The notes under the pieces are model-generated. The model made no database searches, was not told where the DNA came from, and saw nothing but the letters and a program-made list of their open reading frames with translations. This document shows positions 1-64,000 of a stretch of DNA of 64,000 bases, piece by piece. Within the stretch, counting starts at the first letter, position 1. Each line of letters begins with the position of its first letter. This stretch comes from Ginglymostoma cirratum. Its lineage: Eukaryota. The position numbers were made by a program, and so were the translations under genes. The stretch spans positions 6,262,772 through 6,326,771 of the forward strand of contig JAHRHZ010000268.1 in the NCBI GenBank assembly GCA_024137785.1, given 5' to 3'.

Positions 1-175
1 GCTGTACCTTCACTGTCGCTGGGTCAAAATCATGGCATTCTCTCCCTAAGGGCATTGTGGGTCAACCTACAGCATGTTGACTACAATGATTCAAGAAGGC
101 TGCTCACCACTACCTTCTCAATGGCAATAAATGCTAGCCAGCCAGTGACACGCATGTCCCACAAATGAATTAAAA
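1..175 (+). mobile_element. 3' tail of CR1/L2-group LINE
   Basis: ggcaataaatgctagccagccagtgac...catgtcccacaaatgaattaaaa tail also ends the SINE at 16515-16880 and occurs reversed at 26430 and 28020. Confidence 0.6.
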
Positions 176-469
176 GAAGACTGTAAACCCCAACAGAAGT
201 GTTCAATGTTCACGTTCCCTTTCTGGATCCCATATGGGGACATATTATAAATGGTAGCCCCTTTCAACCTATTACTGCCCTTCTAAATCAAAACACTCAG
301 CACCTCTGTCCTTGCAAATTACTATTCCATCGCTCTCTAAACCATTCGAATATGTCATCATTTCGCAAATTCATGCTCCCTTTACCAACAAATCCATGCT
401 TAAATCTTTCCAATCACATTCCCAGCTCATGACACAGTGAAAAATTGCTCTGTTCAAGTGATTGCAGCC

Positions 470-1270
470 ATGATCTATCTCTGAACTCATCCTCCAGATC
501 CTCTACAGCCTTTAACATGCTAAACCACAATGTCTCTACTCTCCTGCCAGTTTAGTGGGACTGACCTGAATTGGTTCCGTTCTTAGCTATCTGAAGTCAG
601 CTGAAGATCTCTAGCAATGCCTTCTCATCCATTCCTAACATTATCTCTGCAATTCCTTTAATCTCTATCCTTAACCTTCCTCTCCTTCATCTAACTCCTA
701 CCCCCTTGTGAAATCGTTCATAGCCATAGGATTATCTTCCAAATATAGGCAACCATATTCTAATCAGGACCTACCTCTGTGCTATCATACTGCATTCAAG
801 CTCTAATTCTGGATAATCTGCAATTTCCTCCTATGTATCCTTGGAAATACAAGAGCCATTGTCATCAGTCCCTACCACAAATGCCTCCTTGCCACCAAAT
901 TTAACTTTCTTCACAGCCTTGATTTCAGTTGTGAGCAATGAATGGATCATCCTATTTAACATGAAGCTGATCTTCTGAACCATATCCTAAGCACCACAAA
1001 ACCTGCTGCTTCCACTTCCAGAACACTGCCCAGTCCACCTCTGTCCCAACTGCTTCAAAGTTTCCCGCGTGCCTTTATCATCTCCAATCTTAAACTGCTG
1101 TTCAGTACACCCCTCCTGAATGCGTGACACATTTAGTCTGATTCTGGTGCATGAATCCTAGTCTGCACAATGTCCCATTTATCTATCAGCACGTGCTCCA
1201 TGACCTATATTGGGTAGCTCCTTGTCCCTCAATACTTCCAACCTGAAGTAGTCGTCCTTGTACTTAATAA
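470..1270 (+). mobile_element. Old L2-like LINE RT fragment
   Basis: decayed LDLSAAFDTVDH-like segment near 490-530, C/T-rich, no ORF. Confidence 0.4.
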
Positions 1271-1669
1271 CCCATTGTATATGATTCAATTGAATATTGT
1301 GAAGCAGTTTCCTCCTGAATTTGAATTGTTTCAAACAGATTCAAGGTGTCCAGAAAATAAACTAGAAAGACAAAGTACGGATTTTAGAACATATTGTACT
1401 GGAGCAGAAGATTGATATTGCTTCATAGAGTTAGCATGCACACAAAGCTCATGCCTAACACAGACAGAATTGATATTGCTTAAACTATAAATGGTAGATT
1501 TTCTTGAATGCTTTCTGAATGCTGTCCATATTTAATGCAAAGATATATAATTCAGAAACTTCTTTCGGCAGTACCATCATACTTGCATTCTTGACAAATT
1601 TGCCCTAATATGTTAATTAAGATCAGCAAGTATTTATTCCCTTTTAATAAGAACAATCAAAATAAATAA

Positions 1670-1960
1670 AACCACTTGTATATTGCACCTCACACGGCCC
1701 CCAAAAGTGCATTAGAGCCAATTTTACACATAGCAAGCTTCCACAAACCAGATAATCATTTTGGTTGATGGCTGAGTTTTTGCCAGACCACCAATGCGAC
1801 GAGATCCTTGAGAGGTTAGATGGAGCCTCAATTTTAACATCCCATCTAAAAGACAGTAACTCAGCTAGTGCAGTACTCCCTCTGTATCGCAAAGGAGTGT
1901 CAGCTGGGATATTTGGACTAAAACCTCCGTAAAAGGACTTGAACCCTAATGCATTAATTA
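1670..1960 (-). mobile_element. Old Deu-domain-like SINE
   Basis: gcagtactccctctgtatcgcaaaggagtgtcagc core and reversed B-box-like ggacttgaaccc. Confidence 0.45.
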
Positions 1961-3524
1961 AGAGATCTTTAAGAATATGTGAATCAGACTCCATTTAGTA
2001 TATTTTTGACAGGAGTTATAGCCAGAAATGTTTTGAGTAGTTTGTTTCTTTTTGATGCCCTTTCAAGCAACAATCTTTCCTTCCTTGAACCAGTGCCATC
2101 TACTTAATTTCTGACTATGCTAAATGATTTTATTGTGAAAGAATGTAATAGCATTGTCGCGACATGAATAGATTCTCTGTTTGGAATTCTCTGAGACCAA
2201 CAGGGGCATTGCTAGTGGATGTATTTTCCACTGCATTTGTACCCTCGTTAAAATGTGCCTCTACAATAAAAAAAAGAATCCTCCAGAATGCATTTAGAAC
2301 GAAGTGTAAATGATGACGCATCTTTTACCAGCCCATGCTGAAGAAAACAGCCACTCTATTTTTTTTTGTATGTTTTGGATATAAAGTAGAAGATCCTTTG
2401 CTGTTCTGAACAGATGAAAATTAGTAAGAATCTTATTTTCTTAATTTCAAATTGCTTAAATTTGTAGGCACATTGCAGGATCACTGTCTTTTAACTTTGC
2501 TTTGTAGTTCTAATGATTTTAAGGACCCTCTGAATGTAATTTGCTGAACATTGTTTGTTGCCATATTCTGTTTCTTAGTGGGAGGTTGTTTTCTATGAAT
2601 AATCTGTATTTACAGCAGTCAAGTCTGTCGGAAAATTGGTAGTGGACAGGTTAAAGAGCTGGTGATTCTTTCCCTACAGAGAATGAAGGTTTATCCTTGG
2701 GGCATTAATTAACAAAGGGCTCAGAATTTAGGGTGAAAGCAGTCTGTATCAGGTTTCCAAGGTGTAAATGGTAACATGATTGGGGTTTGGATGGTTACTT
2801 TCCTCAACCTCTCTTCTTGAAGCATATTCTAGTACCCCCAATCATGTCCTGATGAAGCCAGTGAAAGTCTTGTGTTGGATATGCACTGGAATAGGAGTTG
2901 AGATTAGCTTGTGGGATCTTGGCACAAACACAAGGATAAGCCAGGCATGATGGACTGTTTTGGTTCATCATCCCCCTGCCATCTGGTCCAAGGCTGCTCT
3001 GCAGGTCAAAACATGAGACATTCACAATGGATTCCTGGAGCACCCTTCTCAAAAAATACTTCATAGTCAATGAATCACTTTTGAAGCTTTTGAGTATTAG
3101 GTTGGTAAACATGTTAGCTAGTGTACGTACAACAATGTTCCACAAACAGCAAGGATGAAGTGCAATTAAGCTGCTATGGTTGAGATTTGAAGGGTAAATG
3201 TTGACATTGACTCTAAGAGAACTCTGCAACGCTTTGAATAGTGCTGTAAAATTGCTAATGCCCACCCAGCAGGTTAGATATGACCTGGATTTGACATCTT
3301 ATCATGTGTTGATATGTAAGTGCCATTCACATAATTTGGGGGCTACTGAAGCACAAACTTGCCCTCTGACATTTGCTGAGTGCCAATGATAGGAGTCACA
3401 TGATGCACCTCTATGGCTCAAATCTCCAAGGTCACCTCATGTTGGGCCTCAGGCTTTTGGCTCCTAATGATAAAAAAAACGAGATGGCATCAGTTCTTCA
3501 ATCCCTATCTCCTGGCAGCAAGGT

Positions 3525-3650
3525 TAGACCTGAAGAAGGGGTGAGGCTCTGAAAGATTGTGTTTTCAAATAAACCTTTTGGACTATAACCTAATGTCCTG
3601 TGATTTCTGACCTTGTCCACACAAGTCCAACACCGGCACCTCTGCATCAT
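3525..3650 (+). mobile_element. Penelope-like terminal-repeat fragment with decayed hammerhead
   Basis: cctgaagaaggggtgaggctctgaaag = CUGANGA-stem-GAAA, followed by aaataaacc...ggactataacct. Confidence 0.5.
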
Positions 3651-6600
3651 AGTCTAGGCTGTCAGACCAGCTTTCCTCATACTCTAAAACACAGCTGAAC
3701 AGCAGCTTTGCTGTTATCTACCCTTGATGTGGTGGTGATGTGTTAGGCACTAAACTGCTTTGAGACTTTATTTTCGGCCATGTTTTATTTGGAATGTAGT
3801 AGAAACAGGTCACAATGAAAACAGCAAAAATAAGCACAGGCCATCAGGTTTTGTTATGTTTGGAAAGGATTTTATAGCTCCCAGTTAGTCTCTTAAATAG
3901 ATAGCAGCAACAAATCCTGGGCTATAATTGTATCATGTAGAAAATCTGAAATCAAAATGAAACGAACAATATTAGATAGCCTTCCTTTATTCCATAAGGT
4001 ACTGTTTTGTGTTGGGATATATTTCCACAGGTTCAGTCTCCCTACAGAGCTTCATGAAAACGCCCTTGTTGACTCAGGGGGTGTAGTGATGGTAGATTAC
4101 AATGAGGGAAGGTGATCCTGTGCTCAACCATTGACAAAGGTCATACGTTTTCATGGCACAGTAAACGAGAACATGGCTTATTTTCACATCCTTGCTCTAA
4201 TAGTGGCTGTTGTCATTAGTGCCACATTTACTTCGAAACCAAGTAGAGTTGAGTAATTTAGCTCAGACTTGTTGCTCGACCTACGACTTTCTCGATCTGT
4301 GTGATTTACCAACCTAACCAATACAAGACCCCACAGTAAGGCAAATGCTTTTCTTTCTTGATCTTTGTACTCAAGTCACGTGTTGCTGATTCCCAATTAT
4401 TACTCCCCATGGCTCATGCTTTGGTTTGATTCAGCTTGCTTATTTGATGACATCATTTCACGTTGTTGAAAAGAAGCAGCTTGAAGCACATATTCCAGAT
4501 ATCACCATAGTGTCTGGTTGCTATGGTAATATATGCACTTGCTACCAGTTTCTGGAAATGTAACAGCATAACAATCAAATTGAATTTGCCCATTTTCAAA
4601 CTTCAAATTAGGCACTTTACAAATTTCCAGACTCACCACGAAATCCAACACTTTCGGATCCTAACCATTGCTTGAATAGCAGGTGTGGAAAATGATTCTG
4701 CTGTTGTTATTTACAGGTGTTCTTCATCCATTTTTCTTTCCTGCTCTTTGTTTGTTACCATTTCCTTCTGTCTTTTTACCATGTTCTCCACTGATATTTG
4801 ATGTCTCCTGCCCTCCAGCCTACCATAGACCTTTCCTTTTGTTCTTTATGACCTATCCCCTTTCCCTGCCTCTGTGTTTGCTTAAAATCCCACATGATTC
4901 ACCTCTCACATCTTCTAGCTCTGATCCAAAATGTTACTTCTGGGGTTTTCGCAGGTTCATGGATGCTCTGCACCTTAGCCAAACTGGTGTCAGGATGGAG
5001 GTCTGATCTTCACTCGGTGAGAAAGGGGGCAGGATGTAATTCACACACATGGGACACCAAAGCCAGGAGGACCAATGTGAATTTTTGCTGACTTCAAACT
5101 GACCTTACTTTTACTGGATCAGCGTGTACTTCACAAGAGTGTGTGACTTACGATTCTTAAGAGTAGATGTGAATGTTCATAAAGGGTGAATGAGTCTTGT
5201 GAAACTATCAGGCTGTCAATTTATTTAAGTCCTCTGTTCTTTCAATTTTGAGAAAAAGATACAGTCTGCCTTGTCTCTGAACTGAAAATAATTGATGCTT
5301 GGATGTTAGACATGTATGTGTTGAAATAATCCAAGGAGCTATCATTATAGTATTATTACTGATAGACTTCTTGCACTATCTGTGATTATTGCATGGTGGG
5401 GGATGGGGCGGCAGTGGTGTGGGGTTGGAGGCAACATTCTGTAAATTTACAGTTTGATTGACAACTCTAAGAGGTAATTAGTGGATTAGCTGTCTTTGGC
5501 ATGGGGCTATGCATTTAAATGTACAAATTTTGTTTTTGAGGTAAATGCTTTAAAAGATTTAGATGTGTTGAATGGGCTTTCAACAATGGGCAATTCAACA
5601 CAGGGCATGTTTATTTGATATAGTGAAGTCTGCAATACATGTTTAGAACTTTATTCATCTCAGCATGACTCCTGAGACCATAGTAGACACTGGATGAGAT
5701 GATATGAAAGTTGTAAATGCAAAGGATAATGAATGAGGAGACATGATTTGACGTAGGCTTCCAATAGGTTGGTATTGGAGCTATAAAGAGCCATTGGGAC
5801 AGGTACAGGTGAATGGTTGACACGGAGGGTATGAGATTCCATGGTTGGGGTATAAAGAACCGTGAGTTGTCATGAAAGCAATGAAAGGCATTGGAGGGTG
5901 TGTGGGGGCATAAGTTAACATGAATGAAGAATGTGTGCTGAGGTTGAGGAGTGAGAACTAGAGGACTTAACCACTTTCTTCCATCATCATTTGAGTGAGA
6001 ATCCAGTCATGTATGGATTTATTTCTTCCAAGACGGGTTTGCTGAGTAGGGATGTTTCTGATGCTGTGCACATGCCCCAGGAATGAAAATCCAGGCCTTG
6101 TTTGTCTCCCAACAGATGCTGGTTGACTATTGAATGTTTAGAGCATTGTCTTTATTTATTTCAGATTTCTAGCATCCAGAGCATTTTCCTTTTGTGTTTT
6201 GTTAATGTGGGTCAAACATTACTGAAAGATCAGTAGAAAGAGATTGCATATTCATGCACTGAATTATATAGGAAAGAATGTTTCAGAATCATTAACCGAA
6301 CTCATTGTGTTTCTGCATGATTCATCAAATGCCACCAAGCTGTCTTCTAGAGGAATAGATTACTGTAAATCTCATGAAATGATCCCATACATCATTTGCA
6401 GTTCAATCATTAAAATTCTGACTAAATATTCTTCAATAATACTTTTTCTGAGGATCTTCACTTTCCAAAGAATTTTGCATGTGTAAACTGCACCAAAACA
6501 GTCAGCAACAACAATTTATATTTGTTGGGTGTCACAAAAATGATGCTGTGTGCTCCAGTAAGCCTCTACATGTTTCATTTAGCCATTATGATCATTAGCA

Positions 6601-6892
6601 AGGAGATGTGGGAGTGGGGATATCTAGATTGGCTAGATGGCTGTCGTGTGGATCATATTCATTCAACATGGAATTTGATACCTATTCCAGCTGAGGTAGC
6701 TTTGGGGCCCTGCCCCATCACTTTATCCATAGTAAAAATTGAGGTGTTTTGCTTGCTGTGGCTCCGTGTAAAATCACCAGGGACCTGCCTACAGACAGAG
6801 AAGTCTTTTTGTTTATTGAAGCACCAGAGACGACAATGATTACGGTCTCCCCTTCACCATCACAGCAGGAGATTTCAAGCTACTGACACCAT

Positions 6893-7525
6893 GAGACATA
6901 GGAGCAGAAATTAGCCCACTCAGCCCATCAAGTCTGCTCTGCCATTCAATCTTGGCTGATACGTTTCTCAACCCCATTCTCCCGCTTTCTCCCCGTAACC
7001 CTTAATTTCCTTGACAATCAAGAACCTATCTATCTCCATCTTAAGCATACTTAATGACCTGACCGCCACAGCCTTCAGTGGCAGTGAATTCCATAGATTC
7101 ACCATTCTCCGGCTGAAGAAGTTTCTCCTTATCTCTGTTTTAAATGATCTTCTCTTTACTCTAAGGCTGTGCCCTCAGGTCCTAGTCTCTCCTACCAATG
7201 GAAACATCTTCCTGATATATGTCCAGGCCAATCAGTATTCTGTAAGTTTCAGTTAGATCCCTCCTCATCCTTCTAAACTCCACTGAGTATAGATCCAGAA
7301 TCCTCAAACGTTCCTCATATGTTAAGTTTTTCATTCATGGGACCATTCACGTGAACCTCCTCTGAACCCGCTCCAGGGCCAGTACATCTTTCCTGAGATA
7401 TGGGGCCCAAAACTGTGCACAATACTCCAACTGTGGCCTGACCAGAGCCTGAAAGAGTCTCAGAAGTGCTGTTACCTTCAAGTCCTTTCAAAATAAATGC
7501 CAAAGTTGCATTTGCCTTCCTAATG
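6893..7525 (-). mobile_element. CR1 LINE 3' fragment
   Basis: reversed CR1 3' end; minus-strand KANATLAFI-like end of RT; same family at 38870, 51895, 63478. Confidence 0.8.
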
Positions 7526-8439
7526 AATATGCGTATATTTACCACTATTTTACTTCTAAAGCTTCATTCCTTTTCAGATAGCCACATCATTAATTATCAT
7601 CCCTTCTATTCACAAAACCAATTATTTTCATCAAACAATTAAGCACCAAAGCAAGTTTTTATTTGTCCAAGATAACTTTGATGTGCACTATCTTAGATGC
7701 TTGGATGTAAAAGCATATTTGTCACTCAAAACTACTGAACTTGATTTATTTATTTCCAATTGTTATTTGTAACATTTCACAAATTACAGTCCACGTTTAT
7801 CTCTTTTCTGGATAATAATAGAAATGTTGGCAGCATGTAACGATTAACAGTCTGGAACTGAGATTATTTTCTGACTGTTCAACTTTCTGTGTATGTGTAT
7901 GGACTGATTAATGGATTACTGTGGTTTTATTTGAGTTGCTGCATTCTAAAGTTGCATCATATCCTGCTATTCCAAGTATCCAACAGAGTTAGACACACAG
8001 CACTAAGATTAGCTATTAGTTGGGGGTTGGGGAGGGGCATTGTCAATCCAGTGGTATTAACCCCACTGATAACGGGTCAGTCTTCCCATCTCAAGCGCGT
8101 TCATCCTCCAACCACATTGATTTTTTTTTCCATATGAAGATAAGCATAAAGTATATTTTTAAAAAAACTCTAGTAGCAGCTTGTTGCTACTGTCATCAAC
8201 AGGCAGAAAGTAGGCCATGATAGACAGAGCAGCATTACCAATCACTATTTTATTCAAAATATATATGTTCTTCTTGATTGAGATCGTTCATGCATTTGAG
8301 GAAAAAAAAGTGCACAAATTTGTTTGGATTTTAATCAATCACGTTTATTTGTATGTGGAAGTGGAATTTAGCAAAGAAAATAAATTGGTGTTACATAACC
8401 TTTTTTTTTAACAATTATACAGTGCCTTTTTCTCTCTTG

Positions 8440-8633
8440 GTTACCTAGCATTAAGAGCCTACGCGCATTGCCCGTCACTGCCTGTTCAGGCTCAGTTACC
8501 TAGCAGCATTTATTTCACTCCTTTACTGCCAAGCCTCTGAGGAAGCTTGTCGCACTTAGGTCTGTGGAGCAATCCAGTTAAAAGTGATATCTGATCCCGG
8601 ACTGGTTTGCTGTGCTGCTCCCGGTAGGTACGT
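8440..8633 (+). promoter_or_regulatory. Candidate internal promoter / non-coding first exon with two RFX X-box-like motifs
   Basis: GTTACCTAGCA at 8440 and 8495; local CpGs; donor-like CCG|GTAGGT (8624) and AG|GTACGT (8628). Confidence 0.35.
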
Positions 8634-8838
8634 GCCACCTTGTAGCATCTTCTCTGAAATGGATAAAATGGCAGCTGACTGAAAAACCCGCCATGGACCA
8701 GCTCAATTCTTCTGAAGAATTGGATTCAGAGTGCCAGCAAGCTGATGCAATTTATTTCACGTTTTACCACAGAAGTTGAAATTCGTGTACCGCATTGGAA
8801 ATGTAACACATGTAAGATGTTGTTTTGATCCCTTGCAG

Positions 8839-9018
8839 CTCATCAGCGATGGCAGTGTGGTGTATGCAGAGGCACTCTGGGACCATGTCACTATGGATGT
8901 CCAGGAGCTGGGCTTCAAGGCTGGTGATGTCATTGAAGTAGTGGATGCTACTAACAAAGAGTGGTGGTGGGGCAGGATCGCGGACAGTGAAGGCTGGTTC
9001 CCTGCCAGCTTTGTGCGG
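8839..9018 (+). CDS. ARHGEF4: Rho GEF ARHGEF4/Asef-like, SH3 exon (first coding exon visible)
   Basis: ccttgcag| acceptor, CGG|gtaagg donor, 180 nt; [60 protein letters not shown] is the Asef/collybistin-family SH3, closest to ARHGEF4 as I recall it. Confidence 0.93.
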
Positions 9019-10600
9019 GTAAGGACCGTTGCACATAAGGAAAGAAGACTGATAAAACTGGTGTGGGTGGAGGGTCTGCCAAGACAGTGAATTGAACAGT
9101 TCTCATGTGACATAGACTGAGGAAGGAGCACAAGCAGCTTAATCTACCAACAGGTCTGCAGCCTGAAGCACTACCTCAGTTTGCATTCATTGCATTCAGT
9201 AGTCCACCATTTAATTCCATTTTCTTGTCTGTATGGTTGCCAAGATGCAGATCAGACGGCAATAAATAAAATCCTAAGATACAAGATATTGCACAACCAC
9301 AGTTCAAAAATAGCTGTTTAAAAAAAAAAATTGCTGGAAATTAAGTTTTTTTTGAGTATGCAGACATTTAGTATAAACCCAGAAAGATAAATCCACTGAT
9401 CCTGCAATCTTGGCAGGGAGTCTGAATTAACATTCTGATACTGTGCACTTTCCAAATCAAATGGCATTCCTATAGAGGGTTGCAAATTCAGCCAAATTAC
9501 CCCTCAATGTCATTTCTTGAAATGGCCGAAAGTGTACAACGGAATTCGATCTTATTTGCTACATAACCTTGATATGCAACTTTTCAATGAATGACCTTCG
9601 ACAGCACATTGTGTAATTACTGATGTTGAACGAAACTGATTCGAGCAATTGTATTCCCCAAAACTTCCCTGTATTTCCTACATGCTACAAAATGACAAGT
9701 GTAAATTAATATTGCCATTTTATATGCTTTTAAAAAGCTTTGGCTGTGGCGAGCAGACATTTTGTTTGATACTGTACCTGATACAAGCGTATGAAGTTAC
9801 ATGTATTGTTTAATGGGCATTAGAATCCATATTGATTCAGCCAAACATTATATGATGTTGAAATGAAAATCTAATTATCCAGTAGATTGAATTTTAAAAA
9901 TTTCAATAAAATGGTACAGGTGTTGTTTTTATTAATGACTTCAATATAAATTTAGCAATGTCTAATTAAGATTTGAACTGCGTTAGCGTCAGTGATGCCT
10001 CAGACAGGCCAGTGTGATGCAACATGGAAACTGCTTAGCACAAATCACAGGAAAATCCCAAATGGGAACTCATGAATCTTATTGAGGAACTACCTTAAAA
10101 TACAACTTTGATGATGATTTACAGTGGAGATGACTGGCAGGGCACTCTCTCCTTCAGGTTGTCACTGATGGTCATTGTTCAAGAACAGAAATAGAACTTT
10201 ATAGAAGGGATTTAAATGAAGCAAAAAAGGTACTTTATCATTTTGATCATTTATAGCCTCCAGACTAAGCTAAAGAAATTAGTATTGAAAGAAATATCAA
10301 AGAGGTGTGGTTTAAAAATGGAGAAATCTTCATCGTCTGAAGGAGGCAATTCAGCAAGGAACCTCATTGACAGAAAGCACACCCAGAAAATTGGAGTGAA
10401 GGAAGAATGAATGATACACTAGAAACTTGACCAATTCAGAAGTAATAGAAGTACTGGAATGAGTTTATTTAGGGCCACTAGTGTCAAATATCAGAGTACA
10501 CAAATAAATCTTGGATCTCGTTATGATTACTGTTCCAGTTGGAAAGAATATAAATTAAGTACATATTCGCTTTTGTTTCTTTGCTCTTTTACTTCTAAAG

Positions 10601-10795
10601 TTGTGGGTCAACCAGGATGAACCCATGGAAGAATACCCAGTCAGGGTCGAGGACGGAAAACCTGATGATGCCAACAGTGCCAACCGTCGGCTGGCCACAG
10701 GCCAATCAAAGAAAGACCAAATGCGGACCAATGTTATCAGTGAGATTATGAGCACCGAGAATGATTATATCAAACATTTAAAGGATATCTGTGAG
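10601..10795 (+). CDS. ARHGEF4: ARHGEF4 exon: SH3-DH linker and start of DH domain
   Basis: pyrimidine tract ending ctaaag|, GAG|gtaagg donor, 195 nt; LWVNQDEP...KDQMRTNVISEIMSTENDYIKHLKDICE. Confidence 0.93.
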
Positions 10796-11007
10796 GTAAG
10801 GTTTGGAATAGCACATTAAAAATGTGCCATTCATTTAGGATTTCAGAGAAGATGATTTAAGCCCAAGTATCAATCCTTATTATTATTTCTTGTTATGTAG
10901 CACCAATGTATTGTGAGAAATATGGAAACATTGCTTCATGGATTTTCAAGCTGTACTTTCTACGCAAAAGTTGACATGCAGCAAGTCTAATGCTTTATTC
11001 TCTACCA

Positions 11008-11210
11008 CAGAAAGCTGTGGGAGCCAATTTGTTAGATATGTTCAAGAGGGAGCTGGACATGTCCCTTGCAGCTAAAGGGATCAAGGAGTATGTAGAGAAA
11101 GTGGGAGTGGGATACTGAAATTGCACGATCAGCCATGATCATATTGAATGGTGGGGCAGGCTCGAAGGGCCAAATGACCTAGTCCTGCACCTGTTTTCTA
11201 TGTTTCTATT
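11008..11210 (+). mobile_element. CR1 LINE 3' end
   Basis: gatcagccatgatcatattgaatggtggggcaggctcgaagggccaaatg...ttctatgtttctat tail. Confidence 0.75.
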
Positions 11211-11739
11211 CTAAGTAGTGGTCAGTTTAGGAAATGCGAATGTTAACTTCAGTGAGCAAATGCTGATTCTCTACAGTTGAAGGCTCTGGATTGCTGTTCA
11301 GGGCATTCATCAATCTTTGCAAACCCTGATGTGGGTGACATTAATATGAATATTATCTAAAAGAGGAGCAATGTCTTTCTCCTTGCACTGACCTCATTTC
11401 GCCTGGATGGACACCAGTGGTGCTGAGGAAAGTTAAGGAAGAGGTGTGGATTTTTTGTGAACCTGCACCGATGCAGTGTTACTGCAGCACTAAATATGTC
11501 AGAAACTGATTAACCAAAAAAGTTCTCAGCGTGGTTGACATTCATTTTCAGAAGTGGGACATTTTAGCTGTGAAGAGAACTTAATTAAAGATGTCTAATT
11601 CTGAGCTGAGATTAATTTGATTTCAATTGCAGTAAGCTCCTTAAAGTTCGTGTCTTGTCTCAATGCTTCAGTGCTCCTCCCAGTTTGTGCACATCTGTCA
11701 TCTTGAGTTGATCCACAAAATGAGTATATTTTTGCTTCA

Positions 11740-11868
11740 TTTCTGAAGAAGGGTCCCGACCCAAAACGTCGACTTTCCTGCTCCTCTGATGCTGCCTGAC
11801 CTGCTGTGTTCCTCCAGCCCCACACTGTGTTATCACTGGCTCCAGCATCAGCAGTTCTTACTATTTCT
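11740..11868 (+). mobile_element. Short Penelope terminal-repeat insertion starting at hammerhead motif
   Basis: ttctgaagaagggtcccgacccaaaacgtc... homologous to terminal repeats at 18177 and 53430; GAAA mutated to AAAA. Confidence 0.75.
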
Positions 11869-13526
11869 GTGTGCTTGCTTCTGTGTTTTTTTCCCTGTGG
11901 TCCCTTCTGTCCTGAAGGCATATCTGCAACATAGCCCCAAGGGGTCTAAATAACTCTGATACCTCACCCAATTGCCCAGGACTCATTTTGACAGCTAGCA
12001 AATACTGGCTGTTCAACTGTAGAGGGATCACGGTCAAGCCTGAATTTTCCCTCAGCTCACGTAATCCCAAGAATTTAACAAATTGCAAATTCCCAGGTAG
12101 CCTACCTAGCACTGCTTTGGCTGAGATTTATCAGCAAAACGCAGATGAAGAATCAGATTCTGGATCTTGCTGTCCAGCTTATCCCTGAAACATATTGACA
12201 TGTTGGGCAGAACTTCCCCCTTCCAAAGAGCGGGTAGGGGTGAGTTGGAGGCAGGGGTGGTCAGTGGATCAGTGGAAAGGGTCAATAACCAGGTGCATTG
12301 ACACTGGAAAATACTCAGCGCATTACCACCGTCTCAGATATCAAGTTCTGAGTGTGGGAAGGCTCAGGTTTGGTCAAATTTCCAAACAGCTGTGAAATGC
12401 TGTAAAGTTGTAACTTAGTGTCAGGGCCTCCTCATGCTTGGCACGCAGTTATTTCAGCTCCAGGCAGGATGAGGAAATGCCAATTCACTGTTAACCTAAT
12501 TGTGGGCAGGCTGCTAGCTTGGGTGGATCAGTGGGCTCTCTTGATCTGCAATAATTTATATAATACTGAGCGATTGGACGGAGGTCAAGCAGATGACACC
12601 TGAGAGTCACCTTTTGCCCTTGCTTCTGACCACCTGCCTCTTCTCTCCTTACGATACCAGCCCCAGAAACCCTCATCCATGCATTTCTTTTTTCCGCTCC
12701 CGATCTCCCGTCTGTGGGTCCAAGGGAGCAGTGTCTGGGCAGCAATCGTGATGCTGCTGATTTCTGGAGATGTCAGCCTCTGATTGGCCAGCAGCCCCAG
12801 ACAGACTGCACCTCTGATCCGGTTGTGTAATTCTGACAGAAAACCTGACAGGAGCCAATCAGCCTACTGATTGCTGTTTAATCGGGCAGGCTTTTAGAAC
12901 AAGATAGGCCTCAGGTTTCTCAAAACAAAAATACCCTGCTTTCACACTTAGTCCATAATGGCAAGATTCCTCCAATTGTTGGGGTGGACCGACTGCACAA
13001 TGTGAAAATAATCTGCTACCTCCTTTAAATCCTCTGCCGTGTCCTGATCCTAACCAAGAAACAGGGGATATCTGGGATCTAGCATCTCTAGTCATCGGAA
13101 AGGTTTGTCCAGATGATCTGGCATATAAATTGCCCTTCCTGGCTATGGTATTCTATGTTGTTTAATGTTATAGATGAAAATAAATAGAACTGATAACCTG
13201 GCTGACGTGATTTGACAATATCTGGCTGTCTTGAAGTGTAGTGCTTTTTTGAAATCTGAGCAATAATAAAACGCTGGCCACATAGAAAGTTCTTCAGATG
13301 CAACACACAGCCTGTTCTCATGCATGCAAGGTCTTTCACAGAGCAATATTAATTAGCACACTTTGTCCTAGACATTCAATGTGTCTGCGAATTGGGGCTG
13401 AGCACTATAATAGACTGAAACAAATATTTGGGAGTTATCCATTAAGCTGCAAGTACATGAGCCGTTCGGCTGTCTTCCAGCCCTCAGAGCGAAATATGCA
13501 GTAAAACTTACACTCTTTTCCCACAG

Positions 13527-13706
13527 GGTTATGTTAAGCAGTGCCGGAAAAGGACAGACATGTTCACAGAGGAGCAGTTACGGACCATCTTTGGGAACAT
13601 TGAAGACATTTACAAATTCCAGAAGAAATTTCTTAAAGGTCTGGAGAAAAAGTTCAATAAAGATCAACCCCACCTGAGTGAGATCGGTTCCTGCTTCCTT
13701 GAATAT
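13527..13706 (+). CDS. ARHGEF4: ARHGEF4 exon: DH domain
   Basis: ttttcccacag| to TAT|gtgagt, 180 nt; [32 protein letters not shown]...[10 protein letters not shown]. Confidence 0.94.
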
Positions 13707-13899
13707 GTGAGTAGTATTGACCCTTCCTCTTTCACTGAGGGGCCAAATGATTTTTTTTTTGTCTAAATTTGATTTCCTAATAGTAGTTCCAACAGAAGTG
13801 TCAGCATCAATTATACTGAAATATAATGAGAAGGCAAGAAATAACTTCCATTTAGAGACTTCAGACACTCACAGTCACTGAAGCTCTATTGAATTGTAC

Positions 13900-14600
13900 A
13901 ACAATAACAATTTCCATTTATATAGCACCTTTTAAATTGTAAAACATCACAAGGTGATCCACAGGGTCAATTATCAAGCAAAGTTTGATAATGAGACACA
14001 AATATTAGAACAAGAATCCAAAAGCCTGTGTAAACGAGACAGGCTTTAGGGAGCATCTTAAAGGAGGACAGAGAGGTAGCAAGGCAAAGGCATTTGGGGA
14101 AGAACTTCCAGACAGGGCCCACAATACGAAAGCTGATAGTAGTGAAATGAAGAAAATCAGGGATGTACAAGAGGCAAAAATTGGAGGTGTGTAGGAATCT
14201 TGGAAGGTAGGACTGCAATTTCCTCCAGAGAAAGGGGAAGGCAGTATAACAGAAGGATTTGAAAACAAGAATGAGAATTGCAAAATTTAGATAGTGCAAA
14301 TTTAGGTCATTTAACCTAGGGCAAATGGGATTTTACAGCAAGTTAAATATTGGCAATACAGTTTTTGAATGTCTTCTGGCTTATAGAGGCTAAAAGATAA
14401 TGGACACCTACCAGAAAGCATTGGAGCAGTCAAATGTAATGGTAATAAAAGTATGAATGAGGGTTTCAGTAGCAGATAGCTGAAGAGGAAGCAGAGTCAG
14501 GCTGTCATGAAATTGGACAGTCTTGTTTGAGAGAATATGTGGTAGCAAATTGGGCTCAGGATCAAGTTAGATGCCATGTTGTAAACAGTCTCTAACAGTA
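13900..14600 (-). mobile_element. L2-like LINE 3' fragment
   Basis: reversed L2-type tail aacaataacaatttccatttatatagcacctt, then purine-rich decayed body. Confidence 0.55.
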
Positions 14601-15468
14601 TCTAAGAATGTTGCCAGGGTTGAAACTTTATGGAACGCTTACAACTGTCTTGAGGAAAAAAATGTGACAATCAATTTGAAAATGAAGAGCAATAAAGTAA
14701 ATGAAGAGATCACATGTTTAGATGTTATATTTGGGATAAATGTTACATTAGTATAATATATAGGATATCAAAAATGCAGAATGGTTACAGTACAGAAGAA
14801 AGCTAATTTCATTACAACATAAAGGAGTAATCCCATCAATGCTGATTGCCCTAACAACACTGGGCCTTTTTTCATTTGTTTTGAGCAAGGAATTATCTGA
14901 GCGTGCTTCTATTTATCTTGCTTTTTTGCTTTACCATTTCTAACCTCTTCTCGTAGAGCTCCTGGGTTATCTAGTGCTACAGGCCTTATTGTGATTCCTA
15001 GCTTGGGAGTCCACCCTCCTTTATTGAGCAGCCAACATGGAGTTACTTAATTTGAGCTCCACTTCACATGAGGTTGCATTGACACACATTGACCTAGGGT
15101 GTGAGCTGTTCCACCATACTGTGGAAAGAGTACCAGGTGCCTAATCCTACACCCTCCCCCACCTCACAAACATCACCACAACCAATCGAAATCACCAGCC
15201 AGCAAAACCCTGGGCCAGCTTTTCTCCTTTAACCTAGCAACACTGAAATCAAATGGAGATCCTGCCTCTGGGTCTGGCTGATATATGTTAACCCTGCTCT
15301 GTGCAGCACTGCAAACCTCAATACCTGCAAGCTGAGGATTTTGTGTTTTGGCGGTATGCGCACACAGGACTGAAAATGGGGCTGGTAACCAAAGTCAGCC
15401 CAATTCACACATCAGTTTTTGCCCCGTGGATCAGTTGCTGACCTTCCTGTGCTGTTTATTCTTTCCAG

Positions 15469-15701
15469 CAGACAGATTTCCAGATATACTCTGAGTACTG
15501 CAACAACCACCCTAATGCTTACACTGAACTCTCCAAACTCATGAAGATCAACAAGTACGTGTACTTTTTTGAGGCATGTCGCCTGCTTCAGAAGATGATT
15601 GATATCTCATTGGATGGCTTTCTGCTCACACCAGTCCAGAAGATCTGCAAATATCCACTTCAGTTGGCAGAGCTGCTCAAGTACACCAATCCAGAGCACA
15701 G
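15469..15701 (+). CDS. ARHGEF4: ARHGEF4 exon: DH core (absent from ORF track)
   Basis: ctttccag| to AG|gtaagg, 233 nt, ends phase 2; [17 protein letters not shown]...[45 protein letters not shown]. Confidence 0.94.
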
Positions 15702-16514
15702 GTAAGGGCTAAATGACACTGTGCAAATAATCCTTAGAGATTAAGTAAACCAGAACACTCATTGAGTGAGCCAAAGTGGAGAATTTCGAATCAAGTGACT
15801 GGGTTTTCATTCTCCTGTTGTCAGTCAGAGCTGTGCAGATAAACTCACAACCAAAGCAAGACATTTCAGATGAACAGCTACTTTCCAAACTCAACACAAC
15901 TGGCCTGATGCAATTGCAGAGAAAGAAGAGAATGGGTAGGAGGTCAGATGATTTTGGGCTGGCCTTGTGTACTTTCAATGACACAATTCAGGAATGACAT
16001 TGCTTCAGATGAGACAATTGTTTGCCAATGTTGCATTTCACATGCAGGGATGAAAATGGAGAAACACACTCGAAAGTTGGATCACCAAGGTTTTGAACTT
16101 TCTTTTTTGTAAACTCACAACTGCGTGCATTTTGAATTCTGCCCTCTAGCCTCATGTGTGACTAACACTGATTCTGACTGGAGACCAATTTGGGAAGTGT
16201 GACACCCCATCCAGGACTTTGCCAGCACACTGGAGATAGGCTTGAAGGTGGGAGACACAGGAAAACACATTCAGAAAGAAGCTTGACACAGTCATGCAAC
16301 CACACCATTCTCCCAGTGGCAGGAAATGTTGAGGCCTGACCTGAAGTGAAAAGCCAAATTAAATAATTAAAATAGCATGTCCCTTTGAGTGTGGAGGCCA
16401 CCATGTGAGGTGGTCTTCTTGTTTCTGGGATTGGTGGGAGATCAGGGTCCGGGTTTTACTAAAGGATGCCTCCTTGGTGACAATAGTTCTATTGTCACTG
16501 CTGGCTCCTATTAG

Positions 16515-16880
16515 GAGAGGCAATAGCCCAGTGGTATTCTCACTAGCCTATTAATCCAGAGACCCAGGTAATGTTCTGAAGACATGGGTTTAAATCCCAC
16601 CATTGACAGATTGTGGAATTTGAATTCGGTTTTTAAAAAAAAATCTGGAATTAAGAGTCTATTCATGATCATGAAACTCTTGTCAATTGCTGAAAAAGCT
16701 TATCTGGTTCACTATTGTCCTTTAGGGAAGGAAAGTGTCATGCTTATGCGATCTGTCCTATATGTGGCACCAGAGCCACAGCAATGTGATTGACTTTTAA
16801 CTGCCCTTTGGGCAATTATGGTTGGGAAATAAATGCTGGTCTGGTCAGCGACATCCACATCCCATGAATGAATAAAAAAT
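16515..16880 (+). mobile_element. tRNA-derived SINE with LINE-derived tail
   Basis: A-box-like tagcccagtggt, B-box-like gggtttaaatccc, tail shared with LINE end at 1-175; reversed relatives near 35165-35490 and 37200-37450. Confidence 0.65.
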
Positions 16881-17329
16881 AATTAGCAGGGCCTACCTGT
16901 CTGATCCTGGCAGTGGAATAAATTTATATCATCCCTGTGTGGGTGCCTCAAATCTTTCCCCTTGCAGCCTCAGCAATAGCCATCTCTATCGGATGACTGT
17001 CCAGCAGTTTTGAGAGCTAGATGCCGTCTAGAATTGGATGCAGGCTTGGTGATTGTCTCCTAATTGACCATGTGGTCGCATTGCCCTCCCATACAGGCTT
17101 CAGATCTGCAATTGGGCCCAATGTCAGGACTTATCCTGATCTTTGAATCCATTAGGATTTTCTTGAAATATTTTCTTGAATGGAGAGAGACAAGGAAATG
17201 TGGAAGAAAAACTGGATTTGGGTGTATACTAACTAATTAAACGCTGGTGTCAATCAAAAAGGCTGATGGAAAATTGGATCAAATCTTGAAAGTGTGCAAA
17301 AGTGTGGGCGTTACAGCTCAGTTATAATG

Positions 17330-18140
17330 TTTGAGATGTAATTAAATTGAGGTGTTTAAATTGTTAACATAATTCAATAGGGTGGATAAAGAGAATTTGG
17401 TTCTTGTACTAGAGAATCCAACAAAAGGATGTATAACTCTCCAATTAGAGCTATGCGCAAAATTAGGCAGCACTATTTCAAACAATGGGCAGTAGAAATT
17501 TTGAACTTTCCTTTCCAAAGGGCTATGGATGCAAGGTCAATTGAAACTCACAAGGCTGTATACAATAATTTTTCACTTTGTAAAAAATATCAAGAGATGT
17601 TATGCAATGCCAGATGAATGAACTTGAATTATAGATCAGCCATAATCAAGTTGAATGATATAACAGAGTGAAAGAGTTGAATGGCCTATTCATGTTCCTC
17701 GTAATTATTTGGATCGTGTGGTTCATTAACGCAAATGGATTAAAGAAGCCACATTTCAGTGATAAATACTGGTGACTAACACAGACCTGTTGGTTCACAG
17801 ACATCCAAGTGTAATATTGTTGTGGTTAAACATGGGATTTAAGTACAGACTGAGAAACGGAAAGGAAGAAGGTATAGAGGAAATGTGAGGAATAAGTTTT
17901 TCATTCAGAGGGTGGTGGAAATCTAGAACTCACTGTCTGTAGGGGTGGTAAAGGTAGAAACCTTTGTAACATTTAAGAAGTATTTAGATGTGTATTTGTG
18001 ATGCCAAGGCATACAAGGTTGTGGATCAATTGCTGAAAAATGTGATTAGAATAGTTAGGTGGTTGATTTTGACTGGTGCAGAGGTGATAGGCCAAAAGGT
18101 CCGAGAGCCTTTTTTCTGTTCTGTAGATCTCTTTGTCTTT
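17330..18140 (+). mobile_element. Two decayed CR1 3' fragments
   Basis: CR1 3'-end motifs at 17630-17700 and 17890-18140. Confidence 0.6.
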
Positions 18141-18176
18141 ATGAGGTATTTATAAACAAAACAGTAACTTGTCAAG

Positions 18177-18305
18177 AGATAGTAGGAACTGCCAATGCTG
18201 GAGTATCTGAGATAACACAGTGTGGAGCTGGATGAACACAGCAGGCCAAGCAGCCTCAGAGGAGCAGGAAAGCTGACGTTTCGGATCTGGACCCTTCTTC
18301 AGAAA
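18177..18305 (-). mobile_element. Short Penelope terminal-repeat insertion with hammerhead, TSD-flanked
   Basis: TSD TAACTTGTC(A/G)AG at 18165-18176 and 18306-18317; minus strand CUGAAGA-A-GGGUCCAGAUCC-GAAACGUC. Confidence 0.85.
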
Positions 18306-18429
18306 TAACTTGTCGAGTCTGTTTTTCTGTGTCCACAGGCTCAGGCAATCTCTAAATTTCTTGTGCGTAAAGTTGATAATAGGATGAAAAAATCTTAAAT
18401 TCCTCAATATGGACATCCCTCATCATCTG

Positions 18430-18815
18430 CTGTAAAGAAAGGTTGGATAGGCTGGGCCATTTTTCACTGGGAGGTGACCTTACAGAACTTTATAAAATCA
18501 TGAGAGGTATAGACGGAGTTAATGGTAGGTGTCTTTTCCCTAGGATGGGGGCATTTCAAGATCGGGGCACGTTTTTAAGGTGAGAGAACAGAGATCTAAA
18601 AAAGATATGAGGGACAAATTGTTTGCACAGAGGGTAGTTTGTGTATGATGTGAGCAGAATTACAACATTTAAAAGATATTTGGATAAGTGCATCAACAAG
18701 AAAGGTTTGGAAGGATGTGGGCCAGAAGGTAAATGGGACTAGTGTAGTTTGGGATTATGTTCAGCATCGACTGGTTGGACCAAAGGGTCTGTTTCCGTGT
18801 TTTATGACGCTATGA
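18430..18815 (+). mobile_element. CR1 LINE 3' fragment
   Basis: ggtgaccttacagaactttataaaatcatgagaggtatagac (GDL-E-YKIMRGID-like) and ggaccaaagggtctgtttcc tail. Confidence 0.75.
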
Positions 18816-19229
18816 TGTGTACAAAAATTGAATAGTATTTCAGGAAAGTGAAACCATCGTAAATCACAGAAACACACTATAATGATAGGCAAGACCTTAA
18901 TTCCTAAACCTAGAACCTAAATTGGTTGCATTATCATACTCATGCATTTGTCCAAACAAAACCAATCAAAATAATTTTGTAAGATTTAGAATGTTTAATA
19001 TCCTGCTATCTATGGTTCATAGATTGCAAAGTTGAAATAGGTGGAAGGAAAAAACAATATAACTACTGGCAGCACGGATGGCCTCGCACAAATAAAGTGA
19101 TTTACACCAGATCAACGAGGTGGCAGTTTTCCATTGAAATCATTCAGATTGTATTTGCACAGGGTTTGCTTCTATTATCGTGTACCTATTCCCTCCTGTA
19201 GTATATGATCATTAATATCTTTCATCCAG

Positions 19230-19359
19230 AGATTACAAAGATGTGGAGGCTGCGTTGAATGCCATGAAGAATGTTGCCAAGTTGATTAATGAGCGCAAGA
19301 GGCGGCTGGAAAACCTCGACAAAATTGCCCAATGGCAGAGTTCAATCGAGAATTGGGAG
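19230..19359 (+). CDS. ARHGEF4: ARHGEF4 exon: end of DH domain
   Basis: ttcatccag| to GAG|gtagga, 130 nt, phase fits previous exon; (R)[43 protein letters not shown]. Confidence 0.94.
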
Positions 19360-20704
19360 GTAGGAGCCTGGACTCTGTGCGTCATCATCACACTTTTTGT
19401 TTATGTGTGGTTATTTGGTTATTTAGTCCAAGCTGACTATACCGGATCCAGTTCTCAGCCAAAGCTGTTCACTCTAACCCATTTGCCTGTCCTTTCCTCG
19501 ATCAAATATTTATTGATTTTTCCCTTTATATGCTGTTGGAGTTTCTACAAAAGTTGCCCTGTGTGGTAAAGCATTCTATGATCCACTATACTTCTCAGTG
19601 CTTATAACTTGTCCTTTTCTTGCGTCGGTGATAAACTGAATTTAAAGGCCAGATTGCCTACTGGGAAACTGGGTCAGACCGCAAGAAGTAAATATATTTA
19701 CTGGCTAGCCTAGCACCAGCTCACTGATCGCGTCTCAATTTTGCTTCTTCTGTGCAGCCAACACACATACTACTCCTGGTATGGGAGTAGAGTGGCAGCT
19801 AGTGGGAGATCATGACTGTACACCATATAGAATACTAACATGGGTAGGCCTTGGCCTTTGCTGAGAACTGGATTCTTTATTGGGAAGATCCTGACAGGAA
19901 TCCAGTGTGAATACATCCAGCGACCTCCAGCCCAAGGAATCAATTCATGGCTATGTTGTCAATGTAAGATTGTGAGGAAGTCAGCTACTTTAACCAAGGA
20001 AGAAACTGCCACATTTGTCTCCTTCTCATTAATTCATGTACTTACTGAAACAGTTTTTCATAATTGCCATGACAAGACTTTTCAAAACTTTGCTACCTCT
20101 CTTCCAGTGATTTTAAAGAATATTTCACCTTTTTTTTTTCTCATAACTAAACTCCTGAGAAATCCACATAAATACAGATTCCATTTATCTCATATGGAGT
20201 AGATAATCAATGCTTTCAAGTAAGATTGGACACTGCCTGGTTTTGAGTTGAGCAGTTTAATTTTTCCAGTAGTCTGCCAGAGCTTCTCACCGTACAAACT
20301 TGACGTGTGAAGATTGGCAAAGTGAAAAACCATATAATCTCCCATTATGTCATGGAGACATTATTTATTAAAGGTTTTCAGTGAATTTGCATTCAAACCC
20401 ACCTGGCCTAACCATTCTGGAGTCCTGGGACTTGGAAGTAAAAAGTAGAAACCTACGTGGTACTCCCTAAGTTGTGATAGCTAGCAGTCAACAATTCTGT
20501 CTTTCTCTTCAATGCCAACATGTGAAGCACACAAAAGTTCTTGTTTTGATGAGACCACAAACATAGCAACATTCATTTGGAGGTTGAAATTAAGTAACAC
20601 CAAAAGATTTGTCTCCAATTTCCACAGTTTACGCAGCCCGCCTGCAACACTGATAATACTCGAATGTAAGAAACAAAGCTCCTTGCATGATGGAGTTGAT
20701 TAAG

Positions 20705-22841
20705 ATTGTAGACTTGCTCGCTGAGCAAGTGTGTTTTGTTGTAGATGTTTTGTCACCCTGCTAGGTACTGTCATCAGTGCGCCTCTGGTGAAGCATTGGT
20801 GTTCCGTCCTGCTTGTTATTTATATGCCTCAGTTTGCTGGGGTGGTTGGCATCACTTCTGGTTCTGTTTTTCAGTGGTTTGTTTTTTGGGTCCAGTTCAA
20901 TGTGTTTGTTGACGGAGTACCGGTTGGAATGCCAGGCCTCCAAGAATTCCCTGGCATGTCTCTGTTTGGCTTGTGCTATATTGGATGTGTCATCCCAGTC
21001 GAATTTGTGTTCTTTTTTGTCCATGCTTATTAAGACCAATGAGAACTGGTTGTGTCTCTTGGTGGCCAGTTGGTGTTCGTATATCCTTATTGTCAGTTTT
21101 CTTCCTGTTTGGCCTATGTAATGTTTCTCACAGTCCATGGTATTTTGTACATTACATTAGTTTTATTGGTTGTGGGTATGGGATCCTTTACGTTCATCAG
21201 CAGCTGTCGCAGGGTGGTTGTTGGTTTGTGGGTTATCCTGATACCTAGGGGTCTCAATAGTCTTGTGGTGTCTCTGATGTGTCCCTGATGTACGGTAGGG
21301 TGACTAGTGTGTCTGGCTGTGTTGTGTCTTCTTGTTGTGGTCTGTCACGGAGGTAACAGTGGATAGTGATTTTTGGGTGTCCATTCCTTTTAAAAACTCA
21401 TTCAAGTGCTCCTGTTCTGCTTTGCGCAACTCTGGATTGCTACAATGTGTTGTGGTCTGTTTGAATAATGTCCTGATTCGGCTCTATTTACGGGTGTTGG
21501 GGTGGTTGCTGGTGTAATTAAGTATCTGGTCCATTTGTGTGGTCTTTCTGTATACGCTAGTCTGGAGTTTGCCGTTGTTCTAATGTTCTACTATTATGTC
21601 GAGGAAGGGTAGTCAGTTATTGTTCTCTTCTTCTTTTGCGAATTTTATTCCGGTGAGGATGTTGTCTATGTGTTGGTGGGTTTCTTTTATTCTTGTGCAT
21701 TTGATAATCATGAGGATGCCATCTATGTACTGGACCCAGAGTTTGGGTTGTATAGTGGGAGTGCTGTCCATTCTAACCTTTGCATTACTGTCTTTGCAAT
21801 CAGTCCTGATATTGGGGATCCTATTGGGGTGTTTTGTTGATTTGTTTGAATATGCGGCCGTTGAAGGTGAAGTGGGTCATTGGGCACAGATCCAGCAGTT
21901 TCACGGTGCTGTCTTGTTGATGCTATTGGTGTCATGGGGTGCCTGCCTTCCTGATTCATCCAGCAGTGTGGCAATTGTCCCTTTGGCTCGGTCGGTGTTT
22001 ATGGATGTAACGTGCTGTTACTTTGAAGGACATCACTATCTCATCCTCTTCTATTTGGTGTCCTTGATAATGTCAAGGAATTCTTGGGAGAAGTGGATGG
22101 AGTGCATAGTGTTGTCAACTAAGTAGTTCAGTTTCTGTTGTAGTTGTTTGGCTAGTCTATATGTCGGTGTGCCTGGTAGTGATACAATGGGTCTGAGGGG
22201 AGCCCCTGGCCTCTGTACATTGCAGAGCCCATAGAAGCAGGGTGTGTTGGATCCCTCTGGCTTCACTTCTTTTGGTAGCGTGTCTTTCTGATATCTCCTG
22301 AGTTGTGTAATTTCTTCAGGGTTGTTGTAATCTGGCACTCTAACTGTGGTGTTGGGTCTATTGCCATCTGTTGGTAGGTGTCAGAATCTGCTAGTAGTGC
22401 GTTAGCTTTTTGGATGTACTGGGCCCTATTAAGGATTACTGTCTTGTGTCCTTTGTCCACCGGTAAGATTACAATGTTTCTGTCCTTCTTGAGTCTTTCC
22501 AGGGCTTTCTTCTCTTCTGTGTTCAACGTGTTCTGCTTACCTTCTCTGCTCGCTGTTGGGACCATCATCTGTCTGATGGTCTGATGTATTTCCTTCGTGA
22601 GTCTGTTGTTCTTTATTGTCAATTCCAGTGTAGCCGGGAAGTCAGTTTTTTTAGCGTCCCTGTAGTTACAATTCAGTCCACGTATTAGGACGGTCTTCTC
22701 AGTGTCTGTAAGTGGTTGGTCTGAGATGTTCTTGATCCATATTTCCGTGTTGTCCATATCGTTGTTGTGGGTGAGTTTGGAGAGTTTTCCTTGTAGGGCT
22801 TTTTTTTTTGTTCTGGTCTTTTGCTGTTGTATGGTGATTGA
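20705..22841 (-). mobile_element. Penelope-like element family B: decayed RT + GIY-YIG
   Basis: minus ORF pieces LPVDKGHKTVILN, PLRPIVSLPGTPTYRLAK, HYIGQTGRKLTIRIYEH...AREFLEAWHS; imperfect 15-bp TSD at 20690-20704 and 22842-22856. Confidence 0.9.
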
Positions 22842-23717
22842 ATGGAGATGATTTAGTTCACATCTGGTTAAATACTTGCCTTAACTTTTAAATCTCCTAC
22901 ACCTACGTTCTAACAAGGAAACGGAAGGTGCAGTGTTGTGTTAAGAAATTCAGTTTTATTGCTGAAAATGGCCAGCACTGGAAGTGATATAACACTTGTT
23001 CTCGATCATTAGCGCAATGCTCTATTTTAAGAAGAGTGCTCAAATCTAGTTTTTTATACCACGATAGATGCACCTTTCTGTTGCTTAATGTGCTAAATGC
23101 TTGGAAGCTACAATAAAGTAGAACATATTTTGTTAATTCCACAATTCATTGCTGGTTATGCAATTACCATGTAGCAGCAGGGAGGCATAACTAACACCAC
23201 TCAATAACAATATAAATCTTTCGGAGATAAATGACCTACAGAATGTGCTTGAGCATGTAATTTAGTTTCAGGGTGCAGGAAATTGATCACTGAAAAAAAA
23301 TGTTACTGATTCGTAATGCTGATAAATGAGATACCTGCCAGCAGGGAAGTGGTATTGATTACGGAGGAGTTGGCACATCTTTCCAGCATTTTTAACATGA
23401 TGCATGTGATTTCAATTTTACATTGTGGCCGAATGGGACGGCATTAGTGAAGTGCCAGCTCTTATGCAAAATGCTCACTTTAGCGGCAACTGAAAGATGA
23501 TGATTCAACAGTTATGACTGATGATCTAAAGTAGGGCATTAAGCCAGTTGGCGCAAGCAGCTAAAGGACATTTACTCTGAAAAACCCATTTAAAAACATG
23601 CCTGCTCTCTTCCAATTTTCACTTAGCATGAACTGTGATACGATCACTGGAACAATACATTCAGTTGAAGAAAGGCTGCATATTTTCCCCACCCCACCCA
23701 AATCAACTTTACAGTTT

Positions 23718-23898
23718 GGAACAAAATCAAAGTTACTGGAAAAGCTCAGCGGGTCTGGCAGCATCTGTGAAGGAGAAAACAGAGTTAACGTTTCGGGTCC
23801 GGTGACCCTTCCTCACAACTGTTCTGAGGGTCACCGGACCCGAAACATTAACTCTGTTTTTTTGTTTTTGTACCTGATTTGCAGCATCCACAGTTTTT
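23718..23898. mobile_element. Palindromic double-hammerhead Penelope-derived short element (family D)
   Basis: inverted arms centred near 23820; TSD AATCAACTTTA(C/A)AGTTT at 23701-23717 and 23899-23915. Confidence 0.85.
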
Positions 23899-24084
23899 AA
23901 TCAACTTTAAAGTTTAGTGGCACTTGTAATTTTTGTATCATTTTTGACAGTTTTTAATACTGTCATAAACAGTATGCATTCCATCATATTGTATGTTGGA
24001 GGCACAAAGGCTAAGTAATCCTATTTATGAGGGATCTCTCGCAAAGCATTTCAAAATGATCCTTACCAGATCTTCCTTTTCTAG

Positions 24085-24216
24085 GGTGAAGATGTTTTGG
24101 CCCGAAGCTCAGAGCTCATCCATTCTGGTGAATTAACAAAGGTCTCCCAACCTCAAGCCAAGAGCAAACAGCGAATCTTTTTCCTCTTTGACCATCAGGT
24201 GGTCTTTTGCAAGAAG
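24085..24216 (+). CDS. ARHGEF4: ARHGEF4 exon: start of PH domain (absent from ORF track)
   Basis: ccttttctag| to AAG|gtaaaa, 132 nt; [44 protein letters not shown]. Confidence 0.93.
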
Positions 24217-24384
24217 GTAAAAAATGTCATCTGCTATATGTTAGCCTTCACACTTCTTTGAATTTCTTACAGAGATCATCTCAGCAATTTAAAACAAAAG
24301 GAATTACCTCATGAGAAAAGATCAAGGTCTATGCAGTTTCCCTCCCATCATCCTGGTTGTCAAGTGAAACAATGATAATTGCAG

Positions 24385-24740
24385 AACTGTTACAGCAAAA
24401 AAGGAGGCCATTTGGCTTATTCTGCCTGCACTGGTTCTATTACCTAGTGTCAAATTCCTGCCTTTTCCCCTTACCTCTGCACAGCATTTCAAATAATTAT
24501 CCAGTGCCCTCTTGAATGAGTCAGTTGAACCTGCTTCCACCACATTTCCAGGCAGTGCATTCTGTACCCTAACCAGTTTGTGTGTGAAAAAGCATTCTCG
24601 TTTCTCAAATCACCTTTGCTTCTTTGGCACATCACTTTAAATCTATGCTGTCTCAGTCTTTTTTTCAAAACAAGTTAAAACAGCTTTTCCTTATCTACTC
24701 TGCCCAGCCCATTCACTATTTTGAGGACCTCTGTCAAATC
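24385..24740 (-). mobile_element. CR1 LINE 3' fragment
   Basis: reversed CR1 tail; MVEAGSTDSFKRALDNYL peptide; related copy at 25640-26220. Confidence 0.7.
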
Positions 24741-25639
24741 TAAAATCTCTATGAAATCTAATTTGATAGCAGCTAATCACTATTGGTTAGGGTCAGACAT
24801 AAGGCAAAGAAAACTGGTGTCAATGCAGTATCGAGCTGGAGAACACAGCAAGTCAAGCAGCACCAGAGGAGAAGACCCAAAACATTGACTTTCCTGTTCC
24901 TGTGACACTGCTTGACCTGCTGTGCTCTTCCAGCTCCACACTGCATTAACTCTGACCTAACATTTGCAGTTATTGCTTTCTTTGCAAAGAAAACCAGAAT
25001 GTGTATAAGACTACAGACCTAAAATCCTTTTCTTTATAGCCGTACTACAGTAAAGAAGAAAGGACATGCTTTGATATTGCATGTTTCATGTCCTCCACAG
25101 TCAAGTAATACTTTGGAATCATTGTCACTGGTGTAACAGCTAATTTGAATTGATTTATTACTGTCATGTTTACCGGAGTACAGTGAAAAGTATGGTCTTA
25201 GATGCTTTGCAGGCAGATCATACTAAACAAGTGCATCAGGGTAACAGAACAGATACAATGCAGGACACAATGTTACAGCTGCCGAGAAGGTGCAGAGAGA
25301 GATTGACATTAGCATCTCAGCGTAACCACTAAGGTCCACAGTCCACCAGGCAAGCACTGCACTGATTCATGATCTGGGGAAACTGGAATATAATGGCAAC
25401 CAAAGTTGCTGTTCAATCCAGGCCAGTATAGCAAGGCGCAAAAGCGTGGTATTAACGAGAATGATGGTCAGCTGATTAGTAAAAGTCTCAGTGGGAAACT
25501 TGCTCAGAGCACAGTTTCACTGATAGCTCCATAATAGCACTGCTTACTACTGAATGCTGAAATAGATGGATATGAAAAAATGCCGTAAAAACATAGAAAA
25601 TAGATTTTCTGTCAGTTTTAATGTTACCGAGACGTTTAC

Positions 25640-26220
25640 AGAATCACAGAGTTGTTATGACACAGAAGGAGAGCACTGAGCCTATTATGTCTGCACAAGC
25701 TGTCTGACCATTTTGACTTAGTGCCAGACTCCTGTCTTTTATTGTTTCTATTTGAATAGTCATCCAATATCCTCTTGAATGCCTTGGTTGAACATTTCTC
25801 AAGCACGTTTCCAGGCAGGGCATTCTAAACCCAGATCAGCTGCTGTGTGAAGAAGTTTTTCTCGTCTTTGTAATTGCTTCTTTTGCAAAACACTTTAAAA
25901 ATGTGTTCTTAAACCATTTATAAACAGGAACGTTTTCTCCAATCTACTCTTCCAGACAAGACATGATTTTGAAAACTTGTTTCAGATTGTTCCTTAACCT
26001 ATCCTAAATAAATAGACCAAACTACCTTCATGGCTGAAGTATCTCATTCCTGGAGCCATTCTCTCTGCATTCTTGCCAGTATATTTGCATCCTTCATACA
26101 GTGTGGTGCCCAGGACTCAGTACAACACCTCAGCTAAGGTCAAACCAGTGACCGAAGTGGGTTGAGCATGACCTCCCTGCTCTTGTTGTACTCTATGCCC
26201 CTAATAATGAAGGCCAGAAT
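25640..26220 (-). mobile_element. CR1 LINE 3' fragment
   Basis: similar to 24385-24740, plus gtgtggtgcccaggact...tacaacacctcagc RT C-terminal motif. Confidence 0.65.
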
Positions 26221-26424
26221 GCCTAGCCAAAAATGCCACCATCAAACCTATTCTTTGTTCCTGTCTTTTCTAACCAGAAATATTCACACCAGTATTGTCC
26301 GCCTTGAGGCAGGTATCTGATACACCCCACAGCATCATCATCCCAAAAGGCAAACTGTGCCAGTAACCCCCAAACTTATTAACTATACTCTGCACATTCA
26401 CATACATGTAACATAACCTTGACT

Positions 26425-27130
26425 ATTTTTTATTCACTATTGGAATGTGGGCATTGCTGATTGACCCGCATTAATTGCCTGTCCCTTGTTGCCCTTAAGA
26501 AGTTGGTGGGGAGCTGCATTCTTGAACTGCTGCAGTCCACATGCTATAGTTGAACCACATGCCCTTGAATGTCAAGGGCCAGAGACTAGATCGTCTATTT
26601 TGCCACTCGGCATTTCTGGCAGAAGAATGTTTCAGCTAGATCTTTTACACTGATCTGCTGGGCTCTTCCATCATTGAGAATGGGGATATTGAGCCTCTTC
26701 TTCCAGTGAAGTTATAATTGTCCACTGTTCATGAATGGGTGTGGCAGGACCAGACGGCTTAGATCTGATCCATTGGTTATGGGATGACTTAGCTCTGTCT
26801 GTCACTTGCAGTGGCTTCACCAGTTGACACCTCATTTTTAGCGATGTCTGTTGCTGCTCCTGGCATGCCCTCTTTCACCCTTCATTGAATCAGGGTTGAT
26901 CTGGTTTGATGGTAATAGTTGAATGGGGGAATATGTCTGCCCACGCGGTTGTAGATTTTGTTGGAATACATTTCTGCTGCTGTTGCTGGCCTACAGTACT
27001 TCATGGATGCCCGGTCTTGAGTTGCTAGATCTGTTCAGAGTGTATCCCATTTAGCACAGTGGTAATGCCACACAACACAATGGAGGGTCTTCTCAATGTG
27101 CAGGCGTGACTTCTCCCGGAGGACTGTGTG
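26425..27130 (-). mobile_element. Internally deleted LINE (tail as at 1-175)
   Basis: reversed tail at 26430-26560 joined to decayed upstream LINE sequence. Confidence 0.55.
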
Positions 27131-27652
27131 CACTCATTCTAGTTCCCACAGCCGAGTTGAGTTTGTTTAAACCCTCCCATCAGCAAGTTATTATGACCTG
27201 TCGTAATCAGGATGTTCTTATGCTGTTGATGTTTGACAATTACACTGAAGAAGTGCCTTTAAATGTCTACCTGTTCTTCTTTATCTAGTTAGTTCTGCAG
27301 AACCGGTTAGCCGTGCGTTTAGTTGATCAGGCTTCAAGTTCTGAAATTTCCATTGAAAACCTTTACTCCTGTCAACAAACTTCTTCTTATTTAAAATCCT
27401 CCTTGAAATCTGTTTCTTTGGCTGGATTTTTAGCCGCCGTTCATGGCATTTCCAGCTTTATTTTGACATCTATTTGTAAGTGCCTTGGAACATTTTTCTG
27501 TTTTAGAAGTGCTTTACAACTAGAAGCTGACGTTTTTATTGTAGTACAACAAAGTGCACTGACTCTTCTTTGTAAAATATGTTGAAATTCTAATATTATA
27601 TGGGGTGAATGGGTCATAATCTGTTCAGTTTTATAATGTGGCACTTTCATAG

Positions 27653-27896
27653 GACCTCCTGCGTCGTGACATCTTGTACTACAAAAGCAGGATCGACACA
27701 GACAGCATGGAAGTGGTGGATGTCGAAGATGGGAAGGACAAGGACTTCAACATCAGTGTCAAGAACGCATTCAAACTTCAAAACAAGTTCACAAATGAGG
27801 TCCACTTGTTCTGCGCAAAGAAGTTGTCGGTCAAAGAACGTTGGCTTCAAGCCTTTGAAAATGAACGAAAACAGGTTCAACTTGACAAAGAGACAG
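27653..27896 (+). CDS. ARHGEF4: ARHGEF4 exon: PH domain
   Basis: actttcatag| to G|gtaaaa, 244 nt, ends phase 1; [42 protein letters not shown]...[18 protein letters not shown]. Confidence 0.93.
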
Positions 27897-28460
27897 GTAA
27901 AAGTCTTGTTTTGGCAGGATGAAACAATGTTACGGAGGCTACTGGTGTCAGCTGTCCGTCTCCTTGAATACGAATTCTAAAATACCAGCTATGCGCATGC
28001 CACCATTAGTGTGCCTTCCTATTTCTTCATTCGTGGGATGTGGTTGTCTCCGGTTAGCCCAGCATTTATCACTCAGCCGTAATTGTTCATGAGAAAGCAG
28101 TGGTCATCTGTCTTCTTGAATTACTACAGTTGATGTGGAGTAGTTCCATCTGCAGAGCTGTTAGGACAGAAAAGTATTCTGCCTTCTACAAGGATGTGGA
28201 CTTCTGCCTGGCACGCAATATTGTTTTCCACAAATATCAGGAGCTGATACGCATTACTCCCTGCTGACTCACACACACCACCATCCCCCCCCACGTCCCA
28301 CTCACGCTGGAGTTGCTGCTGTGCTGTAGTGTGCACCTCTCCCTTCCCAACTGGCCTTTACACCAGAGATAATAGGTACTGCAGATGCTGGAGAATCCGA
28401 GATAACAAGCGTGGGGCTGGATGAACACAGCAGGTCAAGCAGCATCATAGGAGCAGGAAA

Positions 28461-28496
28461 ACTTGACGTTTCGGGCCTAAACCCTTCATCAGAAAT
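28461..28496 (-). ncRNA. Minimal type I hammerhead ribozyme motif
   Basis: minus AUUU-CUGAUGA-A-GGG-UUUAGG-CCC-GAAA-CGUC-AAGU; stem I AUUU/AAGU, palindromic ACGU stem III. Confidence 0.75.
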
Positions 28497-29091
28497 GGGG
28501 GAGGGGAAGAGGGTTCTGAAATAAATAGGGAGAGAGGGGAGGCGGATGGATAGAGGAGAGGATAGGTGGAGAGGAGAGGATAGGTGGAGAGGAGGCAGAC
28601 AAGTCGAAGAGTTTTTTTTTGTAGAGCAGTCATTTCTCATTTATTAATTGGTATCCATATGTTGTGTTCACATTAAGAACTCAATATAGATTAACACAAA
28701 ATCCTAGAATCATCCAGCCCTGAAAGAGACCATTCACTCTGTGTCATTTCTTCTGAAAAGTAATCCTTTAGGTTCTAATCTTCCAATCTTGCCCTGTGAA
28801 CTTGCAATTATTTCTTCAAGTGTTTGGTCAATTCCCTTTCTATTCCCTACCATTGAATCTGTATCTACCCCGCTATGAGGCAATATATTCCATATTCACC
28901 CACTCGTTGCATAAAAATGTTTTTCCTCTTGTCCCATTTGGTTCTTTTACCACTCACTTAAACCTGGGTTGGTGACTCACTAGCTATTGGAAACAATTTT
29001 CTCCATTGATGTGACCAAATGTGTCATGATTTTAAACACCTTCATCAGGCCACTTCTTAACCTTCCCTGCTCCAAGGAGAAAAAGCTTAGT

Positions 29092-29259
29092 CAACGTTTC
29101 GGGTCCAGTGACCGTTCCTCAGTTCTGAGGAAGGGTCCCCGGACATGAAACGTTAACTGTGTTTTCTCCTCCACAGATGCTGCCAGACCTGCTGAGCTTT
29201 TCTGGCAACTTTGTTTTTGTTCCTGATTTACAGCAGCCGCAGTTCTTTTGGTTTTTATA
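29092..29259. mobile_element. Palindromic double-hammerhead element (family D) inside the captured segment
   Basis: aacgtttcgggtccagtgaccgttcctcag-tt-ctgaggaagggtccccggacatgaaacgtt; TSD AAAAAGCTTAGT at 29080-29091 and 29260-29271. Confidence 0.85.
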
Positions 29260-29374
29260 AAAAAGCTTAGTATTTACTAGAGATAAAAGGTACTGCAGAT
29301 GCTGGAGAATCCGAGATTACAAGCATGGGGCTGGATGAACACAGCAGGTCAAGCAGTATCATAGGAGCAGGAAA

Positions 29375-29410
29375 ACTTGACGTTTCGGGCCTAAACCCTT
29401 CATCAGAAAT
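29375..29410 (-). ncRNA. Minimal type I hammerhead ribozyme motif
   Basis: identical to 28461-28496. Confidence 0.75.
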
Positions 29411-30755
29411 GGGGGAGGGGAAGAGGGTTCTGAAATAAATAGGGAGAGAGGGGGAGGCGGATAGAGGAGGCAGACAAGTCGAAGAGGCGGGGATGGAGCC
29501 AGTAAAGGTGAGTGTAGGTGGGGGGGTAGGGAGGAGATAGGTCAGTCCAGGGAGGACGGACAGGTCAAGGGGGCGGGATGATGTTAGTAGATAGGAGATG
29601 GAGGTGTGGCTTGAGGTGAGAGGAAAAACAGGTTAGGGAGGTGGAGATGAGCTGGGCTGGTTTTGGGATGCGGTTGGGGGAAGGGGAGATTTTAAAGCTT
29701 GTGAAATCCACATTGATGCCATTGGACTGCAGGGTTCCCAGGCTGAATATGATTTGCTGTTCCTGCAGCCTTCGGGTGGCATCACTGTGGCATTGCAGGA
29801 GGCCAAGGATGGATATGTCATCTGAGGAATGGGAGGGGGAGTTGAAATGGTTCGCGACTGGGAGGTGCAGTTGTTTGTTGCGAACTGAGCGCAGGTGTTC
29901 TGCAAAGCGGTCCCCAAGCCTCCGCTTGGTTTCCCCGATGTAGAGGAAGCCACAATGGGTACAGCGGATGCAGTATACCACATTGGCAGATGTGCTGGTG
30001 AACCTCTGCCTGATGTGGAAAGTCTTCTTGGGGCCTGGGATTGGGGTGAGGGAGGAGGTGTGGGGGCAGGTGTAGCACTTCCTGCGGTTACAAGGAAAAG
30101 TGCCGGGTGTGGTGGGGCTGGAGGGGAGTGTGGAGCGGACAAGGGAGTCGCGGAGGGAGTGGTCCCTCCAGAAGGCAGATAAGGGTGGGGAGGGAAAAAT
30201 GTCTTTGGTGGTGGGGCCTTTACACCATATCATTTGTTAGGCTTCAGCGCAGAGTGCGATAGATTTATATATTTATCCTGACAGAGCAATCGGTTGTTAA
30301 CTATCTGAGGGGAGGTAATAAGCCATGACCCCTGACTATTTATGCTGGCTGAATATAACTGCAGCTAAGGGCCTTGTGGTGCAGTGGTACTGTCCCTACC
30401 CCTGAACCAAAAGACCTAGGTTTAAGTACCACCTGATCCAGAGGTGTATAATGACATCTCTGAACAGGTTTATTAGATTAAATTTTTAAAAATGTAAAAT
30501 ATTATCACTGCAGCTAGTGTGAAGCCACTTTACAGAAAGGATCTCAAACAACCCATTAAATAGTCCTCAGTTGTATGTTATTAGAGAGCTGGGAGGACGG
30601 TTTGTTCTGCACACATGCACTCAAGCATGCATAGACCTCCAGGTTGTCAATGACGGAGTGATAGAAAACAACAGTGTAGCTTGGAACTAGCAATATGCTC
30701 ATTCTAGAGTGCTGCATTAGTGCATAAGCTTCTGAAAATAACACAGTAAAACATT

Positions 30756-30976
30756 GAGATAACAAGGTGTAGAGCTGGATGAACACAGCAGGCCAAGCAG
30801 CATCAGAGGAGCAGGAAAGCTGATGTTTCAGGCCTAGACGCTTCTTCAGAAAATGAAGGGTCTCGGCCGGAAACATCAGCCTGCCTGTACCTCTGACGCT
30901 GCTTGGCCTGCTGTGTTCATCCAGCTCTAGCACCTTGTTATCTCATTCTCCAGCATCTGCAGTTCCTACTGTCTCT
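30756..30976. mobile_element. Palindromic pair of Penelope terminal repeats
   Basis: about 95-bp inverted arms meeting at cttcttcagaaaatgaaggg; perfect TSD CACAGTAAAACATT at 30742-30755 and 30977-30990. Confidence 0.88.
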
Positions 30977-31268
30977 CACAGTAAAACATTCCACAGCTGG
31001 GTTCAACCTTGAGCAATTGTGAAGGCCTCCTAGTTATTCCTCATGGAAATGCCACACTCCACCACAGATGAATCAGTCTCTGAGCTGTTACCAATACCAC
31101 TGAGATCCGTCATTAATATAATTGTGTTGTTTTGTTTTTCAGAATTAACACTTCGACATGTAGTTCACATTGTTCGCTTGCCTTCCACAGATTCTGTCCA
31201 TCGTTATTGAATGGGACATATTTGATGGGACAATTGTGCTCACATGTGATATTGTGCTTTTTCTCAAG

Positions 31269-31346
31269 GCTTTGCTATCACAGAAGTTCAAAAGAAACAG
31301 GCCATGATGAACGCAAAAAAATCACATCCGACCGGGAAGCCTAAAG
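31269..31346 (+). CDS. ARHGEF4: ARHGEF4 penultimate coding exon
   Basis: tttttctcaag| to G|gtgact, 78 nt, phase 1-1; (G)FAITEVQKKQAMMNAKKSHPTGKPK. Confidence 0.92.
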
Positions 31347-32519
31347 GTGACTTTTCCAATTTAATAACGTAATTACTGCATAGTCACTTATGAAACAGGC
31401 ATTGCAATTCAGTTGTTTCATCTAGGAATTCATTATAAATGCAATACAATGCGACATGTATTTTAGTAGATGTCTTATCAAGGTAGAATAGCTGGAAGGA
31501 CAAATTGATCAAATACATTATTAAGACACATTTGACATATAAATAAATGAAAAATGCAAACAAATTTAAAATGAATATGAAAGAAATGGGTGATCCAAAA
31601 GAATGTTTTGCACTGTTGGAGAAAATCTGCAAGTGGTGCGAATTGATTAATTTTCTTGATTTGTTATTGGGAAGTAAAAACTGTTTGTCCTTCCTTATGG
31701 AATACATTGCCTGTGGCTGTGTGAGAAGTTGATTCAATGGAGGAATTCACCAGGGAACTGGATTATTAACTGAAGAGGAAGTATGCACAAGGTTGTAGGG
31801 AGAGTGGCTGTGGATTAAATGTTCCACAGACAGCCAGCACAAAATGACCTGCTTCTCTGCTTTAGCCGTCGTCTGGTTCTATGATTCGATCATGACTACA
31901 CTTCAAAAATTTTTTTTATTGGCAGTAAGGAGCTTTGTGGTGTCCTGAGGTTGTAAAAATCTTCATGTAAATGTGAGGTTTCTCTTTCTTGATACGGCAG
32001 ATGACAGGCAAATTCCAGATATGAATGTTAAAAATGAGCATTTCATAAGGGATGCATTTCATGCAGTTGTTACTCAATTACACTTTAAATTTTCCAAACC
32101 AGTGAGCTCTTTCTTTGATAGAGCATTACTAAAAATGTAAGCCATAAACTAATTATCTGGGGTACCCAGGCCCTATCATGGAGTATATTACAAGCTTGCT
32201 GAATGAATAATGAGAGTGGGGAAAGAACATCAATAGCTGTTATGTCATTGTTCTAGCTGTGCTGCGATGGCTAGGCTAGTTGTTTCAGCTTATCCCTTCT
32301 TCTATTCCTTGTCCAGGGCCAACGCAAACATTGGTCTCTATTTTGCTATTGAGCACATCTAAATTTGGAACATCTCAGCCATTACAATTCCCTCACTTTC
32401 AGGTTTTTAGGGAAGGACAAATACCCTAAGCAAAATTTTCATTTGACTTGCTAGGTTTGCCAGTGATCTACCCTGTTCCATCTTGCTACATAAACAATTA
32501 TAATCTGCTACAGAATAAA

Positions 32520-32740
32520 AGGTAAAGTCACCATAGTCCCAGAGGGCTACTCTTTCATGAGAGAGAGAGAGAGAGAGACAACTGGTGGTGGTTTCACCGG
32601 AGGGTCACCACACCTCAAGCGAGGGGAAAAGGATGAGAAGGAGAGTCTTTCATGGTGACCTCAGTTGGAGTGGGAGTTGAACTCATGCTGTAAGCATCAC
32701 ACTGCATTGCAAACCAGCCATCCAACCAACTGAGCTAAAT
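32520..32740 (-). mobile_element. tRNA-derived SINE containing (GA)n
   Basis: minus strand begins ttagctcagttggttggatgg (A box) with gagttcaactcc (B box); a more decayed relative may lie at about 6620-6850 (+). Confidence 0.6.
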
Positions 32741-33566
32741 GATCACAGAAAAACCCAGCAGTAGCAACTCACAGAACTCATGCAATTATTTATTTGGGTC
32801 TAAATTATCCAAAGAGGAATTCACTTACTCCCTGAGGAAAGATCCATCAGAAGCTGGTCAATTTCACCAAATTAAATCCAATTTAATACACTGTAGAAGG
32901 TAAAAATGCATAGACCTACTTTAAGTTATATCAAAGCAAATGATTAGTGAACGTTGCTGGAAAACTAAGGACAAATTCGAACTTGGAATATAACATCACT
33001 TATTTTGTCCTGACTCAGTTAGTGAGACTGTACAGACAGATCCTCTGCTAAGCAATCAAAGGGAAAATTGAATGTCATGAAGTACTTTGCAGATGGGTTG
33101 AATTCAGTTCAGTTGCTGTGCACATTGGTAATTTAGTTACATCTGGCTATTCCTGGCTGCTGTACTATGTGGCTAATTGGGCAGGACGTGTACTCCATTA
33201 TAGTGGTTCATTTCCAGATGGTGCATTCTTAAAATCTCAGGTAAGCGAATCAAATGTGTAAGTGACAAATACCTGCAATAGAACTGGTGTATTACTTTCT
33301 CTGTAAGTAATGGGTACCATTTTCATTCGAGTTTGTGGTGTATGTTTAAAATGTTCATCTTTTCACAGTGCATACTTACAGTTTAATTTGCTCTTTTTAA
33401 AAAATGCTATGGATAGTCCTTTGCCGTTCTTTCATCCTGTCTTAATTCATGCACATTTCAGAAAAAAAAGATGTTGCCAAGCATGACTGTAACTTTTTTT
33501 TGTGTGTTCTGTCTTTTGTTTTCCTTTCTTCCACTCACTCTTTTCTATCCCTGTTTCTTGAACAAG

Positions 33567-33793
33567 ATCTCCAACAGCTGCTGAATGTGACCTCATCTCT
33601 GTCTCAGTCCACCACATGTCTCCACGAACCTGCTCCCCAGCATCCAAAACCCCCACCAGCTACCAAACTCCTCGAGACCCCACGGATGTCGCAGGCTCGT
33701 CTTCTGCTCCAGAAAGGGGGGGATGTGACTCCCAGCATTTTACGTAGGGCTATGTCATGGATGTCCACTCACAGCCGCGACCTGTTCCAATAA
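33567..33793 (+). CDS. ARHGEF4: Candidate alternative terminal coding exon of ARHGEF4 (75-aa tail)
   Basis: about 84-nt AG-free pyrimidine tract ending aacaag|; phase 1 fits the 31346 donor; open to TAA 33793; ATTAAA at 33959. Confidence 0.55.
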
Positions 33794-35983
33794 TGGCAGA
33801 AAAGGTGATCAGCCTATTCCCCTTTAATTCTAACTAACATAATCAATACAAACGTATTGTTGCTTAAGAGGCTGATAATGCAGTGAAACCTGGCTTTCTG
33901 GTCACCTTGAGTTTTTACCTTGTAATCAATCATTTCCAACTCAAAAGCAAACAGATTCATTAAATAATTTGAATAGTTGGTTCATCAATCAAATTATCTG
34001 CCCAGCATCTTGCAAGCAAGCCCCAAAATCCAACCTTATCTTTGGAACCAATAAGGTTTTATTTGCATTCGAAGCATTATATATTAATAACCATAAAATG
34101 ACCCAGCATAGAACAAGACCATTCAGCCCATTTTGCAAGTGCCAGCTGTTAGAAGGACTGTCCAATGAGTTCCCCGTTATCCTGTTCACTTATCATTTAA
34201 AAGTGAATGTATATTTTGGAAAAGTTACTGTTAAATCAGTTTCCACCAGCCTCTCAGGGGCTGTCGTTCCAGATAACACTTTACAAAACATTAAAAATGC
34301 TTTCGTGTAACTATAATTCATTTGATAAGTAGAAACCATTAAAGGTAACCCTGTTTCATGCCCTGTTCTGATCATTATATCTCTCCAAAATATGAAGTAG
34401 ACTAGTTTTTAATCCAGAGAAACTTCCAACAACAATTATAATTGATCTTTAACAGAACTCAGAATGTTCAGGGAGAAAGTGAGCAGTGGCCTTCTAATGC
34501 AATGTTTAGCGGGTAAACACAACACTCAGACTCTGAATCTTAACATGTACATTACTCATGGCAAAGGAATACATTGGTTCAAATCTTTTAAAAAAATCAC
34601 ATGAATGAAAGAGCATATCAGATGGCCATAGCTCATCGATTAGTCCTTGAGTGGTGGAGCAGCCATGTGCTGTGGTCATGGAGAACTCTATTTCACTGCA
34701 ACTTTCTCGACGAACTACCACGTATGTTCATTCATATCTGTTTGTTCTAATAAACCACATAGGAAGGTCTTCTACCATGAATTTATACTTTATAGAAGCT
34801 TTAAGATTTCACTAAATGTCAACTGCGGGTTGAAATTAAATAACAAATTTGTTAGTAACCCTTGATCCAATTCCTCAACTGCCTGAATGAAGGCCATGAT
34901 GCTTTCCCATCATTCTCTTTTTATTCACTATTCACCTCTCCTGTTCATCTTTTCATACCACTTCAGAGGACCCACTGGACCCCAGATAGTTGCGCACTTC
35001 CCCACTAATTGTATCTGATACAGGTTGAGCCACAACTGAGCAGTTAAATGTTACCAGAGCCAATCTTCAACTGAGACCATTGCTCATTTCTCATAAAAGC
35101 CTGTTTCTTCGTGAGGTGTGTTATTTAAAGTGAAAACAGAACTGTTAATTTCAAATAATGTATATTCATGTTGGGAGAGGGGTGTTGCTGGTAAGATTGG
35201 CATTTAGTTCCCAATTCTGGCTGTCCTGAGAAGGTGATGATGCAATTAATTAGGGAGGAAGGTCATTTCAAATTAAGAGTGAACCAAGTCGCTGTGAGAC
35301 TGGAGTCACATGTAGGCCAGACTTGAGTAAGGACAACACGTTTCCTTCCGAAAAGGGAAGTTGGGTCTTTCTAGCAATCTCATAGTCCCTGTCACCAATA
35401 AACTGAATTAAATTCTCCAACTGCTGTGGTGAACTTGAACTCCTCTTCACTGGGTTCCTAGTCTGGTGACATGACCACGATGCTGTCATACTCGTCTGGC
35501 TATGGTATCCAACTCGGGACATCTAATCACATCCGTAACACATATCTCTGCACCCAACAAATCATTAACTTGTAAGTGAAAGAACAATGTAGGATTTTGT
35601 TAATATATTGAAGACACCACACAATCAAGCACTAAAAAGAACGATAGAACAGTAAATCATGAAGGCCCAAACCCTTTTAGCTGCAGCACTTTACTTTCAA
35701 AGCAATGAACCACCCAATGGAACCTGCCGTGGTTACCTGCAAAATAGCCAGCTTTGCCTATTAATAATAAACGCAAAATACCGCAGATGCTGGAAATCTG
35801 AAACACAAACACAGAATGTCAGTGAAGCACAGCAGGTTTGGCAGTATCTGTAGAGAGAGAAACAGAGTCAATGTTTCATGTCTGGCGTGACTGAAAGGTT
35901 TTGCCTATTACCCATCTTGGATTCTAATCCTGCATGTGGCCATATAAATACAGGTTTCATTATTGAAATAAGCCAAAGGGTCT

Positions 35984-36310
35984 GGGGCGGCACGGTGGCT
36001 CAGGGTTAGCACTAATGCCTCACAGCGCCAGGGACCCGGGTTCAATTCCATTCTCGGGCAACTGTCTGTGTGGAGTTTGCACGTTCTCCCCGTGTTTGCG
36101 TGGGTTTCCTCCGGGTGCTCCGGTTTCCTCCCACAGCCCAAAGATGTGCAGGCTAGGTGGCTTGGCCATGCTAAATTACCCGTAGTGTTCAGGGATTTGT
36201 ACATTAGGCGGGTTATGGGGGGGGGGGGATGGGTTTGGGTGGGTGCTCTGAGGGTCAGTGCAGACTTGTTGGGCCAAAGGGCCTGCTTCCTCACTGTAGG
36301 GATTCTATGA
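35984..36310 (+). mobile_element. V-SINE (HE1-like)
   Basis: tRNA head ggcacggtggctcagggttagc...gggttcaattcc, V-domain ggagtttgcacgttctccccgtg...ggtttcctccgggtgctccggtttcctcccacag, CR1-like tail. Confidence 0.9.
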
Positions 36311-38869
36311 ACCAACTGTAAATGCGGTCCCTATAGGTTCTGCATGTCTTGAGCATCAACAGTTGGAGCTATGGTGTAGAGTTATGGCACAATTCAAAAT
36401 GGCTTCAAATAGTAACAATCAATTTACGGGTCAATGAAGAGAGATTTGTGTCCCAACAAAATTTAAAAAAAAAAAAAACAGCACATCCAGTTTCCCACAG
36501 GTTTCTCATCTTTTTTTTAAATGTCCAAATTACATATCCCACTTTTTCACAAATTCCATGTCAGAATTTACTGCCAATTCCGAATTGCCCTCAGGAAGAA
36601 AGTGCAGTGAGCTGATTTCTCAACCTGATGCAAACCCTTTAGTAAAGATAAAGGTATTCTCACATTCCTGTACAGGAGGGAATGAGAGGGAATTGAACCA
36701 GAAACAATGAAGGAATGGTCTTATAATTTTTAAGTCAGGAAGGTGTCAAAAGCACGCACAGCTGGTAGGAAAATTAGACGGAAAACTGATCAGCAGGTCT
36801 GGTAGCATCAGTGGAGAGAGAAACATGTTAACATTCCACATTGGATATCTCACTTCTTAAGAATCTTTGTTGGACATAGTTTTGCTTTTGTGGTTTGAAT
36901 AACTAATTATTAGCTGACCCTGAATGTTTACCTGGTCTTGTGGTATGACAGCATAAATTGCTCATTATCTAAGGTGTTGTAAATAGAAGTGATCTTTATT
37001 TAATCGTCAGCAAACATCTTCATTTCTACCTTTAAGTTTCAGGTATATCATGCATAAAGTGTTTGAAGGTTTTTGGGCCTAAGGGTCTCCCAGCGTGGTT
37101 CCTTGGGCTCAGATTATTTGCTAACAAAAACCAGCAGTGGCGCCTGTGTAAATGCCACATGTCCATTTAGTTTAAGACTTTTTATTAAGTAGTTTCATAT
37201 ACGGAATGCGAGGGCATTTAAGAGTGAACCACAGTGCTGTGGGTCTGAAGTTACATGTAGACCAGACCAGGCGAGGTTGGCAGCTTTCCTTCGCTAAGAG
37301 ACATTAGTGAGTGTGACAGATTATGACAGCCTTTTCATTTAATTCCCGAATTTCATGAATTTGCCATTGTGGGAATTCAGTCTAGGTCCCAAGAACATTA
37401 TCTGGATTTCTAGATTATGAGTTCAGTGCCAGTACCAATATTACTGTCATTCACCTCTCCCACGGATTCCAATCTGTTTTTCCTCTGATTCTCATCAATT
37501 TCAACTTTACTCAATCCTCTTGATGTAATACTAGTTTAAATGCTGCCTTGATACTTCGGGTTGTTATTCTCATTTCAAAGATTTATCTGATACACCGTTA
37601 TTAACATTATATTTTTATAAATACCAAATTGGGAGCCATGTCAAAATGATTTTCTTATTTTCTCCAAACTTGTAATCAGCCAGCACTTAAGCAGTATGCT
37701 TTCCATATAAAATCCTTCATTTCTTTCCCCTCTTCAGACTAATCCTACCTGGCTTTCAGAACTTCAAAACTCAATTTTGAAACGCGTAGGCACTTGCAAG
37801 GCTTTACTCCATCCTCCCTATAGTACCTGCTATTGTTAACTCTTCTGTATGGTATTTTACTTTTTCTATTCCCTGGAATGTTTTGATTAGTGATTGATGC
37901 CTTCATTCAGTTCCCCCTCCATCTCCAGTCTGCCTTTCTGCACCTCTTCCCCACCATCAAAAGCTTCTTTTAAATTGATTTACGTTAGGGTGTCCTTTGT
38001 GCATCTGCCCACTCTTCTCTTGCTCATGATGTCTGATGCCAATACTGGAACACCTTGGTACGCTTGTCGAGCTAAACGCATTGTTCATCTTGTTATGTGT
38101 TAAAATCCTGGAAGACCAGGGCACAAGAAGACACCATAATGTGACAAAGTGCTACACCTCAATCACCTTTTTGGCTGCACATTTTTGTTCTGGTTCGAGT
38201 ATATTAACTGACAAGACAATGAGCAGCCCTCCAACTTTACTAATGATAAACCACAAACTTAATTTGCCCCTATAAGGCAAATATTTAAATCCTTAATTAA
38301 AGGGAGTAATCAGACAAAGCCGTTAGTGAAATTAGGGCATGGTAAACTGCTTGGATATTTCAGGTTTCAGGCAAATGACTGGCACTCTCTAAAACAATAA
38401 CTGGACTGTAAGGAGTGTGTCTTACAGGCACAGAAAGTCACTGCATGATGAGCACTTCCAGTACCTATTACTTTCTCACCTCAATACACAGCTCTATAAT
38501 GAGCAAATCCTACTCCCAGTTAAAGCCATTGCCAACCTTTGTTGTTGTGCTGCATTTGCAGGTCTATAACCAAAAGGTGGTGCAATGGTACAGACACCAC
38601 AATCCTCCTGTCACTTTTGTTCCATCCCCAAATTTGGGGGATTATCCCAATTTTGGAAACAGCCAGAGTCACTACACTCACCCGATGTCTTTGTGATGAC
38701 CTAATTCTGATTCCCTGCTTGGCAAGCTTTCTTTGTCCTGTACCAGTGGCCTGGTCAGGCCTATTCTTACATGCCCAGCTTCAGACTGTTGGCGCCAGTT
38801 CATGTCCCTGTCAAAACTCACATCGACTCTGATAAGGTGAATCTTTTACAAGCGCCTGAAGTTATTATT

Positions 38870-39410
38870 GAAACATAGAAAATAGGAGCAGGAGTGAGCC
38901 ATTCAACCCTTCAAGCCTGCACCACCATTCAACATGATCATGGCTGATCATCAACCTCAGTATCCTGTTTCCCCTTTCTCCCAATACTCTTTGATCCTTT
39001 TAGCCCCAAGAATTGTATCTAACTCCTTCTTGCAAGCGCGTAATGTTTTGGCCTGAACTGCATTCTGTGGTCGTGAGTTCCACAGGCTCACCACCCTCTG
39101 GGTGAAGAGGTTTCTCCCCATCTCAATCCTAAATGGACTACCGATATCTTTGGTTCTGGACTCCCCAGTTATTAGGAACATCCCTCCTGTGTTTACTATG
39201 TCTACTCTTAGAGGTTTCTAGGTTTTATGAGAACCCCCTTCATTTTTTTTTCTAACTCTAGTAAATATAGTCCTAACTGATCCAATGTCTCTTCATACAC
39301 CAGTCCTGTCATTCCAGGAACCCATACAGTAAAACCTTTGTTCCATAGCCGTAACATCCTTTCTCAGAGAAGGAGACCAAAACTGAACACAAAATATTGT
39401 TGCCAAGCCT
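38870..39410 (-). mobile_element. CR1 LINE 3' fragment
   Basis: gaaacatagaaaataggagcagg reversed tail; RNLFTQRVVSLWNS peptide. Confidence 0.8.
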
Positions 39411-40244
39411 TTAAGCTATTACAACCTCCAATTTTCTTACTTTTTCATCCCTATCCTTCTAAATGTACCTTTTTTCCCTGCTTACCTTTTATATTTGTGC
39501 GGGTGACACAGGTCAAAATGTATGGCCAGTGACCAATATTATGGTTATGGTGATAGAAAAACTACATTCCTTCTGGACCACTGTGAAAAACACACACAAA
39601 GAAAAACTATTTTGATCTTGTATTATATTCTACCCTTAAAGCTCAGGTATAATATATCAGACCTTAGCAGCTTTTCACTAGCAACAGGTGATTGATCGGG
39701 AGTGGCCTTAGTTGCTTTTATGCTATGACCCGACCCCCTGAAACCTGGTCCAGAATGTATTGTGATTGCTGTTTCTGGAACCTCGCTGTAATGGCCACTA
39801 AGAGATCGAGTGTATGTTCTCTTCTCCCCATGTCTCTGTCAATACATGCATTTATTCTTCCACATAAAATAAATCTGGAGCTCATATTTCAACTTCCGTA
39901 AAACAGAGAATAGATTTTCCCCTCTCTCAGACCCCTTAAAACAGCCTGAATATTTTATTCTTCTTTTCTGGAAATACTTACATTGCTCCTATTAAAAATA
40001 AATTCTCTCCCCAAAAATGCTCGGACTGGCCATCGTGCAGTCGGGATCAGAAACAGTCAGGCTGGGCAAACTTGTACTTGATACGTTACTGATGCACTGT
40101 TTAAATAATTCAATTATGGAAGTCGTGTAACACATTTACAATTTAGATGTTAAAAGATATCTCAGATTTTATAGTGCGCACACATTGTCTTAACACCTTA
40201 AAATATCATTGTCCTATAGTACGTTGTCGAACAGAGATGGTGTT

Positions 40245-41459
40245 TGTTATGTCCAGATCCCATTTGGTGTTCCCCAACTTGCTACAGTTTCAAATGGGAT
40301 TTCCCAAACCATTCAGCTCCCAGGTGAGAGTGGACAAACAGGCTCCCTTTCTTTATTCACCCACCCACTCAGGTGATCACAGGTAATTTAAAAAGATACT
40401 TTTCCCTTTATGATACCTTTTTCCCTGACCCAAATGATCTTATCTTATGTTTTAAAAGGAGCCAATTTAACAAGGCTTTCTTCAGTTATCAAAGAGTGAT
40501 TTTATTAATTAGTAAATGGGAGAAGAATTCATAATGCAGTGAGGATACACACAGAACAGAAATAAGAGGTGAATCCAAAAAGATAAAATGTTAAAAGAAG
40601 CAGATATACAAATCAGTGTTTCAATTGCTTGTGAAGAATGGAGATTTGAAGTTGTGGCAATTGCAGTAGAGATTAACAGTCATGCTTGACAGTTCAACCA
40701 TTGATTTCATGATTTTCAGATCATTTGAGATCCTGTAGTGACTGCCCGTGACTGAATTACAGGGCGTGAGAGAGTCCTTTTTGTGGTCCCATTTCTATCT
40801 TTCCCTATGACTTTTGTCTAACCAACTGATTTCTAACACTCAGAGTTGAGACCCTTTGGCAGGAGTGACTGGGGATGGTTCTTTGACTGAGACTTTCACA
40901 GCATGCTAACCTAGGCAGGCACAGGCAAGAATAATCAGTTCCAGTAGCGTGCTTCGATAGAGTTAAAATTGGCTTTTTAAGCCCTATCCTTGTGTATTTT
41001 TCAAATGGAGAACCAAAATACGTGTCCAAAGTTTAAAACATAATCCGCAGGGAGCGGCTTACATGTTGAACAGAGGGTCATCAGCCCCTTATTATCTTTT
41101 GACTTGTCCCTTCCTTCCTTCAAAGAGGTGTTGTTTGAAGTTCCCTTTGGATTCATAGCTGTAAAATTCTGTAGGTCTATCTCTGCGTCCAGCCACTTAA
41201 TTTACATCCTGAGGCACATTTTGGGAGTCTGAAATAAAAATGTTCACAGTAGTTGGAGCTCTGATCTATGATCATACCTAAGGTCACACCTTGTCATGAT
41301 CATGGGTCAGAACTCCAAATACTGTGAACACTTTTACATCAACACACACACTATATACATAGTGTGTACATATACCCATAACGCCTTGTCATGACCATAG
41401 GTCAGAACTCCAAAAACTTAGATTTAAAACTCCAACCTGGATCATAACTGGGTATGACA
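40245..41459. mobile_element. Possible solo-LTR-like or unclassified repeat with subterminal hairpin
   Basis: TGTTAT...ATGACA ends, internal 41-bp inverted and 31-bp direct repeats; only a weak TSD (gtgtt/atatt). Confidence 0.25.
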
Positions 41460-42070
41460 ATATTTTCCTAAAATTTTAAAGCTTGTTGTATAGAAAATTT
41501 ACATTTTCAGGTAATATAGTCAATGTTGTCCAGTCCACTGCTTCAGAAAGTGGCTCAAGTTTTAAAATCTGTTTAATTAACCTCATTTCAGGCCAGAAAA
41601 TTACTTATTAACATTAAATAAGTTATACTAAATTGATTGTACCCACTGGATAAATGTTGGTTGCGAACCTGTGTTGCCTTTGTATATTTCCAGAGATACA
41701 GTCTATATGGATTTTGTAAGTGTATTATAGTTGTAGCTCTAAATGGTAATGCCTGCCAGCCTGAATTTTCCTGTTATAATCCCAGCAATGACCGTTCCAG
41801 CCTCTAGTACAACTTCGTGTGCAAGAGGGCAGAATGATCTGGTACAGCTTCCGGTGTGAATTTGTGTGAAAGTAATCAACTGAGTTTTCTTCAGTGATAC
41901 AAAATGGCCTGCTAGGGTTGCCAGTTGAGTCAGTGGAACCTCAAATTAATTGCAATACAACTTTATATCGTATTTACACACAGAATTGTAAACAGGCACT
42001 CAATGTGGGATTCTAAAACGAAGCCACCTTTAGTTATCCAGTAGAAGAAAGTAACAGGAACATTGTTGAG

Positions 42071-43193
42071 AGAGATAAAAGGTACTGCAGATGCTGGAGA
42101 ATCCGAGATAACAAGCATGGGGCTGGATGAACACAGCAGGTCAAGCAGCATCATAGGAGCAGGAAAACTTGACGTTTCGGGCCTAAACCCTTCATCAGAA
42201 ATGGGGGAGGGGAAGAGGGCTCTGAAATAAATAGGGAGAGAGGGGGAGGTGGATAGAGGATGGATAGAGGAGAGGATAGGTGGAGAGGAGGCAGACAAGT
42301 CGAAGAGGCGGGGATGGAGCCAGTAAAGGTGAGTGTAGGTAGGGGGGTAGGGAGGAGATAGGTCAGTCCAGGGAGGACGGACAGGTCAAGGGGGCGGGAT
42401 GATGTTAGGAGATGGGGTGTGGCTTGGGGTGAGAGGGAAAACAGGTTAGGGAGGTGGAGATAAGCTGGGCTGGTTTTAGGATGCGGTTGGGGGAGGGGAG
42501 ATTTTGAAGCTTGTGAAATCCACATTGATGCCATTGGGCTGCAGGGTTCCCAGGCTGAATATGATTTGCTGTTCCTGCAGCCTTCGGGTGGCATCACTGT
42601 GGCATTGCAGGAGGCCAAGGATGGACATGTCATCTGAGGAATGGGAGGGGGAGTTGAAATGGTTCGCGACTGGGAGGTGCAGTTGTTTGTTGCGAACTGA
42701 GCGCAGGAGTTCTGCAAAGCGGTCCCCAAGCCTCCGCTTGGTTTCCCCGATGTAGAGGAAGCCACAACGGGTACAGCGGATGCAGTATACCACATTGGCA
42801 GATGTGCAGGTGAACCTCTGCCTGATGTGGAAAGTCTTCTTGGGGCCTGGGATTGGGGTGAGGGAGGAGGTGTGGGGGCAGGTGTAGCACTTCCTGCGGT
42901 TACAAGGAAAAGTGCCGGGTGTGGTGGGGCTGGAGGGGAGTGTGGAGCGGACAAGGGAGTCGCGGAGGGAGTGGTCCCTCCAGAAGGCAGATAAGGGTGG
43001 GGAGGGAAAGATGTCTGTGGTGGTGGGGTCTGACTGTAGATGGCGGAAGTGTCGGAGGATGATGCATTGGATCCGGAGGTTGGTGGGGTGGTATGTGAGG
43101 ACGAGGGGGATTCTTTTTTGGTTATTGTTGCGGGGACGGGGCGTGAGGGATGTGTTCCGGGAAATGCGGGAGACACGGTCGAGGGCGTTCTCG
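42071..43193 (-). mobile_element. Young 5'-truncated Penelope family A copy (GIY-YIG + terminal repeat)
   Basis: near-identical to 29279-30214; VYCIRCTRCGFLYIGETKRRLGDRFAE...RLQEQQIIFSLGTLQPNGIN. Confidence 0.92.
42167..42202 (-). ncRNA. Minimal type I hammerhead ribozyme motif
   Basis: identical to 28461-28496. Confidence 0.75.
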
Positions 43194-44293
43194 GCTTAAT
43201 ACCAGATCAGGTTGAGTTTAGTGTGAATCTGGATCACCCTATTACATTCTCTAGGAAAATGTGATAGGCTAACATTACTATATTCTCTCAAAGTGAATGC
43301 TGAGTCGCAATATACTGTCTTTTTCCTTTTGTAGTGCTTGATGTATGGATCAGCCCCTCTTTTAAGAAATACATTTTAGAATTACAAGTTAAAAATGTCC
43401 ACATTACTTTGGGGTTCTGACAACAAGGTGATGTCCTTTAACATTTTCCTGAGTGACTGCATTTTAACTTTAAATAGTAAACATTTCTAGATAATTACAC
43501 AATCTCAATTTAGGGAAACATTGCTGAATGGTTGATAATAAAAGGCCTTTAAGGGGTTTGATAAAGTACACATAAAGAAAGGTTTTCCACTGGTGGAAGA
43601 ATTCAAAGTCAGGGCTGATAAACAGAAATAAATTCAATAATGAAATCTGGAAAGATGGCTTTACCTAGAGGAAGTGGTTAGAATGTGAAGCTCGCTATTA
43701 CATAGGTACATTTAAAGGTAAGCTACACAAGGAAGCAATGAACAGTAGGAAATAAACAATAACTGCAGAAAAGTTATACCAGACTCAAAACGTTAACCGT
43801 ATTTCTCTCTCCACAGATGCTGCCTGCGGAGTTTCTCCAGCATTCTCTGTGTTGGTTTCAGATTTCCAGTATATGCAGTACTTTGCTTTCAAAGAAAAGT
43901 AGGATATGTTGATAAGGTCAGATCAAGCAGGAAGAGAGGAGGCTTTTGTGGATGATATCAGCTGAAAAGCTTGATTCTATGCTGTAACTGTTAGGCGAAA
44001 ATTAAATTGAATTCAATCTTCCCATGCTGTTGATCTGAGACAACATCCACTAACTTCCCCAGATTAAAGAAATATTAGACTTTTTTTTTCCCCCACTTAG
44101 GAGATTGCCAAATACCTAATCCTGGCTCCATTTAAGACAGAATCTGGTAGAATGCAGTCAAACTATTTTCAACTAAAAAAAGTTCAAGCTACAAGAAAGA
44201 ATTAGTCCACATGAACATTGAGGCCCAGAAACCAATGTTATGCACATCCTCCTCTGTGTAAGTTCTAACCTGTGGCTCTCTTTCTTGCCTCAG

Positions 44294-44454
44294 CTGTCAC
44301 CAGGCCTTACTATGACTTTCTGACATTGCGGCAAAAACATCCAATGATGCCTTCAACCATTCCCCAACAGCAGGTCTACATGCTGGCTGAGCCCAAACGC
44401 AAACCATCCAATTTTTGGCAGAATATTGGAAGACTGACACCATTCAAGAAGTGA
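44294..44454 (+). CDS. ARHGEF4: ARHGEF4 canonical last coding exon
   Basis: ctctttcttgcctcag|, phase 1; (A)[52 protein letters not shown], the family C-terminus. Confidence 0.93.
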
Positions 44455-47149
44455 AGGGACAGCTCAGTGAACATGACTTAATGCCTTTCCAAGGGAGCAC
44501 TTTAATGACCAGTTGCAATCAGAATGAACTCCTGCTCTGTGCATGTGTGCACGCTCCAATATAAACAGTGTGTACTATTACATGACAACAATCTCCTCAT
44601 TGGAAGGAGATGGGATATCCTACATTTAATAACTTTTCTGCTGAAAGCACATCACCCTGATCTGACCAGCAACAGTGTTAACAGAAGAGTTGCCTACATA
44701 TACGCTCACATCGATAACTACAGTCAAGCTCAATGTTCTCACTCAATCCAGAAGAAACCAAGCTTGTCCCATTCTGTTGGGTGGAAAGTGTTGAGATTTT
44801 TTTAAAAGAGAAATGGTATGTCCTATACCTACACAGGAAGAGTGGATTTTTTAAAAACTGAACAGTTTGCTGTATCTGTAAGGCTGTGCAAGCATTAGGA
44901 AACAGAAAAAAAAAACTCTACAGTAAACAAGTTTCCAGAGACATCTCTCTTGCAGCAGTTTGGCCTTCTGTACTTTCAGTGGACTGAAACACTGTGTGCC
45001 TATAAGCAAATGATTATTATTGAACATTGTTGGTGAACTGAAATCACACTGTTCAAAAATCTTTTGCCAATCTTTTGGAAGAAAATGCCAAACTAACTGC
45101 ATAAATACTTAAGAGTTCCGAACTGGCAAACATCGCTAGTGTTGCTGGGCTACAGCCTGTGTTGGTGCCAGCAATGTAGAAACAGAAAGACCGTCTACAA
45201 TCGTTCCTTTCATTTCTGATACCCAGGATTTAACCCTAGGCAGATGGACAGGGTGAAGATCTCTTCCTTCTCACATCTGAACAAAACCTGGTTGCACAGT
45301 GAAGTGGACACTGCACTCAGTTGGCACTGAAATAATCAGAGCGTGTGGTCCCCTCCTCAAATATTTACAGTATTACCTTGATCACCAGATAAGTGATCGG
45401 GTTGAATTTAACCAGTGTATAGGAGGAGAGAATAACACGCCAAGTTATTATGTGCTAATGTTTATAAATGAATTGTGTAAATATTTAACAAAATGATTTA
45501 TTTATGTATATTGAATTTATTGTACTTGTTCTTGCTGTTTGGCTTCTCCAAATTCTCTCCAGTACAAATGCCTTATTAAGGAATGCACTTACCTGATTGC
45601 TTGTTTGTTTTTTTTAAATCCCCTGGTGTGGAAGCAATTTTACTTCAGAAATAATTAACTTCATTTTCCGAGAATCATAATGATGTTAGTCATTTGACTG
45701 GTGGTAGATTCGGTGATGCTGTTCCACAGTTTACTGTTCTGCATTCAAGTTAGATTTCAAACAATGATTTCCTGCAGAGAAACCTTTCTGAATGAATTAT
45801 CAAATCAAATTCTGTAAATATGAATGGCAAGTGAACACAATGAAATGCACTTGGGTCTCTGAGGGCAGTGGAATCCATAGTTAACCGCAAGACTGTACTG
45901 TAAATGTTGCCATGTTTTTCAGTGAACAGTACCCATTTGCGTCACAAAACCTGACATATTAAGGCCTGGAAGAGCACAAACTATGAGAAATATTTTGTAT
46001 TATCCCTTCCAATGTCAATATTGTTCAACAGCAAAAATTTGAAAACAGATACCCACAACAGCCTGTAACCTGTAGCACGCTGGCATTTGTACAGACAAAG
46101 TATTGATAGCCATACAGGTCCTCATCAAAAGGGAAGGAAAGTTAAGGGAAATAAATATTCACATCCTGATTAAACTTGTATGCTCAACTGTAGTAGCATC
46201 AACCTTATTGCTGAAATGGCTCACAGATGTCCCCATCATCCTGAGTTAGTCCCATTACCAACAATCTGCAGTCTGCGGTTTTGAACTTGCGAAACCCAGA
46301 GCTGAGAGGTCAACTTGCCCACTGCTGGCGCGCAACACATAAAACTTGTTTTCTTTTCATTTGCAATTAAACAAATCTGTGGCCAGTAAGGGCCTGCTGA
46401 TAGTAAAATGACATTGCTGAACTAGCAATGAGAGAGACTCACTGGAGAATAGGATCTCCAGTAACTAGTAACATCAGCAAAGCTACAAATACAGCAAATA
46501 AAATTCTAGTGTTGTTTTTCTATGGTTCTCCCTTCAAGGTACTTTAGTGATAAATTCCCCTCCTCAAAATTGGTAGCAAAACTAGTCCCAGATACATCTG
46601 ACCACAGCCCAAACAGTTCCAGAGTCTTGGTTGTAAGTTCCATCAAAAGGCACAGTGTCAACGCAGTGCAATTAGTGAAGTATTTCAGTCAACAGTAAAA
46701 GGAGGAAAAGTTTGTTGGGCAGTTATTCTATTCAAACTTCTCAGTTTTTTCTCTTGCGTGTAGGCATAACAATATCTTTGATTTTTTTTTGTTTTAGATC
46801 AAGGTCAATCCTCAGTGTCTCTGCTTTCCCCCAAATCTACTCCACAAGCTAAGGACCCCAAAAGAAATCACCCTTTAGGGTGATTGCTAGGAGGATGTCT
46901 GGAACTACTCAATTCTGACTGCAGCAGCCAGCCATGATTGTTTTATGCATCCCCTTAAAATCCAACCATTTTGTATTGGGTCACAGGAACATCCAATGTT
47001 CTTCTTTGTGCCATTCAAGCCAATGGTGTCCATCTCTGTCACAGGAGATCTTATAGAGAATGCGTAAATGATAAGGCATTTTGTAAGGTAAAGAAAGGAA
47101 AAATAAATTTCCATTGGTTGGGAGCATCAACGTTGTAAACTTACTATTG

Positions 47150-47415
47150 CTAAAAAGATTGAAGAAAAGAGTTTATGAAAAATGTTTTTACACAGCTGTA
47201 GTGTTAGGACATGAGATGCCCTATTGGAAACAGCAATGAAAGCAGAAATAAGCGCAATTTTAAAAAGGGTGTGGACAAAGGTTTGAAAAGGAAGCAATGA
47301 AAGGGATTTGGGGAAAGTGCAAGGGAAGGGGACTGTGAGGAGCTTTATCAAAGAGCCATAATAGAGACTGTGAGCTTGATGGCCACCAACTGTGCTTTAA
47401 AGTTCAATGATTCTG
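47150..47415 (+). mobile_element. Decayed CR1 3' fragment
   Basis: ttttacacagctgtagtgttaggacatg...gatggcc...ctgtgct...atgattct pattern of CR1 ends. Confidence 0.5.
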
Positions 47416-48521
47416 TGAGGGAGTATACACACTAACAGTGTCATTTAAATAACTGAGGAGGAAGTCAAAATGCAAAAATTAGTCTCCACGTTGAACAGAA
47501 AGAAATTTAGTTACAAGGTCCACATTCATAAAGGAACTGCACCCTCTGGACTTCGCTTCCTGCTTAACTTATTCGAACTGAATAGGCTGTGATCATTCAG
47601 TACTGCTCAAAAACTTATATTTATGGTTATGCAGCTTTCTGTTTAGTTCATTTTGATTTCTATTCAACTTTTTTTTTGTATCGCATGTTGTCAGTAGATG
47701 AGCTTCTCTCCTGCCTACGTCTGTGCTTCTGTTTCTTGACCATATAGACCAGTCTCTGGCCAAATTACCAAAGCAAATTTCAGTGGGTAAATTTTCTACT
47801 TGATGCATTGTCATCAAACAGGATTGGCTGGCTGTTATGGAACCTGTCCTATTTTAGTTCTCAGTGATTTATATGAAAAAGATCAGGCAGCTAATACACA
47901 ATTATAGTTTTACACCCAGCTGGCAGATTGAAAGGATTTTTATAAACAGTAAAGGAAGTCCAAATTCTGGAAATCACAGATTTTTTTCAGATGTGCAAAG
48001 TAAATATGTAAACACAGCTAAGTGTAATAAATGTCCCTCACAGGAAAGCAATTGATTTCATCATTTTTATACTGATGTGCATAAGGCTGTGTATATAGTC
48101 TGAATCCTTTACCTCCTCCCTGACACCCTCTAGATAAACATCCTGTTCCACAGCCATTTTTAGTTGGGAACAAAATGTAGCAAGCCATTCATCTCCAAGT
48201 TTGAAGGTAGTTGAGAATCCTTGATGCTGCTTGAATAAACTGACTGTCTAGATAACATCACCACTGAACACTATCAGAACTCACCTGAGAACCTGTCCAT
48301 GCTACATTTCATACAAATAAACGCGTAGTTCGCCAAGATCAAAGTCCTCATTCGGTATTTCGCAGGATTGTTTTGTACATCTCCCTTGGGTGAATGGCTC
48401 CTGGATTTTTATGATGGCAAACTGCTAATTCTCACCACTGTCCTAAGTTCCTTCCTTCCCTTAAGGGCTGCTTTACATTCCCTACATTTGCCACAGTTAA
48501 ACAGATACTGCTGTTATTCAT

Positions 48522-48690
48522 AGATAGTAGGAACTGCCGATGCTGGAGAATCTGAGGTAACAAGTTGTAGAGATGGATGAACACAGCAGGCCAGGCTGCA
48601 TTGAAGGGTCCAGACCCAAAACGTCAGCTCTCCTGCTCCTCTGATGCTGCCTGGCCTGCTGTGTTCATCCAGCTCCACACCTTGTTATCT
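48522..48690. mobile_element. Inverted pair of Penelope terminal-repeat fragments
   Basis: ggatgaacacagcaggccagg and cctggcctgctgtgttcatcc arms; decayed TSD ctgctgttattcat / ctgttgttatttat. Confidence 0.75.
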
Positions 48691-51600
48691 GTTGTTATTT
48701 ATGCTTGTTGTCATCAATTACAGATGAAGAAAGTTTCCTTCCACCTAGTGAAGGAGTATCACTCACTGAAAGCCTTTAAAAAAATTTACCATTCCAAATT
48801 TTAGGAAAAGCCCTTTATCTCTGTGCTTCATTGAAGGATACAGCAGTATCGTGGGTTGTGAATAAGTTAAAGCGGTTTCTTTAGAATGTGAGTTACTTAA
48901 AACCTTTGGCTGTTGATGTCATGTTTAGACATTACACACTAAACTTTGTCCTGTTGGGAAGAATAGGAATGCTGTAGTTGCTAGCAAAGCAAAATACATT
49001 TAGACAATTTTTTGACATTTATTTGCCTCATGACTATGTTTTTGAATAGAAAATGTTTCTATATATTACATTGGAAGATTCATTATATCATTTCAAATAC
49101 ATCATTTCAAACTAATATTACCAAAGTTTTGCATTCAACAACAATGATTCTTGGAAAAGAAAATTGATTTAATATTGTTTGGAAATAATGGGATTCCTGT
49201 ATAGTCTCATGACAGGTAGTGCACAATATAAATAAACTATTATTGTATTTTTTAACTGCTGCAACTGTAGGGTAAAAACCATTTTTAGTGAGATTAATTC
49301 CATGAAAAGCCAACACACTAATCTTGATTAGCAAACCTCACCTCAACATTTTGAAGGCAACATCCTTTGTGCTTTGCAGTCCAAATTTACAGGACACTCC
49401 ACACGACAGGTAATATTAAACATCCAGCATCGTAACAATACTGACCAGGAAACTGGACCTCAACATGTAGAAACATTTCATCTGAAATGATCAAAATTCC
49501 GCCCACACAAAGAAACAATTCTTTTAAAAATGTACTTTCTGAATGACTAAACTTTCACTGCCACGAGTTTTGGTTCTACTGTGTAGTGCACCAAAACTCT
49601 TATTGCTATGTTAATTTTGCATTTCTGTTCTTGTGCCAGGTTACAAGCATTTTTTTTTAAAGTCTGCTATCATCTGCAACAGTACATAACTTTATTTTCC
49701 ACCATTCTGTGGAAATCATTGTGGGCCAAATCTTTGTTTTATACATCTTGAACAAAGCTGACAAAAGCAAGTCAGCATCCTAATTTACATCTCTGCTACT
49801 ACTTTGTTGAATCAAGAGGAAAGTGAAATGAGCAGACTACCAGCCATTCTACACTCTTGCACAAAGTCAGAATTTACCCCGGTTCTGTTTGTCCAGCAAC
49901 ACTGAGGGTTTAGTCCTCCTCTGTTACCCAAACGTAAATCAGGTTTTCAGATTGTAAGGCGACAATATAGTTTGGAATTTACTGACAACAGTGGAATCTC
50001 AGAGCTGACTATTGTAAGCGAGGCTGTGGAATTCCCTAAACAAGGCTTTTGATGCTTCATGTAATTATTCTGGCAAATGGGTCCTGAGCTCCTCAGCATT
50101 CCCACTCCTTTACTTGTCTCAAGTATTGTTGGTCAAAGACTTTCATTAAAGTGAAATGTATCTTACTGCCTTGTTATCGTTTTGTGGTGAAAGAGCCTCC
50201 ATTCATTTTTTAGCAGTGATATCTTATCGAGTTTGGTTTCCTGAATTTAAACACCAGATTACATCAGCGAACTTGGTTCAATACGAAATAAGGCTGTGCT
50301 TAAACCAATTTTCTGTCACTGTACAAAAGGTAAAGCACTTTAAGTTGAACTGACGTACAGTGATCTAGTTCTGATCAATGAATTACAGTTAATTTGCCTT
50401 CAGTCTGTACACTTGCATATAACTTGAGCCCACTGTTGGCATGAGACCGCTTTCTCTGTACAGCCTGTGGCACCTCAGGTCTTGCGAGAGACGTGCCACG
50501 TCATGGCAACAATCAAGTCGCACTGTGCTGTTTTATATGTGGTATCTGTTCGTACTTTTGGTGAAACAATGGAAAAATCAAAAGTGCCATTTTCCAAAAG
50601 GCTCTTTATAAGCAGTCGGAGCAGGTGATGACCTTTGAAGTCAGAAGATGCCAGTTCCTGTTTGTTTGTACACATTGGGTAACCTCTTATTCTTTTGTCT
50701 GTGGCTGTGGAATAACTTGTCAGAGTTATAAAGTTTTAACAGTATTTTTGAAATCTATGGTGTAGCTTCCAAATTACTAGAGTACTAATGTGTTCAGTTC
50801 ATACTGTGCCACCAAGATTGGTTGTAATGTTTTGTATATACAATGCTCAATGATTTGTCAACCAGTTTCATAGCTCTTATGTTCCAGGAGGAATTGATTT
50901 TAGGGACTTTTTTTCCTTTCACTTGTGTGCTCGATACTTGTGATAAGCAAGTAGAATTTGCTGAAAAAATACATGACCGTGTTTGTATAAATTTTATCTT
51001 TGTACATGGATGTTTGTTTACATAAGCACTTCAAGCAAGATATGGGGAATAAATAAATGTTTTCGTTGTGTCAAAGCACTACTTAGTGCCTGAATCAATA
51101 CATTATATTGCATGTGTCCAAATGTCTGCTTGTTCCAAAGTTGTCTCAAAACTGCCCTCACAATTTTCAACCTGCTTACCTTCACCATAACTTCTGAAAA
51201 CCATAGGTGATTCTTTGTTTGCAAATAGGAACGACTGGTGTAAAATCTGACTTGACAGCGTCAAGTAACTAATCATCTGGACAGTCAGGGATACTTGGCA
51301 ACTATCTACCATCAACTTGCAAGTTGTGTATGACCTTATCCAAAGCATGTTGCAGGTGTGTGCATACATTCCAGGGAGCAATCATTAATTCATATGTACT
51401 TAGTAATCTCAGGCTCGGGGGATCTTCACTGGCCTGGAACCTGTGGATGACTGGCTTAGAACATACAACAGTACAGCACAGGAATGGGCTGTTCAACCCA
51501 TCACGTTGTGCCGAACATGATCCTTACTGCCAGCACTTAGTCCATATCCCTCCATTCTTTACACATTCATGTCTATCTAAATGCCCCTTAAAGACCCATG

Positions 51601-51894
51601 TCATATCCGCCTCCACCATCACCCCTGATTGGCTTCTGGATGATAAATCTATCCTCTCAAGAGGTGACCCCAGTGAAAAATCCATGCAAACAGCCTGAAA
51701 GGAGGTATAATAATACCCCAGACTCCAACTACAACTTGATGTGTGATGGTCATGATGTCATGCACATCCTGGCCATTCAGCACCAAGGCTGAACTAAGTG
51801 GAATTCAGCCCATTCAAGTTAAAGTCAGAATCTCAGTCGTAGAGTTCTTCAAAATGTTCTCTCCAGTGAGCACTGACTTTGATGGGACCGTAAG

Positions 51895-52530
51895 ACGTAG
51901 GAACAGAAGTAGATCATTCAGCCCAATGAGTGTGATCTGTCATTCAATGGGATAATGGCTGATCTGATAATTCTCAACTCCACTTTCTTGCCTTTCTCCA
52001 CAGCCCTCGATTCCCTTACCAATTAAAAATGTGGCTATCTCAGTCTTGAATATACTCAATGACTCACCTCCTACAGCCTCTGCGGTAAAGAATTCCACAG
52101 ATTCACTACTCTCCAAGAGAAGAAAGTCCTCCTCATCTCTGTCGCATGTGGGTGACCGCTTACTCAGATTTTTCTGGTCCTGGTCTCTTCCATAATGGAA
52201 AACAACCTCTCCGCAACTACCTGTCAAATTCCTTTAGAACCTTGTATGTCTTAATTAGATTGCATGTCATTCTTCTAAACTCCAACGAGTTCAGACCCAA
52301 ATCATTCAACAACTCCTCCTAATAGCATCCCCCCATGCCTAGAATATACAACCTGAACCCTCTCTGGACTGCCTCCAATGCCAGTATACTTTTTCCTGAG
52401 ATGAGGTGATCGAAACTGTTCACAGTACTCTGGCTGTGGCCTAGCCTTATGTAATTATAAGCATACTTTCCAATGTTAATACACTGTTCCCTTTGAAATA
52501 AAGGCTGGCAGTCCATTTGCCTTCGCTGTT
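51895..52530 (-). mobile_element. CR1 LINE 3' fragment
   Basis: same family as 6893-7525; ILALEAVQRGFRL peptide. Confidence 0.8.
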
Positions 52531-53425
52531 AAATGCTAGATTTTCATGCTGTCATCCATATAACTCTCACTAGGTTGGATCCTTTCATGCTTGGGTGATG
52601 GATTGTCATAAGTGTTGCTAAAAATGCATATTTTGATGTCCATGGCTTGCTGGATCTCCTGTGCTCTTTTATCCACCATTTGTTCTTTATTTCATGCATT
52701 GACTTTATCAAAGGCCTTTTGAAAATCCAAATACATTATGTACATGATGTAAATCTTTTATATCCTTTCTGATCTTAAGCTAAATTATCTATAATTTCCT
52801 GGAGTAAATCTGGTTCAAATATAAACAATAATAGGAATTGTCTCTGGTCATCTCACGCTATAACCACTTTCTATACCATTTAGTTCCTCTGTTAGCTCAT
52901 AATTTGCTTACCTTAAAGAAACACAAATGAAACCTTTCTGAGCCAGCTGTTTTATTCTTTGAATAGTTTAACAATTTTCCACTCATCAATATGTTTTATT
53001 TTTTGCCTTATGTCACATGCACCGTATTATCCTCCTTGGTTTAAAATTTGGGTTTGGGAGGCAGGTTACCAAGAAAAATATCAACTTCAACAAATGCTGG
53101 TTTAAAGCAGTAAGTGATTTATTGGTTAACACGTTTTACTGCTTTTACCTGCATTTAGTTAGTAGGATTGAGTTCTGATGCTGGACAGTCTTTGGCTCCT
53201 TTCATTATTTAATGGATCTGACAGGAAGATAATGGGGATGATATGGCAGGAGCAAATTACTGCAGATGCTGGAATCTAATGTTTTAACTGACCACGTCAC
53301 AGAGAAGGGAGATGAAACGTTTGCATGAAAACCAGTCAGCTTGGCGAACCAACCAACAATTCCAACTGCAACCCTAGCTACAGATCTTCATCTCTATATT
53401 AGAAACACGTCAGAACTGACTACAA

Positions 53426-56221
53426 CAGGTAGCAAGAACTGCAGATGCTAGACTCAGACAACACAGCGTGGAGCTGGAGGCACACGGCAGGTCAGGCAGC
53501 ATCAGAGGAGCAGGAAAATTGATGTTTTGGGTCAGGACCCTTCTTCAGAAATGGGGAGGGGGAAGGGAGCTCAGAAATAAATAAAGAGAGGAGGGGTGGG
53601 GCTGGGGAAGGTAGGTGGGATGGTGATAGGTGAGTGCAGGTAGGGAGTGGTGGGGATTGGTCAGGCGGATAGGTGGGAGAGAAAATGGACAGGTTGTGCC
53701 AGATCAAGGAGGCAGGGTTGAGTGGGAGGCTTGGACATGGGATGAGGCCAGGGGTTGGGGAGATTCTGAAACTGGTAAAATCCACATTTAGGTCATTGGG
53801 CTATAGGCTCTCGAGATGGAATATGAGGTACTGCTCCTCCGGTTTGCGGGTGGTGTCATTGTGACATTGGAGGAGGCCCAGGATGGACATGTCAGGGAGT
53901 GGGAGGGGGTGTTAAAATGGCTGGCAATGTATGGTTGTCATTTGTCACAAACAGAGCACAGGTGCTTCACAAAATGGTCTCAGTTTACGCTTGGTCTCAC
54001 CGATGTAGGGGAGGCCACATCGGGAGCAGCGGATGCAGTAGAACAAGTTGGAGGATGTACAAGTGAACCCCTGTCTGATGTGGAAGGTTTGTTTTGTGCC
54101 TTGAATGGAGGTGGGGGGGGGGGGGGGGGGGGGGGGAGTTGGGGAGTTGGGGGGGAGGTGTTGGGGTAGGTGTAGCACTTCCTGCGGTTGCAGGGAAAGG
54201 AGCCCCGGGGTGGTGGGGTCAATGGGGAATGTGGAGCCGACGAGGGGGTCATGGAGAGAGCAGTCCCTAAAAAAGGCAGATGGGGTGGGGGAGGGAAAGA
54301 CATCTTTGGTTGTGGGATCAGATTGTAGGTGGCAGAATTGGCAGACAATATGGATGTGGAGATTAGTGGGGTGATATGTGAGGACAAGGGAGTTTCTGTC
54401 TTTATTTTTGTTGGGGGCGGAAGGATGTGAAGGCTGAAGTGTAGGAAATGCAAGAAATGCAGTTGAGGGTATTTTCGATCACTGAAGGTGGGGGTGGTGG
54501 GAAACGTTTATGGTCCTTGAAATAGGAGGATATCTGGGATGTGCGGGAGTGGAATGGTCTATCTTGGGAGCAGACGTGGCGAAGGTGGAGGAGTTGGGAG
54601 TAGCGGATTGCATTCTTGCAGGAAGGTGGGTGAGAGGAGGTGCAGTCAAGGTAGCTGTGGGAGTCAGTGGGCTTGAAATAGATGTCAGTTTCGAGGCAGT
54701 CACCAGAGATAGAGCCAAAAAGGTCCAGGAAGGAGAGGGAGGTACCGGAGTTGGTCCAGGTGCATTTGAGGTTGGAGTGAGCGGTGTTAGTAAAGTTGGT
54801 GAACTGTTCAAGCTCCTCATGGGAGCACGAAGCGGCACCGATACAGTCATCGATGTAACGGAGGAAGAGGTGGGGGATAATGCCAGTGCAGCAGTGGAAG
54901 AGGGACTGTCCCATGTATAGAATAGAATCCCTACAGTGTGGAAACAGGACCTTCGGCCCAACAAGTCCACACCGAACCTCAGAGCATCCCACCCAGACCC
55001 ATCCCCCTTTAACACACCTAATCTACACCTCCCTGAACACTACGGGCAATTTAGCATGGCCAAACAACCTAACCTGCACAGCTTTGGACAATGGGAGGAA
55101 ATCCACGCAGACACGGGGAGAATGTGCAAACTGCACACAGACAGTTGCCTGAGGGTGGAATCGAACCCAGGTCCCTGGTGCTGTGAGGCAGCAGTGCTAA
55201 CCACTGTGTCACCGTGCCACCCCTAAGAGGCAGGCAAAGCTTGGGCCCATGAGGGTGCCCATGGCCACCCCCTTAGTCTGTAGGAACTGGGAGGAGTTAA
55301 AGGAGAAGTTGTTAAGTATAAGGATGAGTTTGGTTATGCGGATAAGAGTGTTGGTGGAGGGGGACTGGTTGGGCTAGTGGGAGAGGAAGAGGCAGTGGGC
55401 TTTTAGGCCACCTGTATGGGGGATACAAGTTTACAGGGATTGGATGTCAATAGTGAAGATGAGGTGTTGGGAGCCAGGGTACTGGAAGTCTTGGAGGAGG
55501 TGGAGGGTGTGGATGGTGTCCCGGATGTAGGTGGGGAGTTCCTGAACTGGAGGAAGAAAACTGAGTCAAGGTAAGCAGTGATAAGTTCAGTGGGGCAGGA
55601 GCAGGCAGAGACAGTGGATTGGCCGGGGCAGTCAGGTTTGTGGATTTTGGGAAGGAGATAGAAATGGGCGGTGTGGGGTTGGGGAACGATGAGGTTGTAA
55701 GCTGTGGTTGGGAGGTCACCTGAAGTGATGAGGTAATGAATGGTTTGAGAGATGATGGTTTGGTGGTCAGGGGTGGGGGTCATGATTGAGGGGGCAGTAA
55801 GAGGAGGTGTCAGAGAGTTGACCAAGCAAAGACTCAGACCGTTTTGTAGAGCATCTGCACTCTGTACATGATAAACGACAACACCTTCCGGTTGCCAACC
55901 GTTTTAACACCCCCTCCCACTCCCTGGGGGACATGTCAATTCTGGGCCTCCTCCAGAGCCACACCACAGGCAAAGTGGAGGAGCAGAACCTCATATTCTG
56001 CTCAGTGGCGTAAATATGGAATTCACCAGTTTCAAAATCTCTCCAACCCCTGGCCTCATCCCATGCTCAAGCCTCCCACTCATCCCCGCCTCCTTGACCT
56101 GACACAACCCGTCCATCTTCTCTCCCAGCTATCTGCCCCACCCATCCCACTATCACCATCCCACCTGCCCTCCTCTCTCTATTTATTTCCAAAGTCTCTT
56201 CCCCTCCCCATTTCTGAAGAA
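53426..56221 (-). mobile_element. Penelope family A-related element, RT + GIY-YIG, with inverted 5' segment
   Basis: RT motifs FYLLPKIHKPDCPG, FLRYIDDCIG, FKPTDSHSYL; YIGETKRKL; + strand segment 55820-56221; TSD AGAACTGACTACAA at 53412-53425 and 56222-56235. Confidence 0.9.
54917..55223 (-). mobile_element. V-SINE (HE1-like) inserted in Penelope RT
   Basis: reverse-complement homolog of 35984-36310. Confidence 0.85.
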
Positions 56222-56866
56222 AGAACTGACTACAAGACTCCTACGACCTATTGGAATAAGGATAGCACACAAACCAACAGCCAGACTTCACCAGTTACTC
56301 TCAAAGAAGAGAAACCTCATACCCATAATGAGCAGGACAAATGTAATACATAAAATACCATGCAGCAACTGCGAGAAACACTACATAGGACAACAGGCAG
56401 GAGTCTCGCCACCAGGATGCATGAACACCAACTCGCAGCAAAATGACCAACTCTCCCTCGTTTCAATACACTCCAACATAGAAGTACATCAATTTGACTG
56501 GGACAAAGTTACAGTACTAGGACCAGCAAGACAGAGACAAGCACAAGAATTCCTGGAGGCCTAGTTCTTAACCACCGATGCGATTAACAAACATGTTGAA
56601 ATAGATCCCACCTACATACCACTACGGTACAAAACCGGAAACAAACTGCACACCCATGACACACTGGACCATGTAAATTCAGAGCGGGACAGAACAACAG
56701 CGCTTCAATGGAGGCTACGCAGCACTGACAGTGTCACCTAGAAGGGAGATGAAACGTTTGCATGAACCTAGCTTGGCCAACCAATCAACAACTCCATGCT
56801 GGAATCTGAACCCAAAACAAAAAATGCTGGAGATCACAATGGGTCAGACAGCATCCATGGAGAGAC

Positions 56867-57094
56867 CAAAAGAACAGTGGGTGCTGTAAATCAGGAACAA
56901 AAACAAAGTTGCTGGGAAAGCTCAGCAGGTCGGGCAGCATCTGTGGAGGAGAAAACAGAGTTAACATTTGGGGTCCGGTGACCCTTCCTCAGAACGGTTC
57001 TGAGGAAGGGTCACCGAACCCGAAACGTTAACTCTGTTTTCTCCTCCACAGATGCTGCCGGACCTGCTGAGCTTTTCCAGCAACTTTGTTTTTG
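56867..57094. mobile_element. Palindromic double-hammerhead element (family D)
   Basis: about 100-bp arms centred at 56996; TSD TCCATGGAGAGAC at 56854-56866 and 57095-57107. Confidence 0.9.
56996..57033 (+). ncRNA. Minimal hammerhead motif in family D right arm
   Basis: GGUU-CUGAGGA-A-GGGU-CACCGA-ACCC-GAAA-CGUU-AACU. Confidence 0.7.
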
Positions 57095-57107
57095 TCCATG
57101 GAGAGAC

Positions 57108-58270
57108 AGCAAGTTAACGTTTCAAGCCTAGGTGACTCTTCAGAGCTAAAAAGTGTGGAGACTTGAAAGACATGCAGACTTGAAAGTACAGACAGTCCCA
57201 CTGGGTGGGGCAAGGGAGAGAGATGGACGGAGAATGTAACAAGCAAAGCTAAAAGAAAGCGAAGGAATGGGTTCACAATTTGAAGGTGTTGAGCTCAATA
57301 TTGAGCCCAGAAGGTTGTAAACTGCCTCGTTTGAAGATGAAATGTTGTTCCTCCAATTTGCGCTATGATTCACTGGAGCACCGCAGCTTGCCGAGGACAG
57401 ACGAGTGAGCATGTGAGCAGGACGCTGTGTTAAAGTGACTGGCTGAGGGAAGGTTGGGATCATGCTTGCACACAGACCAGAGATGTTCTGCAAAGCAGTC
57501 ACCCAGTCTGCGTTTGGTTTCTCTAATGTATGGTAGGTCACATTGGGTGCAGTGAATACAATACACAAGATTGGAGGAGGTACAGCTGAAATGCTGGAAA
57601 GACTGTTTAGGCTCTTGGATAGTGAGCAGAGGAGCTGGAGCGGTAGGTGGTGCACATTCTGCGGTAACATGGGAAGGTGCCAATGGGAAGGGGGAGTGGT
57701 GTTGGTGGTCAAGGAATGGACTAGAGTATCCCAGAGGGAACATTCCCTGTGAAATGCAGTCAGGGGCGCAAGAGGAAGGTGTGTTTGCTGGTGGTGTTCT
57801 GCTGGAGTTGTCAGAAAGTGATCTTTTGAAAGGAGGGGGCTGGTGGGGTGAAATGTGAGAACAAGGGGACCTGATCACGCTGCTGTGAGTGATGGGAAGG
57901 GGCAAAGGCAGAAGCACAGGTGACAGGTCAGATGTGGTTGAGGGCTCTGTCAACTACAGTAGGTGGTAAACTATGGTTACGGAAGAAGGAAGCCATGTCA
58001 GCAGTGTTGTTTTGGAAGGTGGCATCATCCGAACAGATACAATGTAGGAAAAAGAACTGGAAGAATGTAATGGAATCCTTGCAGGACATGGGGTGGGAAG
58101 AGCTGTAGTAAAGGTAGCTATGGGAGTCAGTGGCTTTGTAGGATGGCAGTGGACAGTTTATTCCCTGGAATGTAGACGGAGAGGTCAAGGAAAGGAAGGG
58201 AAGGGAAGTGTCAGAAATAGATGATGTGAAAGTTATAGAGGGTAGAAATTGGAGGCAAAATGAACACATT
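57108..58270 (-). mobile_element. Penelope family C (oldest layer; terminal repeat continues at 56808-56866 and about 53250-53277)
   Basis: NLVYCIHCTQCDLPYIRETKRRLGDCFAEHL and ATDSHSYLYYSSSHP...CICSDDATF. Confidence 0.85.
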
Positions 58271-59974
58271 TTTTAAGGATTTTCAAGGATTTGGCACATT
58301 ATTCAATAATTTGCTGTATTCAGTCTAAGTCACAGCACAAAACAAAAACTGCATTGGTGCTGCAATTCATGAGCTGAAGCTAGTTGTCAGTTCCAGTGCG
58401 AACCAGGATAAATTGGCATACAAATAACCCAAATTAAACAGCTAAGTACATACAGAATCCACCTGAAAAAAAAACGCTCATAGCAACAGGAAATTCTGTA
58501 ATATCACAAACAAGCATTGGATTTCATTCAGCTTTTATGTTAGTGAATCACTGGGCTGCCCCTCACTGCTGTAAACCTGGAGTATTCCATGGACTTTCAG
58601 CCCATGAAATGTTTCTGATCATTACATTGTGCAGCAGAATTAGAACAAATGGCCAAGGCTAGAAAGCAGTGAAGGAACCCAATTATTTCCCCGATAGATC
58701 GTTCTAGGACTTTGACTGCTACATCACAAATCCAGTGAATGGTACACAGGATATATCAACCACTGAACATATAACACCAGGAAACAGTGCTCAACGCAGG
58801 CACTGTTTCTAGAACAAGTTTCTGTTTTCTCCGTGCAATATTTCGTTTCCTGTTTCTAACAGCAACTGAGAACAATTCAATCAAAAATGAAAGTGACTGT
58901 GAACCAGTTTATTGCTGCATGAAGGTCGATGGACCACATTACACACAGGAATGCACTTCATAAAAACTGAAATATTCTTCACAAATAATTGGAATCTGCC
59001 TCAATCTCAGAGTGATCATTGTATCTAATAGATCCATTTCTGGAATATCTCGAAACACTTAAGAGACCACACTTTATCTGAAACAGAATCATGACCAGCA
59101 CTACATTAATTGTAAGAAAAAGAAACATCTTTAAGCCCCCATCAAAATCTAAATTAAGAATTTGGCAATTCTCTTTGGGATCATGAGGTGACCAATACTT
59201 GCCTTTAATGAGTATTTGCTGAATTGTAAATTTATCTATTCTTAAGTATTCTTAATTGTATATTCAACAAACTACAAAATTTTCGGAAGCAATTAATACA
59301 AATGTCAATGATTTAAAATGTCCACTGCTTTGTCAAAGATAGAAATGAACACCCAGTAACAATGTAATCTTTTAAAGTAATTTTTGAACTTGGGGGTAGG
59401 CTTTGATCCCATTTAAGTAATATAGATTGCCAACTGCAGCATTTAACACCGTTAAGATAACGGCTTGAGACTTTAGCATAGAGATAGGAGAAATCTCTTC
59501 ACTTAGAGGGTTATGAGCTACTCTTCTGTTCTTCTATTTCTTAATTCTATTGTAATTTCTATTGGAAGAAATTGCAATTTTCATGTCAATGCTGCAGCAT
59601 CTCCGAAAGGTAGAGCAGCAGAAATTTAAACAACTGATTCAACAAGAGTACAACGTCAGACCTGATGTGGGGTGGGTGGAGGAGTGAGGGACGAATTTTC
59701 TGAGCCCGTGCTCTCAGTAGAGAAACCTGGCCACATGCAGCATACACCAGAATTCCTAACATCCCCTTTGGTAAGAGCTTCACAGGATTGAATTTCCAAT
59801 AAAATTCGACATATATGTGGCTAAATAAATCCAAATGCGAGCCTAAAGAAATTACACCACCCTTATGCTTGCTTAACAAAACAAAAAGGTTCAAATCTCT
59901 TCCTAGATAGATTTAAAAGGTTAAATATATCTAGATTGCAAGAATAAAGGCATTGCATTTTCATATAATCATTA

Positions 59975-60840
59975 AATGGCTACAGTACAGATAAAAAGAT
60001 CATTAAACTCCTTTGTCCATACTGGCTCTGCCTGCTTTTTCCCTATAGCCAAGCATTTTGTTTTTCTCAAGATATTTATTCAGTTCTGTTTTGAAAATCA
60101 TAGCTGAAGCCAGCTTATGTTCTGCCACAGATTCCATCAATTCAATGCATATTTTATTTTTCTTTTATGTCACAATTAGCTTCTTTGACAACGATCTTAA
60201 AACAATTTCTCCTGGTTTTCATTTCTCCAAAAATTATTGCATCCCATCTACACTCTCCGGAACTCTCATGATTTTGAATACCTGTACCAACCTTTCAACC
60301 TCTCTTCTTCAAAAGACAACAGACCCAGCTTCACGAATCTTATTCGGTAACTGTAGTCTCTGAATTCCAAACCCATTTTTGTACATCTTCTCTGCAACCT
60401 CTCTGATGCATTCACATCCTTCCTAAAGTGTGGATGCAATATTCCAGTTGAGGCAGAACCAGAGTTTTATGAAGGTTCACTACGATTACTTTCATTTTGT
60501 GTTCCATGCCACTTAATGCTGAGATCTGTATGCCTTATTAATCAACTTTTCATTCTACTTTGCCACTTTCAGTGATATGTGTACATACATCTCCCGATCC
60601 CTCAGCTCCTGCACATACTTTAGAATTACATCATCTGCTTTATATTCCTTTGCCTCATTCGTACTCAAATGTATCATTTCATACTTCTCTGTATTATGCA
60701 TCTGCCAGATGTCTTCCCATTCCCCCATCTTGCCTATGTCCTTTTGAAGTCTTTCACTATCCCCTTCACAATGCTTCCAAGTTTAATGTCATCTGCAAAT
60801 TTTGAAATGTTGGTCGCCATATCCAGTCCAGGTTATTAAT
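59975..60840 (-). mobile_element. Decayed CR1 fragment
   Basis: gtcatctgcaaatt (reversed FADD) at about 60790; CR1 3' motifs. Confidence 0.6.
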
Positions 60841-60917
60841 ATATTTCAAGCAAAACACTAGTCTGTAGGCCATCTACAGCAGCTGATTTATACGCTGACA
60901 CAATCTATAACCTCATG

Positions 60918-61028
60918 CCCTAATGAAGGGTCCCAACCTGAAACGTTGACTTTCCTGCTCCTCTGATGCTGTCAGACCTGCTCTGTTTCTCCAGCTCCAA
61001 ACTGTATTGACTCGACAACGCCAATTGC
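60918..61028 (+). mobile_element. Short Penelope terminal-repeat insertion starting at decayed hammerhead
   Basis: ctaatgaagggtcccaacctgaaacgttgac...; flanking aacctcatg repeat at 60909 and 61029. Confidence 0.65.
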
Positions 61029-61079
61029 AACCTCATGGCCTGGCATATCCTCCAGTCAGAGGATTAACACAGACTTAAT

Positions 61080-61810
61080 GAAGTGGGCAGGAGGGCTTGC
61101 CAAAAACAGCACCTGGCATAGCTCAAATGAGGTGTCACCTGGTGAAGCTACCAAACAGGGCTAACTGCTTATGCTGTTTGGCAAGCAAGAAGTGATAGTG
61201 ATCCTAGAACAAACTGATCAGATCTAAAGCTCTGCAGTCTGCCATACAATCATGTATGGTGATGGACAATTACATAACTCACTGGTGGAGGAGAATCAAC
61301 AAATATCTCCATACGCCATGATAGAGGAGCCCAACATGTCAGTGCAAATATTAAGGCTGAAGCTTTCACGACAATCTTCAGCCAGAATTGCCGAGTGGAC
61401 GATCGATCTTGGTCTCGTCTAGTGGTCACCAGTGTCAGAAATAGCGGACCTCATTCAATTTGATTCACTCTATATGACATGAAGATAGCGTTGGAGATAT
61501 TGGATATCGTGAAGGCTATGGACCCTGTCGACGATCCGGCAATAGATCTGAAGACTCATGTTCCATAACTTGCCACTCCCCTAGCCAAGCTCTTCCAATA
61601 CTGTTACAACACTGGTATTCAACTGACAATGTGGAAAATTGTCCAGGTGTGTCCTGTACACAAAAAGCAAGACAAAACCAACCCAGCCAATTACTGCCCC
61701 AATCTACTTTCGATCATCAGTAAAGTGACAGAAGGTATAATCAATAGTGTTATGATGCAGCAACTGCTCAGTGACACCCAGTTTGCATTCTACCGGGGGC
61801 TATTCAGCTC
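61080..61810 (+). mobile_element. LINE ORF2 fragment (start of RT)
   Basis: MWKIVQVCPVHKKQDKTNPANYCP...ISKVTEGII...QFAF. Confidence 0.75.
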
Positions 61811-63477
61811 CTGACTTCTTTTTCTTACCCATTCCTTCTTTAATAATTCTCACTTTCCCCCCTATCTCCAACATTACAATTCAATCTCAGAATAAATTTG
61901 GAATTCTCATTTATCATCAAAGTGAATCATTTGATTATAACAAGACCTTAGGGAAAGGCAGTTCAGTGGGTCCTGAACAGACTAGAAGTTAATAATACAC
62001 AGCCAGAAGTCTGATGACATCATTCAGCAGTAATACTCGGTTTAGCCAAAATTTCACAAGAAGTAAATTGCACACCGTGTTCTTGCTTTTTCTGACTTCA
62101 CAAAATTTTCAAAGTGCAATATTTTCTAAGACACCTTGTGGTTTACAATCAACATGCAGATATCTGTGAAACGCTAAATTATTTATTTCACCAATTTAAG
62201 AGTTACTCACACCAAAGATGTTAATAGCAAAGAAACAATATTAGAGATAAAAGGTGGGGCACGAAAGTAACCTAACCTAAGCCTCAGGAGGCCGACAGGA
62301 TTAGATGGAAATCCCTAAATACTATATACCAATTCACTCTGCCTAATGGAATAATTTTAACATATCTTACCAGTCAAAAACCTGATGGGATTGGATGCAA
62401 TGTTGTTTTGACATCCCTTCCAAACGTACCCTTCACTGGAGCCAACAAATAATATTAGGTGAGAAAATTGTATGAGAAAATTGACATTTCACAAACTTAT
62501 AGGTTCCCCATTTGTTTGTTTTGATCAAAATTGCCCCACACAGACCCAAACAAAATTGTTAAACATCACTCTCAGGGTTTGTGACATCACTGGAACCTCA
62601 CCATATGACACTGAGCTGCTGTGTTCTACTCTTACCAGTCCACTATTTGATATTTAGTACGCATTGCGACAAAACGTGAAGACAGTTTAGACTATGTTTT
62701 AATGTCTGAAAGTGTCAAGCAAAAAAAAAAACTTTGTTGTTTCCTAGCAGGCAGATGAGCAGCAGGTGATTCCCACTGAACTAAGGAATCCAGAAAAGGG
62801 GGACCTCAAAATAAGTAAACATAATAAAAGCTTTTTTAAAAAAACAACACAGTCCAATCGAGAAGGAAAATAACTATAACTGATGTTGTTAGGTTGCAAT
62901 TGATCAACCATTGTACTGCAAATTACAGAAGTGACCTCCGCATCAACGTCTATGTGATGCATTATGACATCTTTTGCACATCTGTAACCCAAGTCAAGGG
63001 CTGACTGATGTAGTCCTAATGACGGTTCAGGTCTGTCTTATATCAATGTTGACTAAGTCTGATTTCCTAATCCCAACAATTTTGCCATCTAAATGTACAG
63101 TTGGGAGACTAATATGGAAAATAACATCCATTTTGACTACGACAGAGAATGAGCAGCCTTTTTAACTGTGTCAGGTTGATAATAAATGCATGGGTGAGTG
63201 TTGTTAATGGGTAAATCTTTACCTACATTTGGAAAATATTTATTTGATCTGTTATCAGTAGAAAAAATTTTAGGGGTGGTTACTTTTGTGAGGAGACTCC
63301 CTCAACACATGTATAATATTTCTTTAATTGTAACTATCCATAGAATTGCTATCTACTTAGATTGGTTACCATGGAAATGTATGCATAAAAATGCAGATAA
63401 TGCAAGTTACTAATTATTACTAGAAGAACTACTCAAGCTGGTGCTTCTCATAGCAAAGCAGCAGAACAAAGCAGAAC

Positions 63478-63812
63478 ATGGAAACATAGAAAATAGCAAG
63501 AGGAGTAGGCCATTCAGTCCCTTGAGTCTGCTGCACCATTCAGTATGATCATGGCTGATTGTCCAACTCAGTACACCTGTTCTAAGTTTCTCTCCATACA
63601 CTTTGATCCCTTTAGCTCTGTGAACATGTATAATTCCTTCTTGAAAACATTCAATGCATTCTCCTCAACTGCTTTCTGCAGTAGAGAATTCTACAGGCTC
63701 ACGACTGTCCAGGTGAAGAAATTTCTCCTCGTCCCAGTCCTAATGCCCTACTCTGTATCTTCAGATTGTGACCCCTTGATCTGGACTCCCTCATTGGGAA
63801 CATCCTTCCTAC
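63478..63812 (-). mobile_element. CR1 LINE 3' end
   Basis: gaaacatagaaaatagcaagaggagtaggccattcag reversed tail, as at 38870. Confidence 0.8.
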
Positions 63813-64000
63813 CAGAAATAAATCAGAAAAAACAAATGTCGCATAAGTATGTTTTCTGCTGTGTACTTTTGGAATGAGGGGAAATGGAAACAGGAGGTGG
63901 ATTTGGTGTCAAAAATTTTCACTCATCATATTTAAATATGCCCTTTCAATTGACCACTTTTGTTTTAAAGACATTGCAAAATGTAATTTAATCAGAAAAC

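Follow-up and report, generated by a model that had tools for sequence, protein, structure and literature searches.

When L1 elements mediate 3' transduction, the element, its downstream flank, a host poly(A) signal and an A tail are copied to a new site, and the A tail adjoins the target duplication and is where priming takes place. In the rotifer Adineta vaga, Pen1_Av carries host spacers of 0.9–1.5 kb before its 3' repeat, and a host gene framed by Pen3a repeats and an 8-bp duplication has a known empty allele (Arkhipova et al. 2013, PMC3846280). Other unrelated sequences lie there between solo repeats, read-through transcripts and template jumps have been proposed for other inserts, and the choice between a sense and an antisense template was left undecided (PMC3846280). 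The text of that report makes no mention of a poly(A) signal or an A tail at the rotifer junctions, although its figures and supplements could show one. In a 2024 in vitro study, which reported internal priming but no later steps, a Poseidon enzyme primed internally, gave a weak band that was ascribed to 3'-end priming and required ORF sequence downstream of its start site (PMC11167929). Moreover, homology-free template jumping has been reported for non-LTR reverse transcriptases (PMC8857657), and in the literature examined, PMC11167929 included, no demonstration of such jumping by a Penelope-like enzyme was found. Either a template switch or RNA ligation has been invoked to explain the 3'-LINE-1 chimeras (bioRxiv 10.1101/2025.02.02.635956).

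The locus described here lies in a 64-kb window, the whole stretch of shark DNA that was analysed, in which plus-strand exons at 8746–27896 encode SH3, RhoGEF and PH domains. In the intron that follows the PH exon ending near 27896 of this gene, which we take to be ARHGEF4/9-like, an antisense composite unit of 1.85 kb is bracketed by a single 13-nt target duplication (28353–28365 and 30215–30227). Read along the minus strand, it is composed of the following features.

30215–30227, no strand: target-site duplication at the element's 5' end; 30215–30216 (CC on the minus strand) possibly belong to the element, as a 2-nt microhomology
29487–30214, minus: 5'-truncated Neptune-type body with 3' untranslated part; GIY-YIG domain, no reverse transcriptase
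29279–29486, minus: first terminal repeat (rep1), with the standard 3' end of the family; a hammerhead-like motif lies at 29410–29375
29080–29271, plus: older terminal-repeat-only insertion of family D, another Penelope-like family; element at 29092–29259
28852–29091, minus: decayed LINE relic, presumably CR1-like, recognized by profile score
28621–28851, minus: rest of the cargo, with no strong match elsewhere in the window; contains the poly(A) signal
28640–28645, minus: AATAAA, the sole A[AT]TAAA from the element's 5' end to the A run
28612–28620, minus: run of nine A (A9), beginning at a CA dinucleotide and adjoining the second repeat
28365–28611, minus: second terminal repeat (rep2), 247 nt, with the standard 3' end; hammerhead-like motif at 28496–28461
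28353–28365, no strand: target-site duplication at the element's 3' end, sharing base 28365 with the end of the repeat

The original prediction had named the duplication, the body, the repeats, AATAAA and A9, and every one of its coordinates was confirmed, as was the order of AATAAA, 19 nt, A9 and repeat. Its estimate of about 660 nt of unrelated DNA, made of an old CR1 piece and a family D element, comes to 658 nt (28621–29278), with both layers recovered.

The body matches the Rhincodon typus protein P0002 at 92%, with the alignment beginning at 30215, the 5' junction of the unit, and its minus-strand reading frame is open over 30236–29568. A C-x4-C-x2-C motif (CNRRKCYTC, ~30092–30066) stands ahead of a GIY-YIG domain at ~29981–29748 (PF01541, 26.3 bits against a cut-off of 22.6, E 9.5e-6), where CIRCTHC precedes LYIG; two cysteines between GIY and YIG are a feature of the C-terminal endonuclease in EN+ Penelope-like elements (PMC8557442). 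Since the motif C-x2-5-C-x2-C upstream of GIY-YIG marks both Neptune and Nematis and does not separate the two (PMC8557442), it is from vertebrate distribution (bioRxiv 10.64898/2026.07.22.740005) that we infer a Neptune-type rather than a Nematis-type Penelope-like retrotransposon. The reverse transcriptase region of the unit is missing through 5' truncation; in P0002, the part upstream of GIY-YIG scores 22.7 bits for RVT_1, below the cut-off of 29.6, which P0017 exceeds. A sister copy (42071–43194) differs by 13 substitutions in 721 columns of body and untranslated part, so the subfamily is young, and the closest named proteins to this copy, among 16 matches, come from Rhincodon typus (92%) and Stegostoma tigrinum (87%), which makes a carpet shark the probable source of the DNA.

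Other members of these families are found in the same window. The sister copy, taken over 42071–43216, is ~98% identical; its 3' end adjoins one copy of a 6-nt candidate duplication, whose other copy is separated from the body by ~17 nt of unassigned sequence. An older Neptune-type copy at 53428–56223 keeps most of the reverse transcriptase, carries a 3' fragment in inverted orientation at its 5' end and contains a SINE-like insert (54922–55223) that is also present at 35984–36308. At 56229–58270, a Penelope-like cluster combines a Neptune-type body (57149–58270), a family D inverted pair and a piece of a more distant family (56229–56755) that is related to 20747–22880.

Rep1, rep2 and the sister copy all terminate at the same base. 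Rep2 begins 115 nt upstream of its candidate start at 28496 and holds a tandem tract at 28552–28594 with 2.4 copies of an 18-nt unit, and in rep1 TATTTATTT lies at 29441, 31 nt ahead of the candidate start at 29410. The minimal type I hammerhead core, as described in PMC4209133, has 13 matches in the window versus 0–2 in 20 resamples, and 87.8% of the cells pair, compared with at most 50% when the pairing is slid. The predicted hammerhead fits the minimal type I pattern; scanning the window with Rfam models at their gathering thresholds gave 0 matches, and covariation over 12 copies was not above shuffles. Folding energies of the repeat ends, with z-scores of −0.37, −0.23 and −1.59, are uninformative. 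Non-LTR retrozymes are tandem arrays of non-coding units that each contain a hammerhead (bioRxiv 10.64898/2026.07.22.740005); this identity was rejected for the unit, in which unique DNA lies between the two hammerhead-like motifs, at a distance of 914 nt, and a coding body is present. A Penelope tail was also rejected: rep1 and the copy at 18.2 kb are similar for 30 nt beyond the 3' end, but this segment overlaps target duplications at both loci, that of family D at the former and that of the second copy itself at the latter. In each of the three young copies, a minus-strand frame runs without a stop across the entire terminal repeat (28365–28640; 41966–42385), and a protein search with the frame through rep2, aimed at repeats that continue into an ORF start, returned 0 of 344 shark-protein candidates at E 0.1 or better.

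The cargo is itself layered. A profile made from 8 other LINE relics in the window scores 29100–28852 at 47.7 bits (E 1e-14), the best of 200 shuffles reaching 3.4, and the relic is presumed to be CR1-like from C-terminal protein motifs. On both host flanks this profile gave no score, and the missing CR1 continuation there is weak evidence, such relics usually being truncated. The family D piece consists of head-to-head arms with hammerhead-like cores and has its own 12-nt duplication (29080–29091 and 29260–29271), so it was inserted into the relic before the capture. Judged by these layers, the cargo is old genomic DNA with a nested history. No second copy of it occurs within the 64-kb window, and it was presumably brought in from elsewhere as the flank of a donor element.

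AATAAA (28645–28640) is the first poly(A) signal downstream of rep1, from which it is 633 nt away, and the sense strand has no A[AT]TAAA in the element, the sister copy or the earlier part of the cargo. The distance of 19 nt from AATAAA to the tail and the start at CA are canonical spacing for polyadenylation. One of the 18 A runs of at least 9 nt in the window (both strands) has AATAAA 10–30 nt upstream, against a background of 1.9% of positions. We read A9 as the remnant of a poly(A) tail, one short enough that it could be genomic, and an RNA intermediate that would have ended at a host poly(A) site is supported by this arrangement. The junction of A9 with rep2 has zero microhomology. A literature search confined to the main text of openly accessible papers brought up no earlier description of a junction between poly(A) and a terminal repeat in a Penelope-like element.

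The target duplication, GGCCTTTACACCA, has just its two occurrences when both strands of the 64-kb window are searched. Three of its nucleotides are ambiguous, namely CC at the 5' junction and T at 28365, leaving 10 nt unambiguous; the prediction was right to place the 13-mer at both outer ends and undercounted its overlap with the element, given as 2 nt. Among 3000 random boundary pairs, none shared a word of at least 12 nt. Six sub-units (rep2 with or without A9, body plus rep1, the poly(A) unit with or without its A, and the cargo) were tested across their ends, and the shared word was at most 5 nt, none having a duplication of its own. The same scoring at eight other loci gave nine values, the family D copy in the cargo included, of 12, 6, 9, 7, 14, 7, 11, 5 and 5 nt, in which lengths of 5–7 nt are within chance level, and the 13 nt found here fall in the range of 6–14 nt of candidate duplications for other copies in the window. 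The composite structure is real, and because the duplication surrounds just the whole unit and no sub-unit has one, a single insertion event is supported for the unit, which is known from one locus (n=1).

The two repeats differ by exactly four substitutions, at +54, +86, +93 and +124, all of them in the distal 132 nt when positions are counted from the candidate starts 28496 and 29410. In their upstream part, a net difference of 39 nt in the tandem tract needs at least two length changes. The prediction of about four substitutions and a repeat-length indel is therefore borne out for the substitutions, not for a single indel. The number of substitutions is uninformative, since 3.7 are expected from age alone; it is their pattern that carries information. 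At +86 and +124, rep1 and the unlinked sister copy share a derived T, whereas rep2 has the base of older copies, as do 7 of 8 outgroup rows at +86 and 5 of 6 at +124 (the misaligned row 56140–56221 being omitted from the count). The chance that back-mutation restored both older bases is about 0.004 or less; +86 is a CpG, and the remaining three CpGs are unchanged in each of the three copies. Upstream of +1, rep1 and rep2 share two states, of unclear polarity, against the sister copy. The bases at +86 and +124 support the view that rep1 and rep2 come from different templates, an argument based on two sites, one of which is a CpG. A local tandem duplication of rep1, or the copying of one and the same repeat twice, was rejected because of the older bases of rep2 at +86 and +124.

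Taken together, the unit was probably made in one target-primed insertion by a Neptune-type Penelope-like enzyme, which would have primed at a normal Penelope 3' end, copied 247 nt and then switched to a sense read-through RNA at its poly(A) end. As the signal pattern suggests, the sense transcript of a donor would have run 658 nt into host DNA and been polyadenylated at the first AATAAA, reading through because the donor element had no poly(A) signal of its own. The endonuclease would have nicked the intron, and synthesis would have started at an internal 3' point of the template repeat, in keeping with the fixed end of the copies. After 247 nt, just past the pyrimidine-rich tandem tract where the junction is seen, the enzyme would have left this first template, which could have been a separate RNA or the 5' repeat of the read-through RNA itself, and jumped without homology onto the poly(A) end of the donor's read-through transcript. 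Copying would then have proceeded, presumably in this order, through nine A, the flanking host DNA, the 3' repeat of the donor and the endonuclease region up to a stop at 30214, and joining by a 2-nt microhomology would have left the 13-nt duplication. Of the template-switch reading first put forward for this locus, the single insertion, the poly(A)-ended RNA intermediate and the two template repeats are upheld, with the jump as their simplest account. The product is a dead antisense copy in an intron, with no evident function. The suggested re-mobilisation is without support here, since the unit has no reverse transcriptase, the window contains no second copy of the cargo and AATAAA precedes the last repeat; in addition, for an enzyme of the Poseidon clade, RNA had to extend downstream of the start site (PMC11167929).

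The outer duplication would be explained equally well if the A9–repeat junction had been made by an earlier jump elsewhere and the finished composite had then reached this site by a single ordinary round of copying, off a transcript that read through AATAAA. Terminal repeats have been concluded to suffice for mobilisation in trans (PMC3846280), but this course requires an extra event and the read-through of a signal that had been used before, and the second cargo copy that might attest to it is absent from a window of just 64 kb; we regard it as unlikely. It is also conceivable that no jump occurred, two copies of the family having stood 660 nt apart at the donor, the second beside a genomic A run, and given rise to one read-through transcript. 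Such a donor would account for both the different repeat lineages and the outer duplication, it resembles the capture between repeats proposed for rotifer Pen1, and AT-rich targets are favoured by Penelope-like endonucleases (PMC11167929). It would, however, leave to chance both A9 at the junction and AATAAA 19 nt upstream of it (18 runs in 128,000 positions, times 1.9%), and the transcript would have to ignore the sole signal present, which makes this origin quite improbable.

Events that took place one after another at this site, either two insertions on the two sides of native cargo or a short copy followed by a poly(A) retrocopy exactly at its 5' junction, stand a slim chance of being the explanation. 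The family is abundant in the window, with 20 profile matches to its terminal region, and a Poseidon enzyme has been proposed to nick its own repeat (PMC11167929); yet the outer 13-mer would then be a coincidence, with sub-unit duplications of at most 5 nt and 0 of 3000 random pairs at 12 nt or more, and, as weaker evidence, the CR1-like relic continues in neither host flank. An identical DNA product would result from two RNAs ligated before reverse transcription, as for U6/L1 chimeras, which is the alternative named for sense-oriented L1 chimeras (bioRxiv 10.1101/2025.02.02.635956). Against this, the junction lies ~146 nt upstream of the hammerhead cut predicted at 28465, so the ribozyme would not have made the junction end, and the cut was rejected as its source. 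Furthermore, the 3'-OH of a poly(A) tail is not the end that RtcB uses as a substrate, which also counts against ligation, and we consider it very unlikely. As for an assembly artefact in which two loci were joined through the repeat, tandem structures of Penelope-like elements do trouble assemblies (PMC8557442), but a mis-join would not create a duplication unique to the outer ends, and the A9 junction is not placed in shared sequence, so that an artefact is extremely improbable.

The jump onto a poly(A) end might also be seen as one case of a more general process. Tentatively, and with more doubt than confidence, it may be suggested that Neptune elements replicate by a strong-stop transfer like that of retroviruses, and that this locus records a mis-transfer onto a poly(A) end. 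The RNA would start at +1 in the 5' repeat, priming would take place 132 nt downstream, and run-off at the RNA 5' end would make a transfer to the 3' part of an RNA obligatory, while short solo copies starting from about +1 would be aborted first products. TATTTATTT is found 31 nt before a CCATTT motif in rep1, rep2, the sister copy and the older copy at 53.5 kb, which belongs to an older subfamily. A spacing of 31 nt is typical for TATA and initiator, and the promoter reading of TATTTATTT is that of a motif match; the promoter of Drosophila Penelope is reported to be internal and TATA-less (PMC2377424), so a TATA reading would not be general. The profile of the terminal region has 20 matches, 16 of them without an upstream body, of which 10 begin at −9 to +9, 5 at +17 to +48 and rep2 alone well upstream; for family A, 6 of 10 body-less arms begin at −1 to +9. 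In these counts, three short copies belonged to the training set of the profile, and the ends of family D may reflect loss of homology. All four substitutions between rep1 and rep2 are distal to +1, as the strong-stop model would have it, and the ORF sequence that the Poseidon enzyme requires downstream of its start exists just at the junction of 5' repeat and ORF (PMC11167929). On the other hand, rep2 starts at −115, so two transfers would be needed, and such a cluster of starts would also arise from a short master copy or if synthesis stalled at the hammerhead. If the model is true, the capture of host DNA between repeats would be a built-in by-product, and poly(A)-to-repeat junctions would be scattered genome-wide.

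Solo repeats of ~132 nt are found at 11738, 18306, 30852–30853, 48602, 60920 and other places, and mostly begin within a few bases of the candidate start, just before the hammerhead core. At 30742–30990, 500 nt from the composite, two short repeats form a head-to-head pair with a 14-nt duplication, and further inverted pairs are present at 23701–23909 (11 nt), 48512–48699 and 56865–57100.

The effect on the host looks neutral, the cargo being old repeat debris placed antisense in an intron. The value of the locus is that of a mechanistic fossil and of a pointer to a genome-wide count of poly(A)-to-repeat junctions, as the sense AATAAA and A tail between two repeats point, for one event, to a polyadenylated sense read-through RNA and a homology-free jump.

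In its form, the unit combines features of several described systems. Like 3' transductions, it has a poly(A) signal and an A tail following non-element DNA downstream of an element; unlike those of L1, it has 247 nt of terminal repeat between the A tail and the target duplication, and its poly(A) unit alone lacks a duplication. Like the 3'-LINE-1 chimeras (U6/L1, Alu/L1), in which the copy of another RNA is fused 5' to a truncated 3' end, it has a single duplication around two sense-oriented parts, each derived from a template; it differs from them in the class of the enzyme, in priming at an internal repeat site and in an upstream RNA that would be a read-through transcript of the same family (bioRxiv 10.1101/2025.02.02.635956). 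With the partial-tandem pseudo-LTR insertions it shares two head-to-tail 5'-truncated units with the same end position (PMC8557442, PMC11167929), which normally abut with the longer unit downstream, whereas here 658 nt and A9 lie between them and the short unit is downstream. In Pen1_Av and Pen3a, too, a Penelope-like element and a 3'-terminal repeat enclose host DNA that is unique, and unrelated DNA lies between direct repeats inside one target duplication; these are rotifer elements of the Penelope/Poseidon group for which the polarity of the template was left open, while in the shark unit a complete repeat of the body's own precedes the cargo and a sense poly(A) junction is present (PMC3846280). 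The transport of host DNA noted in the original prediction is not new: as described in the rotifer report, the outcome is of a kind known since 2013, to which the poly(A) junction is an added feature (PMC3846280).
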